Notes: generated from the letters alone by a model not told the origin. Shown: positions 1-64,000, counted from the stretch's first letter. The stretch is 64,000 bases of DNA from an uncultured Acidimicrobiaceae bacterium (GCA_963775055.1 CAVZHK010000005.1:511305-575304), one strand, 5' to 3'. Numbers and translations are program-made.

Positions 1-676
1 CGTCGAAGCGTCCGTCGTCGAGCAGCCGATCCAGCTGGTACACGGTGTTGCCGACGAAGCCCAGCGCCTTGTCGATCTCGCGGAAGCCGGGGTGCACGAA
101 CCGGCGGCGCAGGACGACCTCGAAGAACTGCTTGTAGGGCTGGTCGAACCAAGGTCCCCAGATCGAGCTGAGCCGGGCCAGCACCCAGGCCGGCCGGCGG
201 TGGCCGTCACCTTCGGGCTGGGCCCGGACCAGCTCCTCCATGACCTGTTTCGAATGGCCGTACGCGGTGTTGGGGCAGAAATCCTGATCATGGCGGGGTT
301 GGTAGCCATATCGGCAAACCAGCATCGAGGAGGCGATCACCACCCGTTGGCAGCTGGTGGCCCGCAGCGCCCGCAGCAGGTTGGCGGTGCCCTCGGTGTT
401 GACGGCGTAGTCGGCGGGGGTGGAGCCGTCGAGGTCGGTGCGAGCGGCGAGGTGCAGCGCGTGGGTGGGTTCGAACGCCGTCACCGCGGCCGCCACGGCA
501 TCGGCATCGAGCAGATCGACCTGCAGGAACGATGCCTGCTGCGAGCACCCCATCGACCCTGCTCGTGGGGCCCGGCGGTCCAGACCCAACACCTGGTCCT
601 TCAGCTCGATCAGGCTGGTCACGGCGTTGGTGCCGATGAAACCGCTGCTGCCGGTCAGCAGGACCCGACGGTTCAC
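1..676 (-). CDS. NAD-dependent epimerase/dehydratase (SDR family); C-terminus lies beyond the window edge
   Basis: Own minus-strand translation from GTG at 676 gives VNRRVLLTGSSGFIGTNAV (GxxGxxG Rossmann motif) and later NTAYGHSKQ (YxxxK). GTGA overlap with the stop of the upstream GT gene (673-675). Absent from the ORF track because it runs off the window. Confidence 0.7.
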   Translation of the reverse strand, partial: MNRRVLLTGSSGFIGTNAVTSLIELKDQVLGLDRRAPRAGSMGCSQQASFLQVDLLDADAVAAAVTAFEPTHALHLAARTDLDGSTPADYAVNTEGTANLLRALRATSCQRVVIASSMLVCRYGYQPRHDQDFCPNTAYGHSKQVMEELVRAQPEGDGHRRPAWVLARLSSIWGPWFDQPYKQFFEVVLRRRFVHPGFREIDKALGFVGNTVYQLDRLLDDGRFD

Positions 677-1846
677 GGGCAGGCCACCTGGCGGATCAGC
701 CGGGCGGTGGCGTCACCGGCGGCGGCCCAGGAATAGCGCGAGGCGTTGGCCAGACCGGCGTCGCGCAGCTGCTGGCGGTACCCGTCGTCCTCGAGCATTG
801 TGGTCATGGCCTCAGCCAGCGAGGCCGGGTCGCGATGGTCGAAGAAGTGCGCACCGTCCCCCACCACCTCGGGCAGTGCCCCGCCCCTGGAGCAGATCAG
901 CGGCACCCCCAGCGCCTGGGCTTCCAGCGCCGGCAGACCAAACCCCTCATAGGCGGAGGGTTGGATGGCCGCCACCGCCCCCCGATACGCCCGGACCAGC
1001 TCGTCCTCGGCCACACCGCCCACCGCCACCAGGGACGTCGGACCCTCACACTGGACGATCGCCTCCGCCAGGAGCCCGTAGGGGTCAGTGCCGATCACCG
1101 CCACCTGCACCGGATTCGGCCGGCCCTGGTTGAGACGCCGCAGGGCCTCCGCCACGGTGTCGATGTTCTTGTTCCTGGTCACGGAGGCCACGATCAGAAA
1201 GTACGGCGCCCGCAACGCCCCCAACGGGGAGGGCGCCGCGCCGCGCCGCGCCGCTGGGCTCAGATCCGCACCCTCGCCGGTCCGCGCCGGCACCAACGCA
1301 GCCGCGGCCAGCAGGCTCGGTCGCACGGCCTCAGCGATGACGGTGACCTTGTGGCGCGACGCCACCACCAGCTCGGTCAGGTCCGCGGCGGTAGTCGCTG
1401 ACACCGCGATCACCGCCGCGCTCGGCGCGACAGGAAAGCACGGTGCCGACCCGGTAATAGTGCCGACGGAAGCGGGTCAGGGCCTCCGGGCAGCGGGCGT
1501 AGTACAGGTCGTGCACGGTGGTGATCTTGGGGGTCGATCCCAGGATCGGGCAGACGTATCCCGGGTTGAGCAGCACCGCCAGCCGGTCACGACGAGCCCG
1601 GACCACCAGCACCGTCTGCTCCCAGGCGATACGGGTCAGCGCCGAACGGAACGGGCCGTGGGCCACCTCCGTCACCCGCTCTCGCAAGGCCTCGGGCACC
1701 GACGCCCCCGCGGTGTACACCACCAGGTGCAAATCAGGCTGTTCTGCCAGCTCGCTCAGCAACGACCAGGCGTAGACCCCGGTGCCGCTGGGCCGATCCG
1801 AATCCAGGAACGTCAGGTTCACCCCGACTCGGAGCGTCTGGTTCAA
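673..1846 (-). pseudogene. GT4-family glycosyltransferase with one reading-frame break near 1435
   Basis: ORF 1331-1846 is the N-terminal half (..VHDLYYARCPEALTRFRRHYYRVGTV). ORF 673-1413 is the C-terminal half (..VIAVSATTAADL.., EGFGLPALEAQALGVPLICSRGGALPEVV). The halves join only with a 1-nt shift at an aaag run near 1435. TTG start at 1846. Confidence 0.75.
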
Positions 1847-1894
1847 AGACTGTGCCTGCTCAAAGACTGTGCCTGCTCAAAGACTGTGCCTGCC
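1844..1894. repeat. 17-bp tandem repeat, 3 copies (CAAAGACTGTGCCTGCT)
   Basis: Read directly: identical copies at 1844-1860 and 1861-1877, and a third copy at 1878-1894 with one change. It fills exactly the gap between the uxs stop (TAG 1894-1896) and the TTG start of the GT gene (1846). Confidence 0.95.
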
Positions 1895-2842
1895 TACCGA
1901 CCCAGACGGGCGGCGAAGTAAGGCGCGGTGAGGGCCAGCCCGTCGCGCAGCAACACCTGGGGCTCGAAGCCGATCTCGGCCCGGGCCAGGGTCAGATCCG
2001 GCTTGCGCTGGGTGGGGTCATCGACGGGCAACGGCTCGAAGATGATCTTCGAGCGGGAGCCGGTGACCTCGAAGACCAACCGCGCCAACTCCAGGATGGT
2101 GAACTCCTGGTGGTTGCCGATGTTCACCGGGCCCAACGACATCGGAGTCCAGCAGGCCGAGGAAGCCGCGCACCTCGTCGTCGACGTAGGTGAAGCTGCG
2201 GGTCTGGCTGCCGTCGCCGTAGACCGTGACGGTCCTGCCCGCTGAGCGCCTGGACGATGAAGTTGGACACCGCCCGCCCGTCGTCGGGGCGCATGCGGGG
2301 CCCGTAGGTGTTGAAGATCCGGACGATCCGCACGTCGAGGCCGTGGCTGGCGGTGGTACGCCATGGTCATGGCCTCGGCGAAGCGCTTGGCCTCGTCGTA
2401 CACGCCGCGGGGCCCGATGGGGTTCACGTTGCCCCAGTAGGTCTCGGGCTGCGGGTGCACCAGCGGGTCGCCGTAGACCTCGCTGGTGGAGGCCAGGAAG
2501 AACTTGGCGCCCTTGTCCTTGGCCAGGCCGAGGCGCGTTGTGGGTGCCCGAGGCTGCCCACCTTGAGGATCTGGATCGGGATGCGCTCGAAGTCGATGGG
2601 CGAGGCCGGGCTGGCGAAGTGCATGACGGCGTCGACCGTCGCCGGGCACGTGCACGTAGCGTGGAGACGTCGTGCTCGACGAAGCGTGAAGCCCGCGCTC
2701 GCCGAACAGGTGCTCGATGTTGGACATCGAGCCGGTGATCAGGTTGTCGAGGCAGACGACCTCGTCGCCGCGGTCGAGCAGGCGCGTGGCAGAGGTGCGA
2801 GCCGAGGAAGCCGGCGCCGCCGGTGACCACGATGCGGGCCAT
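1894..2842 (-). pseudogene. uxs: UDP-glucuronate decarboxylase (UDP-xylose synthase) with at least 9 frame switches
   Basis: Starts MARIVVTGGAGFLGSHLC (ATG 2842). Family-typical blocks are spread over all three minus frames: [136 protein letters not shown]. Confidence 0.8.
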
Positions 2843-2844
2843 CG

Positions 2845-4151
2845 TCAGGCTCCGGCCGATGCCGTCGTAGCTGAACCCGCGGCGCCTTGATGGCGTCACG
2901 GTCGAGCAGGTTGCGGGCGTCGACCACTGCTTGGCGGGCCGATGACCTCGCGCGACCTTGTCGAAGTCGAGCCACTTGAAATCGTCCCACTCGGTGAGCA
3001 CCGCCAGCACGTCGGCCCCCGTCGCAGGCGTCGTAGGGGTCGGTGACGACCTCGATGCCGGCGAGCCGCGTCGATCGGGCTGTGCTGACGGCCGGGTCGT
3101 AGGCCCGGACCTCGGCGCCGACCTCCAGCAGCCGGCCGATGATGTCGAGCGACGGCGAGTCCCGCAGGTCGTCGGTGCGGGCCTTGAACGTGAGGCCCCA
3201 GCACGGCGATGGTCTTGCCCTCGAGCGGATGCCGCCCGGCCACCGAGCGGTGTGATCTTGTTGGCAACCCGGCCGAACTGCTCCTCGTTGACCGCGATGA
3301 CCCCTTCGAGCAGGCCGAAGTGGTAGCCGCGAGTTCTCGGCGATGCGCACCAGCGCGTGGGAGTCCTTGGGGAAGCAGCTGCCGCCCCAGCCCGGGTCCG
3401 GGGCGCAGGAACTCGTTGCCGATGCGCTTGTCGTAGCCCATGCCCAGGATCACGTCGTTGACGTCGGCGCCGACGGCTTCGCACACGGCGGCGATGGCGT
3501 TCACGAAGCTGATCTTGGTGGCCAGGAAGGCGTTGGAGGCGTACTTGATGGTCTCCGCCGAGGCCGGGTCGGTGACCATCAACGGGCGCCGGGAGCCCCA
3601 CGTACAGCGCGGCCACCCGCACCGCGGCGGCCTGGTTGTCGGCGCCGATGACCACCCGGTCGGGGTGCAGGAAGTCGTCGACCGCGGTGCCCTCGCGCAG
3701 GAACTCCGGGTTCGAGACCACGCGCACGTCGGGTCGGCCCAGGGCCCGTTCCACGACCTTGGTCGAGCCGACGGGGACGGTGGACTTGTTGATGACCACG
3801 GCGTCCGGCCGGCAGGACGCGGGCCGATCTGGCGGGCGGCGGCCTCGATGTAGCGACAGGTCGGCGGATCCGTCCGCGCCCTGCGGCGTGGGCACGCAGA
3901 GGTAGACGAACTCGCACTCGGCGGCGGCCTTGGCGGCGCCCAGCACGAAGCGTCAGCCGACCCGAGGCCCGGCCTTCTTCGCACCACTCGATCGAGGCCC
4001 GGCCTCGAGGATGGGGATCTCGCCCCGGTTGAGCGGTTCGACCTTGTCCACGTCGATGTCGGCGCAGATCGACCTCATGGCCGAGATGGGCGAAGCAGGC
4101 CCCGGTAGTGAGACCGACATAGCCCGTACCGATGACGGCGATCTTGCTCAT
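2845..4151 (-). pseudogene. ugd: UDP-glucose 6-dehydrogenase with at least 12 frame switches; 3' end approximate
   Basis: Starts MSKIAVIGTGYVGLTTGACFAHLGHEV (ATG 4151). Later blocks alternate between frames: ICADIDVDKV, VLGAAKAAAECEFVYLCVPTP, VVINKSTVPVGST..SNPEFLREG, LMVTDPASAETIKYASNAFLATKISFVNA, GYHFGLLEGVIAVNEEQ, LTFKARTDDLRDSPSLDII, VLTEWDDFKWLDF. I traced 6 switches in the first ~400 nt. Confidence 0.8.
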
Positions 4152-4200
4152 GAGGCGGAGTCCCTTTCAGTTCGCGGACGGAAACCGGAGATCGTGCACG

Positions 4201-4226
4201 CCGCTGGGGCTTCTTTCTACCAGCGG
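4201..4226 (-). other. Hairpin CCGCTGG-N12-CCAGCGG between the LCP gene and ugd
   Basis: Perfect 7-bp inverted repeat read directly (4201-4207 / 4220-4226). There is no T-run after it, so it is not a canonical intrinsic terminator. Confidence 0.3.
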
Positions 4227-4316
4227 ATGGGGGAAATGAGTGGCGAGTCAGCCACGCAGCGTGACCTCGGTGGTGGGCAGGAGGTGAATCGCTCGTGGGA
4301 TTGGTCGAGGCATCGG

Positions 4317-5784
4317 TCAGCGGCAGTTGGCGGCTTCGGCTTCGGCCTCAGAGCCCGGCACAACGCCATAACGGGTGGTCGACGTGATCGGGGTGATGGT
4401 GGTCGTGGCGCCCGGGGCCGGCGCGGTGCTCGTGGTGGTCGTGGCAGGGGCGGGTTGATCATTGACCCCCCGATAGTCGAAGCCGGTGGTGATCTCGATC
4501 AGCCCATCGGTGAGATCGGGATCCTCCACCAGGGTGGCCCCCGCTTGCAGGTAACGGACCAGGTGCTCGGCCTGGCTGCGTTGCTCGGGGGCGAAGCGGA
4601 TGATGGTGCGGGCCACGCCCTGGGGGTCCGCATCCCCGATGCCCGCCACGTCGAAGCCGACTTCGGCCAGGGCGTCACCGGTGGTGGTGCCTTCGAGCTC
4701 ACGGCCGGTGCCGTTGAGCACCCGCACGCCGATCTCGGCCGGGTCGGGCTGGGCCGCCACCGCCCCCCGAAAGATGTCCAGGATGGGCTCGGATTCGCTC
4801 TCGATGGCCCGCACGATGGAGATCTCCCCTACCGAGTCGATCACCACCGGCAGCGAATAGGTCTCCAGCATCGCGGGCTCGAAGTTGCGGAACTTCTTGC
4901 CCAACGCCACCAGTTCAGCGGCGCCGAACCCCTCGTCGAGCACCACTGCCTGCAGGCCGGTGTTGACCAGTTGGTTGAGCGTGAAGGGGTTGCGAACCCC
5001 CTTGGTCACTGCCCGGCCCAGCGCCTTGCGGATGAAGTCCTGCTGACGGCTGATGCGACCCAGGTCCGACGGTGGGGTCGTAGAGCCAATCCTCGCTGTC
5101 CTCGTCGTAATACTCGTAGTAGCGGGAGCGGGCGTAGGCCAGGGCCTGGGTGCCGTGGAGGGTGACGCAGCCCGGCTCGGGGATGTCCAGGCCGGTGTAG
5201 ACGTCACGGACCGGGGTGTCGAAGTACACCTTCACCCCGTCGACCACCTCGACGAGCTGTTCGAACTGGGCGAAGTCAACCTGGACATAGTGGTCGAGGG
5301 GGATGGCGAAGTTGTCCTGGATGGTGTCGATCAGGGTGGCCGGTCCGCCGACGGTGAGGGCGGTGTTGATCTTGTCGTTGCGGCCGGTACCGGCGATCTC
5401 GACCCAGAGATCCCGGGGAAAGGACACCAGGGCCACCCGGTCCTGTTCGGGCATGATCCGCAGCACCATGATGGTGTCCGAGCGCAGGCCGCTAATGCCC
5501 TGCTCGTCCCGTTCGGCCCGGCGCGGATCATCCTCGGGGAGCCCGTCGGCCACGTCCACCCCGACCATCAGGATGTTCATGGGCTGTTTGGCCCCGTCCA
5601 GATCGTCATTGCCGGTCAGGGCGTGGGACAGCCGCACGTGTTGGATCTGCCCGGTCTTGCTGTCCACATAGAACAGAGCCCCGGCCGACGCGAAACAGGT
5701 CAGCGCGACCAGCGTGGCCAGGCTCAGGAACAGCCGCTGAGGCCAGGTTCGGCGTAACTTCACCCCCGCCGGGACGGACAACAC
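4317..5784 (-). pseudogene. LytR-CpsA-Psr (LCP) family glycopolymer ligase with LytR_C-like C-terminal domain; one frame break near 5070
   Basis: ORF 4915-5784 has an N-terminal TM anchor and LCP blocks (MNILMVGVD, RSDTIMVLRI, SFPRDLWV). After ..YYDEDSEDWLYDPT a 1-nt shift continues in ORF 4317-5207 (SDLGRISRQQDFIRKAL.., VRVLNGTGRELEGTTTGDAL). Confidence 0.8.
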
Positions 5785-5957
5785 GGGTTAGGACGCTAGC
5801 CATGCCCGTCACCCTGACCCGCTGATGCCCGCCCCGTTCGCTCCCTGCGGACGCCTCAGCGCAACCCCGCCCCGCACGCGATTCGTCCCCCCGCGCCGTC
5901 GCCGTCCCCGTCCCGGCCACCGCCGATCGAGCTCGAGCAGCGGTCCGCAGGATTGAA

Positions 5958-5976
5958 ATGATATGAAATATATCAT
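5958..5976. promoter_or_regulatory. AT-rich perfect inverted repeat ATGATAT-N5-ATATCAT upstream of the LCP gene
   Basis: Read directly. It is embedded in a 30-nt stretch (5951-5980) with only 7 G+C, and lies about 175 nt upstream of the LCP start on the minus strand. Confidence 0.4.
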
Positions 5977-6159
5977 AACGCGTGTCATGGGGCGGATTCG
6001 GGACACACCGACCGGTCGATGGTCGCTGTTGTTCGACGCAGAGCGCTTCGGGCGCCGCTCTCTGTCGAGATTTGGCCCGTCTGAGCGTTCGTTGACGGCC
6101 GGGTTTGTCCCAAAACCGCCCCTTGGCGCTGTGACCCCATGGGCGGCCGGTCGCGGGTG

Positions 6160-7236
6160 TCACGCCAGGCGGAGGTGGGTGATGTCCGCGGCGGCGAAAT
6201 GGCGACGAAAGCCGTCGATCTCCACGATGAGCTGGCCGTCATTGGCGATATCCACCGCGGTGCCCAAGAGCGGAGCGTCCGGTAACTCGACCCGGACCTG
6301 ACGTCCCAGCGTGACGGAACAGGCCCGATAGCGCGCCAGGAGCCGGTCGGGTCCGCCGGGGCTTTCCAGCAACGTGAGCTGGGCCTCGAGGTTCCGAATG
6401 GCGGCCTGCGCCAACGCCACCCGGTCCACGTCCGCACCGGCGAGCTGGTTGAGGGCCACCGCCGTGTCCGCCAACTCGGCGGGAACCTCGGGTGGCCAGT
6501 TGACGTTCATGCCGATACCGATGACCAGCGCCTCCACCCGACCGCCGCGCACCGAGGACTCTGCCAGCACCCCGGCCAGCTTCCGGTCCTGCACGAACAG
6601 GTCGTTGGGCCATTTGAGGCCGACCTCGACCCCGGCCACTTCAGCGCAGGCCCCGGCCGCGGCCAGCGACAGCGCCATGGTGAACAGGTGCAGCTGGGAG
6701 GGCGGCAGGTGCGGGAACAGCCGCACCGACATCAGCAGCGAGCCTCCCGGCGGATCGAACCAGCTGCGCCCCTTGGTACCCCGCCCCGCCGTCTGATGGT
6801 CCGTGATCAGCACTGCCGGCCCGGGCCTGGCGACTTCCGCATTTGATCCCATGGCGCGCCCATCGACCGAACCGGCGTGGACGTCGGGCCCGGCGCCGCT
6901 GCCGGTCGGCGCCACCGAATCGACCGTGGCAGGGGCGGCGGCAGCGTCGACGGCATCGACTGAGGCGGCGGTGCTCGGGACAGCGGTGCTCGGGACAGCG
7001 GTGCTCGGCGCTGGCGAGCGCAGTTCGTCGAGGAGGTCGCGGTTGGTGGAGCCGGTCTCCGTCACCCAGTCCAGCTGGGCGAAGCGGGTGCCGATGAGGC
7101 CTGCCCGCAGCGTTGCCGCCCGCTCCCCCGCCGCGACCTGGGACGGCCCCTGAGCTGGTGGTCTCGCCTGGGGGTCCTCTGAGCGACTATCCATGGGGCG
7201 TGCTTTCTGAGGTGCAGTCTTCCACCGGTCAGTCAT
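6160..7236 (-). CDS. birA: Biotin--[acetyl-CoA-carboxylase] ligase
   Basis: Motifs ETGSTNRDLL, DHQTAGRGTKGRSW, LKWPNDLFVQDRKLAGVLAE. No N-terminal helix-turn-helix recognised. Start uncertain (an alternative Met at 7194). Confidence 0.85.
   Translation of the reverse strand: MTDRWKTAPQKARPMDSRSEDPQARPPAQGPSQVAAGERAATLRAGLIGTRFAQLDWVTETGSTNRDLLDELRSPAPSTAVPSTAVPSTAASVDAVDAAAAPATVDSVAPTGSGAGPDVHAGSVDGRAMGSNAEVARPGPAVLITDHQTAGRGTKGRSWFDPPGGSLLMSVRLFPHLPPSQLHLFTMALSLAAAGACAEVAGVEVGLKWPNDLFVQDRKLAGVLAESSVRGGRVEALVIGIGMNVNWPPEVPAELADTAVALNQLAGADVDRVALAQAAIRNLEAQLTLLESPGGPDRLLARYRACSVTLGRQVRVELPDAPLLGTAVDIANDGQLIVEIDGFRRHFAAADITHLRLA
6971..7008. repeat. 15-bp in-frame tandem repeat, about 2.5 copies, inside birA
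   Basis: gtgctcgggacagcg at 6971-6985 and 6986-7000, then a partial copy. It encodes the repeated STAVP pentapeptide on the minus strand. Confidence 0.9.
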
Positions 7237-9044
7237 CGGGGCCTTTCTCCAGCGGGCTCTTTTCCAAGGTGCTCATCGCCAATCGGGGTGAGATCGCGGT
7301 GCGGGTCATCAGGGCCTGCCGCGAGCTCGGCATTCCCACGGTGGCGGTCTACTCCGAACTGGACCGGGAGGCACTGCATGTGCGCCTGGCCGATGAGGCG
7401 TACGCCCTGGGTGGGCGAACCGCGGCCGAGAGCTATCTCAACACCGAGGCCATCCTCGATGTGATCCGTCGCAGCGGCGCCGACGCGGTGCATCCGGGCT
7501 ACGGGTTCTTCTCCGAGAACGCCGACTTCGCCCGGGCCATCACCGACCTGGGCGTGACCTTCATCGGCCCCCCGCCCGAGGCCATTGTGGTCATGGGCGA
7601 CAAGATCTCTGCCCGTTTGGCGGCCCAGCGGGGCGGGGTGTCCGGCGTGCCCGGCACCACCGAGTTCATAACCGACCCCTCACAGGTGCTGGAGTTCGGC
7701 AAGACCCACGGCTACCCCATCGCCATCAAGGCGGCCTACGGGGGCGGCGGTCGGGGCATGAAGGTGGTTCCGGATGAGGCGTCGGTGCAAGGCGCCATCG
7801 ATTCCGCCCAGCGCGAGGCCAAGGCCTACTTCGGGCGTGACGAGATTTACATGGAGCGCTACCTCACCAAGCCCCGCCACATCGAGATCCAGGTGTTCGG
7901 TGACCACCACGGCAACTACGTCTACCTGGCCGAGCGGGACTGTTCTGCCCAGCGCCGCCACCAGAAGCTGATCGAGGAGGCCCCCGCGCCGGGCCTGCCC
8001 GATGAGATCCGCCAACAGATGGGCGAGGCCGCGGTGGCCGTGGCCCGGGCCTGCGGGTATTTCAACGCAGGCACCTGCGAGTTCCTATACGAGGACGGCG
8101 GGTTCTTCTTCCTGGAGATGAACACGCGGCTGCAGGTGGAGCATCCGGTGACGGAGATGATCACCGGGCTGGACCTGGTGGAGTGGCAGCTCCGGGTGGC
8201 GGCCGGCCAACCGCTGCCGCTGACCCAGGACCAGGTCGAGTTGCGGGGCCACGCCATCGAGGTGCGGATCAACGCCGAAAACCCCTCCGCCGGACGGTTC
8301 CTGCCCTCTCCTGGTTCCATCACCAAGCTGCGGGCCCCAGCCGGTTACGGCACCCGTTGGGACGGCGGGTATGAGGCCGGAGACGAGATCAGCCAGTACT
8401 ACGACAACCTGGTCGGCAAGCTGGTCTGCTGGGGTAAGGATCGTGACACCGCCATCGCCCGGACGTTACGGGCGTTGCGGGAGTTCGACATCGCCGGAGT
8501 GCATACCACCATTCCTGCCGACATCGCCATCCTGTCCCATCCCGATTTCGCCGCAGTGGAGCATTCCACCAAGTGGGTGGAGGATGTTCTAGACCTTTCC
8601 GGGATCGTTTCGGACAAGGGCGACGGTGCTGGTGCCACGGCCCCCACCGGTGAGGACGGCGAGGCCCCAAGGGTTCGCCGCCAGGTCGATGTGGAGGTGA
8701 ACGGCAAGAAGTTCGCCGTGGCCATGTGGGTGCCGGACGTGCCCCTGGTGGCGGCTGCTGGTGGTGTCGGCGGGGGGGCCAAAGCGCCTCGTCCTCGCCG
8801 GGCCGCGGCGGCTGCGGGCGGCGGGGGTGGTTCGGGTTCGGTGGCGGTGCCGATGCAGGGCACCATCGTCAAGGTTTTGGTGGCCGAGGGTGACGCCGTG
8901 GAGGCCGGTCAGACCGTGGTGGTGTTGGAGGCCATGAAGATGGAGAACAACATCGCCGCCGAGAAGGGCGGCACCGTCAAGGCCATCAAGGTGAAAGCCG
9001 GTGACACGGTGGGTTCCGGTGACGTGGTGGTGGTCATCGAGTAA
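7212..9044 (+). CDS. accA: Acetyl/propionyl-CoA carboxylase alpha subunit (biotin carboxylase plus C-terminal biotinyl carrier domain)
   Basis: KVLIANRGEIAVRVIRA.., biotin carboxylase blocks, and a C-terminal EAMKMEN biotinylation motif. The track ORF starts at 7113 but overlaps birA, so I placed the start at the in-frame GTG 7212. Start uncertain. Confidence 0.9.
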   Translation: MQSSTGQSSGPFSSGLFSKVLIANRGEIAVRVIRACRELGIPTVAVYSELDREALHVRLADEAYALGGRTAAESYLNTEAILDVIRRSGADAVHPGYGFFSENADFARAITDLGVTFIGPPPEAIVVMGDKISARLAAQRGGVSGVPGTTEFITDPSQVLEFGKTHGYPIAIKAAYGGGGRGMKVVPDEASVQGAIDSAQREAKAYFGRDEIYMERYLTKPRHIEIQVFGDHHGNYVYLAERDCSAQRRHQKLIEEAPAPGLPDEIRQQMGEAAVAVARACGYFNAGTCEFLYEDGGFFFLEMNTRLQVEHPVTEMITGLDLVEWQLRVAAGQPLPLTQDQVELRGHAIEVRINAENPSAGRFLPSPGSITKLRAPAGYGTRWDGGYEAGDEISQYYDNLVGKLVCWGKDRDTAIARTLRALREFDIAGVHTTIPADIAILSHPDFAAVEHSTKWVEDVLDLSGIVSDKGDGAGATAPTGEDGEAPRVRRQVDVEVNGKKFAVAMWVPDVPLVAAAGGVGGGAKAPRPRRAAAAAGGGGGSGSVAVPMQGTIVKVLVAEGDAVEAGQTVVVLEAMKMENNIAAEKGGTVKAIKVKAGDTVGSGDVVVVIE

Positions 9045-9053
9045 CCCCGACTG

Positions 9054-10319
9054 TCACCCCGGTTGCGGTGCGGGGCGGGCCAGGAGCTCCTCGCGCAGCT
9101 CGACCGCGTGCTCATCAAGACGGGGCGGCCGGCGGTAGACGTTGGCCGGGGTGCCGGTGAACTTGATGGGACAGGCCAACTGCGGGGTTGGTCCGTGGTC
9201 CGCGTGTTGCACCGACACCAGCATCTGACGGGCGGCAACATGTGGTTCGGTGGCCCAGTCCGCCGCCTCATGCACCGGTGCCACCGGCACGATACCACCC
9301 AGTAGGTCCACCACATCCCGAGTGGTATGTTTCGCGGTCCAGGCCCGCAGCTCGCCGTCGAGGTGGGCGCCGTTGGCCGCCCGGCGTCCGAGCGTGGCCA
9401 GGGTCGGATCTTCGGCCAGATCGACCCGGTTCATGACCCGGCACAGGTGCTGCCACTGCCCATCGGTGAGGGCCACGATCGAACAGTGACCGTCGGCGGT
9501 GGCGTACACCCCGGCGGGGGCCACGGCGTCGAAACGATTGCCCGTGCGCTCGAAGTGCTGGCCGCCGTAGACCCACATGGCGTGGGCCGACTCGCACAGC
9601 GACATGACTGAATCCACCATGGCGACGTCCACGAACTGGCCCTGCCCGCTGCGCTGGGCCGATAGCAGCGCAGACACCAGCCCCAACGCGATGTGCAACC
9701 CTGGCACCAGGTCCCCCACGATGGGCCCGGCCCGCATGGGGTGGTCGGCATCAGGCCCGTTGTTGGCGATGAATCCGCCCATGGCCTGCGCGATGGGATC
9801 GAACGCCGGCCAGTCCACATACGGGCTGGCGCCAGTACGGGGATCGCCGAAACCCCGCAGCGCGGCGTACACCAACGTGGGGTTGCGGGCCTGGCAAACC
9901 TCCCAGCCCACGCCCAGGCGGTCCAACACACCGGCCCGCATGTTCTCGATCAGCCCGTCAGCGGTCTCGATCAGCCTGAGGAAGGTCTCACGGTCGGCGT
10001 CGTTGTTCAGATCGAGGGCGATGCTTCGTTTGTTGCGGTTTCGGAAGGCGAAGCGGGCGCCGTAGGAACGCTCGACATCGTCGGGATGGAACGGCCCGAA
10101 AAATCGGATCAACTCCCCGGTGGGCGGCTCGACCTTGATGACGTCAGCACCCAGATCGGCCAGCATCAACGCCGCGTAGGGCCCTGCCGCGGCGTGGGTC
10201 ACGTCAATGATTCGGAACCCCTGCAACGGCCCCGTCGGTCGGTCCTGCATGGGCGCGGCCCACGTCGGCGGCTGCAGATGGGCGGGAAGGTCACTCATGC
10301 GCCGCCCAGCGTGGCACAT
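9054..10319 (-). CDS. CoA-transferase family III (CaiB/BaiF-type)
   Basis: GFRIIDVTHAAAGPYAALMLADLGADVIKVEPPTGE is the family signature. The true start may be an internal Met (10298 or 10250). Confidence 0.85.
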   Translation of the reverse strand: MCHAGRRMSDLPAHLQPPTWAAPMQDRPTGPLQGFRIIDVTHAAAGPYAALMLADLGADVIKVEPPTGELIRFFGPFHPDDVERSYGARFAFRNRNKRSIALDLNNDADRETFLRLIETADGLIENMRAGVLDRLGVGWEVCQARNPTLVYAALRGFGDPRTGASPYVDWPAFDPIAQAMGGFIANNGPDADHPMRAGPIVGDLVPGLHIALGLVSALLSAQRSGQGQFVDVAMVDSVMSLCESAHAMWVYGGQHFERTGNRFDAVAPAGVYATADGHCSIVALTDGQWQHLCRVMNRVDLAEDPTLATLGRRAANGAHLDGELRAWTAKHTTRDVVDLLGGIVPVAPVHEAADWATEPHVAARQMLVSVQHADHGPTPQLACPIKFTGTPANVYRRPPRLDEHAVELREELLARPAPQPG

Positions 10320-10368
10320 CGGACGTCGGGTCGTGATGGGAAGCAGGCCGAGGCGGCGCCCACGCTCC

Positions 10369-10407
10369 GCTCATCCCCCGCACATCCCCCGCTCATCCCC
10401 CGCTCAT
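10369..10407. repeat. 11-bp tandem repeat, about 3.5 copies (GCTCATCCCCC)
   Basis: Read directly: 10369-10379 gctcatccccc, 10380-10390 gcacatccccc, 10391-10401 gctcatccccc, then partial gctcat. It lies in the divergent intergenic region between the CoA-transferase and the membrane-protein gene. Confidence 0.9.
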
Positions 10408-10424
10408 GGTCACTCAAGGTCGGG

Positions 10425-11951
10425 ATGGAACGCTCCGATGTACCGTCGATGGCGACACCAGCGCGGACGCTCGAATCCGAGGAGTCGCCGGAGACACCGC
10501 CGCCCGCGAAGGTGATGGCGGACAGCGTGCCCGCAACCACACGGACGGCGGCATCGGCATCGGCGCGGAAGCGGATCATGGTGCTCGGGATGCTGGGGCT
10601 GTTCACTGTCATCCACAGTTGCTTCGTGTGGCCCGGCCGCATGAGTGATGACACGTTCGTGCAAATGGAAGCGGTGCGAAGCGGTCAATACACGGACTGG
10701 CACGCCCCGCTGTTGGTGATGGTGTGGCGGCCGTTCTGGCGGCTGGGGGTAGGCCCGGGTTGGGTCACGGCGGCCAGCACGTTCACGTTTCTGCTGGGCT
10801 TGTACGGGGTGCTGCACTCCGTGCTGGGTCGGCGTACGGCCCTCAAGGCGACGCTGGGGACGGTGCTGTTTCCCCCCGTGCTGGGCTACGTGGGCTACCT
10901 CGGACGGGACCTGTGGTACGTCGCCTTCTTCCTGCTGACCCTGGCCTGCATGGCGCGCCTGGCCGCGACCACCCAGCTCAGATGGCGGCGGCTCCTGCTG
11001 GGCGCCACGCTGGCCAGCCTGTGGCTGATGGGCGCGGCCCGACAGAATGCCCTTCCCGTTGCCGGCGTGATACTGCTGGGGTTGGTAGCCTCGTGCGGAC
11101 CGTGGCCGGCGCTGGGACGCTTCGACCGCGCCACGGGCTCGTCAGGCACCAGCCTGAGTGGACGCATCGTACGGGTGGCGATCGCCGCTGCGGCCCTGGT
11201 CGGCTTGGTCGGCACCCAGCTTTCGGTCCGTCAGGCCTTTGACGTGAAGGCCGCGCATCCCGAACAAGCGCTCTATCTGTATGACGTGGCCGGGGTGTCG
11301 GTGCGGGTGCAGGAGAACCTGTTCAGCCCGGCGGTGTTGCCCTCCCAGGATCTCTCCAGCGTTGAGCGCAACTGGAATGACAAATGGGTGAACTCGCTGC
11401 TCTTTTCTGACGAACCGACGTTCCCGTTTCCCTTGCCGGATGACGCCACCGCGGCGTTGCGCGAGGACTGGTTGCGCACTGTTCGCAATCATCCGATCGA
11501 GTACCTGAAGGTCCGTTGGGTGCTGTGGGAACGACAGATCGGTCTGCACACCCCGGCATGGTGGGTCTACCAACCGGGCATCTCTCCCAACCTCTGGGGT
11601 TACCAAACCGCCAATCCCACGCTTGACGCCCCGTTGCAGCACTACCTGCAGGCGGGCGTCGTGGATGACGTCAATGGTGGTGGCACGCTCTACAAACCGT
11701 GGTTCTATCTGCTGATCACGGTGGCCGGGCTGTTCCATCTGCGCCACAAGAGGACCGGACGGCAGCTGCTGGGCTGGGGTTGCCTGGCCTCCCTGGCGTA
11801 TCAGGGGACGGTCTTCTTCGGCGCCATGGGTGCGGACTACCGGATGGTCTACCCGTCCGTGGTGCTGGCCATGGTCCTCATCATGGTGGCGATGGTCGAC
11901 CTGCATGGGCGGTGGCGGGCCCGGGGCGGTCTGACGGGTACAGCCCGATGA
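10425..11951 (+). CDS. Polytopic membrane protein, putative GT-C-type glycosyltransferase (paralog of 36030-37604)
   Basis: Only the part of track ORF 9693-11951 from Met 245 (ATG 10425) does not overlap the CoA-transferase. It has many hydrophobic segments, and the first loop is VWPGRMSDDTFVQMEAVRSGQYTDWH. Roughly 60 % identical by eye over the N-terminal 110 aa to the 36030-37604 product. Confidence 0.7.
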   Translation: MERSDVPSMATPARTLESEESPETPPPAKVMADSVPATTRTAASASARKRIMVLGMLGLFTVIHSCFVWPGRMSDDTFVQMEAVRSGQYTDWHAPLLVMVWRPFWRLGVGPGWVTAASTFTFLLGLYGVLHSVLGRRTALKATLGTVLFPPVLGYVGYLGRDLWYVAFFLLTLACMARLAATTQLRWRRLLLGATLASLWLMGAARQNALPVAGVILLGLVASCGPWPALGRFDRATGSSGTSLSGRIVRVAIAAAALVGLVGTQLSVRQAFDVKAAHPEQALYLYDVAGVSVRVQENLFSPAVLPSQDLSSVERNWNDKWVNSLLFSDEPTFPFPLPDDATAALREDWLRTVRNHPIEYLKVRWVLWERQIGLHTPAWWVYQPGISPNLWGYQTANPTLDAPLQHYLQAGVVDDVNGGGTLYKPWFYLLITVAGLFHLRHKRTGRQLLGWGCLASLAYQGTVFFGAMGADYRMVYPSVVLAMVLIMVAMVDLHGRWRARGGLTGTAR

Positions 11952-13368
11952 TGGTTGCCATGCACAGCACCATGGCGATGAAGGACACGAACCACACCCG
12001 GTCATAGGCGGCAACAGCATCGGGCCGGTCAGGATCCCCGATGATGGAGAGCGCCCCGGCAATGCCCACCGCCCCCGCCACATTCCGCACGGTATTGAAC
12101 GCGGCACTGGCCTCGCCGTACACCGCGGCCGGCACCTGGCGCAGGATGCCGCTCTGCAGCGGGGGCATGGTCGACGCCCAGGAGGCACCGTACAAGGCGA
12201 TGGACGGCGCCGCCGACAGCCAGTAGTTGGGGGTGGCGTCGAGGAACAGCAGCGGCCAGCCCAGGGACAGCGGTGCTCCCAGCGAACCGATGACTGCCAC
12301 CCGGCGAGCCCCGAAGCGGTCCACCAGCCGCCCGCCCAGCGTGGTGAACGTGAAGGCGAAGATGGGCCCGATGGTCAGCGCCCCGCCGATGGCGGCCTTG
12401 TCGTAGCCCCAGATGCGGGCGAAGAACAGCGGCCAGATCAACCAGGTGGAGGTGCCCACCAACCCCATCCACCAGTTGGCCAGGTTGGCTGACCACACCG
12501 CCCGGATCTTGAACAACTGCAGATTCAACAGCGGTTGGGGGTGGGTCTGGCAACGTCGGATGAACGTGGGCAGCAACACCACCACGCCGATGGCCGCGGC
12601 CACGATGGGAGCGCTGGAAAAGCCCAGGTTCACCGCGTTGGCCACCACGAACACCAACAGCGCGATGGCCACGGTGCCGCAGGCCGCGCCCAACAGGTCC
12701 AGCCGGCCGGTGCTGGCCGGGGCCCGGGTCTCCTTCAGCACCGCCATGCCGGCCACCAACGCCAACAACGCCGCCGGGGCCCCGATGGCGTAGAGCCAAC
12801 GCCAGCTGCTGACGTCGATGACCAGCGCCGACAGTGACGGGGCCACGATGGAGGCGATCGGCGCGGCGGAAGACCAGGCACCCACCGCGGTCCCGTGACG
12901 GGCCTTGGGAAAGAGCGGCAGGATCATGGCCAGACCCGAGGGGATGACCATGGCCGAGGCCGCGGCGCCCAGGAATCGTCCGAATATCAGCAAGTACACG
13001 TTGGGGGCCAAGGCCGACACCAACGCGGAGACGGCAAACAGTCCGAGCCCCAGGTTGAACACCCGCCGCCGGCCGATGCGATCCGCCACGCGGCCCGACA
13101 CCAGCAGCAGCGACGCCGAACCGATCAGAAAGATGGTGGCGATCCAGCTGAGCGTGGACGCGTTCTCATCAGGAAAGGCGAGCCCGATGTCCTCGAAAGC
13201 GATGTTGGTGGCCGTCAGGTTGAAGGCGAACAACACCTGCCCCGCGGCGCTGATGGCCAACGCCACCCAGGCCTTGGCCGGTACCCGTTCAACCGCCCGT
13301 GACGCGGACCGGTTGCGGCCTCCAACCCCGGTCGGTTCGGGTGTGGTGGCCTGGTCTGCTGGGCTCAT
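11881..13368 (-). CDS. MFS transporter (DHA2/EmrB-like)
   Basis: Hydrophobic throughout. MFS loop motif GRVADRIGRRRVF, then LGLGLFAVSALVSALAP..FGRFLGAAASAMVIPSGLAMI. Confidence 0.8.
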   Translation of the reverse strand: MSPADQATTPEPTGVGGRNRSASRAVERVPAKAWVALAISAAGQVLFAFNLTATNIAFEDIGLAFPDENASTLSWIATIFLIGSASLLLVSGRVADRIGRRRVFNLGLGLFAVSALVSALAPNVYLLIFGRFLGAAASAMVIPSGLAMILPLFPKARHGTAVGAWSSAAPIASIVAPSLSALVIDVSSWRWLYAIGAPAALLALVAGMAVLKETRAPASTGRLDLLGAACGTVAIALLVFVVANAVNLGFSSAPIVAAAIGVVVLLPTFIRRCQTHPQPLLNLQLFKIRAVWSANLANWWMGLVGTSTWLIWPLFFARIWGYDKAAIGGALTIGPIFAFTFTTLGGRLVDRFGARRVAVIGSLGAPLSLGWPLLFLDATPNYWLSAAPSIALYGASWASTMPPLQSGILRQVPAAVYGEASAAFNTVRNVAGAVGIAGALSIIGDPDRPDAVAAYDRVWFVSFIAMVLCMATIIGLYPSDRPGPATAHAGRPSPP

Positions 13369-13392
13369 CGCTGCAGTCTGCCGCTTGGACCG

Positions 13393-14178
13393 CTACGGCG
13401 GGGGTGTCACGCCGCGGGGCAAGAACAACGCGTCCCCGTAACGCCGGGCGAATACCTCGGCCAGCGGCGCGGGATCCTCGGCCGGGCCGATGCCCCGCCT
13501 TGAGATCCGGTGGCCGTCATAACCCAGCGCTGCGAGATGGTCGATCACCTCGAGGGCGCTGGTGCCGAACTCCCGCAGTCCCGGTTCGTGGATCTCGACG
13601 AACAGAGCCGGCCGATGGGTTGCCAGCGTGTCCGACGCCCCGCGCAGCACCCGAAACTCCGCGCCCTGCACGTCGATCTTGATCAGGCTGACCCGCCGGG
13701 CCGGGCGTTGGGCCACCAAGGCGTCAATAGTGTGGGCCGGCACCGGTACGCCACCGTCAAGGCCGATGCGGTGATCGCCCGGATGGTGACGGTTGATGAA
13801 CAACTGCTCGACGCCCTCGTGATCCGTCGCCACCCCCTGGACGATCTCCACCGCGTCCTGACCGTGGCGGCGAACCCGACGGGCCAGCCTGGAAGCGTTC
13901 AGCGGCTCCGGCTCAATGGCCAACACCCGTCCGCCAGGGCGCACCCAACGAGCGAACCGCACCGTGAAGAAGCCAACGTTGGCGCCAACATCAACCACCA
14001 GCGATCCGGGCGTGACCACGGTGCGGAGCTGCCCGATGGACCCCGCCTCCCACAACAGCTTGTAACCGCCGTAACCCACCTCGAACAGCGAACGGGCCGG
14101 GCCACGGTCAAGCCAGCCCCGCTCGGCCAGGCTTCCGTAGGCCCCAATCAAACGATCCTGCAGGGAATGGTTCTTCAT
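13393..14178 (-). CDS. FkbM-family methyltransferase
   Basis: VVDVGANVGFFTVRFARWV and IKIDVQGAEFRVLRGA are FkbM signatures. ATGA overlap with the upstream gene. Confidence 0.85.
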   Translation of the reverse strand: MKNHSLQDRLIGAYGSLAERGWLDRGPARSLFEVGYGGYKLLWEAGSIGQLRTVVTPGSLVVDVGANVGFFTVRFARWVRPGGRVLAIEPEPLNASRLARRVRRHGQDAVEIVQGVATDHEGVEQLFINRHHPGDHRIGLDGGVPVPAHTIDALVAQRPARRVSLIKIDVQGAEFRVLRGASDTLATHRPALFVEIHEPGLREFGTSALEVIDHLAALGYDGHRISRRGIGPAEDPAPLAEVFARRYGDALFLPRGVTPPP

Positions 14179-14912
14179 CGGCGCTCCACCACGACAACTG
14201 CTCGGAGTGCGCCACCACGAACCCAGAGGGGCCGGGACACATCTTCAACACGGGCAATGGTCCGATACAACCGCCGGGGCAACAGGCACGGGCGTTGGAA
14301 GCCAAAGCTGAGCAGATAGGCGAAGAGGCTGAACGGTTGAATCTCCACCAGTCGCAACTCGGGCACCAGGCGATTGGCGTCGTCCCAACACCGGGTGAAC
14401 AGCACTGACGGGATGGCCTGATTGGCTTCGAAGGGATCCTTGCCCGGTTCCCGCGTCGAGCCCGGCTGCCAGGAAGGATCGAAGTCCTCCTCGTGAAAAT
14501 GTCGATAGATCAACGCCGAGAGCGGCGTGTGCCACGGTTCCACCATCACCAGTCGACCGCCGGGCCGCAGCACCCGAGCTGCCTCCGCCAGCAGCGCCAT
14601 CGGGTCAGCAAGGTGGTGCAGCACGTCGGTACACACCAGATTGTCCACGCTGTGGTGGCGCAGCGGCAGGCGCTGGGCGTCCGCCACCAGGTCAAGCCAA
14701 TTGGTCGACATGATGTCGAGGGAGATCGTCCCGGGCCGGTATTCCTTGAAGAACCCCGGGCCGCCACCGATCTCCACCACCCGGCCCGGCACGCAGCGGC
14801 TGATGATCCGATCGAAAAACTCGCGTTGGTACAGATCTGCGAGCACCGGTTTGGCGGCCCACACCGCCCGGTGCTGGTCAAGCCGACTCGACACTTCGCA
14901 ATCCGCGCTCAT
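14175..14912 (-). CDS. Class I SAM-dependent methyltransferase
   Basis: From Met 168 of track ORF 14175-15413 (MSADCEV..). Motifs VVEIGGGPGFF and VLHHLADPMALLAEAARVLRPGGRLVMVEP. ATGA overlap with the stop of the 14909-16708 gene. Confidence 0.8.
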   Translation of the reverse strand: MSADCEVSSRLDQHRAVWAAKPVLADLYQREFFDRIISRCVPGRVVEIGGGPGFFKEYRPGTISLDIMSTNWLDLVADAQRLPLRHHSVDNLVCTDVLHHLADPMALLAEAARVLRPGGRLVMVEPWHTPLSALIYRHFHEEDFDPSWQPGSTREPGKDPFEANQAIPSVLFTRCWDDANRLVPELRLVEIQPFSLFAYLLSFGFQRPCLLPRRLYRTIARVEDVSRPLWVRGGALRAVVVVERR

Positions 14913-16708
14913 TGTTGAGGGGCCGCAACGATGACGCCGGGGCTCTTGATCCACAGCGCGGTTCCCATCCTGGTGCCTTCCAGCGCTTCGTAATAGAGCT
15001 TGGGATGGCCGAAGGAATCGATGTTGCTGAGCAGGGCCACAGTGATCAGGAGGGCACGCCCGACCATCGGCACGGATCGACGGGCTACGGCGCCTAGCCC
15101 GGCCCTGGATGGTTCGAGCTTGGCCCGCCGACCCATCTCCAGCATCTGGTGAAGGGTGTGCGCTGCCAACAGGTAGACCGCGGGGTATGCGGCGTAGGTG
15201 AAGCGGGGCATCCAGCCGATCAGTTGATCGCCGATGCGCAAGAAGGCCACGGTGGCGAACGTGGACAGGATGAGGCCGCCCACCAGCACCCGTTGGGACC
15301 GGTCCCGCAGCCACCACAGGCCGGCGAGCGCCAAGGGCACCGGTACATAGAAGAACATGCGCCACGTCATCACGGCGTAGGAGGAGACCGCCTCGGCCAC
15401 CGCCGCCGGCCACTCGCTGGGCGTCCTCACCACCGCCATCACCCTCTTGGCGGCCTCCACTGACTGCACCGCGTTGGTGTCCACAACACCCAGACCCAAG
15501 AGGTTGTTGTGGACAACCAGAAACCCCCGGTACAGGGCATAGGCGCCAACCAAGCTGGCCAGCAAGGGACGCCAGGGCACCTTGCGGGTGATGCCGTAGG
15601 CGGCCAACACCGGAAAGATCACCGTGAGGTCATAGGTGAGCGCGCACAACGACAAGCTGCCGGCGTAGAGGGCATAGTCCCACTGGCCCGGCTGACGGTC
15701 GATCAGGATCTTCTCCAGCAGGTACCAGGCGAACAGCGGCGCGGCGTAGCCCATCAGATACATGCCAGGAGTGCCGACGAACGCCGCGAAGCCACAACCG
15801 GTCGCCACCAGCGCCGCGAAGATGATCGCCACCCGCTCGCCGGACAATCGACGCACGAAGCCATACCCCGCCGCCGTGGCCCCCACCCAACACAGCACGT
15901 TGAGCAACATCCAGGCGTAGTACGAATTGATGAAATAGCTGAGCTGCGAGACGAAGTAGAAACCCGCCGGCCGGCGGATGAGCATGTTGTTCGGGTCCAC
16001 CGCAACGCCATGGAAATACTGTTCGATGGCGGAGAACACCGACTGATCGGCGATGGCCACGCCAGTGCCGTCACGAAAGTGAGCAACCGCGTACCACAGG
16101 TCCGGACGAACCGGTCCCTGATAATGCGTCATGTACACGTACGGCCCCCGGACCCCGCTGTGCAGGAAGCTCTGCACCAGGACGGCGAGCACCGCGACAC
16201 CGCCAAGCGCTAAGGCCCGACCGCTGCGCTGCTGCAGGGCCCGGCGACGGCAGAGCACCACCGTGGCGCCCACCGTGGCCAGCCCTGCCAGGCTGAACAG
16301 GGCAATGTCGTGGGGGAACGTGCTCCAACGGTCCGGCAGGAATGCCGTCTCCGGGAACGGCACGTCGGCTGGCGGATTGTAGTAAGGGATGGTGCGTCCC
16401 TCGTAATAGAAATGACGGTCCAGCCCAACCCACCGGTAAGGCACGGTGAGCGCGACCAACACCGCAGCCGCGACCGGGGTAGCCCATTGCGGTCGAACCG
16501 AGCGTCGCATCAGGCCATAGCAAACCGGCACCACAATGAGGCAGAGATAGACCGACAGCGCCCAGCCGCGCGCCGCGAAGCGCCGATTGGGCCCGCTCCA
16601 GTCAAAGCGCCCGGCCAACAGTGCACAGGTCAAGAAGACGCCAGCGACGCCCGAGAACAGGCCGAGAACGAGCCTTGGCGACACCAACGGAGGGCGCTCT
16701 GAGGTCAT
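14909..16708 (-). CDS. Large polytopic membrane protein (polymerase- or GT-C-like), function unknown
   Basis: From Met 107 (MTSERPP..) of track ORF 14909-17026, the first start downstream of the preceding gene's stop at 16732. About 600 aa with more than 10 hydrophobic segments and no soluble-domain motif recognised. Confidence 0.65.
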   Translation of the reverse strand: MTSERPPLVSPRLVLGLFSGVAGVFLTCALLAGRFDWSGPNRRFAARGWALSVYLCLIVVPVCYGLMRRSVRPQWATPVAAAVLVALTVPYRWVGLDRHFYYEGRTIPYYNPPADVPFPETAFLPDRWSTFPHDIALFSLAGLATVGATVVLCRRRALQQRSGRALALGGVAVLAVLVQSFLHSGVRGPYVYMTHYQGPVRPDLWYAVAHFRDGTGVAIADQSVFSAIEQYFHGVAVDPNNMLIRRPAGFYFVSQLSYFINSYYAWMLLNVLCWVGATAAGYGFVRRLSGERVAIIFAALVATGCGFAAFVGTPGMYLMGYAAPLFAWYLLEKILIDRQPGQWDYALYAGSLSLCALTYDLTVIFPVLAAYGITRKVPWRPLLASLVGAYALYRGFLVVHNNLLGLGVVDTNAVQSVEAAKRVMAVVRTPSEWPAAVAEAVSSYAVMTWRMFFYVPVPLALAGLWWLRDRSQRVLVGGLILSTFATVAFLRIGDQLIGWMPRFTYAAYPAVYLLAAHTLHQMLEMGRRAKLEPSRAGLGAVARRSVPMVGRALLITVALLSNIDSFGHPKLYYEALEGTRMGTALWIKSPGVIVAAPQQ

Positions 16709-16731
16709 GGCCGCAACCGTCACCTGAACTC

Positions 16732-18177
16732 CTATTCGAAGGCTTGGGCACCCGGCGCCGGCGGCACCCGATGCTCCCACGGCAACGTCCGCGGCGACCG
16801 CAGCGATCGCCAACCCGACAGACACGCCTTCATGAACAACAGGCCGTCCTTCTGCACGTTCATCTTGGAATCGCCGGCCTTGCGATCGCCGTAGTGCACG
16901 GGGATCTCGAGGATCCGCAACCGCTGACGGGCCGCGCCGAACAGCAGATCGAAGTCGCCCCAGCGTTCCTTGCCGACCAGCGGCATCCGTTCGTAGTCCG
17001 TCCGGAACAACGCCTTGGTGCCGCACAGGGTGTCACTGACCCGCTGGCGCAGCGCCCAACTGGTCAGGAAGCAGAACGCCTTGTTCCCCAGGAAATTGGC
17101 CAGGGGCATGGCTTGTCCGGCCATGGGGTAGATCAGCCTGGTGCCATTCACGAAATCGGCCGTGCCCTCCTGCAGCGGACGGAGGAACTTCGGCAGGTCC
17201 TCCGGGGCCACGGTCATGTCCGCGTCGAGGATCATCAGCACGTCCCCGGTGGCGGCGGCGAATCCGGCCCGCACGGCGTTGGCCTTACCGTGGTTGGTGT
17301 CATAACCCACCAGCCGCACCCTGGGGTCAGTGGCCATTGTTGTTTGGACAACCTGGCGGGTGGCGTCACGGGAACCGTCGTCGACCACCACGATCTCGGT
17401 CCGTTCGCCGAAGTTCGGGGTGCGGGCGATGCACTCCGCGATGTTGCCGGCCTCGTTGTGACACGGTATGACCACGCTGACCGACAACGGCTGACGAGCG
17501 CGCCGGGGTCTGGCGGCGAGGTACTGCACGCTGGAGCCGTAACGCAGCAGCGGGATGTCCGGCACGATGAGGTTGAGCAGGTTCCCCACCACCGGTAGCC
17601 GCCGCGGGACGGGCAGCAGAAACCCGGTCTCAACGCAGTCCCACCCCTGTAGCTCCAGCACGCTGAGGATGTCCCGGGATGTCAGGTAGTTCCTGGGCGA
17701 CTCGGGCACGCGCATGTGCAGTCGCGATCCAAGGCGCAACACCGGCGCCCACAGCGGGTTGGTCGACGTCAGCACCAGGAGGGAGTGGTCCCCAACGTGG
17801 GGAGCGAGGGACTCCAGCAGATCCCAGATGTCGTGCACATGGTCGAGCATGTTGACCATGACCACGTGGTCGGCCACGAAGCCGTCGGGAAGCTCGATGT
17901 TGTCAATGTCGAACGTGCGGAAATCCAGATCGGGGTACTTCCGTTTGGCCTCCTCGTTCAACTCCTTGCCCAGGTTCAGCCCGATGCCCTGTTCGGAGGG
18001 CAGCGCCGCCAGCAGATCACCGGTGCCGGCACCCACATCGAGCAACTTCCCGCCCGGTGCCACCACACCGGCCACGAACTCCGTCAGCCGGTCGTGGTAA
18101 TAGCGGTTCTTGCCCCGCCAATGATCCCAATCTGCAGCGATCGATTCGAAATGAGCGCGCCGATCGATTTCGGCCAT
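16732..18177 (-). CDS. Bifunctional protein: N-terminal class I SAM-methyltransferase, C-terminal GT2 glycosyltransferase
   Basis: N-terminal LLDVGAGTGDLLAAL..VVMVNMLDHVHD. C-terminal VSVVIPCHNEAGNI..VVVDDGSRDAT..MILDADMT (GT2 DxD region). Confidence 0.85.
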   Translation of the reverse strand: MAEIDRRAHFESIAADWDHWRGKNRYYHDRLTEFVAGVVAPGGKLLDVGAGTGDLLAALPSEQGIGLNLGKELNEEAKRKYPDLDFRTFDIDNIELPDGFVADHVVMVNMLDHVHDIWDLLESLAPHVGDHSLLVLTSTNPLWAPVLRLGSRLHMRVPESPRNYLTSRDILSVLELQGWDCVETGFLLPVPRRLPVVGNLLNLIVPDIPLLRYGSSVQYLAARPRRARQPLSVSVVIPCHNEAGNIAECIARTPNFGERTEIVVVDDGSRDATRQVVQTTMATDPRVRLVGYDTNHGKANAVRAGFAAATGDVLMILDADMTVAPEDLPKFLRPLQEGTADFVNGTRLIYPMAGQAMPLANFLGNKAFCFLTSWALRQRVSDTLCGTKALFRTDYERMPLVGKERWGDFDLLFGAARQRLRILEIPVHYGDRKAGDSKMNVQKDGLLFMKACLSGWRSLRSPRTLPWEHRVPPAPGAQAFE

Positions 18178-18204
18178 CAGAACTCCACCCCTTGCATCAG
18201 CTGA

Positions 18205-19251
18205 TCACGGCCGGGCGACTTCAGCCTTGACCATCTCGGTCAGAACATCTTCCAGGGAGTGCTGCATCGACCAACCCGGGAAGTCCCGTCGGAGCTTGCC
18301 GAGATCGCTGATGTAACACTTGTGGTCGCCTCGTCGGGCGGTATCGTCATAGCGCCAACGAAGCTTCCGGCCTGATATCTCTTGGATGGCATCGATGGCC
18401 TCCAACACCGAAATGCTGTTGTCACGACCGCCCCCGATATTGTAAACTTCACCCGCCTTGGGGTCCTTCACGAAACTATCGAAAGCCGCGATCACATCGG
18501 CACTGTGGATGTTGTCACGGACCTGCTTGCCAAGGTACCCGAAGACGGTGTAGGGATGACCGCGTACCGTGCACTTGACCAGGTAGGACAAGAAGCCGTG
18601 GAGCTCGACGGCGGAGTGGGACGGGCCGGTGAGGCATCCTCCACGAAAGACGCCGACCTTCATGTCGAAGTAACGGCCGTATTCCTGGGCCATGACATCA
18701 GCGGCCACCTTGGAGGCGCCGAACAGGGAATGCAGTGTTTGGTCGATCCGACAGGACTCATCGATGCCGGCGTGGTGTGCCGGCTCGGCGTAGTCATAGC
18801 GGGTCTCGAGCTCGTCCATGGGCAGCTCGTTGGGCGCATCGCCATAGACCTTGTTGGTGCTCATGAACACGAACACCGCCTCCGGGCAATGCCGCCGGGT
18901 GGCCTCCAACAAGTTGAGTGTGCCAACGGCATTGACATCGAAGTCATCAAACGGGATCCGCGCCGCCAGATCATGGGAGGGCTGGGCCGCGCAATGGATG
19001 ATCACCTCGAATCGCTCGGAGCTGAACAGCTCGTCGATGGCGTTGCGATCCCGGATGTCGATCTGCCGGTGCTCGAAGTCCACCGTGATGGCCTGCAGCC
19101 GCTGCAGGTTCCAGCTGGTGTCCCCCGACGGGCCGAAGAACTCCATCCGCTGGTTGTTATCAATTCCGATGACCCGTCGACCGATGCCGTCGTAATGCTC
19201 GACCGCCGCCGACCCGATCAGACCATTGCTTCCAGTGATGAGAACGGTCAC
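18205..19251 (-). CDS. NAD-dependent sugar epimerase (CDP-paratose 2-epimerase-like SDR)
   Basis: [33 protein letters not shown] (YxxxK-type). GTG start at 19251 is preceded by GGTGGAG 4 nt upstream. Confidence 0.8.
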
Positions 19252-19353
19252 GTGTCTCCACCTTTGTCGGAATGGCGCGGGCCCACCTTGGTACCGGGGA
19301 GATCTCCTCCACGGCCCCCCGCCGACCAGCATGATCCATGTTGGGGAGCCCGC

Positions 19354-20736
19354 TCACTCCGCGGCATCAGCCAGCAGCTCGGAGAGGGACGGGTGCACCA
19401 GCAGCGAGTCGATGATGTCGCCGACCTTCAGGCGATTGGTGACCGCCACCGCGATGACCGCGATCAGCTCCGCTGCGTGACGCCCCACGATGGAACCGCC
19501 CAGCACCACCCCGGTGTAGGGGTCCGACAAGATCTTCACGAAGCCACGGGTGTCGTTGTTGATCAAGGCCTTGGCCGATGATGCCAGGGGCACCTTCGTC
19601 ACCCGGATCTTGCGCCCCAGGTTGAACGCCTCGACCTCGGGCAAGCCCACATCTGCGATCTCCGGCTCGGTGAAGATGGCCGAGGCCGCCATGTCATAGT
19701 CGAGGTGGCGGTGATCGAGGGTGTGCATCCCCATGGCATGTTCGGCGATCTTGCGACCCTGCATCGATGCCACCGACGAGAGCGGCAGTTTGCCCGACAC
19801 GTCACCGGCCACATAGATGTGCTTGACGTTGGTCTGCAGATGATGCCCGGTGTTCACCGGATAACCACGTTCATCTAAGTGCACCCCGGCCGCGGCCAGC
19901 CCCAGATCCTCAACGTTGGCGATGGAACCGATGGCCAGCAGCGCGTGGCTGCCCTGCACCACCCGGCCGTCATCGCAGCGGACGCGAACGCCCCCGTCTC
20001 CGCCGTTGCCGTCATCAAGCCGGTCGATGCCGATGGCCTTTGCTCCCTTGAGCAGGTTCACGCCCCGCTCGAGGAAGTTCTCCTCCAGGGCCGCGGCCAC
20101 CTCGGCATCCTTGCGGGGCAGCACCTGCTGGCGGGACACGATGAGGGTGACCTTGCAGCCAAGTGAGCTGAACATGTGCACGAACTCCACCCCGGTGACG
20201 CCTGACCCGATGACCACCAGGTGCGAGGGCAGCATGGGCGGCGGATAGGCATCACGGGTGATCAGGATGCGCTGATGGTCTACCTTGGCCCAGTCCGGGA
20301 TGCGGGGGCGGGACCCGGTGGCGATGAGGATCCGGTCCGCTTCCAGTTCATGGCACCCCTCGGCCGTCTCCACCACCACCTGGTTGGGCCCCGTCAACCG
20401 TCCCGTCCCGCGATGGAGGGTCACCCCCTGGCTTTCCAACAGCTCGGTGACGGAGGACGCCAGCCGGGCGGTGATGGTGCCGATGCGCTCCCGCAGCCCT
20501 TCGAGGTCAATGTGACCCTGGGCCTGATCGAGCCCGAACCCCTCGACCCGGTGCATGAAGCTCATCGCGCCACCGGTGGCGATCATGGCCTTGGAGGGGA
20601 TGCAGTCCCACAGATGGGCGGCACCGCCGATGACGTCCTTCTCGATGAGGGTGACCTTGCCGCCGAGCCGGGCAGCATAGGTGGCCGCCTGATTGCCCGC
20701 CGGCCCGCCCCCGATGATCACGAAGCGCAAGGCCAT
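19354..20736 (-). CDS. Pyridine nucleotide-disulfide oxidoreductase, LpdA-like NAD(P)H flavoprotein
   Basis: FVIIGGGPAGNQAATYAARLG (FAD), VVIGSGVTGVEFVHMF (NAD). There is a single Cys (HLWDCIPSK) where the CxxxxC redox pair normally sits. Confidence 0.85.
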   Translation of the reverse strand: MALRFVIIGGGPAGNQAATYAARLGGKVTLIEKDVIGGAAHLWDCIPSKAMIATGGAMSFMHRVEGFGLDQAQGHIDLEGLRERIGTITARLASSVTELLESQGVTLHRGTGRLTGPNQVVVETAEGCHELEADRILIATGSRPRIPDWAKVDHQRILITRDAYPPPMLPSHLVVIGSGVTGVEFVHMFSSLGCKVTLIVSRQQVLPRKDAEVAAALEENFLERGVNLLKGAKAIGIDRLDDGNGGDGGVRVRCDDGRVVQGSHALLAIGSIANVEDLGLAAAGVHLDERGYPVNTGHHLQTNVKHIYVAGDVSGKLPLSSVASMQGRKIAEHAMGMHTLDHRHLDYDMAASAIFTEPEIADVGLPEVEAFNLGRKIRVTKVPLASSAKALINNDTRGFVKILSDPYTGVVLGGSIVGRHAAELIAVIAVAVTNRLKVGDIIDSLLVHPSLSELLADAAE

Positions 20737-20794
20737 CCCAGCAGGCTATCGGCGCGCCATGGGAGTGCGGTGAGTACGACGAGCGCGTTCGGGC

Positions 20795-22495
20795 TCACCC
20801 ATTTGGGTCAAGGGACGGCGGGATCGAACGTGGATCGGCAAAGGCGACGATGGCGTAGGTCGGGGTCTCACCCACGAGGGTGCCCGCCGCCAACGCCGCT
20901 GCGGTGGTGTCGTCGGGGAAGTCCTTGCGGAACACGAACACGGCCGGTCGCTGCTGAGCCTGTTGCACGAAGGCCGGGTTCGGCAATCGCATGACGGGCC
21001 GATCGATGAGGAACGTCAAGACCGGTCCGTTGCGCAGCACCGAATCGGACACGCCGACCACGGTGCCTTCCGCCAGCGCCGAACGAAGCTGCCCGACCTC
21101 GGCCTCCGCCGCGGACCAGTCGATGGCGCCAGTGACGTTGCCGTAGGGCTGCACCCCAGGATCGGACAGGATGAACCCGAACCCGCACACGCTGGCGACG
21201 GCCACCCCAAGTCCGGTCAGCCGGCTCGGCGCCCATCGGTGCAACGCCCCCGTGACCTCCGCCGCCAACCATCCCGCGGGCAACGTCATGGAGAACAACA
21301 GCAGCGCGATGGTGTGCACGTGGCGGTGGGTGTGCTCCCGGGCCACCAGCACCCAGGCCAGCTCGGCGACCAACACCACTGCGCCCAACGCCAGCATCCG
21401 CCCCTTTCGCCGGAGCCCGGCCCGCACCGCCGCCACCGCCACGGCCCCCAAGGCCAGCGCCGCCAGGACGGGCACGTAGACCCAGATTCGGTGGGCCCAT
21501 TCCTCAGCGAAAGTGTTGGAAAAGCTGGTTGGGTCACCATTGAGACGAACCCGGGCCGCGTTGCGCATGGCCGAGAGATCCCCACCGAGCGGGCCTGGCA
21601 GGATGACCACGAAGAAAAGGCGTCCCAACACCCCCAGCAGCACGCCCAACCCCGATACGACCAGGGACGGAACCAACGCCTCGCGCACTGTCCCGCGACG
21701 ACCGACCGTCCGTACCAGCGGGTATGCAAAGGCGAAGAGGGCCGCCGCCGGGAAGCTCTCGAGCCCCAAGACGGCGGCCTGAGATGCGACGGCCAGGACC
21801 CCGAGAACGATACCGACCACGCGGGCCCGTCCCTGCGACCGTTTGTCGAGACCAGCGGTGACGGCCACGATTAGGAACGTCCCGGCCCGGCCCAACAGAT
21901 CCACCGGCACATACCCGAAGGAATCCGCCAGCAATCGCACCGGTGCCGCGGTCAACAGAAACGCAGTGGCGAACCGGGCCGTACGGCGACCGGCGACCAG
22001 CCGGGCAAAGCAGAAGAATACGTACGCCGCGGCCGCTGTCTGCAACAACGGCAGCACACGAACCTGGCGCGGTTCGAGCCCTGCCCGGTAGGCCAGCGCT
22101 TGCGCCTGGAAGGTCATGGTTGGCCAATTGGCGTACAGATACGGCTGGGTACCCAGCTCGTAGCCATCATCAAGGGGCAGCGCCAGGCGCGAGGTCCACA
22201 ATCCGAACTGGTCGAGCCGCTCAGCGGACTCCACCAACTCCATATCACTCCACCAATCACCGTGATCGGGCGTGTTGGACCGAACGCTTTGCCCCACGTA
22301 CACCGTGAGCACGAACAGCGCCAAGCCGATCAGTACCAGGCGATCCGGCCGCACGGCCCGGAGAAACGGTTGCACACACTCCGCTGAGCCCGAGCGTCGC
22401 GGACGAAGAGGTCCGTCAACGATCTCCCGGAGATCGATGGCTTCAGCGTCTGGTACCGCCGGCACCGATCTCACCACCGCGCTCGGGATGTTCAC
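20795..22495 (-). CDS. Polytopic membrane protein, putative GT-C-type glycosyltransferase, with a soluble C-terminal domain
   Basis: Multiple hydrophobic segments followed by a ~130-aa non-hydrophobic tail. I set the start at GTG 22495, which forms a GTGA overlap with the methyltransferase stop. The track ORF extends to 22576. Confidence 0.6.
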   Translation of the reverse strand: MNIPSAVVRSVPAVPDAEAIDLREIVDGPLRPRRSGSAECVQPFLRAVRPDRLVLIGLALFVLTVYVGQSVRSNTPDHGDWWSDMELVESAERLDQFGLWTSRLALPLDDGYELGTQPYLYANWPTMTFQAQALAYRAGLEPRQVRVLPLLQTAAAAYVFFCFARLVAGRRTARFATAFLLTAAPVRLLADSFGYVPVDLLGRAGTFLIVAVTAGLDKRSQGRARVVGIVLGVLAVASQAAVLGLESFPAAALFAFAYPLVRTVGRRGTVREALVPSLVVSGLGVLLGVLGRLFFVVILPGPLGGDLSAMRNAARVRLNGDPTSFSNTFAEEWAHRIWVYVPVLAALALGAVAVAAVRAGLRRKGRMLALGAVVLVAELAWVLVAREHTHRHVHTIALLLFSMTLPAGWLAAEVTGALHRWAPSRLTGLGVAVASVCGFGFILSDPGVQPYGNVTGAIDWSAAEAEVGQLRSALAEGTVVGVSDSVLRNGPVLTFLIDRPVMRLPNPAFVQQAQQRPAVFVFRKDFPDDTTAAALAAGTLVGETPTYAIVAFADPRSIPPSLDPNG

Positions 22496-23298
22496 GCCGG
22501 AACCCGGGCCACCGCTACCAGTTGCCAGCCGAAGCGGCTGTCCGGCACGGCGAAACGGAAAAGACGGTCGAACCATCCCATGACCAACGCCGCCACTCGC
22601 CCACCGGCGGGCACCGCAACCGACTGGTCCCTTGAGGGCAGCTGCCCGGAGACCCGAACGTCCTCGATCAGGCGCTTGCCCCGGGCGATGACGGCCAGCT
22701 TGTACAGGTTGAACACCGGGAACCCGGCGCCGCTGACCCGTTCAACGTCCAGGCCGGCGTCCACCAGCACCGCTCGCAACGAAGCCTTGTTGAAATGACG
22801 CCGGTGACCGATGTGCTTGTCGAACGCGGAGCGGGGTCCACCGGGCACGGTGATCACCACCACCGCCCCCGACTGCAGGTGCGGGAGCGCATGGCGTAGC
22901 AGCAGCGCCGGATCGTCCACGTGCTCGAGCACCTCCGAGCAGCAGGCGTGGGTGGCCCATCCCGCCAGCACGTCGGGTACCACAGCCTCCTCGAGCAGGT
23001 TGCGCTGCACGACCAGCGCCCGTGGCACCTTGCGGAGGCATTCCTGCACGCCGGTGCGGCTGAGCTCGAGGCCCGCCAGTTCGGCTTGAGGAAACTCCAG
23101 AGCGACGAAACGCAGCAAATCCCCCTGGCCCACGCCGATATCGAGGAACCTCGCGGGTGGGCCGGTGGCATGCAGCGCCTTCATGACCTGACCCCGACGG
23201 TATGCCTGGGCCGGGTTGTCCGTTGCGCTGGAGGCGTAGTCACCCCAGTGCGATTCCCAGTCGTCCTGCCCTGTGCCGGGCGGAGACGCCATGGTCAC
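22492..23298 (-). CDS. Class I SAM-dependent methyltransferase
   Basis: FLDIGVGQGDLLRFVA (motif I), CCSEVLEHVDDPALLLRHA..GAVVVITVP. Confidence 0.8.
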   Translation of the reverse strand: MTMASPPGTGQDDWESHWGDYASSATDNPAQAYRRGQVMKALHATGPPARFLDIGVGQGDLLRFVALEFPQAELAGLELSRTGVQECLRKVPRALVVQRNLLEEAVVPDVLAGWATHACCSEVLEHVDDPALLLRHALPHLQSGAVVVITVPGGPRSAFDKHIGHRRHFNKASLRAVLVDAGLDVERVSGAGFPVFNLYKLAVIARGKRLIEDVRVSGQLPSRDQSVAVPAGGRVAALVMGWFDRLFRFAVPDSRFGWQLVAVARVPA

Positions 23299-24014
23299 AG
23301 CGCGTACCCGGCGGTCACTGCATCGCGATGGAACATCAGCACCGTCTCTACTGAGAACTGATCGAGATCCTTACCCAGGCCCGGAAGTTTCTTGAGCAGA
23401 TCGTGGGTGACGGTGATGATGTGACAACCCGCGTCGTTGGCCTGCACCACGTTCAGCACCTCGCGCGGCGAGGCCCAGATGACCTCCATCTGAGGTTGGT
23501 CGACCGTGGCCGCGACGGCATGGGAGACGATGGGCAATGGATCCTGCCCGGCATCGGCGATACGCCCCGCGAACACCGATACGTTCGAAGCCGGGCCGTC
23601 ACGGAGGGCAACGGTGACCCAATCGATCTGCGACGGCGTGAAGATGGCGGTCACGTTCAGCTGCACCCCACCGGCCACCAGGCTGCGGATCAGTCGCTCG
23701 CTCGAAACCCGTTGGGTGTTGGTGACGGGGATCTTGACGAACACATTGGGGGCCCACTGGGCGATGCGCCGGGCCTGCTTCTCCATTTCGTCGTGATCGT
23801 CGGAGAACACCTCGAAGGAGATCGGACGGTCCCGCACCACCTCCAGGACGTCACGGGCGAAGCGCTCGTAGTCCACCACCCCGGCCTGGCGCATCAGGGT
23901 GGGGTTGGTGGTGAACCCCTTGATCAGCGGATCCGCCGCCAACGCCGAGATCCCGGCAAGGTCGGCGCCGTCAGCGAAGACCTTGACCTTCAGCTGGGAC
24001 AACATGTCGGTCAC
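23295..24014 (-). CDS. Transaldolase-family protein (short Fsa/TalC-like type)
   Basis: FADGADL..IKGFTTNPTLM, FVKIPVTN (Schiff-base Lys region), LNVTAIFT. Confidence 0.8.
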   Translation of the reverse strand: MTDMLSQLKVKVFADGADLAGISALAADPLIKGFTTNPTLMRQAGVVDYERFARDVLEVVRDRPISFEVFSDDHDEMEKQARRIAQWAPNVFVKIPVTNTQRVSSERLIRSLVAGGVQLNVTAIFTPSQIDWVTVALRDGPASNVSVFAGRIADAGQDPLPIVSHAVAATVDQPQMEVIWASPREVLNVVQANDAGCHIITVTHDLLKKLPGLGKDLDQFSVETVLMFHRDAVTAGYAL

Positions 24015-24592
24015 CGGCGAGGTACTCCCTCTGTCGTCGCCCGTTCGACGATGAACGGGACGGCCTGGATCAATGCTCCCACAACCAGATCCGGGGTCTG
24101 AGGCTTTCGTTCCGCATAGCCGTGATCAACGAAAACCGTGGCCACCCCGGCAGCCCGTCCGGCGTCGACGTCCCGCCAACGGTCACCGACCATGGTGGAA
24201 CGTTCCAAGTCCAACCCGAGTTCAGCGGCGGCGTCAAGCAGCATACCGGGACGCGGTTTGCGACACTGGCAGTCGTCATGGTCGTCGTGGGGGCAGGTCA
24301 GGACCCGGCTCACACCGAGGCCACTGACCACGGCCGCGTTGATGGCATCGACCGCGGCACCGGTGGTGGCGCCCCTGGCGATGTCGGGCTGGTTGGTTAC
24401 CACGACGAGCACCAGCCCGGCGGCTCGAAGTTGCGTGCAGGCCTCGGTCACGCCCTCGAGCAACACCACGTGATCAGCGTGATCCGGTGGATGGGGCACA
24501 TCACCGTGCACCGTGGTGGCGTTGAGAACGCCGTCCCGATCGAGGAAGGCCGCGGGACGTAGAGCCCCGCTTCCATGGGCGGACCCGCTCAC
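24011..24592 (-). CDS. gmhB: D-glycero-D-manno-heptose 1,7-bisphosphate phosphatase (HAD family)
   Basis: AFLDRDGVLN (HAD motif I), VVVTNQPDIARG, CPHDDHDDCQCRKPRPGML (Zn-loop type), VGDRWRDVDAGRAAG. Confidence 0.85.
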   Translation of the reverse strand: MSGSAHGSGALRPAAFLDRDGVLNATTVHGDVPHPPDHADHVVLLEGVTEACTQLRAAGLVLVVVTNQPDIARGATTGAAVDAINAAVVSGLGVSRVLTCPHDDHDDCQCRKPRPGMLLDAAAELGLDLERSTMVGDRWRDVDAGRAAGVATVFVDHGYAERKPQTPDLVVGALIQAVPFIVERATTEGVPRR

Positions 24593-25569
24593 GTCAAGCG
24601 GCCGGCGCGGGCATCATCCACCATGGCCGCCATCGAATCCCGAATGGCCTCCCGGCTGGTACGGGCACAGCGCCAACCGGTGTCCTTGATGCGGGTGGTA
24701 TCCAGCCGCACGATCGGGACATCGCCCTTCCAGCCCCGGTCACCGCCGCTGTAGGTGAAGCGCACCGAACCGGGTTCCAGCCCCACGACCTCGACCGCGA
24801 CCTCGGCGATCTCGGAGACGGTGATGTAATCCCCCGTGGCCACGTTGTACGCGTCGAACGGCTCGCTCCCCGCCAAACCCGCAACGGTCAGCACGGCGTC
24901 CACCACGTCGAACACGTGGATGTAGGACTTGGACTGTTGACCGTCACCCAAGATGGCGAGCTGCTGCGGGTCCGCCAACAACCGCCGGACGAAATCGAAG
25001 CCCACGCCGTGGGTTTGGCGAGGTCCGACCACGTTGCCGAAGCGAAAGGCCGCCCCCCGCAACCCGAACATGTGGGCATAGGAACAGATGAGCGCCTCAC
25101 CGGCCAGCTTCGAGGCCCCATAGGTGGACACCGGGCGCAGCGGACCGTGGTCCTCCCGGGCTGCGTGCTCGTGCAGGTCGCCGTACACCCCCGAGCCCGA
25201 GGCGTACAGGATCAGCGGCACCCCGGCCCGGCGGGCGGCCTCGACCACCGAATGGGTCAGCGCGCTGCCCTCGTGGAAGTCCACGGTGGGATCGGTCATG
25301 GCCTTGGCGATGTCAGGATTTGAGGCCAGGTGGATGACCGTGTCATGACCGGCCAGGGTTTGTTCAAGTGCCGCCATGTCGGCCACCTCGCCCCGCACCA
25401 CCTGGAGCCGGGTGTCGGCCGAATGGTGCGCGTAGTGCCATTCCCGACCGGAACTGAAGTTGTCGTACAGCGTTACCGCCTCGATCGCCGCCGAGGCCAG
25501 CAACCGATCGGCAAAATGACCGCCGATGAAGCCGGCCCCGCCGACGATGGCCACCCGACGCAGGCTCAT
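24589..25569 (-). CDS. NAD-dependent epimerase/dehydratase (nucleotide-sugar modifying SDR)
   Basis: From Met 31 of the track ORF (MSLRRVAIVGGAGFIGGHF), YGASKLAGE (YxxxK). ATGA overlap with the gmhA stop. Confidence 0.8.
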   Translation of the reverse strand: MSLRRVAIVGGAGFIGGHFADRLLASAAIEAVTLYDNFSSGREWHYAHHSADTRLQVVRGEVADMAALEQTLAGHDTVIHLASNPDIAKAMTDPTVDFHEGSALTHSVVEAARRAGVPLILYASGSGVYGDLHEHAAREDHGPLRPVSTYGASKLAGEALICSYAHMFGLRGAAFRFGNVVGPRQTHGVGFDFVRRLLADPQQLAILGDGQQSKSYIHVFDVVDAVLTVAGLAGSEPFDAYNVATGDYITVSEIAEVAVEVVGLEPGSVRFTYSGGDRGWKGDVPIVRLDTTRIKDTGWRCARTSREAIRDSMAAMVDDARAGRLT

Positions 25570-26180
25570 CGTGCCGCCACCGGTACCGTCGACTCCCACT
25601 TGGTGGCCGCCGTCTTGAGAGAGGGGTGGCTCACCATGAGATGCCATACGACCGCACACAGCCCCTCGGTGTGAGGGGTGACATGGGCCTCATACAACGG
25701 CGGGATGATCACACAGGCGTCCGCTACGGCGGCGGTGTGGCCGCCCTCGCGGCCCACGACTCCGGTGATGGCGGCGCCGACCGAACGTGCCACCTCCAAG
25801 GCGTTGACGATGTTGGCGGAGACGTTCCGCACCGCGTCACCCCCGCCCACGGAGAACACCAGCAAACCATCCTGCGAGCCGAGCCGGGAGCCTTGCAGCC
25901 AAGCCGCGAAGGTGCTGTCCCAACCTTCGTCATTGGTCCGGGCGGTGAGCTCTGACACGTTGTCGGTGGGGGCGTAGGCCTCGAATCCGCAGATCTTGCG
26001 AAAGTCGTTGACCGCGTGGGATGCGTGGCCGGCGGATCCACCGACGCCCAGGATGAACAGCCGGCCCCCACGGGCCCGCACCGCGGCCAGCACCCCCACC
26101 ACTCGCTCGATGGCGTCGACGTCGAGCGCGTCGATCACGGCGCGGGTCTCCTCAAGGAATGACGAGGCGAAACTGGTCAT
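25566..26180 (-). CDS. gmhA: Phosphoheptose (sedoheptulose-7-phosphate) isomerase, SIS domain
   Basis: From Met 61 (MTSFASSFLEE..). RLFILGVGGSAGHASHAVNDFRK..PTDNVSELTARTNDEGW is typical of GmhA. Confidence 0.85.
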   Translation of the reverse strand: MTSFASSFLEETRAVIDALDVDAIERVVGVLAAVRARGGRLFILGVGGSAGHASHAVNDFRKICGFEAYAPTDNVSELTARTNDEGWDSTFAAWLQGSRLGSQDGLLVFSVGGGDAVRNVSANIVNALEVARSVGAAITGVVGREGGHTAAVADACVIIPPLYEAHVTPHTEGLCAVVWHLMVSHPSLKTAATKWESTVPVAAR

Positions 26181-26302
26181 GTCAGAGGTGCTCTCCCGGG
26201 GCGGGCGCGCTGGCAGGGGCGGGCGGGATGGAATCGGGCTCGAGCGAGCCCTGCCAACGGATGTCCCGCCAAGGACGCGGGCCGTGGCAGAATGGACCAC
26301 TC

Positions 26303-27565
26303 GTGAGCACCACCCTAACATCGAGCGCCGCGCCGCGCCGCCACCGCGTCGACCCGACATCGGACCCTGACATCAGGTTGCTGATCCCGGCGAACGACGT
26401 TAGTAATCCTGAGGTCTCCATTGTGGTGCCCTCGTTGAACGAGGAGATCACGGTCGAGACCTTTGTGGCGTGGTGCCACGAAGGATTGGCGGCCGCTGGG
26501 GCGGTGGGGGAGATCCTCATCGTGGACAGCTCCAGCGACGCCACGCCCGATCTGGCCGTTGCGGCCGGGGCCCGCGTGCTGCGTACCCCCAAGCGCGGAC
26601 TGGGACGGGCGTACATCGACGCCATTCCCTTCGTGCGTGGCAAGTACATCATCATGGGCGATGCCGACTGCACCTATGACTTCCGGCTGCTGAAGCCCTT
26701 CGTCGAGCAATTCCGGCAGGGGCACGAGTTCGTGATGGGCTCGCGTTGGAAGGGGTCCATCGAAAAGGGTGCCATGCCGCCCCATCATCAGTACTTCGGC
26801 ACCCCGCTCACCACCTGGATCCTGAACCGGGTGTATTCCTCGAAGTTCTCCGACATCCATTGCGGCATGCGGGGCATCACCAAGGACGCCCTGATCCGAA
26901 TGGACCTGGCCTCCCAATCCTGGGAGTACGCCTCGGAGATGGTGCTGAAATCGGTGCATCTGGAGTTGCACACCGGTGAGGTACCGGTCCGTTTCCTCAA
27001 GGATCCCGACGGGCGGGTCAGCCATCACCGCAGAATGGGTTGGTTCTCACCGTTCCAGGCAGCGTGGATCAACCTGCGGGCCATGTTCGTGTACGGCGCC
27101 GACTTCTTCGTGTTCAAACCCGGGTTGTTGTTGTTGTTGTTGGGCGTGATCGTCACCGCCGGGCTGAGTGGTGGCCCGCTGACTCTCGGCTCCGTCACCT
27201 TGTCCCTCACCAGCCACTTCATCGCCGCGCTGGCTGCCATTCTGGGCCTTCAGTTCGCGCTCATGGGGTGTGTGGCACGGGTGTTCTTCGACTACACCGG
27301 CCGAAGAACCTCGCAATTGTTGGAGGTTTTCCGTTATACCAGGGCCTCTTTCGTGTCGGCACTGCTCGGTGCTGCGGGAACGCTGTTGCTGGCCCCACTG
27401 GTGGTGACCTATTTCCAGAACGATCTGGCGCTCCCCGAGCTGTCCGTCGCCAACCACCTGGCAGTCAGTGGCCTGTTGCTGATCGTCAGCGCCTTCTCGC
27501 TTTTCGTCTTCACCCTCTTGATCCACGGAGCAGCCATCGCCACCGGCAGAGGGGGACACGGATGA
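26303..27565 (+). CDS. GT2 glycosyltransferase with C-terminal transmembrane helices (polyprenol-phosphate glycosyltransferase-like, GtrB/Ppm1 type)
   Basis: VSIVVPSLNEE..ILIVDSSSDATP..IIMGDADCTYD, then four hydrophobic segments. Start uncertain (GTG 26303 or ATG 26261); the track ORF start at 26159 overlaps gmhA. Confidence 0.8.
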   Translation: MSTTLTSSAAPRRHRVDPTSDPDIRLLIPANDVSNPEVSIVVPSLNEEITVETFVAWCHEGLAAAGAVGEILIVDSSSDATPDLAVAAGARVLRTPKRGLGRAYIDAIPFVRGKYIIMGDADCTYDFRLLKPFVEQFRQGHEFVMGSRWKGSIEKGAMPPHHQYFGTPLTTWILNRVYSSKFSDIHCGMRGITKDALIRMDLASQSWEYASEMVLKSVHLELHTGEVPVRFLKDPDGRVSHHRRMGWFSPFQAAWINLRAMFVYGADFFVFKPGLLLLLLGVIVTAGLSGGPLTLGSVTLSLTSHFIAALAAILGLQFALMGCVARVFFDYTGRRTSQLLEVFRYTRASFVSALLGAAGTLLLAPLVVTYFQNDLALPELSVANHLAVSGLLLIVSAFSLFVFTLLIHGAAIATGRGGHG

Positions 27566-28200
27566 GCACTCCCCGCACCACGTCCTTCGCCCAGGAGCAC
27601 ACGCCATCCCGGGTCGACCGCCTCGGCCGCTGGCTGTCGACGGTGCGCATGCGGCGACTGTTGGGTTCGGTGGCCGGCAAGCGCACGGCTGACATCGGCT
27701 GCGGCCACGACGCGGCGCTGGCGCGATCTCTTTTCGAGGACGCGGGGTCCACGCTGTTGGTGGACGTGGCGCTCGACGCCCGCTTGGCCGACCGCGGCTT
27801 CACCTGCCGGGAGGGTTACCTGCCGGACATACTGGTCGGTGTGGCCGATGCAAGCCTTGACGCCATCATCTGTAACAACGTGATCGAGCACCTCGACGCG
27901 CCCGAAGACACGCTGTCCCACCTCTTCCGCCTGACCGCACCGGGCGGGGTGTGCGTAATCAACGTGCCCTCGTGGCGGGGGAAGCGCTTTCTCGAGCTCG
28001 CCGCCTTCCGGCTGGGGATGGCCCCGCCGGAGGAGATGAACGACCACAAGACCTACTACGATCCGAAAGACCTCTGGCCGTTGCTGGTGCGTGCCGGCTT
28101 CCGCCCCAGCGACCTGACGGTTCGACGCCACAAGGGTGGTCTGAACACCATCGCCTCATGCCGTCGGGGCCCGCTCAGTGACGTAACCTCAGTGAAGTGA
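27562..28200 (+). CDS. Class I SAM-dependent methyltransferase
   Basis: From Met 175 of track ORF 27040-28200 (MSTPRTT..). TADIGCGHDAAL, IICNNVIEHLDAPEDTLSHLFRLTAPGGVCVINVP. ATGA overlap with the GT2 stop. Confidence 0.8.
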   Translation: MSTPRTTSFAQEHTPSRVDRLGRWLSTVRMRRLLGSVAGKRTADIGCGHDAALARSLFEDAGSTLLVDVALDARLADRGFTCREGYLPDILVGVADASLDAIICNNVIEHLDAPEDTLSHLFRLTAPGGVCVINVPSWRGKRFLELAAFRLGMAPPEEMNDHKTYYDPKDLWPLLVRAGFRPSDLTVRRHKGGLNTIASCRRGPLSDVTSVK

Positions 28201-29013
28201 CGTCAGCGTAGGCAACGGCACCGCGGCCAACTTGAACAACAACAGGTGGCCGTTCACGTTGTGGACCAACCGACCAGCGCCGATGTTGGAAGCGAAAAGT
28301 TCGCGCCCCAGCGTGGCCACGCCCTCGCACTCGAAGGCGCCGTAGTCGTCCCAGATCACCACCCCGCCAACGCTCAACCTGGGCCACGCCCATTCCAGCG
28401 TGTCGCGGGCTGATTCGTACACATCGACGTCGATGTGGACCAACCGGAACGACCGATCCTGCACCTGCTCGGCCGTATCCTCCGGAAACATACCCACCAG
28501 TACCGCCACCTCCACCCCTTCGGCCGCAGCCAGGTCCTTGACGATCTGCGGTGAGGTGTCAGCGTGCTCGCCGCCGCGATACCACGGGTCCGCAGAGCCG
28601 GCCTTGGCTACCCCGGCGAACGTGTCACAGAGGTGAACGGAGGCGTCAAGGCCCAGCTCTTTCACCCGGCGAGCCATCAACACCCCGGTGCCGCCGCGCC
28701 ACACGCCGACCTCCAACACGTCCCCCGCCACGTCGGAGAGCTGGCCCAATTGCTCCCACAGCTCATAGCACTTGTATTGGTCAACAAAGGTGTTGCGGGC
28801 AATGGCGTCATAGGTGCGGCGAAAGGCGAGGTCGTCGTGCCACGGGGCGTAGGTCGAGGTCATGGGCACGATCAGCTCATGGGAGTAGCGGGTGTGCGGT
28901 CCCTGCAGCCGACCCCGCCGCAACAGCCGCTCGATTCGTCGATCGGTTCGCAGCCACCATTGCGCCCGCTTCGCAGCACGCCTCGCCAGATCTCGTCCAG
29001 GCATCAGAGCCAA
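28189..29013 (-). CDS. TylF/MycF (macrocin-O-methyltransferase) family sugar O-methyltransferase
   Basis: VLEVGVWRGGTGVLMA, HLCDTFAGV, VHIDVDVYESARDTLEWAWPRLSVGGVVIWDDYG. Confidence 0.85.
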   Translation of the reverse strand: MALMPGRDLARRAAKRAQWWLRTDRRIERLLRRGRLQGPHTRYSHELIVPMTSTYAPWHDDLAFRRTYDAIARNTFVDQYKCYELWEQLGQLSDVAGDVLEVGVWRGGTGVLMARRVKELGLDASVHLCDTFAGVAKAGSADPWYRGGEHADTSPQIVKDLAAAEGVEVAVLVGMFPEDTAEQVQDRSFRLVHIDVDVYESARDTLEWAWPRLSVGGVVIWDDYGAFECEGVATLGRELFASNIGAGRLVHNVNGHLLLFKLAAVPLPTLTSLH

Positions 29014-29015
29014 GG

Positions 29016-29750
29016 TTAGCCGGCGGAGTTGCCCGTCTCGCGTGAACCCAACAACAACGCCAATTCGGCCAATCCTTCGGGGCTGCCGATCTCGTAGAAC
29101 CGTCGAAAAACCTCGAAACCGGCCAGCCGGCCCTGCAGGCTGAGACGATGTTGCACGGTGGAGAGGTCGTGAGGTTCGGGCCCCGGGGGCACCTCGGCCA
29201 GTAGGACATCACGCCGCAGCGCCGACAGCCCGTAGTCGATGTGATGCAGGCCCGCGGCCGCGGGATCATCGATTTGCTTGTCATAGAGCTCGACGACCCC
29301 ATCGGCGAAGCGCACGTTGGAGCGGTCATAGGCTCCCTCATTGCGAAACACCGACAACAGCATCGGTCGGGCCGAGGCCACGAACGCCGCCCACAGCTCG
29401 GCGATGGACACATCAAGATAGGAATCGCCGTACAGCACCAGGAAGTCCTCGGCCAGCAGTCCGGCGCGGCCGGCGTCAGCCAACGCGCCGGCGGTGCCCC
29501 GCAACGTCGGGCCCTCATCGGCGTAGCGCACGGTGAGGCCCCAAGCCCGACCGTCTCCCACGTAGTCACGTAGCTGCTCGCCCAAATGGGCAATGCAGTA
29601 CACCACTTCGGAGACACCCTGGTCCGCGAGCCACTGCAGCTGCCACCAGGCAAAGGGGTGGCCCGCTACCGGCAGCAAGGCCTTGGGAATGGTCTCGGTG
29701 CGCGGCCGCATGCGGGTGGCCAGGCCCCCGGCGAGAATGGCGCATTGCAT
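29016..29750 (-). CDS. hddC: Sugar-1-phosphate nucleotidylyltransferase, D-glycero-alpha-D-manno-heptose 1-phosphate guanylyltransferase-like
   Basis: From Met 71 of the track ORF: MQCAILAGGLATRMRPRTETIPKALLPVAG (nucleotidyltransferase signature). It lies directly downstream of hddA. Confidence 0.8.
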   Translation of the reverse strand: MQCAILAGGLATRMRPRTETIPKALLPVAGHPFAWWQLQWLADQGVSEVVYCIAHLGEQLRDYVGDGRAWGLTVRYADEGPTLRGTAGALADAGRAGLLAEDFLVLYGDSYLDVSIAELWAAFVASARPMLLSVFRNEGAYDRSNVRFADGVVELYDKQIDDPAAAGLHHIDYGLSALRRDVLLAEVPPGPEPHDLSTVQHRLSLQGRLAGFEVFRRFYEIGSPEGLAELALLLGSRETGNSAG

Positions 29751-29773
29751 CCGTGGCGTGTGGGCGGACCCGG

Positions 29774-30754
29774 TCAGTCGCGCACGATGACGGTCGAGCC
29801 ATCGTGATCGAAGAAGAATCGAACTTCTTTGAGCCCCTCGGCACCCAACGCGGCGCGCAACCGTTGGGGCTCCTCGGCGTAGAACAACAGAAATCCACCA
29901 GCACCGGCACCGACCAACTTGCCACCCCGTGCGCCTTCCCGACGAGCCAGCTCGTACCACCGGTCGATGTCAGGGTTGGACATGCCCTCCGAACGCCGAC
30001 GCTTGTACTCCCAGTGCTCGTGCATCAACTCGGCGAACTCTGTGGTCCGTCCCGCTTCGAGCGCGTCCTTGATGCGTCGGCCCAGTTCATGGGTGAAATC
30101 CAGCGCGGCCCGCATGGAGGAATCCTTGGCGGTGGAGCGTTCCTTCTGGTCCTGCAGGATTGAAGCCGCCGAGCGGGCGTAACCGGTGAAGAACAGGAGC
30201 AGGTGCTCCTCCAGATCATGCAAGGTGGTGTTGGCGATGGCCAATGGGCTGGCGGTCACCCGATCATCAGGATGGAACTCGAAACAGGTGAGACCGCCGA
30301 ACGCCGCGATGTACTGATCCTGCTTGCCCACCGGTTGAGCCAGCACGTCAATCTCGATGCGGCAGGCCTCCTCAGCCAAGGCGCCGGCCGTGATGTGCTC
30401 GCGCTTGTACGCGTACAGCGCCCGCAACAGGCCCACGGTGAACGTCCCCGACGATCCGAGCCCCGTACCGGATGGGATGTCGGCCATGGAGACAATCTCT
30501 ACACCTGGCTCGATCCCCACGCTGCGAAGGGCCTCGCGGATCAACGGATGTTGCACGTCGTCGATCCGCTCGGCCCGCTCCAACGCGGAGTACTTCAAGA
30601 AGTAATCCGGCACGAATGTGGGATTGATTCCGATGTACACGTACTTGTTGATGGCGGCGGACACGATGGTGGCCCCGCCCTCACGGTAGTAGGACGGCAG
30701 GTCGGTGCCGCCCCCACCGATCGATATGCGCAGGGGGGTGCGGGTGATGAGCAT
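29774..30754 (-). CDS. hddA: GHMP kinase, D-glycero-alpha-D-manno-heptose 7-phosphate kinase-like
   Basis: MLITRTPLRISIGGGGTDLPSYY, PSGTGLGSSGTFTVGLL (GHMP motif II), GGKLVGAGAGGFLLF (motif III). Confidence 0.85.
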   Translation of the reverse strand: MLITRTPLRISIGGGGTDLPSYYREGGATIVSAAINKYVYIGINPTFVPDYFLKYSALERAERIDDVQHPLIREALRSVGIEPGVEIVSMADIPSGTGLGSSGTFTVGLLRALYAYKREHITAGALAEEACRIEIDVLAQPVGKQDQYIAAFGGLTCFEFHPDDRVTASPLAIANTTLHDLEEHLLLFFTGYARSAASILQDQKERSTAKDSSMRAALDFTHELGRRIKDALEAGRTTEFAELMHEHWEYKRRRSEGMSNPDIDRWYELARREGARGGKLVGAGAGGFLLFYAEEPQRLRAALGAEGLKEVRFFFDHDGSTVIVRD

Positions 30755-30766
30755 GCGATTGACCTC

Positions 30767-31912
30767 TCAGCTCTGACGCACGACGGTGGTGGTGCGCTGG
30801 CCAAGGAGCGCGTCGTACAGTTTCATGTGCTCCGCGGCCATTCGCTCCAGCGGAAACCGCTCGAGAACCCGTTGACGCGCCGCGTTGGCAAGCCCAGCGG
30901 TCCGCTCCCGATCAGCGGCCAGGGCCGCGAGGGCATCCACGTAAGCATCCACGTCGGTTCGATCCTCGATGAGGTAGCCGACCTCGGCGTCCACCAGCTC
31001 GCGGTTGGCGTTGACATCAGGCACCACGCACACCACCCCCATGGCCATGGCCTCGAACATCACGTAGGGAATGCCCTCGAACAAACTGGTCATCAGGAGC
31101 ACGTCGCTGCGTTGGTAGTACCCGGCCATCTCGAAGGAGACCCCGTGAAAGTGCACCACGTGAGCCAGTCCCGCTTCCGCAACCCTGCACTCGGTCCTTC
31201 GGCGCAAATTGCCGTCACCGACCACGTCGATGACCAGCGGAACCCCGCGCCGAGCCGCAGCTGCGACCACCGCAACCATGAGGTCAGGGTCCTTCTGTTC
31301 CTCCAGCCGACCAGCGAACAGAACCCGCAAGGCAACAGCAGCAGAGCGCGGCACCCGGGCACCGGCTGGCGCCCACTCCGTGCGTGCATCGATGCCGGTA
31401 TAGATCACCTGGACCAAAGCCGGATCCGCCCCGTGCGAACAGATACGACGCTTCAGATCCTCGCTGGTGGCCGAATAGGCGTCGATCAACGAGCTATAAC
31501 GGGAAGCCACATAGCGCACGTACCCGGACTCGTCGGCTTCCTCGGCGTGTTGTTGTACCACAATGACCAATTCCGGGTGGGCGGCTCGCAGCGCCGGGAT
31601 GAGGTCGAAGCCCAAGTGGCAGTTCATCATATGCACCACACGGATTCGATGCTGCTGGACGTAGTCGAGCACGAAGCCGCCGAAATCCGACTGCTGGAGC
31701 AGATCGGGCAGGTTCCACACCCCCTCCGCCAGTGGTTCGATGTCGCACACGAAATGGTTGATCGGCGTCGCTGCGGTGGTGATGAGGTGCAGCGCGAACC
31801 GCTCGCGGTCCAACGTGCGGAACCAATCCACCGTGCCTTTGTCGGCTCCGCCGGGCACCGCCCATGGGGCCAGGTAGAGCACAGGAATTCGGTCATCCCC
31901 TGGCCCGATCAT
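30767..31912 (-). CDS. GT4-family glycosyltransferase
   Basis: C-terminal LLMTSLFEGIPYVMFEAMAMGVVCVVPDVNANRELV (E-x7-E region). ATGA overlap with the upstream gene. Confidence 0.85.
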   Translation of the reverse strand: MIGPGDDRIPVLYLAPWAVPGGADKGTVDWFRTLDRERFALHLITTAATPINHFVCDIEPLAEGVWNLPDLLQQSDFGGFVLDYVQQHRIRVVHMMNCHLGFDLIPALRAAHPELVIVVQQHAEEADESGYVRYVASRYSSLIDAYSATSEDLKRRICSHGADPALVQVIYTGIDARTEWAPAGARVPRSAAVALRVLFAGRLEEQKDPDLMVAVVAAAARRGVPLVIDVVGDGNLRRRTECRVAEAGLAHVVHFHGVSFEMAGYYQRSDVLLMTSLFEGIPYVMFEAMAMGVVCVVPDVNANRELVDAEVGYLIEDRTDVDAYVDALAALAADRERTAGLANAARQRVLERFPLERMAAEHMKLYDALLGQRTTTVVRQS

Positions 31913-34443
31913 GATCGCAGGCGGCCGGCCGCAGCCCGCCGGAGCTGAAGTTCGAGCAGATGCCGGCCCTCACGCAGAGTGCGCCGGATTCCGCCCCCCG
32001 GGGGTGTCGGCCACCCGCGGGTGTCCCCGTCGACGAAACCCGCCACATCCTCCGTGGCCAACCCTCGCGCCGCTGCCACCCGGAGATCCGCCTCAACGCC
32101 GGCGTCCACCCGCTGGGCTCCGACCACTCGAAAGACCGGATGGTCCCCAGGTCGCTGGTGAACCCTCATGGACGCAGGATCGGACGAGGTCGGCGGGTCA
32201 GGCAGCACCACGGCCTCTACGAAGCCGAACAGCCGCTGGGCGACCCCTGCCGCTTCGGCTGCGCACAAATGAAGATCATACCGTGCAGTACGACGATCAT
32301 AGGAGCGGTAGAGGGCCAGCGTTTCCTGGTTGGGAATGGCCAGCAGGGTAGCGACGGGGCCCACCACCTCGAAACCCAATTGACGATCCGGTGAGGGGTC
32401 GGTCGAGTACAGCCAGGCTCGACGCCGGGGGTGAAACAGTTCCACCAGGTCCACCCCCTCGCTACCGGCCTGCAGGGCCCACCCCACGACGCCGACCAGA
32501 CGCGCCATGGGATCGGATCGGCCCCTTCGAAACAACGGCAGGGCGCCCGTGGTGCAGCGGATCTGACCTCTGGAGCGCCACCGGTACAGCAGCACCCATC
32601 CGGGCCGGGAACCCGGACCCCACCAGGTGCGGTCTTGCAGCGCAGTCGGCGCCGCAACGTCCCCCAGCATGGGTCGGGCTCGGCCCCATCCGATGATCCG
32701 CCCACTGCTGGCGCCTCGTACCGCCACCGTGTTGAGTCCGGCCTGATCCACCACCGCCGGGCCGGTCTCGCAGGACCACCCGGCTGACGCTGCCATCCCC
32801 AAGAGGTCGGGGTGCGTGCTGGTGACGGAACCGCCCCCTTCCCGTGCCCTCCCAATTCTTTCAACGGCCAGAAATGTCGGGAACGAACGTGGCAGCGGCG
32901 CCACCTCGCACCGCGCCCGATACAGAAAGCGGCCGATCAGCGAATCGGGCACGTTGGGGCGCCAGGGCTGGAAACCGTGGCGCTGGCGCAGGGCATCAAC
33001 CCCGTTAACCCACCGGACGTAGAGCGACTCGTGTTCGGCCAGCGCCACCTCGCTGAGAAATCCCAGCAGATCGCCTGTGCCCGATGGCCCTTCGGAGTAC
33101 TCGAAGCCCAAGACCCCGCCGGTCGTGCGGAACAGCGGCACCGTCCCGGGATAGGGGCACGTGTCAATCGAGCCGAGCGCCACCCGCAGCGGAAAGCGGG
33201 CCCCGTCAAGGGGGGCAGTGGGCGTGGCCAACGCCACCAGCCGAGCCACCGGGTCCGCCACCAGTTCGATGACCTGACTGTCCCGCGGAGCCCAAGCCCC
33301 GAGGCGGGTGCCGCCGGCTGACGCTGCGGGGGCGAGCTCGGCCCATTGCCGGTGGACCGAGTGTGCCTCCGGCAAGGTCACGAACCGGCCCAACGGGTTC
33401 GCTCGTCCGTCGGTCCCGCTCACCTGCCCTCTGATGCTATGGACCACCAGGCCCAGTGGTCCGTACTCTGACGCCCCGGCAAGAAGCGCCAACAGGCCGT
33501 GTTCCCCCGGTTGAGAGGCCGCTTCGAGGATGGCTTCGCGGGGGGCGATCACCGCCAAGAGGTCAACGCGCTGGCCAGGCTGCACCGCCATCATCCGCCA
33601 GTGCGGTTGACGTTCCGGGGAATTGACCAGAGCGATGACCCCGGCACCGTCGCCGATGCGCAACGCCGCTTTGGCCTCCACGCCTGTGGCCAAGACCTGG
33701 GCGGCACTTTCCTGGCCCAGGCAAGCCACCCAGGGTGCGTCCGGAACTCCCGTTCGGGGGAAGGCCTGGTGCCGCCAGTCGACGTTGATGCACACGCCCA
33801 CGGCCACCGGTTCGCAGCGCACCTCGCGGGCGGGGCCGTCCGACAGGGATTCTCGCTCTGCTGCGCGGGTGATCGACCCCATCGTGGCACTGAGTTCACC
33901 GAGCGGCCGAAGAAGATGGAGGGGGACATCGAGCACCCGCAAGGAGAACCCCTCCTTACCCGCGACGTCATGGAGCCGGCGACACAACTGCCCGAGATCA
34001 TTCACGTCCTTGGTGACGAGGGCGTCCAGCCGGGAACGCCAGATGGCGCGAAACACCGTGGGAAATTGGTGTGTGCCGCCGTCCGACGCGGTATGGAAAG
34101 ACCCGCCGAGCGACGCCGTAGCAGGGCCCAACGTCATCGAGCCGCTTCGGGGACCGGCCCGCAGCAGCAGGCAATGATCAGCGACGCGGTCAAGGGCACC
34201 TTCGAGTTGCTGCAGGAACTGCTCGGCCGGGGCGTCGCCCTCCTCCAGTGCCATCACCCAGGGCGGACCCGAACCCGGTTGCTGACCGAGGACACGCCAC
34301 CCGGCGGCGGCTCGGGATTGTCGGGCCAGCGCCGCTACCAGTCGATGGCGCAGCACCGCTCCCGACCCGGGCACGATGACCACCTCCAGGCCGCTGACCC
34401 TCGGGGCAACGCCGTTCCCACGTACCGGAGACACGCTGGTCAT
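31909..34443 (-). CDS. 844-aa soluble protein of unknown function; C-terminal half has repeats resembling LYR..YT(T)D..GF units
   Basis: From Met 27 of track ORF 31909-34521, forming ATGA overlaps at both ends (34440-34443 and 31909-31912). No signal peptide, TM segment or catalytic motif recognised. Confidence 0.7.
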   Translation of the reverse strand: MTSVSPVRGNGVAPRVSGLEVVIVPGSGAVLRHRLVAALARQSRAAAGWRVLGQQPGSGPPWVMALEEGDAPAEQFLQQLEGALDRVADHCLLLRAGPRSGSMTLGPATASLGGSFHTASDGGTHQFPTVFRAIWRSRLDALVTKDVNDLGQLCRRLHDVAGKEGFSLRVLDVPLHLLRPLGELSATMGSITRAAERESLSDGPAREVRCEPVAVGVCINVDWRHQAFPRTGVPDAPWVACLGQESAAQVLATGVEAKAALRIGDGAGVIALVNSPERQPHWRMMAVQPGQRVDLLAVIAPREAILEAASQPGEHGLLALLAGASEYGPLGLVVHSIRGQVSGTDGRANPLGRFVTLPEAHSVHRQWAELAPAASAGGTRLGAWAPRDSQVIELVADPVARLVALATPTAPLDGARFPLRVALGSIDTCPYPGTVPLFRTTGGVLGFEYSEGPSGTGDLLGFLSEVALAEHESLYVRWVNGVDALRQRHGFQPWRPNVPDSLIGRFLYRARCEVAPLPRSFPTFLAVERIGRAREGGGSVTSTHPDLLGMAASAGWSCETGPAVVDQAGLNTVAVRGASSGRIIGWGRARPMLGDVAAPTALQDRTWWGPGSRPGWVLLYRWRSRGQIRCTTGALPLFRRGRSDPMARLVGVVGWALQAGSEGVDLVELFHPRRRAWLYSTDPSPDRQLGFEVVGPVATLLAIPNQETLALYRSYDRRTARYDLHLCAAEAAGVAQRLFGFVEAVVLPDPPTSSDPASMRVHQRPGDHPVFRVVGAQRVDAGVEADLRVAAARGLATEDVAGFVDGDTRGWPTPPGGGIRRTLREGRHLLELQLRRAAAGRLRS

Positions 34444-36005
34444 GAACGGCTCCGATGGAGGCGGCTCCACAGCATCCGCCGGGACGTTTCCGCCTTCATC
34501 AACAACCGAGCAGCCTGCCACGAGGTCGACCTCAGCACCAGATGGTGGTTCGCTTCAACCTGACGTAACCGCTGCACCTCGTGTTCGGCGCTGAGCAACT
34601 CCCGGTGCAGTTGTTGCATGCGCTCCTCCAAATCGCCCGCCACACGATGCTGGCGGACCAACTCCGCGTGCAGCCCGCATAGGAGGAAGGGCCACTCACG
34701 GATGGCCTCGGGCAGCACCTCGGCGTGGGCCTGCAGCACGAGATCGTGGCTGGCGCCAACGGGAAAGGTGCGCAACATCGAATCTGAGGACACCCGATAA
34801 CGCAACAACGGCTGTGGCACCGTCTCGACGTGATGGCCGGAAAGCAGCAGGCGGCTCAGCAGTTGCCAATCCTCGTAGGCCAGGGTGCGGTGCTGGTGGA
34901 ACCCGCCCAGATCAAGAACCGGTCCCCGCCGGAACATGGCCGCGGCCCCGCCGATGAAGTTGTCCAGCGCGCTCAGCGATCCGGCCTCTGCAGCAAAGAG
35001 CCACTGCGAAGACTCTTCCAATGCGGCCAGACACCCCAGCGCGTCGGGGAAGACCTTGAACCCGACGGCCACGGCCACGGCACCGGTGGCCTCCATGGCG
35101 GCGGCCATGCGCCGGAGATAATCGGGCTCGGCCTCGTCGTCATCGTCGAGGAAGGCCACCACATCGTGAACGGCGGCCCGCAGGCCGTGGTTGCGGGCCG
35201 CGCCCAACCCCTGGTTTTCCTGACGGAGTACCCGGATCGGCACCTCGATCTGCAAATCCTCGATCGCCCTAAGGTTTTCCACCGATGCGGCATCCGTGCT
35301 GCCATCGTCCACCACGATGATCTCCTCGGGCAGCCGACTCTGGGCCAGCAAGCTGTCGAGGGCCCGACGCACCAGAGCGGGTCGTTCATAGTGCGTGATG
35401 ATCGCGGTGATCGCCTCAACCGACGGGCCCGGGGCCGGAAGCGGCGGTGGCGGGGCGCTCAAGGCTGCATGGCCCCGATGACCGATGTCCACGGTTGCCG
35501 CACATTGCTCGAGTACCGCTCGCTCGAGTTGGTCACCGACCGCCTCCTCCAACGAGCCCACCCGACGCCCCTCGTTCTCGCGCTGGTCTGCGGCCGGCGG
35601 ACCCACCACCACCAAGGCGGTGTCGAGGAACGCTGCACCCTGACGGCGTTGGGCCGCAACAGCCCACAAGAGTCCACCGTGGCGGGGAGCGACCACCGTG
35701 CAACCGGCGATGTCGGCGAAACGCCCCAGCAACCGCGCCACAGTGCTGCCCGGAGCCAACACGCCCGGCCCCACCGGTACCGCCGGGGAACCCGACGTCG
35801 CCCAGGTATCCCCTGAGTCCGAGTCCGAGGATTGGCCGTCGATGCCGAAGGTGCCCAGACGAATCTCGTGCAACGGTCTCCCGCTGGCGACCACCTCTGC
35901 CGCCAGAGCACGAATCTGCTCACGGTACGCTTCGCAGGCTGGGTGGCGCCCACCAGGTACGACGATGGCCACTGGCCCCCGCCGGGGATCAGCGGTCATA
36001 CCCAA
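34440..36005 (-). CDS. GT2 glycosyltransferase with ~200-aa N-terminal extension and C-terminal coiled-coil tail
   Basis: ITAIITHYERPALVRRALDSLLAQ..IIVVDDGSTD..AFLDDDDEAEPDY (GT2). Tail: LHAELVRQHRVAGDLEERMQQLHRELLSAEHEVQRLRQVE..STSWQAARLL. Confidence 0.8.
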   Translation of the reverse strand: MGMTADPRRGPVAIVVPGGRHPACEAYREQIRALAAEVVASGRPLHEIRLGTFGIDGQSSDSDSGDTWATSGSPAVPVGPGVLAPGSTVARLLGRFADIAGCTVVAPRHGGLLWAVAAQRRQGAAFLDTALVVVGPPAADQRENEGRRVGSLEEAVGDQLERAVLEQCAATVDIGHRGHAALSAPPPPLPAPGPSVEAITAIITHYERPALVRRALDSLLAQSRLPEEIIVVDDGSTDAASVENLRAIEDLQIEVPIRVLRQENQGLGAARNHGLRAAVHDVVAFLDDDDEAEPDYLRRMAAAMEATGAVAVAVGFKVFPDALGCLAALEESSQWLFAAEAGSLSALDNFIGGAAAMFRRGPVLDLGGFHQHRTLAYEDWQLLSRLLLSGHHVETVPQPLLRYRVSSDSMLRTFPVGASHDLVLQAHAEVLPEAIREWPFLLCGLHAELVRQHRVAGDLEERMQQLHRELLSAEHEVQRLRQVEANHHLVLRSTSWQAARLLMKAETSRRMLWSRLHRSRS

Positions 36006-36029
36006 ATCGCGCCATAGCGAAGAGACAGG

Positions 36030-37604
36030 TTAGCACGGTTCTTCCGACGCCAAGACGCTCTGACGCGTTGACCGGTTGCGGTGCGCGCCGACCAGGGCCC
36101 AACGGATCACATCGAGCGCACCGACAAGTGCTATCGGCAGCGACAACACCACTGCCGGATAGGTAAGCCGGTAGCCGATGCCCATGGCCCCGAGGAAGAT
36201 CGTGGCCTGGTACGCGAGCGAGGCCAGACACAGCCACCCCAGCATCTGCCGATCGCGTCGCCCGTGACCAAGGTACGCCAGGCCCATCGCGGTCACCAGA
36301 AGATAGATCCAGATCTCATAGAGCGGCCCGCCGGTCAGCTGAGGATTGGAAGCCGAGGCCCGTAGATAGCGCTGCAATTGTTCATCCAATGAAGGGTTAG
36401 CGATGGTGTAGCCCCATTCGTTCGGGTCCACGCCAGGGTGATAGATCCACTCCGTGTTGGCCCGCCATGCGATCTGCTGGGTCCACAGCTGGTACCGGAT
36501 GGCCAGGTACCCGCGAGGATGGTCCCGAATGGCCGAAAGCCAGTCCTGACGCAGGACAGGTACCGCGCTGGGCGGCAAGGGAAAGACGATGAGGGGCTCT
36601 GGCGGGAAGAGCAAGGGGTTCACGCCATCCGTTGACCAGCGCTGCTCTAGCCTGGCGAGATCCTGCGCGGGGTAGACCTCAGGGCTGAAAAGCACGCTTC
36701 GTTCCCGCAAAGACAGTGCTGCCACATCATAGATGTACGTCGCCTGTTCGGGATGGGTCCCCCTAACCTGGAAAAGTCGCTTGACCCCCCATTGCGTGCC
36801 CAGAAGTGCCAGCATCGCGACCAGCGCGACCAGCGCTCGTACCACGCGGCCCCGTAAGGGGACGGCGCCGACGGATCGGTCAAAGCGTCCTAACCACGAC
36901 CAGGGCCCGCCGGAGGAAACCGCGGCCCACAACAGCACGCCCGCGGCCGGGACCGCGTTCTGGCGCGATGCCACCAGGAGCCACACGCCGGCCACCACGG
37001 CGACCGCCCACGTGATCCGAGATGTGCGACCCGATACGCGGGTGAGCCGCAACAGCGCCGCCCCCGCAGCCAGGAAAAAGGCGGTGTACCACAGGTCCCG
37101 GCCCAGATAGCCAAGGTGGCCCAGTACTGGAGGGTATGCCAGTACCAGCACCGTGGCCACCACGGCTGCGGCCCGCGGCAACGCGCACCGAACCAGCGAG
37201 TAAAGGCCGAACAGAAAGACGATCGTGCTGGCCCAGGTCACCCAGCCCGGTCCTACCCCGAGAAGCCAAAACGGACGCCACAGCACCAGCAGCAAGCCTG
37301 CATGCCAGTCCGTGTAGCTCCCATCACGAAGCGCGGCAATCTGAATCAACGTGTCGTTGCTCATGCGCCCCGGCCAGACCACGAGGCTATGCAGGCTGCC
37401 CAAGACCAAGAGGACAGCCGCGCTGCTGACCTGCGGAATCGAAGGCGTGAGCCGGCGGGCACGAAAGCGCCCGGTTGGACCACCCGAATTGGCCCCGATG
37501 GCGGTCCCCGTTGGTTCGGGGTTGATGGCGGCACCGGCAACCTGTCCTGGCACCCCGTGCTGCGGGGCCACCGGACGCGGGGTCAGCACGGTCTGATCAT
37601 CCAT
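36030..37604 (-). CDS. Polytopic membrane protein, putative GT-C-type glycosyltransferase (paralog of 10425-11951)
   Basis: VVWPGRMSNDTLIQIAALRDGSYTDWH..GVGPGWVT..PPVLGHLGYLGRDLWYTAFF is collinear with the 10425-11951 product. Confidence 0.75.
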   Translation of the reverse strand: MDDQTVLTPRPVAPQHGVPGQVAGAAINPEPTGTAIGANSGGPTGRFRARRLTPSIPQVSSAAVLLVLGSLHSLVVWPGRMSNDTLIQIAALRDGSYTDWHAGLLLVLWRPFWLLGVGPGWVTWASTIVFLFGLYSLVRCALPRAAAVVATVLVLAYPPVLGHLGYLGRDLWYTAFFLAAGAALLRLTRVSGRTSRITWAVAVVAGVWLLVASRQNAVPAAGVLLWAAVSSGGPWSWLGRFDRSVGAVPLRGRVVRALVALVAMLALLGTQWGVKRLFQVRGTHPEQATYIYDVAALSLRERSVLFSPEVYPAQDLARLEQRWSTDGVNPLLFPPEPLIVFPLPPSAVPVLRQDWLSAIRDHPRGYLAIRYQLWTQQIAWRANTEWIYHPGVDPNEWGYTIANPSLDEQLQRYLRASASNPQLTGGPLYEIWIYLLVTAMGLAYLGHGRRDRQMLGWLCLASLAYQATIFLGAMGIGYRLTYPAVVLSLPIALVGALDVIRWALVGAHRNRSTRQSVLASEEPC

Positions 37605-37945
37605 GAACCCACCGAACCGATCTCATTTCCCACCGGGCCCCCGTAGGCGGCGCCGCCAGTGCCGCTGTTCCATCGCGCGCCAACTTGAGGTCCTTCAACT
37701 TCGTTCTGTTGCTCGAGAGCTCCGTGCCGCGAAACCCCGGAGCGCCTTCGCCATCCGAGGTTACCCTCCCAACACACGGTTCGAGGTGATAACCCCACAC
37801 CGTTACTCCCGTGCAGACCGCCCTGGCGCTACGCTCGGCCGAGCCGATCCCGCGGTCCTACCTCGGGGGGGCGGACCACCGATGCGACCGATGACCAACC
37901 GCCGCTAGCACAACATGGCACCTGCCAAGCAGAAAGGAAAGCGAA

Positions 37946-39175
37946 TTGAACGACTCCCGATATTTCCTGCCTGTTGGCTATCAGGAACGACTCGAACCGT
38001 TCTACTTTGACGATTCGGGTGACCCTGCCGATGTGTGGCAACCCGACGTCTACTCCGTTGCCGGCACGTTGGCGGATCGCCTTCACGCCACCGCGATTGT
38101 GGACGTTGGATGCGGGCGAGCAACGAAACTGCTCCGTCTTGCGAACGTCGCTCCCATCACCGGCATCGACTACGCCGACAACATACGGTCCTGCATCCAA
38201 GACTACCCCGAGCATTGCTGGATTGAATGCGATCTTGAGCAGACTCCAACTTGGACATCGGCGATCCCCGATGGAGCGATAGTAATCTGTAGCGATGTTA
38301 TCGAACATCTTATTGATCCCACGAATCTGCTACAGGGGTTGTTCGCCGCGCTCAACAGGATTCACGCTGTTGTACTTTCGACACCGGATCGAGATGCCAC
38401 CCACGGGCCAAACCATCTTGGTCCCCCACCGCATGTGACCCATGTTCGGGAGTGGTCCCATGGGGAACTGGCCAAGCTGCTGCGATCGCATGAAGCGGAG
38501 GTGTGGGTGGCTGGCCTCACCCGCTCGTGCTCGAGTCGCCTCGAGCTTGCTACTTCACTTTTCGTATTGCGCAAGACCTCCGGGTCAGTTCATCAGCCCG
38601 AGGGCGCGGCTGTTTCCACCGATTCATGGGGCGACTGGTCAGGACCCGCGGATCGGCGACTGGTGTCGCCAGCCCACGGCTCGATCGAGGAACATCTCGC
38701 CGAGGCTCAGCGTCAGGGCGCAACCCGCATCGAAGTGACGGACCTGCAACTTCTCGACGCGATCGCGGGTCGCGCCCCAGCGACGGAGCCCGTCACCTTG
38801 CAGCTTCCGGCGTTGCGGAGCACTTCAATTGACTCTGACGGCGGATCCCGCCCGGCGACGGCCGCGATGAACCTCGTGGCGGTGCCCGCTGACCTTGGTC
38901 CGTATGAGGCACAGGAGCGCATCCATGCCAACATCGCGGTTGCGGTCACCGGTGCTGATGCGTCCTCGAGCTGGTGGCCCCTGCAAAGCACCATTGGCCT
39001 TCGGCGCCGCTTGTCCGAATCACTGGCTGAGCTTTCCACCGTGCTGCGTTCTATTGAGAGCCTGAAGCAGTGGATTGATCAATTGGAGGCGACCAAGCTT
39101 GATCTCATGGCCGAGATCAGAACCCTCAACCACGAGGCAGAATTGCGCGCAGCGCACCTGGACACCTCGCACTAA
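37946..39175 (+). CDS. Class I SAM-methyltransferase with a long C-terminal extension ending in a coiled coil
   Basis: TTG start preceded by GAAAGGAAAG. IVDVGCGRATKL, VICSDVIEHLIDPTNLL..VVLSTPDR. Tail: LSESLAELSTVLRSIESLKQWIDQLEATKLDLMAEIRTLNHEAELRAAHL. Confidence 0.75.
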   Translation: MNDSRYFLPVGYQERLEPFYFDDSGDPADVWQPDVYSVAGTLADRLHATAIVDVGCGRATKLLRLANVAPITGIDYADNIRSCIQDYPEHCWIECDLEQTPTWTSAIPDGAIVICSDVIEHLIDPTNLLQGLFAALNRIHAVVLSTPDRDATHGPNHLGPPPHVTHVREWSHGELAKLLRSHEAEVWVAGLTRSCSSRLELATSLFVLRKTSGSVHQPEGAAVSTDSWGDWSGPADRRLVSPAHGSIEEHLAEAQRQGATRIEVTDLQLLDAIAGRAPATEPVTLQLPALRSTSIDSDGGSRPATAAMNLVAVPADLGPYEAQERIHANIAVAVTGADASSSWWPLQSTIGLRRRLSESLAELSTVLRSIESLKQWIDQLEATKLDLMAEIRTLNHEAELRAAHLDTSH

Positions 39176-39207
39176 GACCTTGCGGACTACAGTTCGCCCG
39201 CCGGGCT

Positions 39208-40383
39208 GTGCCGGCTTCCACCCCGATGACCGCAACGCCTGACCCCGACCCCTCCCCGGCCCGCCCACCGTTTCTCACCGTTGTGCTGCGAACCCAGGGC
39301 CGTCGCCCGATCCTGCTCGGAGAGGCCCTGGCCAGCTTGTCATTGCAGGTCAGTCTTGATTTCGAGGTCTGTGTCGTTCACCATCACAGCGCCGATTTCC
39401 TCCAGAACGAGCAGGACGCAGCGGCAGTGGCGCAGTCCGTCGCCTCCGCGCCTTCCACGGTCCAGGCGCGGATCCGGGTCCTCGAGGCCCCACCGGGCAC
39501 CAGGGGGGTGCCGCTCAACGTCGGGATCGCTGCCGCCCGCGGCACCTACGTAGCGTTTCTCGACGACGACGACCTGGCCCTGCCGGAGTGGGTACTGACC
39601 TTCAAGGAGGCGGCCGGTGCCGCACCGGGAACCCTCATACGGGCCCGCGCCCTGGCACAGGACTGGCGCATGGAGGACGGATCGGCCCGGCCGATAGCTG
39701 GGCCCCGAGCGGCGTACGACCAGCCGTTCGACCTCGTTGACCATCTTCACGAGAATCGGACGCCGATCTGCACCTTGGCGTGGCCGAGCAGCGTATTCGA
39801 AGAGCACCAGGTGCGAGCGGACGAGTCGCTACCGGCATTAGAAGACTGGGAACTCTTGTTGGCAGCGGCCCCCCTTTGCGGGATCACCGAGGTGAACGAG
39901 CAAACCAGCCTTTATCGCCGCTGGGTGACCGACGGGGGCTCCAGGTCCGAGGAGGGCGAGGCAGCTTGGAACGACGCCCGGATCCGGGTTCGTCTCCGTA
40001 GTCTGCAGCGCGATCTGTCATTGCCGGGGCCCTTTTCCGCCCAGGTACACGCCGCTGCGGACGAGCTGGCCCACTTCCGACGGTTCGCCCATGAGCTCGC
40101 TGCGGAACTGGGCCTGGCACTGGAACCCGCAACGGAGCTCAGGCCGGATTCGGTGCCGCCCTCGGTGGCGTTGATCAAGAGTGAGTTCGAGCGGCTCCAT
40201 CGTGATCTGGCTGCGAGCCAGTGCCGCGCCGGCGAACTGAGCGAAGCACTATTGAGCACCTCGAATGAGCTGTCTTTGCTGAAGCGCTCTCCGAATGCGC
40301 TCCTGGATGCGGCCCGCCAGGCGTTGCTCGGTCGCCTCGGCATCAGACCGTCCAGCCGCAAAGGCCGATCGAAATGGCCATGA
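39208..40383 (+). CDS. GT2 glycosyltransferase with helical/coiled-coil C-terminal tail
   Basis: FLTVVLRTQGRRPILLGEALASLSLQ.., AFLDDDDLALPEW (DxD). Tail: LIKSEFERLHRDLAASQCRAGELSEALLSTSNELSLLKRS. Confidence 0.8.
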   Translation: MPASTPMTATPDPDPSPARPPFLTVVLRTQGRRPILLGEALASLSLQVSLDFEVCVVHHHSADFLQNEQDAAAVAQSVASAPSTVQARIRVLEAPPGTRGVPLNVGIAAARGTYVAFLDDDDLALPEWVLTFKEAAGAAPGTLIRARALAQDWRMEDGSARPIAGPRAAYDQPFDLVDHLHENRTPICTLAWPSSVFEEHQVRADESLPALEDWELLLAAAPLCGITEVNEQTSLYRRWVTDGGSRSEEGEAAWNDARIRVRLRSLQRDLSLPGPFSAQVHAAADELAHFRRFAHELAAELGLALEPATELRPDSVPPSVALIKSEFERLHRDLAASQCRAGELSEALLSTSNELSLLKRSPNALLDAARQALLGRLGIRPSSRKGRSKWP

Positions 40384-41453
40384 GACCAGGATCCTTCCTG
40401 GCTCCAAGCGCGGTGGCCAACGGCGCCCGAAGGCTGCTTCGCCGGATCGGTGGTGCCTTTCTCGGACTGCCCCTACTTATTGATAGAGGTCGGGCACGCG
40501 CTATGCAACGGGGGGCCAGGCGACGCACAGGTCCCAGAGGGCGCGGACCTGTGCCCACGGGTTGGCAGGAGGCCCCCGCAGGGCCGTGGGACGCGTTGGG
40601 CGCGAACAACGGTGCCTGTTGCAACATTTGCCGGTGGGACGGCGCCGCGTTCGACGGGCCGGCCCATTGTGAGGGGGCCCGCTGCCCACAATGCGGTTCG
40701 ATCGCCCGGGACCGGTTCCTGTTCTGGGCTTTGCGGTTGGCGGTGGCTCATCCGGAGGAGGGAGCTGGCGCACTGCGGGTGTTGGAGACCAGCCCGCGTC
40801 TCGACGGCCGCTACCGCCGGGCCATGGGCGGCTGGTTCGACTATCTCTGCTCGGACTTCGATGAGCGGGCCCACGCCGGCACCATCCAGCTCGACCTGCA
40901 GGACATCGCCCTGCCTAGTGACAGCTTCGACGTCGTTCTCAGTGCCCACGTCCTCGAGCACGTGCCCGACACCGGGGCCGCACTGGCCGAGCTATACCGG
41001 ATCCTTGCCCCCGGTGGCACCCTGTTGCTGCAGGTTCCGGTCCTGCAGGAGCACACCGCGGCGCCAACCCAACCCGAGTTTCACGGTGACAACACCCCGG
41101 TGGCCTGGCGCTTTGGCCCCGAGTTGAGCGACCAGCTGGCCGCCGCCGGGTTCGACGTGCAGCTGCTGGCCACCGACGCGTTGCTGGCAGCGGCTCAATG
41201 CACGGGTGACGGCGCGTCCCGGCCATGGGGGCCTGAAGTGTCCCCGGAGTTTGACGCGGAAGCGGTTATCCGGGGCCTTCGCCAGACCGTTGGCGACCCG
41301 GGTGAGGCTGACGGCCAGGGCCAGGGCAGCACCCTGCGCCCCGAGTTGTGTGGGGTTGCTGACGCTGCCGTCGCCGCCCGTCACGGTTTTGAGCCGGCGT
41401 ACATGTTCCTCACCTGGGCCTGTTCCAAGCCGGAACTGCCTTCTCAGCGCTAG
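40374..41453 (+). CDS. Class I SAM-methyltransferase with N-terminal Cys4 zinc-ribbon-like motif
   Basis: CCNICRWDG..CEGARCPQCGS, then FDVVLSAHVLEHVPDTGAALAELYRILAPGGTLLLQVP. Start uncertain (ATG 40374 overlaps the upstream stop; alternative ATG 40503). Confidence 0.75.
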   Translation: MAMRPGSFLAPSAVANGARRLLRRIGGAFLGLPLLIDRGRARAMQRGARRRTGPRGRGPVPTGWQEAPAGPWDALGANNGACCNICRWDGAAFDGPAHCEGARCPQCGSIARDRFLFWALRLAVAHPEEGAGALRVLETSPRLDGRYRRAMGGWFDYLCSDFDERAHAGTIQLDLQDIALPSDSFDVVLSAHVLEHVPDTGAALAELYRILAPGGTLLLQVPVLQEHTAAPTQPEFHGDNTPVAWRFGPELSDQLAAAGFDVQLLATDALLAAAQCTGDGASRPWGPEVSPEFDAEAVIRGLRQTVGDPGEADGQGQGSTLRPELCGVADAAVAARHGFEPAYMFLTWACSKPELPSQR

Positions 41454-43231
41454 CGAGCAACGCAAACAAGCGGCGCTCGAACGCGGGCAGATCAAAGTCC
41501 GCGGCTCGTTGGCGGGCGGCAGCAGCCATCACCTGGCGACGGTGTGGGTCCGCGATCAGCGCTGCGGTGTGTTCGACCAACTCGTCGATTGAGGCGAAGT
41601 GGTGGCCTTCCACCCCGTCATCGAACACCTCGAGCTGACCGGCCATCCCGATGGCCACGGGCACCGCGCCGGCGGACATGGCCTCCACGGTGGAGATGCC
41701 GAAGTGCTCCATGCGTTCGGGATGGGCCTCGGGGTCCTCTCCCAGGCCGGTGGCGTGCCAGTAGATCGACGCCCTGGCAAAAAGGTCACGGAGCGTGGCG
41801 GCGGGGGCGTTGGCGTGCACCTCCACCAGCAGGTCTTCGACGGCCGCCCGCACCTGGTCCAGGTACGCGGCGCCCTCATCGTCACAGCCGCCCACCAGGT
41901 GCAACGCCCACCCGTCGGCCTTGCCGGCACCAACCAGCCGTCCGAAGGCGTCGATCAGTTCCAGCTGACGCTTGCTGTGGCCGGCTTTGGGTGGGAAGAA
42001 CCGTCCAACGTGCAGGATGAGCGGTTCTTTGTCGCCGCTGGGTTGGCCCGCCACCGGTGGATTGAGCACCTCCGACGATCGGCCCCACAGACGCTCGACC
42101 CACGTGGCGGTGAAGCGGGAGTTGGCCACCACCTGCTGATAGGTGTCGAGGAAGTCACGCGGCGCCGCAGCCGCGGACAGCGGTTGGTGCACCGCCTGCA
42201 GCAACCGGCTGTACCACGGCCCCACCAGCACCCCCAGCACCGACAATCCGAGCACCCGTTGATCACTGGCGGGTCCGGGGGGCAGGTGGGTGCCACTGCG
42301 CAACACCAGCCGCGTCGGACCATCGTCTACTGACCCGGCGCGGTCCGCCAGGAGCGGTGCCACCGGGGCAGTGACCCCGGTGAACGGCACCCGGGGCCAA
42401 AATCGCCATGCGTGGGCGGCACCGGGCCAAAGCGTCCGCCGGGCCATCGTCGCCATGCCGGCTGGCAATGGCCCTGCCGCGCTGATCAGTCGAGGCCGCA
42501 GCGTCGGGGTGCGCCGGGCCCGGGTTCAGTGACAGCTCAACCTCGATACCGTCGGGCTGGTCCGGGCCGGGCCGCCCGACCAACACCGTGACCCGCCACG
42601 GAAAGTGGTTACGCCACCACCCCCATTTCCGGCGAATCGACGTCGATTCGACCCTACGGGGCAAAAAGCGCCGTAGGGCCCCTGACCGGTGTCGGTCGAC
42701 CGCGGTCAGTGAGATCTGCAGCTCTCCGCAGCCGTCGGTCCAACGATGGGTCAGCGGGCCGCGCCGCTCGGGCGCGTACACCCCGCCCACCCAGCTGGCC
42801 GGTTCCAGGTCGGTGCCGGTCATCTTGGCCAGCCGACCCACCGCCCGAAGCACGAAACGTCGCCACCCCGTCGGCGGCGGCGCCCCCACCACCGGGAAGT
42901 GCACCACGTACATCCCCCGTGGCGCCCGGTTTGCCAACACACTGCCGTAGCTGGCGTTGATGAACACGTCGTAGTCTGCTGACGCGGCCTCCACCGCGCT
43001 GGGCGAGGGCTCCACCGATCGCCAGCCGACCGCGCCCAGGTCCAGCCCCAGCCGCTCGGCCAGCGCCGCCAGGTCGGGCGAATCGTGGCCGATCAGCTCG
43101 ACCCGATGCCGTGATGACAGCGCCTCAGCGATGCCACCGGCGAACTTCTCGCCACCCCCGCCGGTGGGCCAGAACCGGTTGTACACCCCGATCCGCAGCC
43201 CCTCAAGGCCGGAGCCCCCGGAGCCGGTCAC
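41410..43231 (-). pseudogene. Large GT4-family glycosyltransferase with one frame break (between ~42300 and 42520)
   Basis: N-terminal half is in ORF 42263-43645 from GTG 43231 (LRIGVYNRFWPTGGGGEKFAGGIAEAL). C-terminal half is in ORF 41410-42468 (ILHVGRFFPPKAGHSKRQ..MEHFGISTVEAMSAGAVPVA). These two halves of one GT-B fold are in different frames. Confidence 0.75.
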
Positions 43232-44466
43232 CGAGCGTCGGGGTCCACAGGGGCGCCGCTCCAGTGCCCGTGCAGCGCCACGATGCCCCTGGGCTCCCCC
43301 GGTCGGCCGGCGTCGACCTCGAAGCGCACCAGACGCAGCTTGCGGTCGATGGCGTGCTCGCCGGAGGCGTCGAGGATGGCCGCGCCCAGGGTGTACGCCC
43401 CCGGGACCAGCATCAACGCCGGGATGTCCAACGCCACGTTCCCCTCGCCGGTGATCTTGTCGGCCATGGACGTGCCCACCGTGGAGGGGTTGGCCGCCAA
43501 GGTGCCGTCGAGGGTGTGGATGGAGAAGCGCGAACGTGGGGGTGGCGGTGGGCTCATCGGTCTCGTAGCCCAGGCGCAGGCGAACCGGCTGACCGCTGCG
43601 GACCTTGGGCACGTGCTCGCCCAGCTCGGTGACGGCCACCGCCAACTCCCCGACCCAGCATCGGGACCGCCTCCATAGTGATGTCGGTCAGGCGGACCTC
43701 GGGCCGGGCAGCACGGGACACCATGGCCGACTGCCCGAAATCCAGCCGGGTCAGATAGGCATCGACCACCTGCTGAGGCTGCCCGATGTGGGCCAACTTG
43801 CCCCGATCCAGCCACGCCACGTGGTCACACATGGCGGCCACGGTGGAGAGCGCGTGGCTGACCACCACCACCGTGCGCCCCGCGTCGGACAGCTCCTCGA
43901 AACGCTGATGGCAGCGACGCTGGAACTCCTCGTCGCCCACCGCCAGGACCTCGTCGACCAGCAGCACCTCGGGCTCCACGTTCACCGCGATGGAGAACCC
44001 GAGCCGCACGTACATGCCCGACGAGTAGGTCTTGATGGGCTGGTCGATGGCCTCGATCACCTGGCGGCCGGCGAAATCGACGATCTGGTCGAAGCGGGCG
44101 TCGATCTCCTTGCGCCGCAAGCCGAGGACCGCGCCGTTGAGGTAGACGTTCTCGCGCCCGCTCAGCTCGGGATGGAAGCCCGCGCCCAGCTCGATCAGCG
44201 CCGACAGCCGCCCGTTGACCCGCACGCTGCCCTTGTCCGGTCGGAGGATGCGGGCCATGCACTTGAGCAGCGTGGACTTGCCCGATCCGTTCTAGCCGAT
44301 CAGCCCGAAGGTGGAGCCCACCGGGACCTCGAAGGTCACATCGTCCAGCACCCAATTCTCGTCATAGGTGCCGCGGCCGCCCTCGCAAGACCGCCGACTT
44401 CAGCGACTGGTTGCGCTCGTGGTACAGCCGGAAGCGCTTGGAAACGTGGTCGACCTCGATGGCCAT
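43228..44466 (-). pseudogene. wzt: Polysaccharide ABC-exporter ATPase with C-terminal carbohydrate-binding (Wzt_C-like) domain; 3 or more frame switches plus an in-frame TAG
   Basis: MAIEVDHVSKRFRLYHERNQSLK (ATG 44466), then a shift near 44385, ..FEVPVGSTFGLIG*NGSGKSTLL (TAG at 44292-44294), Q-loop/signature/Walker B in ORF 43554-44258, and a C-terminal domain split over two more frames (VTELGEHVPKVRSGQPVRLRLGY / FSIHTLDGT..LRLVRFEV). Confidence 0.8.
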
Positions 44467-44477
44467 CGACGGGGCGC

Positions 44478-45395
44478 TCACAACTCCTCCGCCAGGCGGG
44501 GCTCGAAGCGGCTGAACACCCAGACCCCCAGGGCCAACATGGCGACCGCCCAACCGGCCACATAGGCCGACCAGCCGAAGTCGGGCAAGCGCAGGTCGTA
44601 CAGCACCCGCGGAACCCTTCGATCAGATCCGACCAGCGGATTCAGGCGGTACAGAGCGAGCTGTAGCCCTTGAGCTCATCGTCGACAGCTTGATCGTGGT
44701 AGGCGATCGGGCAGTGTAGAAGAGCACCTGCAGCATGATGCCCACGAAGTACTGAACGTCGCGGAAGTACACGTTGGCCACGGCAAGGATCAGGCCCACG
44801 CCCAGCGCCAACGCCGCCTGGATTGCCAGCAGCAGCGCCACCATCGGCAGCCACGGCAGCACCATGTTGCCGGCGATCAGCAGGATGATCAGCGCCACCG
44901 ACAGCTCCATCAGGGTGGTGAAGCCGAGCCGCGCCGATTTGGAGACGACCACATGCCGCGTGGGAAGTACACCTTCGAGATCAGGACGCCTGATTCGACC
45001 ACCGAGCCGGCGGCCCCGTTCATGACAGCCGGCGAAGAACGTCCAGGGCACCAACCCGCTGATCAGGATACAGGGCGAAGGATTGCAGGCCCGCACGGAT
45101 CACCCTTGGGCGGGGACACCTTCAGCACCCAGAAGAAGAACGAGAACACCAACACCGTGGTCAACGGGTTGAGCAGCGACCAGAACCACCCGAGGACGGA
45201 GCCCTTGTACTGACCCCGGATCTCCCGCAGCGTCAGCGCCTTGGCCAGCTCCCTGGCCTCCACGTATTCCGCGATGCTTGCCACGAACGTTCTTGGTGCC
45301 TTCAGTCCCGATGGGATCAGTGGCCCCGGCCCGACGCTCGGGGGAGGCCGGGAAAGTCTACGAGGCCGGGCGGCGCAGGGTCGAGATCCCCTCAA
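44478..45395 (-). pseudogene. wzm: ABC-2 type polysaccharide exporter permease with at least 4 frame switches
   Basis: ELAKALTLREIRGQYKGSVLGWFWSLLNPL (ORF 45063-45395). LISGLVPWTFFAG, MNGAAGSVVESGVLISKVYFPR (another frame), VANVYFRDVQYFVGIMLQVLFY, then PIAYHDQ..LYRLNPLV..VFSRFEPRLAEEL-stop (own translation, stop 44478-44480). Confidence 0.75.
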
Positions 45396-45487
45396 CGACC
45401 GAGGACCGATGGATGAGGACCGCGCCGCAGGACGAGCCTGCGGGCCCTATCCTGACCACCTGGCCTTGGCGCGGGAGGCGGCGTGTG

Positions 45488-47147
45488 ATGCGGACAACGG
45501 ACGATCGTCGCAGAGCCTTGCTCTCGACGGCGGTCACCGTGGGCGCGCTGTTGTTCGCGCTGTCGGCCTGGCCCGGCCTGCTCGAGACCGATGATGCCGC
45601 TCCGCCAAGAGGAGCAACGCCGGTTCCGCTCGTTGAGCCCGCCGCCGTCGATGCCGCGGTGCCGAGCGATCGGCGTGCTGTGGCCCGGGAGGTGGCCGCG
45701 CTGACCGCCCCGGCCGCCGGCGAGACCCTCGACGTGTTGATCAGGCTCAACGTTGCCGCCGACGCCAGCCCGGCCATGGTGGCAGACGCCGCCGCCACGC
45801 TCAACGACCAGCTCGACGTGAGCGCCGAACTGGTACACGGCGCCGGTGTGGTTGTCATGCAGGCGGACGCTGAAGCGCTGCACCGCCTGGCCGGTTCGCC
45901 GCTGGTGGCGGCGGTCGAGGCGGACGAGTGGTTGGCTCCGGCGTTGGACCGTTCCACCGCCCAGATCGGCGCCCCCCAGGCGTGGCAGGCAGGGTTCACC
46001 GGTGCCGGTCGATCCGTCGCCATCATCGACTCCGGAGTTGAAGGCTCCCATCCGGCGCTGCTGGGCAAGGTCATCCACGAGGCCTGCTTCAGCAATGTCA
46101 GCTGCCCCAATGGCGCTGCCAGCATGGTGGGCCCGGGCGCCGCGGCTCCCTGCCAGTGGGGGAGCGGGGTGCGAACACGGCACCCACGTGGCCGGCGTGA
46201 TCGCCGCCGGGGCCCCGCCCGCTACCGCAAGCGCCGCCAGTCCAACGGGGCCGGCAAGCCCCAATCCCTTCGAGCCGGACCGCCGCGGCGTGGCGCCTGG
46301 TGCCAGCCTGGTGGCGTTGCAGGTGTTCAGCCAATCCAGCAGCACCGGCTGCGCGCCTGCGCCCACCTGCCCCCGGGCCCGGACCTCGGACGTGTTGTTG
46401 GCGCTGGATCACGTGCTGCAGCTGGCCACCACCGATGCCCTGGCCCAGCCGATCGTGGCGGTGAACCTGAGCCTGGCGTCCGATCTCACCATGGTGGCAT
46501 GCAACGAGTCGATCCTGGCTCCCGCCATTGACCGGTTGTGGGCCGCAGGGGTGGCCACGGTGGTCGCCGCCGGCAACGGGTCCAGCACCACCCGGCTGTC
46601 CATCCCGGCCTGCATCACGTCCTCGGTGAGCGTCGGCGCGCTGGACCAAGCCGGGAACCGCTGGTCGGTCTCGAACTCCTCGGCGTCGTTGGACTACTTC
46701 GCACCCGGCGTGAGCGTGGTCTCCACCTGGCCCGGCTCCGGCTGGCAGGCGTCCTCGGGCACCTCGACCGCGGCGCCCCACGTGGCAGGGGCGTGGGCGG
46801 TGGTCTCCCAGGCTCTGGCCAGCACCGACCCGGCCACCATCGACGGTTGGTTGCGCCGCCAACCCGCCCCGTTGAGCGTCGGTGGCGCCTCCGTGGCCCG
46901 CCTGTCCGTGGCGGCGTTGCCCCCACCCGCGCCGCGGACCAGCACGACTGGCACGACCAGCACGATTCCCAACGCCTCCCAGCCATCGGAGCAACCGCCC
47001 GGCCCGCTGACCGAACCGCTGACCGGCGGTCTCCCGGTGCCAACGGATCCCCGCGCCCAACCCGAGGTGATCCCGATCAGCGAGTCGATCACCTCGTCCT
47101 CAGCGCCCAACGAACGGCGCATCTTCATCGGTGTCCGCCGCCCATAG
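45488..47147 (+). pseudogene. Secreted subtilisin-like (S8) serine peptidase with one frame break in a G-run near 46160
   Basis: N-terminal TM/signal (ALLSTAVTVGALLFALSAW). Asp AIIDSGV is in ORF 45278-46531. His HGTHVAG and Ser GTSTAAPHVAG are in ORF 45846-47147. The frames meet at gtgggggagcggggtgc. Confidence 0.8.
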
Positions 47148-47334
47148 GCCCTGCCCGGTGGATCGTCGACCCCGCCGTTCATGGCAGCCAATGGGCATGG
47201 GCGTAGGGGTTCACGTTGGCCGCCGCCCACCTGTCGATGTCCGCCGCGAGCCGTGCGTGCAATGCGCCGCCAGCGCCCCGTCCCCACCGAGCCTGATGTC
47301 CGCGGCGCTCATGCAACACAGCAGCGACTGGCCA

Positions 47335-48720
47335 TCAGCGGTGTTGGAACCAGGCGCCGAGCTCAGCGTCGGACACCGTCGCCCCGCGTCGTTGGCGCCG
47401 TCGCTGCATCAGCAGATGGGGCAGCATCCAAACGTAGGAGCCCAACGAACGCAACCGCAACGCGACGACACCGACGCGTGGCTGCCAAAGGTGGCGCAGT
47501 GGACCGAGGAGGTCCCGTCGGGCATAGGACAACGTCGTGAGCAGATACCGGCCGAGCGCCCGGAGGACCATGGCCGGGGCCGCGTTCTTGGTCAGCATGG
47601 CCAGGCGGTTGCGTTCCACATAACGCTGGAACAGGGCCGAGCCCTCCACCGAGGTGGTGGCGTGCTGGTGGCGCAGCACCGACGTTGGCACGTAGCGGTA
47701 CCGCCAGCCGCGGGCCCGGCCTCGCCAGGCCAGGTCGGTGTCCTCGTAGTACGCGAAGAAACGCTCGTCGAAAAGGCCCACGTCGGCCAGGTACGCCGGC
47801 CGTAGCAGCACCCCGCCGCCGCACCAGGCGAACACCTCGTCCTCGTGGTCCCATTGGCCTGCGTCGAGCTCGAGGAAGCCGCGATCGGCCCCATAACCGC
47901 CCGCGAGCAGCATGCTGCCGGCGTTTTGCACCACATCGAACGGCTGGCCCTCAGCGATGATGTCGAACCAGGCCGGTTGGGGGCCGACCTCGATTTGTCG
48001 CTCTTGGTGACCCTCACCGACGGTCACCTCCGTCGCCCGCTCCGCCGCCAGCCGGACCCGCACCGCCAAGGACACCGGTCCGTCGCGGCCAGCCTCAGCA
48101 GCTTCAGGTTCGACAGCATCACGTTCGGTGGGGACCCGGAGGCGGGCGTTGCCGTTGGTCCAGCTGAAGCGGTTTTCGGGGGCCCGGCCGCGCTCGATGC
48201 CCCAGAACCCCGGCGGTGGGAACTGTGCGGCACGCCAACGATCGACACCGTCGACCTCGACACCGCTGATCCGCACGCCGAGCTGGCGGTGATCGTTGGG
48301 GGCGATGACGGTGGCGCTGCGGATTTGCAGCTCCACGAAGGACGGTGCGAACAGCAGCTTGGGGCACGCAGCGGCCAGGCCAGGGTCCTCAACGAGCGTG
48401 TCGACTAGCGGTTTCAGCCAGCCGGGGGTGACGAAGGCGTCGTTGTTGACCAGCGCCACGAAGTCGATGCCATCCAGATCGCGGAGGGCGACGTTGTTGG
48501 CCGGGAACCCGGTATTGGTGTTCAGCCGCAGTAGTTCGACGTTCGGGTAACGCGCCGCCACCACCTCTGCAGACCCGTCAGTGGAGTTGTTGTCGACGAC
48601 CACCACGCGGAGACGGTCCACCGGCCAGTCGGTGGCAGCGAGCGCGTCCAGGCACCGGAAGAGGTGCGGATCACCGTTGAAGTTGAGAACCACCACCCGG
48701 ACCGTCGGAGCAAACCCCAC
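47335..48720 (-). CDS. GT2 glycosyltransferase (rhamnosyltransferase-like)
   Basis: VRVVVLNFNG..VVVDNNSTDGS..NTGFPANNVALRD, ALVNNDAF. It lies directly downstream of rfbABCD. Confidence 0.85.
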   Translation of the reverse strand: MGFAPTVRVVVLNFNGDPHLFRCLDALAATDWPVDRLRVVVVDNNSTDGSAEVVAARYPNVELLRLNTNTGFPANNVALRDLDGIDFVALVNNDAFVTPGWLKPLVDTLVEDPGLAAACPKLLFAPSFVELQIRSATVIAPNDHRQLGVRISGVEVDGVDRWRAAQFPPPGFWGIERGRAPENRFSWTNGNARLRVPTERDAVEPEAAEAGRDGPVSLAVRVRLAAERATEVTVGEGHQERQIEVGPQPAWFDIIAEGQPFDVVQNAGSMLLAGGYGADRGFLELDAGQWDHEDEVFAWCGGGVLLRPAYLADVGLFDERFFAYYEDTDLAWRGRARGWRYRYVPTSVLRHQHATTSVEGSALFQRYVERNRLAMLTKNAAPAMVLRALGRYLLTTLSYARRDLLGPLRHLWQPRVGVVALRLRSLGSYVWMLPHLLMQRRRQRRGATVSDAELGAWFQHR

Positions 48721-48725
48721 CGCGC

Positions 48726-49601
48726 TCAGCCCGACGACGATTGCAGCTGGTGCACCAAGCGACCCAGCGGTACCCGGAAATCCTCCAGCAACGGCACCCC
48801 CGACAGTCTCAGCGCGGCGTTGTCCAGCACCGAGTTGGCCGGTCGCGGGGCGGGGCGGGGTGGCTGCAGTGCGGCGCTCGAGATGGGCTCCACCAGGTCT
48901 GGCCCGTATCCGGCGGCTGACAGGATCGCCTGCACAAACCCGAACCAGGACACCGCGCCCTGGTTGGTGACGTGGAACAGCCCCGGCCGGCGGTCGATGC
49001 CCAACCGCAGCAGCATGGCGGCCAGATCATCGGCGAAGGTCGGATGGCCCACCTGGTCGTCGACAAAGCGCAGCGGATCTGCTCCCGCCTCCCGTCCGGC
49101 CGCCAGCCGGAGCACGGTCTTGACCATGTTCTGACCGTGCCGGCCACACACCCATGACGTGCGGATCACGGTTGCCTCAGGACCGCAGGCCGCCTCGCCA
49201 CCGAGCTTCGAGCGACCGTAGACCGATTGTGGGTTCGGCGTGTCCCACTCGAGGTACGGCCCGTCCTTGGTGCCGTCGAACACGTAGTCGGTGGAGACGT
49301 ACAGCAGGTGAGCGCCCACCCGGCGGCAGGCATCGGCCACGTGGCGGGTGCCCATGGCATTCACCCCGTAGGCCAGATCAGCGTCGGTCTCGCACTGGTC
49401 AACGGCGGTCACGGCCCCCAGATGGAACACCACGTCGGGCTCGGTCTCGCAGATCGCACCCAACACCGCGTCCCGATCGGCCAGGTCCACCTGATCGCGA
49501 TCAACGGCGATGATCTGCTGGTTGCGTTGCGTCCGGGCCTCGAGCAGGGCCACCAGCTCCTGGCCCACCTGCCCAGCGGCGCCGGTGACGAAGAAGCGCA
49601 T
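48726..49601 (-). CDS. rfbD: dTDP-4-dehydrorhamnose reductase
   Basis: From Met 16 (MRFFVTGAAGQVGQELV), YVSTDYVFDG, YGRSKLGGE. The start shares one nucleotide with the rfbB stop. Confidence 0.85.
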   Translation of the reverse strand: MRFFVTGAAGQVGQELVALLEARTQRNQQIIAVDRDQVDLADRDAVLGAICETEPDVVFHLGAVTAVDQCETDADLAYGVNAMGTRHVADACRRVGAHLLYVSTDYVFDGTKDGPYLEWDTPNPQSVYGRSKLGGEAACGPEATVIRTSWVCGRHGQNMVKTVLRLAAGREAGADPLRFVDDQVGHPTFADDLAAMLLRLGIDRRPGLFHVTNQGAVSWFGFVQAILSAAGYGPDLVEPISSAALQPPRPAPRPANSVLDNAALRLSGVPLLEDFRVPLGRLVHQLQSSSG

Positions 49602-50605
49602 CAGCGGGCGACAGCGGCCCGGGCCCGCAGCGGCTTCCACCACCAAGTGTTGTCCCGATACCAGCCCACCGTCTCGGCCAGGCCAGCCTCAAAGTCCCGG
49701 GTGGGCGCCCATCCCAATGACCGCAGCTTCGAGCAATCCACCGAGTAGCGCCGGTCGTGACCCAGACGGTCTGCCACGTAATCGATGAAGGTTTCGTCGC
49801 GCCCGCACAGCGCCAGCAGCCGGTCGGTGAGCTCACGGTTGGTGATCTCGTTGCCGCCACCGATGTTGTAGATCTCCCCCGCCACGCCCCCCCGCAGCGC
49901 CACGTCCACCCCCCGGCAATGGTCCTCGACGTAGAGCCAGTCCCGCATGTTGAGCCCGTCCCCGTAGAGCGGCACCGAGCGCCCCTCGAGCAGGTTGGTG
50001 ACGAACAGCGGGATGACCTTTTCCGGGAACTGGAACGGCCCGTAGTTGTTGGAGGCCCTGGTCACCACCACGTCCAGCCCGAACGTGGCCTCGTAACCCA
50101 ACGCGATCAGGTCCGACCCGGCCTTGGCCGCGGAGTACGGCGAGCGGGGCACCAGCAGATCGGCCTCGCTGGAGGAGCCGACCTCAACGGAGCCGTAGAC
50201 CTCGTCGGTCGAGACGTGCAGCATCCGTTCGATGCCCTGCTGGCGGGCGGTGTCACAGACCACGTTGGTGCCCAGGCAGTTGGTGATCACGAACCGGTCA
50301 GGGTCCACGATGGAGCGATCGACGTGGGATTCAGCGGCGAAGTGCACCACGTGGCTGCAGCCGTCCATGGCCGCCGCCACCATCGCCCGGTCACAGATGT
50401 CCCCGTGGATGAACCGGAAACGATCGGGCGCGACCGTGGACGTAACACCGGCACTCTCGAAGCCGGGCAGGCCCCGGAAATTGTCGAGGTTGCCGGCGTA
50501 GGTCAAGGCGTCGAGCACCACAACGGCATCGTCGGTGTTGGCCAGTACCCAACGCACATAGTTGGACCCGATGAACCCGGCCCCGCCGGTCACAAGCAGC
50601 TGCAT
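49601..50605 (-). CDS. rfbB: dTDP-glucose 4,6-dehydratase
   Basis: MQLLVTGGAGFIGSNYV, HFAAESHVDRS, VSTDEVYG, YSAAKAGSD. Confidence 0.9.
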   Translation of the reverse strand: MQLLVTGGAGFIGSNYVRWVLANTDDAVVVLDALTYAGNLDNFRGLPGFESAGVTSTVAPDRFRFIHGDICDRAMVAAAMDGCSHVVHFAAESHVDRSIVDPDRFVITNCLGTNVVCDTARQQGIERMLHVSTDEVYGSVEVGSSSEADLLVPRSPYSAAKAGSDLIALGYEATFGLDVVVTRASNNYGPFQFPEKVIPLFVTNLLEGRSVPLYGDGLNMRDWLYVEDHCRGVDVALRGGVAGEIYNIGGGNEITNRELTDRLLALCGRDETFIDYVADRLGHDRRYSVDCSKLRSLGWAPTRDFEAGLAETVGWYRDNTWWWKPLRARAAVAR

Positions 50606-50637
50606 AGCGACGGCTCAGGCTAATGGTCCGGGCCAGC

Positions 50638-51201
50638 TCAGGTTCGCAGCGGCCAGCGGGGCACGGCGTGGGGGGCCAACGCCGAGCGGTTGGGGTTGGC
50701 CCCATCTCGTGTGGACACCACCGGATCGGTCAGACCCCAGTCGGCGCCGATCTCAGGGTCGTTCCAGGCCACGCCGAGCTCGTCGGAAGGGTTGTAGTAC
50801 CCGTCCACCAGGTAGGTGATGGTCATGTCGGTGAGGGAGGCGAACCCGTGGGCCACACCGGGCGGTATGTACAAACCCCGCTGCACGTCGGCGTCGCCGG
50901 TCTCGCCCAGGTCGACCACCTCGGTGGCGCCGTCGGTCGGGGAACCCACCCGCAGGTCGTGCAGCACCGCCCGGGCCCGGCCGAACGGCACGTACCAGTA
51001 GTCGGCCTGATGCAGGTGATAGTGCAGGCCCACCACGCAGCCGGCCTTGCGGTCCCCACGATTGGACTGGATCATCTCCCGGGCGCCGGGGACCCACTCC
51101 CGCCGGTAGGTCTCCGTGAAACTGCCCCGCTCGTCACCGAACGTGGTCAGCTCGACGTGAACCACGCCGGTGATGCGGGAGGACGGGGTGACGGTGGCCA
51201 T
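50638..51201 (-). CDS. rfbC: dTDP-4-dehydrorhamnose 3,5-epimerase
   Basis: FGDERGSFTETY, GLHYH.., YIPPGVAHGF (cupin RmlC blocks). Confidence 0.9.
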   Translation of the reverse strand: MATVTPSSRITGVVHVELTTFGDERGSFTETYRREWVPGAREMIQSNRGDRKAGCVVGLHYHLHQADYWYVPFGRARAVLHDLRVGSPTDGATEVVDLGETGDADVQRGLYIPPGVAHGFASLTDMTITYLVDGYYNPSDELGVAWNDPEIGADWGLTDPVVSTRDGANPNRSALAPHAVPRWPLRT

Positions 51202-51252
51202 CGGCTGCTTTCTCCGGACTGTTCGGGCCGGCGCTGGTTTCGAGGCCGGCGT

Positions 51253-52335
51253 TCATTCGAGATCGACGTGGCTGTGATCGCCCAACATCAGCCGGGTGGC
51301 GGCGGGGCGTTGGCCGGATCGGCGCACCTCGGTGTTGCGGCCGAGCAGGCTGTCCGCCAACCGGGCGATGCCCACGATGGTGGTCTCCTCCAGCACGACG
51401 GAGTTCTCCACCTCCGAATCCACGATCCGGCAGCCGGCGGCAATGGAGCTATAGGGGCCCACGTAGCTGTCCTGCAGGGTGGTGTTGGCGCCGATCACCG
51501 CCGGGCCCCGCACCCGGGAGCGCACCAGCTTGGCCCCGGCCTCGATGATCACCCGGCCTTCGACCACCGATTCGTCGTCGAGCTCCCCGGCGATGTCGGC
51601 CACGATGGTGTCCAGCACCAGCCGGTTGCATTCCAGCAGCGGGTCCTTCTTGCCGGTGTCGATCCACCAGCCCTGCAGCACCTCGTGACGGACCGGGTGC
51701 CCCTGGTCGATGAGCCACTGGATGGCGTCGGTGATCTCCAGCTCACCGTGGGCGGAGGGCTCTATGGCGGCCACCGCTTCGTGGATGTGGCGGTCGAACA
51801 GATACACCCCCACCAGCGCCAGGTTCGACGGGGGGACCACCGGCTTCTCGATGAGCCGGACCACCTCCCCCTCAGCGTCCACCTCGGCCACGCCGAACGA
51901 ACTGGGGTTGGCCACCTCCTTGAGCAGGATCTGGGCCACCGCCCGGCGTCCGGGACCGGCTCGCTGGGCCTCGAAGCTGTCCACGAAACCGCTCAGGCCG
52001 GCCTCAAGCATGTTGTCGCCGAGGTACATCACGAAGTCCTCATCAGCCAGGAACTCACGGGCGATGAGCACCGCATGGGCCAGTCCCCGGGGTTGATCCT
52101 GGGGCAGGAACGTGATGTCCACACCGAAACGGGAGCCATCACCGACCGCGGCCCGGATCTCATCGCCGGTGTCCCCGACCACGATGCCGATCTCGGTGAT
52201 GCCGGCCCGCGCCATGTCCTCCAGCCCGTAGAACAGGATGGGCTTGTTGGCCACGGGAACCAGCTGTTTGGCGCTGGTGTGGGTGATGGGCCGCAGCCTC
52301 GTGCCGGCACCGCCACTGAGGATCAGGCCGCGCAT
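51253..52335 (-). CDS. rfbA: Glucose-1-phosphate thymidylyltransferase (long form with C-terminal left-handed beta-helix)
   Basis: From Met 53: MRGLILSGGAGTRLRPITHTSAKQLVPVANKPILFY, with a C-terminal hexapeptide-repeat-like region. Confidence 0.85.
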   Translation of the reverse strand: MRGLILSGGAGTRLRPITHTSAKQLVPVANKPILFYGLEDMARAGITEIGIVVGDTGDEIRAAVGDGSRFGVDITFLPQDQPRGLAHAVLIAREFLADEDFVMYLGDNMLEAGLSGFVDSFEAQRAGPGRRAVAQILLKEVANPSSFGVAEVDAEGEVVRLIEKPVVPPSNLALVGVYLFDRHIHEAVAAIEPSAHGELEITDAIQWLIDQGHPVRHEVLQGWWIDTGKKDPLLECNRLVLDTIVADIAGELDDESVVEGRVIIEAGAKLVRSRVRGPAVIGANTTLQDSYVGPYSSIAAGCRIVDSEVENSVVLEETTIVGIARLADSLLGRNTEVRRSGQRPAATRLMLGDHSHVDLE

Positions 52336-52370
52336 GGTGTCGGAATCTAGCGGCCCGACGTGCTGGGCCG

Positions 52371-55300
52371 GTGTGGTGGCGGGGCGTGCTGAGCCGACCG
52401 GGAACGCCAGGGGTTCGCCAGCCGGGACGGGCGACATGGAAAGATGGCCGCAGCCCGCCCGTCCCCGGGCCCAGCCCTCCTGGGGTATCACGCTTCGTGC
52501 CTGCCGATCCTGATCCGCCCATCCCGCCGCCCCACGGTCCCCGCCCTACTGCGGATCCGACCACCTCGGGTCTGGACGAGCTGCCGCCCGCCGGCACCTC
52601 CCTGGCGCTGCCGCGACGCGATGTCTCACGGCGCAGCGGCGCCCGCATCACGCCCCCCGTGCCCACCGCCTCCCAGCTCGAAGCGCTTCGCTCTGTGACC
52701 GGGGTGACCGGCCAGAACCGCGACCTGCTCAAGGGGACCGATCCGGGCCGGTACAAGGATCCCGCGGCGATGGACGACGCTCCCGCGACCGGGCGGCCGG
52801 TGGCACCTGGAGCACCGGACGAGCGCGACGATCCCCCATCCACTGGCGGCAAGGTTCGGGCCGGTGCCCCCAGCAGCGCCGCCGCCCCCGACCGGAAACG
52901 GCGACGGGCCCACGCGTCGGGGCGGTCCGCCGGCAGCGCGTCCGCCACGATCAACCGTCGCCGCGGCCTGCTGTGTGATCTCGGTGTCATCGCCCTGATC
53001 ACGATGCTGGTGGCGGTGTACTTCTACCCACTTGCACTGGGCCGAACGAACTCGATCCTGGGGCCCTACGGCAGCTTCGTGTACCCGTGGGCCTCCATCC
53101 CCAACGGCTACGGCCTGAGCGAGCCGCAGACCGATTACGCCGAGCTGTCCTACCCCTGGCTGGTGATCACCGATCAGGCGTTGGAGGAGAACACGGTGCC
53201 GTTGTGGTCCTCGCAGGTGTTCGGCGGGGGGTACGACCTGTACGCCAACGGCTCCAGCGCGCTGCTCTACCCGCCGCGGCTACTGGCGCTGTGGGTCACC
53301 TCGCCGGTACGGGCCCATGACCTGTTCCTGGTGCTGCACATGTGGGGCGCGGGGGTGGCCATGTTCCTGCTGGCCCGTGAGCTGGGACTGCGCCGGTGGG
53401 CGGGGACCTTCGCTGCGGTGGCCTGGATGTTCGCCACGTGGAACACGGCCTGGATGCAGCTGGAAGTGGTCACCCCGCTGGCGGTGTTCATGCCCGCCAC
53501 CATCGCCACGGTCCATCGGGCCATGATCCGGCGCAGCGCCCGATCCATCATCCTGGCCGGGCTGGTCTGCGCCCTGGCCGCCTCATCGGGACACCTGCTG
53601 CTGCTGGGCACCGCCTTGTTCGTGGCCGGCTTGTACGCCGTCGCCCTCAGCGCCTCCCGGATCATCGCCGAACGACGGGCCCGACGAGCCGACGCCAGTA
53701 CCGACGTCAGCACCAGCCCTGACCCAACCCCGGACTCACAGGCCGGCACCGACGCCGATCCGGCCAGCTGGGGCGTCGCAATGCGGCCGGCTCGGCACAT
53801 GAGACCGTCTTGGAGGCTGGATCTGCTCAGTGCTGTAGCCCCGCTGGCCCTGTTGGGGGTGGTGGCAGCGGGGGCGGCGGCGGTGCTGTTGCTGCCCACG
53901 GCGCTGGCGTTGCGGGGCGGGCAGCGGGTGCCGTTCAGCTACGCCGAGCTCCAGGATCAGTTCCTGGCCGAGCCGTCCATGTTGGGCCGGTTGGTGTTCC
54001 CGCCCCACGTGCCCGTCAGCGCCGATGACATGCAGTACCTGGGCTTTGTCGGCTCCTCGACGGTCATCTTCGCGGCGGTGGGTCTGCTGAGCCGGCGTCG
54101 TCGGGGGGCCTGGTTGGCCAGATGCCTGGTGGTCTTGGTTCCCCTGGTGATGATCGGGACCCCATTGACGTGGGTGGTGTGGCGCTTCGTGCCGGGGATG
54201 AACGTGTTCCGGCCGTACTCCCGGCTGATCGTGTTCGCCGCCTTCGGCCTGGTTATCGCCGCCGGTTTGGGGGTGCAGGTGGTCCTCGACGGCATGCGGC
54301 GCCACCGGCCGCGTTGGCAGCAGATCATCCACGTCGGCCTGGCGCTTGCCATCCTGGTCACCGCCGGACAGCTCATGTACCTGGGCCGGCGCTCGAACCC
54401 GCCGTTCGTGCCCCATGAGGCCCGCTACGCCCTGCCCCCCACGGCACTGATCGAACAGGTCCGCTCCCAGGGCAACGCCAACGGCTGGCCGGCCCGGGTG
54501 ATGCCGGTGTTCCTGCGCCGGGCCGACAACGAGGCCTTCAACGGGGTGACCCTGTACGCCAACACCGCTGAGGCCGTGGGCCTGGACACCATGAGCGGTT
54601 ACGACTCCAGCGTTGATCGCCGGACGTTGGTGATGCTGCGGGTGCTCAACGGCGCCGACGCCACCGTCACCACCCTGCGTCGCTATCCGGCGGCGTTCCT
54701 GGCGGCCTACGAGTCGTGGTCCACCCGGTATCGGTTGTTGGCCCGCCTGGGCGTGACCCACATCGTGACCACGCCGGACCCTGTCGACACTGACGTCATC
54801 TGGAACGGCGAATGGACCATTGTCAATCCGGAGCGGACCTACGAGGCTGCTGACGGCATCATCTACCGGGTACCGGCATCGGAGAGTGGTCCTCGCCTGA
54901 TCGCCGCCGACGAGGTGGTCAACAACGATCAGGCCGCCCTGCTGCGCTTCACCGACAGCGAGTTCCCGGCGCAGTCCACGGTGCTGGTGGAACGGACAGA
55001 GCTGAACCGCACCGGCCTCGAGCCCCTGGGCGACAACGCCGCCACGCCCCGTACCGAACCGAATGGTACGGCAACAGCAGCCCCCAGTGGGCCCGCCCCG
55101 GCAGAGGGCTCCGGCGGGGCGGGCGACGTGGTGCGGGCGGTCCGCGGCGTCAACACCGTGTCCATCGATGTCGAAGCGACACGCGACGCCTGGCTGGTGT
55201 TGCCTGATGCCTGGGCGCCCGGTTGGTCCGCCACCGTCAACGGCAACGCAGCCCCGGTGGTGCGGGTCAACTACTACCAACGCGCCGTGAGGGTACCGGA

Positions 55301-55475
55301 AGGTACGTCCCAGGTCTCCATGCGCTACCGCCCCCCGGGTCTGCTTACCGGTGCGATCATCAGCGCCCTCACCATCACCACGTCGGTGTTGGCGATGGTC
55401 GTCCTCACCGTGGGAGCCGTCATGCGCCGAGCACCCCGTCCTCGTCCCCGGCCCGTTCATGTTCCCATTGCATGA
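52371..55475 (+). CDS. Very large polytopic membrane protein, YfhO/GT-C-like, with Pro-rich cytoplasmic N-terminus and ~300-aa extracytoplasmic C-terminal domain
   Basis: About 190 aa of low-complexity Pro/Arg-rich sequence come first. More than 10 hydrophobic segments follow (YFYPLALGRTNSILGPYGSFVYPW.., LFLVLHMWGAGVAMFLLAREL), then a soluble domain and a final TM. Start uncertain. Confidence 0.7.
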   Translation: MWWRGVLSRPGTPGVRQPGRATWKDGRSPPVPGPSPPGVSRFVPADPDPPIPPPHGPRPTADPTTSGLDELPPAGTSLALPRRDVSRRSGARITPPVPTASQLEALRSVTGVTGQNRDLLKGTDPGRYKDPAAMDDAPATGRPVAPGAPDERDDPPSTGGKVRAGAPSSAAAPDRKRRRAHASGRSAGSASATINRRRGLLCDLGVIALITMLVAVYFYPLALGRTNSILGPYGSFVYPWASIPNGYGLSEPQTDYAELSYPWLVITDQALEENTVPLWSSQVFGGGYDLYANGSSALLYPPRLLALWVTSPVRAHDLFLVLHMWGAGVAMFLLARELGLRRWAGTFAAVAWMFATWNTAWMQLEVVTPLAVFMPATIATVHRAMIRRSARSIILAGLVCALAASSGHLLLLGTALFVAGLYAVALSASRIIAERRARRADASTDVSTSPDPTPDSQAGTDADPASWGVAMRPARHMRPSWRLDLLSAVAPLALLGVVAAGAAAVLLLPTALALRGGQRVPFSYAELQDQFLAEPSMLGRLVFPPHVPVSADDMQYLGFVGSSTVIFAAVGLLSRRRRGAWLARCLVVLVPLVMIGTPLTWVVWRFVPGMNVFRPYSRLIVFAAFGLVIAAGLGVQVVLDGMRRHRPRWQQIIHVGLALAILVTAGQLMYLGRRSNPPFVPHEARYALPPTALIEQVRSQGNANGWPARVMPVFLRRADNEAFNGVTLYANTAEAVGLDTMSGYDSSVDRRTLVMLRVLNGADATVTTLRRYPAAFLAAYESWSTRYRLLARLGVTHIVTTPDPVDTDVIWNGEWTIVNPERTYEAADGIIYRVPASESGPRLIAADEVVNNDQAALLRFTDSEFPAQSTVLVERTELNRTGLEPLGDNAATPRTEPNGTATAAPSGPAPAEGSGGAGDVVRAVRGVNTVSIDVEATRDAWLVLPDAWAPGWSATVNGNAAPVVRVNYYQRAVRVPEGTSQVSMRYRPPGLLTGAIISALTITTSVLAMVVLTVGAVMRRAPRPRPRPVHVPIA

Positions 55476-55636
55476 CGGTGTCACTGGCCTATGACGGTGA
55501 CCGCCTGGGCGCCATGTGGGGCGTGCAGAAGGCCCGCGAGGTGTTCGCCCACGCCGGGTTCACCGACGTCCAGGTGCACAACGTGCCCGGCGACCCGACC
55601 AACAACTACTACGTGTGCCACAAGATAGAGTCATAG
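55472..55636 (+). pseudogene. 3' remnant (54 codons) of a class I SAM-methyltransferase gene
   Basis: MTVSLAYDGDRLGAMWGVQKAREVFAHAGFTDVQVHNVPGDPTNNYYVCHKIES resembles only the extreme C-terminus of actinobacterial methyltransferases. No SAM-binding part lies upstream, and the ATG overlaps the stop of the YfhO-like gene. Confidence 0.6.
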
Positions 55637-55652
55637 CGCGTTCACGATATGA

Positions 55653-56153
55653 CTACAGAACCGACCGGCAAGCGGCCAACACCTCTGGGAAAGCGGTCTG
55701 GCCCCCGGTTGGCCCAGCTGATGGGAAGACACTGATCTCGGAGCCGTCGACGTACCACACTTCGACCACGGTCATACCGGTCTTCGCTGCGACCTCGCGA
55801 TAGGCGGCCAGCTTCAGCGCGACATCCTCACCGGAGGATCGAACCTCCACGGCGATGCGGGCGTGGCGGATCGATGCGCCCGAGGTGTTCTCGGCAGGCG
55901 CGGCCACCACGATGTCGGGGACCACGTACCAGCGGTGGCCGACCGCCTCGATCACGCCGAGGCCGGCGCCCACACTCACCTCTGCGTCGGGCAGGGCGGC
56001 GGCCAACGCTCCGAACAACTGCCCGCTGACCCGACCATGCTGAAAGGACGCAGGTGGCACCAAGAAGTAGCGCTCCCCGAGCTCGTAGTCGAACGGGCCA
56101 CCCTCACCGATTAGTTGCTCGAGGGTCTCATCGTCGCAGATCAGCGAACGCAT
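55653..56153 (-). CDS. Uma2-family (DUF820) putative endonuclease
   Basis: PD-(D/E)xK-like layout: YVVPDIVV.., RIAVEVRSSGED, ALKLAAYREV..VVEVWYVDG. Confidence 0.75.
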   Translation of the reverse strand: MRSLICDDETLEQLIGEGGPFDYELGERYFLVPPASFQHGRVSGQLFGALAAALPDAEVSVGAGLGVIEAVGHRWYVVPDIVVAAPAENTSGASIRHARIAVEVRSSGEDVALKLAAYREVAAKTGMTVVEVWYVDGSEISVFPSAGPTGGQTAFPEVLAACRSVL

Positions 56154-56174
56154 CCGACTCAGCCTGGCGTGGGT

Positions 56175-57740
56175 TCAAGCTCGAACACCAACTGGTAACC
56201 GAACAAGGAGGGCCACACGCTGACACCAACGCGGTCTGCGGCGCCGAGCACGCGCCGCAACAGCCCCACCGGCGGGGCGGTGCCACCCGCCACCGCCCCG
56301 TTGGCAGCGTCGCCCCCGGCCATCACCTCCAGCGGCAACCCGCTGTGCCATCACCTCCAGCGGCAACCCGCTGGCCTCGCACCGGCGGATCCGGAACCCG
56401 GCGTCGGTGGCCAACCGTTCGAAGCTGCGGCGGGTGAAGAACCGCAGGTGCGTACGGTCCAGTATGCCGCGCTGGTCGTAACCGAACCGGCCCGACAGGA
56501 TGCGCAGGCGCGGGTACCAGTGGGCCACGTTCGGCACGCTAACCAACACGAACCCGCCGGGTCGCACCACCTCAGCCATACCGTTAAGTAGGTTTTCGCC
56601 GTTGCGGAGGTGCTCGACCACGTCACCGGCGACCACCACATCGAAGCCCCGGCCCACCTCGGCGGGGATGCCGGCCTCCAGATCGGCGGCCACGAAGTGA
56701 TCAACCCGTTCGGTCACCCCGGGCAACGCCAGCGCGTCCACGCCGGTCACGTGATGGCCCAGGCGGCGCAGTTCGGCCCCCAACAAACCAGAAGAGCAAC
56801 CGAGATCCAAGACCTTGGACGGCGGCTCCGTGGCCATACGACGCAGTATGGCGCCGTGACTGGAGTTTTCGGTGGGCTTGAGGTCATAGGCGTCACCGGC
56901 ACGGGCCAGGTTGCCGGTGCCGAAGCCCATCTTCTGCAACCGATACCGCACGGTATCGCTCATGATGTCCTTGGCGTACTTCATGCCGTTGACGTGACAG
57001 ATCTCATCCCCGTAGTAGGTGGGGATCGGCACCTCGACGATGCGCTTGCCGGCGTCGAACAGTTGCAGGATGATCTGGGTGTCGAAGTTGAACCCGTCGG
57101 CGTTCTTTTCAAACGGGATCGACGCCAACGCCGCCACCGAATAGGCCCGATACCCGGAGTGGAACTCGGAGAGGTTGGAGCCCAGCAGCTTGTTCTGGAG
57201 GGTCGAGAGGATCTTGTTACCCAGGTACTTGTAACGGGGCATGCCTCCACGACGGGCGGCCCCGGGAATCATCATGCGGGACCCGAACACGGCGTCGGCC
57301 CGGCCTTCGATCAGCGGTTGCAGGATGTCGGGCAGGGCCTCGGGGGCGTACTGACCGTCACCGTGCAACATGGCGATGATGTCGAAACCCTGATCGATGG
57401 CGTAGCGGTACCCGGCCTTCTGGTTGCCGCCGTAGCCCAGGTTCTTTTCGTGGCGGATGACCTTCAGCGGCAGGTCGCTGCCCCGGCTCTGGTACCCGAG
57501 GCCGACGAGGTAGGTGGAGCCGCCGTCGGGGCTGGCATCGTCGGCCACGATGACCTCCTCGATGGAACCCCGCACGTCCGGCGGGATGCGATCGAGCACC
57601 GAGGCCAGCGTGGTGGCGGCGTTGTAGGCCACCACCAGGATGCCGATGCGGGACGAGCGTGGGCCGGGCCCGATCTCTAACCCCGCAGACCGGCTGGTCG
57701 GATCGGGGTGGGGGCTGCTATCCACGGCAGGCTGGGTCAC
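56175..57740 (-). CDS. Bifunctional GT2 glycosyltransferase (N-terminal) / class I SAM-methyltransferase (C-terminal); last ~60 codons shifted out of frame by a 28-bp duplication
   Basis: IGILVVAYNAATTL..VADDASPDG..MLHGDGQY (GT2). VLDLGCSSGLLGAEL..VVAGDVVEHLRNGENLL..GGFVLVSVPN (MT). Without the duplication the ORF would end at 56159 with ..WPSLFGYQLVFELEPTPG. Confidence 0.85.
   Translation of the reverse strand: MTQPAVDSSPHPDPTSRSAGLEIGPGPRSSRIGILVVAYNAATTLASVLDRIPPDVRGSIEEVIVADDASPDGGSTYLVGLGYQSRGSDLPLKVIRHEKNLGYGGNQKAGYRYAIDQGFDIIAMLHGDGQYAPEALPDILQPLIEGRADAVFGSRMMIPGAARRGGMPRYKYLGNKILSTLQNKLLGSNLSEFHSGYRAYSVAALASIPFEKNADGFNFDTQIILQLFDAGKRIVEVPIPTYYGDEICHVNGMKYAKDIMSDTVRYRLQKMGFGTGNLARAGDAYDLKPTENSSHGAILRRMATEPPSKVLDLGCSSGLLGAELRRLGHHVTGVDALALPGVTERVDHFVAADLEAGIPAEVGRGFDVVVAGDVVEHLRNGENLLNGMAEVVRPGGFVLVSVPNVAHWYPRLRILSGRFGYDQRGILDRTHLRFFTRRSFERLATDAGFRIRRCEASGLPLEVMAQRVAAGGDGRGRRCQRGGGGWHRPAGGAVAARARRRRPRWCQRVALLVRLPVGVRA
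56318..56373. repeat. 28-bp tandem duplication (27/28 identical)
   Basis: Read directly: gccatcacctccagcggcaacccgctg occurs at 56319-56345 and again at 56347-56373. The period is 28 nt, which is not a multiple of three. Confidence 0.95.
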
Positions 57741-57870
57741 GAACGGGCTCCCGGGATCGACGGCTCGGGCGGGCTTCGACCGAACGCCGAAACCTCCACG
57801 AGGCTAGCCCGGGGCGGCCAGCCAGAATTGGCCGTGCTCGTCAAGGGTAGCGAGCCTGTCGGCGTCCTGC

Positions 57871-59040
<1,170 letters not shown>

Positions 59041-59056
59041 GGATCGGTTGCTCCTC

Positions 59057-59094
59057 ATACTGGCTTCAATGACTGATACTGGCTTCAATGACTG
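59057..59094. repeat. 19-bp tandem duplication (ATACTGGCTTCAATGACTG x2)
   Basis: Read directly: 59057-59075 and 59076-59094 are identical. It lies 17-54 nt upstream of the rhodanese-ThiF start on the minus strand. Confidence 0.95.
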
Positions 59095-59196
59095 GCGCGG
59101 TCACCGCTCGATCCCTCGACGGCCCGCTGGTTCAAAACCCTAGCGGATTGGTCAACAATTGGTCGAGGGCGGATATTTCATGTCCCTGCGCCACGG

Positions 59197-59982
59197 TCAA
59201 GCTGGGGTCGACACACCCAGGACGGTGGGCAAAACGTCGGCGATGGAGGCCTGGATCACCACGTCGGCCAGGGAGTCCATGGCGGTGGGCTCGGCGTTGA
59301 TGATGATCACCTTGGCACCGTTGCGGGCGGCGATGGGTACCACCTCGGCGATGGGGTATACCGCCAGCGTGGTGCCGATGGCCAGCATCAGATCACACTG
59401 CCGTGCCACCTGATCCGCCCGCCGCAGATCCTCCGCCACGAGGCCCTGCCCGAAGCTGATGGTTGCCGATTTGAGGATGCCGCCGCAGGTCCGACAGGCA
59501 GGGTCCTCCTCGCCCGACTCCACCCGGGCCAGCGCCCGCTGCATGGGAGCCCGCTCGTCGCAGCTCAGGCAGACCACTTCCCGCACCGACCCGTGGATCT
59601 CGATGATCTGCGCCGGATCGGTGCCTGCGGCGTGGTGGAGACCGTCCACGTTCTGGGTGATCAGGGCCAGCAAACGACCGCGGGCCCCGAAGGCGGCCAG
59701 AGCGTGGTGACCGACGTTGGGCCGCGCCGTCCAATGAGGTGAGTGCAGCCGGTTCTGCCAGGCCGCCTTGCGTACCTCTTTGTCGGCGACGTAGTGCTGG
59801 ATGGTGGCCTGCTTTTCCGCCGCTGGGTTCTTGGTCCACACCCCTTGCGGGCCCCGGAAGTCCGGGATGCCGCTATCGGTGGAGATCCCGGCGCCGGTCA
59901 GCGCCACCACCCGTTGGGCCGCCGCCACCAGCTCTGCGGCCTGACGGACGGCGTGTTCGGCATGCTCCTCGGTCCCCGACAT
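59197..59982 (-). CDS. NAD-dependent protein deacylase (Sir2 family)
   Basis: VVALTGAGISTDSGIPDFRGPQG, ITQNVDGLH, Zn motif CLSC..CRTCGG. Start taken at Met 16. Confidence 0.85.
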   Translation of the reverse strand: MSGTEEHAEHAVRQAAELVAAAQRVVALTGAGISTDSGIPDFRGPQGVWTKNPAAEKQATIQHYVADKEVRKAAWQNRLHSPHWTARPNVGHHALAAFGARGRLLALITQNVDGLHHAAGTDPAQIIEIHGSVREVVCLSCDERAPMQRALARVESGEEDPACRTCGGILKSATISFGQGLVAEDLRRADQVARQCDLMLAIGTTLAVYPIAEVVPIAARNGAKVIIINAEPTAMDSLADVVIQASIADVLPTVLGVSTPA

Positions 59983-60040
59983 GGGCCGGGATGTTATCCG
60001 CCCGCCCACCCTCTCGGTACGGTGCACACAGGGCAGGCCT

Positions 60041-60076
60041 TGCGTAACGAAAGGTATCGATATACACTGTTACGCA
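60041..60076. promoter_or_regulatory. 36-bp composite palindrome TGCGTAAC-N6-TATCGATA-N6-GTTACGCA in a divergent promoter region
   Basis: Read directly: 8-bp outer arms at 60041-60048 / 60069-60076 and a central 8-bp palindrome at 60055-60062. It lies between Sir2 (start 59982, minus strand) and the 60116 gene (plus strand). Confidence 0.4.
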
Positions 60077-60115
60077 CTTCCCCGTGCGCCCGGCCCTGCC
60101 ATCCAGGAGCCTCAC

Positions 60116-60775
60116 GTGAGCCTCGTTCACCCTTCCCACACCGTGCCCAGCGGGTCCGACCCTGATCGTGCCCGTTCTGCCGCGGCCCACCCTTCCGAGT
60201 TTGACGCCGCCTTGGCCCGCGCCGTTGGTGCTGACGATGCCGCCGCACACGCCCCCGGTGCCACGCAGGTTGAGGAGCAGCCGCCGGGCGTCACCTGGCT
60301 GGCAGTGCTGCCGTGGGCTGATCCAGTGATCGACCAGCTCGGTGTCGACCCTCGCTCGGAGTACGTGGAGCGTTACTGGTTGCCGCTGGTCGGACCGGCG
60401 TCGGTGCTGCTGGTCCGGTACCTGGCCCATCGATTCGACGAGACACCAGAGGGTTTCTCGCTCGATGTCACCCACACCGCCCGGGTCCTGGGGCTGGGGA
60501 CCGGGTTGGGCCGCTGGGGCCCGTTGCAGCGCACGGTGCATCGCTGCGCCAACTTCGGCTTCGTTCGACGGTGGGGCGACGAGCGGGTGCTGGCCCGCCG
60601 CCACCTGCCCACCGTCACCCGCCAGCAGCTGGCCCGCCTGCCCGAAGACCGCCAGGCGTTGCACGAACAATGGCGGGCAGATCTGGCCCGTCCACGGGGC
60701 CTCACCCCCACGCCTGCGGTCGGCGGGTCAGGGCCCAGGCCCGGTCTGGCCGCGCTGTCCGAGCGGACGCCATGA
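60116..60775 (+). CDS. Hypothetical protein (family not recognised)
   Basis: GTG 60116 is preceded by AGGAG 6 nt upstream. The composition looks coding from there on (..WLAVLPWADPVIDQLGVDPRSEYVERYWLPLVGPASVLLVRYLAHRF..). The upstream part of the track ORF overlaps Sir2. Confidence 0.6.
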   Translation: MSLVHPSHTVPSGSDPDRARSAAAHPSEFDAALARAVGADDAAAHAPGATQVEEQPPGVTWLAVLPWADPVIDQLGVDPRSEYVERYWLPLVGPASVLLVRYLAHRFDETPEGFSLDVTHTARVLGLGTGLGRWGPLQRTVHRCANFGFVRRWGDERVLARRHLPTVTRQQLARLPEDRQALHEQWRADLARPRGLTPTPAVGGSGPRPGLAALSERTP

Positions 60776-60800
60776 CCCCTTTCGTCGAGGTGCCCGGCGC

Positions 60801-62534
60801 TCAGGCGCTCGGTGTGGGGACCTCGAAGCGTTCAGCCAGCTCCACCAGCAGGCGGACGCCGTAGCCGGAGCCGCCCTTGGTCACCTCCGCGTCCTCAGAC
60901 TCGGTGAAGGCCGGGCCGGCGATGTCCAGATGGGCCCAAGCCAGGCCGTCAGCCACGAACTCGCTGAGGATCAGCCCCGCCACCAGCGCGCCACCCTGGC
61001 CGTTGCCGATGTTCTTCATGTCCGCCACCGAGGACTCGAACTGGCTCTTGTACTCCGGCGGCAACGGCAGACGCCACACTTGCTCCCCGCTGTGCCGGGC
61101 GGCCGCCTCCACCTGACCCAACCAGGCGTCGTTACGGCCCATCAGCCCCGCCATCTTCGAGCCCAGAGCGGTGACACAGGCGCCGGTCAGGGTGGCCAGG
61201 TCGATGATGGCGTCGGGCTTGGCCTCCGAGGCCAACGACAGCGCATCGGCCAACACCAAGCGGCCCTCAGCATCGGTGTTGAGCACCTCGATGGTCTTGC
61301 CGTTGCGCAACTTGAACACGTCCCCCGGACGGCTGGCGTCCCCGCCGGTCATGTTGTCCGTCAGCGGCAAATAACCCCGGACCTCGACCTCGGGACAGAA
61401 CCGGCTGATGGCCACGAACGCCCCCAACACCGCCGCGGCGCCGGCCATGTCGCACTTCATGGTCATCATGCCGGTGCCGGTCTTGAGCGATAGACCGCCG
61501 CTGTCGAACGTGATGCCCTTGCCCACCAGCGCCAGGGTGCCCCGGGCCTTGCCGGCGGGCCGATAGCGCAGCTGCACGAAACGGGGAGGCTGGGTGGACC
61601 CCCGGTTCACGCCCAGTATCCCGCCCATGCCCATCTGGCAGATCTTGTCCCGCTTGAAGACCTTCACGTCGAAGCCGTTCTTGTCGCCGAGCTTCCGGGC
61701 AACCTTGGCGAATCGACGGGGTGTCATGGTGCCCCCGGGTTCGTTGACCAGGTCCCTGGTGGCAACGACGGCGTCCGCCAGCACCTGCCCCCGCTCGGCC
61801 CCGGCGCGGGCGTCGTCGTTGGGGGCCACCAGGTCGATGTCGGCCAGCTTGGTCTTGGTGACCTCGGACTTGAGCGGCCGATACTCGTACCCGGCCAGCA
61901 ACAACCCTTCGACCAGCGCCTGGGCCCAGGCCGACCATTTGAGATCCGGGGCCGGAGACGAAGCTGCCAAGACGTCACCGGCCACCTCCTGCGTGCCATC
62001 GCTGTTCCCGAGGACGTCGGATCGAATCGACGTCGAATCGGCAGCAACGGCACCCGTGGGCGTCGAATCCGTCGAGCCGGTCGCTGACGAATCCGTCGAA
62101 TCCGAATCGGACGAGCCCGGCGAATCGGTCGAATCGGAAGCTGTCGACGCCGAATCCGTCGAATCCGTCGAATCCGGGCCATTCGATGCCGTTTCGACGA
62201 GCGGGTCGGCGGTCGAGACCGCAGCCTGGGCGACGAGGTCAGCGAGCACCGCAACCGTGAGCCGCGGGTGCTTCTTGGTGGCCCGGGTGAGGGCTGCACC
62301 GGCCTTCCGTAGCGTCGCGGCGTCAACCTTGGCCCACGGACCGACGCCCACCAGGATCACCAGCCGATCGCCGTCGGGGACCACTTGGATCTGATCGGGC
62401 TTGGCTTCGAAGCTCAGTCGATCCAGCAAGGCCCGATCGATGGGGGCGGCGTCGAGGCGGTCGGAGCACACCGCGTGGCCGACAACGTCGGCATCGGCGG
62501 GCAAGCTGGCGAGGAGGTGCAGGTCGGCAGGCAC
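60801..62534 (-). CDS. pepA: Leucyl aminopeptidase (M17) carrying an ~80-aa Ser/Thr/Asp-rich insertion
   Basis: NTDAEGRLVLADAL, VGKGITFDSGG, DMAGAAAVLG. The insertion is ..NGPDSTDSTDSASTASDSTDSPGSSDSDSTDSSATGSTDSTPTG... Confidence 0.9.
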   Translation of the reverse strand: MPADLHLLASLPADADVVGHAVCSDRLDAAPIDRALLDRLSFEAKPDQIQVVPDGDRLVILVGVGPWAKVDAATLRKAGAALTRATKKHPRLTVAVLADLVAQAAVSTADPLVETASNGPDSTDSTDSASTASDSTDSPGSSDSDSTDSSATGSTDSTPTGAVAADSTSIRSDVLGNSDGTQEVAGDVLAASSPAPDLKWSAWAQALVEGLLLAGYEYRPLKSEVTKTKLADIDLVAPNDDARAGAERGQVLADAVVATRDLVNEPGGTMTPRRFAKVARKLGDKNGFDVKVFKRDKICQMGMGGILGVNRGSTQPPRFVQLRYRPAGKARGTLALVGKGITFDSGGLSLKTGTGMMTMKCDMAGAAAVLGAFVAISRFCPEVEVRGYLPLTDNMTGGDASRPGDVFKLRNGKTIEVLNTDAEGRLVLADALSLASEAKPDAIIDLATLTGACVTALGSKMAGLMGRNDAWLGQVEAAARHSGEQVWRLPLPPEYKSQFESSVADMKNIGNGQGGALVAGLILSEFVADGLAWAHLDIAGPAFTESEDAEVTKGGSGYGVRLLVELAERFEVPTPSA

Positions 62535-62543
62535 CCCCGCACG

Positions 62544-63104
62544 TTACCGAGCCGTAGCGCCGCCGCGGCTGGGCAGGGACCCCGAGCCCTGTTCGGCCTC
62601 CGCCCAGCGCGCCAGGGTCCAGCACAGGTCCGACAGCCGGTTGAGGTACTTGACCACCAGAGAAGCGCCGCCGGTCAGCCCCAGCGCCTGGCGTTCGGCC
62701 CGGCGGACCACGGTGCGGGCCACGTCGAGATGCGCGGCGCAGAGGTTCTGGCCGGGGATCACGAACTCCGTGGGCGGCTCGAACCGTTCGCTGGCTGCGT
62801 CGATCTGCACCTCGAGGGCGGTGACCATGTCCTCGGTGACGGCGGTGGTGCCCGGCGTGAGCTTGTGGTGGTTCTCCGGGGCGGTGGCCAGTTCGGCCAT
62901 GGCCACGTACAGGTCCCGGCAGAGGCCGATGAGGATCTGGTCGAGTTCGCTGCCGGCGACGGTGTGGGCCCGGGCCACGCCGAGCTGCGCCTGGGCTTCA
63001 TCGACGGTTCCGTAGGCGCGGGGAGCGGCGGAATCCTTGGGGACGCGGCCGCCGTAGAACAGCCCGGTGGTCCCATCGTCGCCGGTGCGGGTATAGATCT
63101 TCAC
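62544..63104 (-). CDS. PduO-type ATP:cob(I)alamin adenosyltransferase
   Basis: MKIYTRTGDDGTTGLFYGGRVPKDS is the family N-terminus. GTG start is preceded by GGAGG. Confidence 0.85.
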   Translation of the reverse strand: MKIYTRTGDDGTTGLFYGGRVPKDSAAPRAYGTVDEAQAQLGVARAHTVAGSELDQILIGLCRDLYVAMAELATAPENHHKLTPGTTAVTEDMVTALEVQIDAASERFEPPTEFVIPGQNLCAAHLDVARTVVRRAERQALGLTGGASLVVKYLNRLSDLCWTLARWAEAEQGSGSLPSRGGATAR

Positions 63105-63436
63105 CTCCGGGCACGCTATCCGCCCACGGGAACCGGTCAGGTTGGCTCATCCGTCAAATCGATCTTCGCGCATCGACCCAAACTTCGGCGGGGTCCGGGG
63201 GTGAGAGGGGCACATGATGCGGCGTCGGACCAGATACGCCGTCGCCCTTGACCGCGCCGCCCTTCCCCCGTCATTCCGATTGCTCCACATGGCCACCGGG
63301 CCGCTCACCGGGGCACCCTTCCGCCGCTGGGCACCAGCCCGACTGTGGACTGCAGCGCCACAGAGGACAGCGCCGGTTACGAAGCCGATTTCTCAGTGCG
63401 CGAGGAACCGTCGATCATCCCCTTATCTGCGGAACT

Positions 63437-63564
63437 CATGTGCGCAGTTTTGGACAGCCGAGTCTGGGAGGACCCCGAATTCTTGACGCATCGTGGCACA
63501 AGCACCACGGATCGTCGAACATCCCGAGGTTTCCCGGAACCGCGTGTCCAAAACTGCACACATG
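63437..63564 (+). other. 128-nt imperfect palindrome (long hairpin) in the pduO/metH intergenic region
   Basis: The 20-nt outer arms catgtgcgcagttttggaca (63437-63456) and tgtccaaaactgcacacatg (63545-63564) are 19/20 complementary. An inner hairpin cgtgg-N8-ccacg and further pairings share the same centre (63500/63501). Confidence 0.7.
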
Positions 63565-63757
63565 GGGCCGCGGGCTGTGCGATCACCTGGCTTGCCGAAC
63601 CTTCACCGGCTTCTCTCCTTGACGGAAGGTCCGTTCAGCTGCCGGTTCTCGCCCGGGGCGTCCGAAGCCAAGTGAGCGCACTCAGCGTTGCGGAAACACC
63701 CGCCGACCCGACTGACGTGGGCCGATGGTCCCGGTTCAGGGGTCCTAGCATGGGCGG

Positions 63758-64000
63758 ATGGTCGATTTTCTGGGGCTCGTCGAACGCGGTGTGGTCATCT
63801 TCGACGGCGCAACCGGCACCCACATGCAAGCACAGAACCTGGGGCCGGATGACTTCGGCGGCGCCGCCTACGAGGGCTGCAACGAGATCCTGGTGGCCAC
63901 CCGGCCCGACGTGGTGACCGACATGCACCGCCAGTACTTCGCCGCCGGCGCCGATGTCACCGAGACCAACACCTTCGGCGGCTTCTCCATCCCCCTCGGC
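63758..64000 (+). CDS. metH: Cobalamin-dependent methionine synthase, N-terminal homocysteine-binding domain (continues beyond the window)
   Basis: Own translation from ATG 63758: MVDFLGLVERGVVIFDGATGTHMQAQNLGPDDFGG..CNEILVATRPDVVTDMHRQYFAAGADVTETNTFGG. Open to the window end. Confidence 0.8.
   Translation, partial: MVDFLGLVERGVVIFDGATGTHMQAQNLGPDDFGGAAYEGCNEILVATRPDVVTDMHRQYFAAGADVTETNTFGGFSIPLG

Follow-up and report, generated by a model that had tools for sequence, protein, structure and literature searches.

A conserved protein coupled to glycosyltransferase genes in an ABC-transporter-dependent glycan cluster of Acidimicrobiales

Cytoplasmic glycan-binding modules are established in the ABC-dependent pathway in the form of the Wzt CBD (PMC9445017), and the polymerases of this pathway act as multiprotein complexes (PMC11231755). 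A Wzt CBM found together with SAM methyltransferases is characteristic of systems in which chains are length-regulated and terminated by a cap (PMC3482155, PMC9445017). DUF5648 (PF18885) has been described as a (beta3-alpha)3 domain, with glycans, O-antigen among them, as its proposed ligands (PMC11299179; bioRxiv 10.1101/2025.01.06.631476). Its units of ~44 residues have a beta1-beta2-alpha-beta3 topology and occur three per domain (PMC11299179). The domain is carried by GH70 alpha-glucanotransferases as an auxiliary domain and by the Bacteroidales toxins BSAP-2 and BSAP-3 as the C-terminal receptor-binding domain.

We analysed a window of 64,000 nucleotides from an uncultured Acidimicrobiaceae bacterium, which encodes a protein, hereafter X, comparable to WbdD of E. 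coli O9a, to the coiled-coil terminators of Klebsiella O4, O7 and O12, and to the Wzt CBD. As in those systems, X lies in a wzm/wzt cluster that also encodes a CBM, methyltransferases and multiple GTs, is cytoplasmic and, as we propose, membrane-peripheral, and has a predicted C-terminal amphipathic helix; its proposed role would be to organise the polymerase and handle the nascent chain. Unlike WbdD and the coiled-coil terminators, X contains no kinase, methyltransferase or Kdo-transferase module in Pfam and NCBIfam searches and no long coiled coil, and unlike the Wzt CBD, it shows no match to Wzt_C (PF14524). The host also differs from O-antigen hosts in being a Gram-positive-type actinobacterium, and one homologous locus (L002) additionally contains an LCP ligase. 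The features of the window that bear on X are listed in Table 1.

Table 1. Position of X, its predicted parts and the surrounding genes in the window.
Feature	Coordinates	Strand	Residues of X	Remarks
CDS of X (844-aa protein)	31909..34443	minus		ATG 34443-34441, TGA 31911-31909; frame confirmed by contig L001; homologues P0002-P0010
GGAG, Shine-Dalgarno-like	34450..34453	minus		6 nt upstream of the X ATG, within the end of the GT2 gene
N1, alpha/beta, candidate GT-A-like domain, truncated and degenerate	33889..34395	minus	~17-185	AF2, Foldseek PDB, hhalign
N2, second predicted alpha/beta domain	33409..33831	minus	~205-345	AF2, Foldseek, conservation
C-terminal beta-rich array, ~eight predicted beta-beta-(alpha)-beta units	32026..33291	minus	~385-806	Most conserved half of X
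Unit R0	33034..33162	minus	428-470	Related to R4; hhalign P 1.3e-4, above 100/100 shuffles
Invariant H544-P545-D546 motif	32806..32814	minus	544-546	Start of a helix in another beta-beta-alpha-beta unit
Units R1-R3, DUF5648-like three-unit core	32206..32610	minus	612-746	135 aa; hhalign, unit comparisons, AF2 topology
Unit R4	32026..32157	minus	763-806	Related to R0 and R2; hhalign P 1.3e-4 and 4.7e-4, respectively
Basic amphipathic C-terminal helix	31915..31995	minus	817-843	AF2
Upstream GT2, 521 aa	34440..36005	minus		PF00535; stop overlaps X start
Downstream GT4-type glycosyltransferase, 381 aa	30767..31912	minus		PF00534; start overlaps X stop
524-aa polytopic membrane protein	36030..37604	minus		No family match; first gene of the minus-strand run
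Divergent methyltransferase (409 aa), GT2 (391 aa), methyltransferase (359 aa)	37946..41453	plus
Large GT4, wzt (ABC ATPase + Wzt_C-type CBM region), wzm	41437..45284	minus		Recognisable
GHMP (HddA-like heptose) kinase, nucleotidyltransferase, TylF-type O-methyltransferase	28189..30754	minus		After GT4

The initial annotation had described an 844-aa ORF at the coordinates given for X in Table 1. These were right; the gene, however, is on the minus strand, and the plus-strand frame is full of stops. The ORF runs to 31909 from a GTG at 34521 or from the ATG at 34443 (844 aa), and the homologues use the equivalent start position. Both ATGA overlaps reported earlier were found: the start codon of X overlaps the upstream TGA (34442-34440), and its stop codon overlaps the downstream ATG (31912-31910). 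Over the full ORF, GC1, GC2 and GC3 are coding-like and the same as in the neighbouring genes. An independently assembled short-read Logan contig (L001) matched window positions 29859-36955 at 99.93% with 0 gaps, and the X that it encodes differs from the window version by R292H and R809H alone. The genome has a GC content of 67% with plentiful long spurious ORFs, as would suit a chance open frame, and indel errors are present elsewhere in the window, as would suit a mis-assembly. The probability that X is a chance frame, or that two genes were fused or mis-assembled into it, is nevertheless negligible: this origin is refuted by the gap-free independent contig and by eight full-length homologues from independent assemblies (837-871 aa), which are collinear and share 51 invariant residues, and the codon-position pattern likewise argues against a chance frame. 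X is not a fusion or mis-assembly because its homologues agree in length and align collinearly, and this objection, which the initial annotation had itself raised, did not hold. The ORF is thus a genuine gene with a confirmed frame.

The GT2 and GT4 neighbours that had been assigned to X were recovered (PF00535, E 2.9e-31, upstream and PF00534, E 2.8e-26, downstream), and translational coupling agreed with the retention of the 4-nt overlaps in homologous loci. The GT4 gene directly followed X in every locus extending past the end of X, with 57-72% identity (L002-L005 and L008-L010). Orthologues of the upstream GT2, which consists of a ~190-aa N-terminal extension, a GT2 domain (residues 201-361) and a helical, coiled-coil-like C-terminal tail, were located 5' of X in L002, L004, L005 (second copy) and L006. 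The GT2-methyltransferase pair was conserved beside X in L002, L005, L008 and L009. In the window, the large GT4, wzt and wzm are split over several reading frames, with evidence of indels; wzt, including its C-terminal region, lies at 43237-44481, and L002 and L005 both carry a Wzt_C annotation. The conserved order was (GT2)-X-GT4, in which stop and start codons overlap, beside wzm, wzt (Wzt_C), the large GT4, methyltransferase and GT2, and this wzm-wzt(+CBM)/GT4/methyltransferase/GT2 cluster marks an ABC-transporter-dependent glycan pathway. The genes at 28189..30754, absent at the equivalent position in L002, are a sugar-nucleotide supply module specific to the window locus. At least five recognisable GT genes are present in the window cluster.

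An exhaustive HMMER search retrieved ~10 homologous sequence clusters (29-45% identity, 837-871 aa). All placeable homologues were from Acidimicrobiales MAGs or from a metagenome, and all genome matches were Acidimicrobiales MAGs. The label "orphan" was therefore too strong for X, because these clusters form a small Acidimicrobiales family. X gave no match to Pfam or NCBIfam, even when divided into pieces at E<=10, nor to PHROGs, PADLOC or PDB sequences; a confident match to a characterised family, which the earlier description had listed as grounds for refutation, was not obtained. X is a conserved 844-aa cytoplasmic protein that this search located only in a few Acidimicrobiales. Conservation was counted over the eight full-length members (family MSA, n=10 sequences), and 43 of the 51 invariant residues fall within the C-terminal array. 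Between loci, X diverges faster than its neighbours, with identities of 29-45% vs 57-72% for GT4, 82-95% for Wzt and 55-77% for the methyltransferase.

In the N-terminal half, all top Foldseek matches in the PDB were GT-A or nucleotidyl-/cytidylyltransferase folds. They had probabilities of up to 1.0 and were weak (E 4.5e-3 to 7e-2, target-normalised TM-scores 0.2-0.46, pLDDT 30-85). Alignments of 470-535 columns extended to the tandem GT-A proteins R699, LH3, COLGALT1, K4CP, PmHS2 and LARGE1. These models suggest that this half consists of two GT-A-like domains, N1 and N2, which lends support to the degenerate GT-A-like N-terminus proposed initially. N1 has the invariant residues R34, P61, W62, D70 and R132, and in hhalign it aligned with the neighbouring GT2 family in register over beta1, alpha1, beta2 and the DxD strand, with EEGD facing DDDD (P 0.0095, i.e. 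~0.01). Unlike in GT2 proteins, the DxD of N1 is not conserved: its position is occupied by EGD, SGD, AAD or ESD in the eight full-length members, D70 alone being invariant. The DDGS nucleotide-binding segment corresponds to a gap of ~30 columns, the acceptor-side half is not recognisable, and PF00535, PF13641 and PF10111 did not match X. N2 is the least conserved part of X (22% mean pairwise identity), has no conserved acidic motif in the family alignment and gave no significant hhalign match to GT2; from the models, it is probably a pseudo-GT-A or accessory domain. X resembles multi-GT-A proteins such as LH3 (6fxm), COLGALT1 (9evk), mimivirus R699 (9dyt) and the CHSY3-CHPF pair (9o4g), which are its top, though weak, Foldseek matches with alignments covering both domains, in having two consecutive putative GT-A-like domains, at least one of them without a DxD. 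It differs from them in that sequence similarity is not detectable, a full DxD is present in neither domain, the third domain is an array of beta repeats and not an oxygenase, and the protein is bacterial with a lipid-linked polymer as putative substrate.

The C-terminal array, modelled alone by AF2, reached a pLDDT of 80.8, and Foldseek returned no fold match in the PDB. Self-BLASTP and unguided profile self-alignment found no repeats in X, whereas unit-against-unit profile comparisons aligned end to end with P values of 1.3e-4 to 7e-3, above 100 of 100 column shuffles. At the level of such profiles, the repeats are weak but real. The peptides quoted initially are all present in X, at residues 19, 435, 617, 666 and 709. 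Of the statement that at least four loose units exist, the repetition stood, and the region exceeds four units, with ~eight predicted. AF2 predicted strands at residues 664-671, 676-680 and 692-701 and a helix at 684-687 in R2, strands at 768-774, 782-784 and 796-804 and a helix at 787-792 in R4, and the same type of layout with a loop or short helix in R1 and R3. The residues W622, R629, T631, D644, E668, H671 and W677 are invariant in R1-R3.

The initial description of the array as DUF5648-like was borne out by hhalign and the predicted topology but not by the Pfam model. The family profile aligned with a Pfam-validated DUF5648 sequence at a probability of 51% and P 1.5e-4, with 79 columns that span two units and keep their register ("LVELFHPRRRAWLYSTDP..GFEVVG" vs "PVYRFYNPSTGDHFYTTD..GWRYEGIA"). 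The score of 37.0 was far above the shuffle null (12.4 +/- 2.1) and was reached by none of 100 shuffles. The PF18885 HMM (gathering threshold, 25 bits) matched neither X, nor its pieces at E<=10, nor any of the 10 members, nor concatenated R3+R2+R1, whereas a control DUF5648 sequence scored 181.9 bits. X shares with DUF5648 the tandem ~44-residue beta1-beta2-alpha-beta3 units (predicted) and the size of the core (135 aa vs a 134-position Pfam model). Unlike DUF5648, it has ~eight units rather than three, invariant residues of its own (HPD, E668 and H671) and an array fused to GT-A-like domains; any three-bladed beta-alpha propeller packing of its units is putative, and a sequence search of the PDB returned no DUF5648 structure. 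Together, the profile comparisons and predicted topology suggest that the array is distantly related to DUF5648.

Known DUF5648 carriers are secreted (GH70 enzymes, BSAP toxins and an endolysin), which would suit a non-classically exported X that binds wall or glycan outside the cell and is merely co-encoded with glycan genes. We regard this as very improbable. In agreement with the initial annotation, X lacks a signal peptide and any TM segment (the highest Kyte-Doolittle mean over 19 residues is 1.46); a Tat motif and a hydrophobic N-terminus are likewise absent, GT-A-like N-terminal domains are typical of cytoplasmic enzymes, and the coupling to cytoplasmic GTs is conserved. The sole long helix predicted in X is its basic tail, with a hydrophobic moment of 0.5-0.7 and a net positive charge in nine of the 10 members; what the family conserves is the character of this helix, not the sequence.

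Our leading, though tentative, reading is that X is an accessory subunit, peripheral to the membrane and probably non-catalytic, that binds glycan within a Wzm/Wzt-linked cell-wall glycan polymerase complex in Acidimicrobiales. It combines the presumed co-transcription and the translational coupling of X with a conserved GT4, and often with a GT2 that has a coiled-coil tail, and the predicted domains. The terminal basic helix would park X on the inner face of the membrane, and the pseudo-GT domains would serve as docking sites for the partner GT4 and GT2, a role that accessory GT domains have in other GT complexes. The repeat array would bind the growing lipid-linked glycan in the cytoplasm, which may make polymerisation processive, fix or sense the length of the chain, or hand the completed polymer over to Wzm/Wzt. 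That X diverges fast compared with its neighbours may reflect adaptation to locus-specific glycan structures.

Several observations count against an accessory role. Fold support for the N-terminal half is weak, with Foldseek E values of at least 4.5e-3, pLDDT of 30-85 and an MSA of 10 sequences; X fails the DUF5648 Pfam model, and glycan binding by DUF5648 is itself a proposal. R34, D70 and R132 of N1 might make up a functional site for a ligand or for catalysis, and H544, D546, E668 and H671, which do not recur in every unit, might belong to a catalytic or metal site and not to a lectin site. ORFs left unassigned by homology in such clusters have also proved to be new GT folds (GT137, PMC11231755).

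X may instead be an enzyme of the pathway, a possible but somewhat unlikely reading, in which either N1 is an active divergent GT-A using Asp70, Arg34 and Arg132, or the four C-terminal residues form a new catalytic site, for example that of a glycosyltransferase with a new fold, of a chain terminator or of an enzyme that modifies glycans. In both variants, the acceptor chain would be held by the repeat units. Such an enzyme is favoured by the invariant polar residues at single sites, by the register of N1 with the GT2 DxD region and the one Asp kept there, and by the precedent of GT137, whose founder, an ORF without assignment by homology, came from a Klebsiella ABC-dependent cluster; no PDB fold matches the C-terminal half, and a new fold is therefore possible. 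However, family members have E, S or A at the first DxD position, the DDGS segment is deleted and N2 is poorly conserved. X also evolves much faster than the adjacent true GTs in a cluster already supplied with recognisable GT genes, and its C-terminal half resembles a non-catalytic binding module. The roles put forward initially, a scaffold, a chain-length factor or a new enzyme, are hypothetical. Genomic context and faster evolution are somewhat more in line with an accessory role in glycan binding than with a core enzyme.

Another possibility, which we consider quite unlikely, is that X determines chain length in a new manner, as a "glycan-binding ruler", in which the repeat array replaces the coiled coil of WbdD or WbbB and its length sets that of the polymer before the methyltransferase cap and Wzt recognition. 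The Wzt with its CBM region and the conserved SAM methyltransferases nearby, the extended multi-unit putative binding array and the coupling to putative polymerase GTs are in line with such a ruler. X, however, lacks a terminator domain and a long coiled coil, the coiled-coil-like tail sits on the neighbouring GT2, and the array is near constant in length (837-871 aa for the protein) although the loci differ; the reading is, moreover, purely inferential.

The X family is new and narrow, assembled from divergent known folds, and X probably helps build or measure the cell-wall glycan of these Acidimicrobiales. It is unlikely that X founds a new functional class, either as a new-fold C-terminal enzyme built around H544, D546, E668 and H671 or as a "lectin-array ruler or processivity clamp". 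If the lectin-array form were true, a cytoplasmic DUF5648-like array would grip the nascent lipid-linked polymer and dictate its length, a mechanism that would differ from the coiled-coil rulers known so far.

The 844-aa protein (hereafter protein X) is encoded on the minus strand, in a frame without stops between a GTG at 34521 and the TGA terminator at 31911-31909, and the plus-strand translation is full of stops. Translation from the ATG at 34443, which has GGAG 6 nt upstream, gives the product quoted in the initial annotation, and this start is supported by the homologues, which begin at the equivalent position. The two 4-nt overlaps proposed there were read directly: the start codon overlaps the TGA of the upstream gene as ATGA (34443-34440), and a second ATGA (31912-31909) joins the stop to the start codon of the downstream gene. 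The neighbours were likewise confirmed as a GT2 upstream (PF00535, E = 2.9e-31) and a GT4 downstream (PF00534, E = 2.8e-26; also PF13439). The GC content by codon position (0.75/0.56/0.77) was uniform over the ORF and the same as in the neighbours. Because the window contains indel errors elsewhere, we checked the frame against Logan contig L001 (7.1 kb), which was assembled independently and corresponds to window positions 29859-36955 at 99.93% identity without gaps and encodes a protein X differing only by R292H and R809H; thus, the frame is not an assembly artefact. All five differences between the two assemblies are G in the window and A in the Logan contig, including the two that give these substitutions. 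A misassembly or a fusion of two genes, named at the outset as what would undermine the ORF, was not found, the fusion being excluded by full-length relatives that align collinearly. Neither Pfam nor NCBIfam matched protein X, even when it was searched as 200-aa pieces at E ≤ 10, nor did PHROGs, PADLOC or PDB sequences (the latter by single protein and by profile), and no paralogue was found within the window. A spurious ORF is unlikely. Among RNA runs, none contained this stretch. As initially described, no transmembrane segment was detected (maximum 19-residue hydropathy of 1.46) and the N-terminus does not resemble a signal peptide; export of the protein is also unlikely.

Protein X had been regarded as an orphan, but HMMER, run exhaustively over 1.84 billion cluster representatives, retrieved 10 relatives (E = 1.8e-106 to 6.6e-5, 31-42% identity), eight of which are full length (837-871 aa) and collinear with it. 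Word-indexed protein searches with protein X alone or with the family alignment (10 sequences) returned only its near-identical Logan copy, and the index seems to have been swamped by the Ala/Gly/Arg-rich composition. Scanning one genome per GTDB species yielded three loci, all in MAGs labelled Acidimicrobiales bacterium, and locus searches with sub-alignments recovered three Acidimicrobiales MAG loci and one metagenome contig, with no new sequences beyond the known members. The remaining members came from JGI and Logan metagenomes of freshwater sediment, sediment and drinking water. Overall, the family is very small, conserved and lineage-restricted.

Mapping the window proteins onto all loci by tblastn revealed a conserved block in the order wzm, wzt (whose product has a Wzt_C carbohydrate-binding domain), a large GT4, a methyltransferase and GT2 transcribed divergently, and then (GT2)-X-GT4. 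The same GT4 directly follows protein X in every locus that extends past its end (the window, L002, L003, L004, both copies in L005, L008, L009 and L010), usually with a 4-nt overlap. A GT2 with a coiled-coil tail precedes it in the window, L002, L004, L006 and the second copy of L005, and is absent directly upstream in L008, L009 and the first copy of L005. In the window, this GT2 (34440-36005, minus strand) carries an N-terminal extension of ~190 aa (residues 1-190, a domain without assignment) and a heptad-like helical C-terminal tail (residues ~440-521, ending '...STSWQAARLL...'). In ABC-dependent systems such coiled coils serve as molecular rulers, so the partner GT2 may be the length-determining or terminating component. 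Locus L002 additionally has genes for an LCP (LytR-CpsA-Psr) ligase and for an Rv3811-like amidase, fitting an actinobacterial wall-linked glycopolymer. This gene content marks the block as a system for an ABC-transporter-dependent, cytoplasmically polymerised and probably cap-terminated glycan (PMC3482155; PMC9445017; PMC11231755). Protein X diverges faster than the neighbouring genes, with identities between loci (tblastn) of 29-45%, compared with 57-72% for the GT4, 82-95% for the ATPase part of Wzt, 55-77% for the methyltransferase and 61-73% for the large GT4. One Acidimicrobiales MAG contig (L005, identical to L007; JBJXFH010000176.1) contains two diverged X-GT4 pairs ~5 kb apart in the same cluster (10001-12601 and 17973-20516; 866 and 847 aa for protein X), of which only the second is preceded by the coiled-coil GT2. 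This arrangement suggests either two parallel polymerase modules or two glycans with one shared exporter.

The full-length AlphaFold2 model, built from the 10-sequence alignment, was of moderate quality (mean pLDDT 67.9) and divided the N-terminal half into two alpha/beta domains, N1 (residues ~17-185) and N2 (~205-345). Searching this half against the PDB with Foldseek gave weak matches only (best E = 4.5e-3), all of them to nucleotide-diphospho-sugar-transferase folds, and the longest alignments (470-535 columns) were to the tandem GT-A proteins mimivirus R699, LH3, COLGALT1, K4CP, PmHS2 and LARGE1. Some multi-GT-A proteins, as among these structural neighbours, use catalytically dead accessory GT-A domains. 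In hhalign, the N1 profile aligned with the neighbouring GT2 family in the expected register, with 'GLEVVIVPG...RL..AL..Q.R' opposite 'vtAvvTHy.RP..RRAi.SLL.Q' and 'PWVMALEEGD' opposite 'VVAFLDDDD', although the statistics were poor (P = 0.0095); N2 showed no significant match to GT2 families. The degenerate GT-A-like start suspected from the sequence is therefore consistent with both fold matches and register, at weak significance in each case (E ≥ 4.5e-3 and P = 0.0095). The position of the DxD motif is occupied by EGD, SGD, AAD or ESD across the family, with Asp70 alone invariant, the 'DDGS' nucleotide-binding segment is deleted in N1, and N2 has no conserved acidic motif. Eight residues of this half are invariant among the eight full-length members (R34, P61, W62, D70, R132, G182, G266 and W282).

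The C-terminal half retains 43 invariant residues, including H544, D546, R588, D595, W622, R629, T631, D644, E668, H671 and W677, and residues 385-812 modelled alone gave a better prediction than the full-length protein (pLDDT 80.8). In the prediction this half is a series of three-stranded units, and in several of them a short helix separates the second and third strands. The loose repeats noted by the initial annotation became visible only when units were delimited from the predicted secondary structure: R0 (428-470) matched R4 (763-806) with P = 1.3e-4, R2 matched R4 with P = 4.7e-4, and R1 matched R3 and R2 (R1-R3, 612-746) with P = 1.5e-3 and 7e-3, respectively, all four pairings scoring above 100 of 100 column shuffles. 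Neither BLASTP of the protein against itself nor unguided hhalign self-alignment detected a significant off-diagonal match. For this half, Foldseek found nothing credible in the PDB, the best matches (vault protein, kelch and signal peptidase, probability ≤ 0.07) being discarded as noise. An LH3-like layout (GT, accessory GT and C-terminal HxD...H Fe/2OG oxygenase) was rejected because the C-terminal model matched no double-stranded beta-helix/cupin in the PDB and no conserved Arg follows H671.

The suggested likeness to DUF5648 (PF18885), a proposed glycan-binding module, was examined using a hand-written three-repeat DUF5648-like sequence validated against Pfam (181.9 bits, E = 8e-54, model positions 1-134). 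The family profile aligned with it over 79 columns in repeat register (hhalign, P = 1.5e-4), scoring 37.0 against 12.4 ± 2.1 in 100 shuffles, whereas no family member matched the PF18885 model itself. DUF5648 is described as a (beta3-alpha)3 domain with the unit order beta1-beta2-alpha-beta3 (PMC11299179), and both this topology and its size agree with the prediction for protein X, in which R1-R3 span 135 aa. It is known, for instance, from the O-antigen-targeting BSAP-2/-3 toxins, where it is the C-terminal domain, and from GH70, where it is an auxiliary domain (bioRxiv 10.1101/2025.01.06.631476). On the basis of the profile score, topology and size, we take the C-terminal half to be distantly related to DUF5648 and expanded relative to it, but not a member by the Pfam criterion. 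A sequence search of the PDB found no DUF5648 structure, which accounts for the lack of Foldseek matches there. Against BFVD, the sole high-probability match of the C-terminal model was A0A8S0I430, an unnamed 427-aa viral protein (probability 1.00, E = 5.2e-3, 252 columns, TM 0.23), which may carry a DUF5648-type array. The last ~30 residues form a predicted helix (817-843) whose sequence is not conserved; it is consistently basic and amphipathic in the family, with a hydrophobic moment of 0.5-0.7 and tails of net positive charge in 9 of the 10 members.

Protein X is thus a cytoplasmic protein whose translation is coupled to that of a GT4 within a Wzm/Wzt glycan cluster, and it combines GT-A-like domains lacking canonical catalytic motifs with a better conserved DUF5648-like array and a basic amphipathic tail. 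We tentatively favour a membrane-peripheral, probably non-catalytic accessory subunit, in which the pseudo-GT domains would dock partner glycosyltransferases while the repeat array would hold the nascent lipid-linked polymer; this would make synthesis processive, control chain length or pass the polymer on to the exporter. The carbohydrate-binding domain of Wzt provides a precedent for a cytoplasmic glycan-binding module in an ABC-dependent pathway (PMC9445017), and the polymerase complexes of such pathways are multiprotein assemblies (PMC11231755). A lectin-array ruler would be a more speculative variant of the same model. The main alternative, somewhat less likely, is that protein X is itself an enzyme. 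In its favour, R34, D70 and R132 are retained in N1, and the HPD...E..H set of the C-terminal half does not recur in every unit. An ORF that homology could not assign, from a similar gene cluster in Klebsiella, turned out to have a new GT fold, GT137 (PMC11231755).

Past the GT4, the window operon continues for ~10 kb (20798-30754, minus strand) to a dihydrolipoamide-dehydrogenase-like gene. This stretch encodes the sugar-related enzymes listed in the table, a TylF-type O-methyltransferase, epimerases/dehydratases, and several further methyltransferases and GT2s, and constitutes a heptose-type and O-methyl sugar supply module. Since L002 lacks this module and has one unknown 516-aa gene at that position, the window glycan is probably a methylated heptose-containing variant. 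Two large polytopic membrane proteins may act as ligase, polymerase or GT-C-like enzymes; of these, the 524-aa one shows only a faint Wzy_C_2 hint (E = 0.14). Further envelope-glycan genes lie at 47335-55475. At 41437-45284 (minus strand), wzm, wzt and the large GT4 gene are clearly recognisable at 65-95% identity to L002/L005 proteins but are broken up by at least seven frame switches (Wzm, -3/-2/-3; Wzt, -2/-3/-1/-2; large GT4, -1/-2). A short-read contig (run X1) matching at 100% has one base fewer at 42484, exactly at the GT4 frame junction; these breaks are therefore probably long-read-type assembly indels rather than real pseudogenes or system decay. The protein X region is free of frame breaks relative to L001.

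Further features of the window around the protein X gene cluster
Feature	Position	Strand	Remark
tRNA-Leu(GAG)	401-491		
593-aa polytopic membrane protein	20795-22576	minus	no Pfam/NCBIfam match
Transaldolase	23295-24014	minus	
SIS isomerase	25566-26360	minus	
Nucleotidyltransferase	~29016-29960	minus	
HddA-like GHMP kinase	29774-30754	minus	
524-aa polytopic membrane protein	36030-37604	minus	first gene of the run containing protein X; no Pfam/NCBIfam match
Subtilase	45846-47147		
GT2	47335-48720		split-looking
rmlD-like and rmlB-like genes	48726-50605		
575-aa ORF	within 47335-55475		no assignment
YfhO/PTPS-related membrane protein	52371-55475		1034 aa

None of Pfam, NCBIfam, PHROGs and PADLOC contains a model for the protein X family, which also lacks a relative of solved structure. 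No published description was found of its architecture, in which a cytoplasmic protein joins two degenerate GT-A-like domains to an expanded array of DUF5648-like units and ends in an amphipathic tail. Its parts appear to be divergent versions of known folds, and we infer its role from the genomic context; an enzyme with a new fold, or a novel way of setting chain length, is improbable. Acidimicrobiia abound in freshwater, sediment and soil, where most are uncultured, and their envelope glycans are essentially unstudied. The locus represents a Wzm/Wzt (O-antigen-type) pathway in an Acidimicrobiales lineage, with a conserved, lineage-specific large protein between candidate polymerase glycosyltransferases. 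As a glycan-binding pseudo-glycosyltransferase, protein X would represent the first cytoplasmic use of a DUF5648-type module, a bacterial case of pseudo-GT scaffolding, and a new route to processivity or chain-length control without a coiled-coil ruler; as an enzyme, it would found a new carbohydrate-active family. Under either reading, this computational evidence places DUF5648 in a testable functional context.
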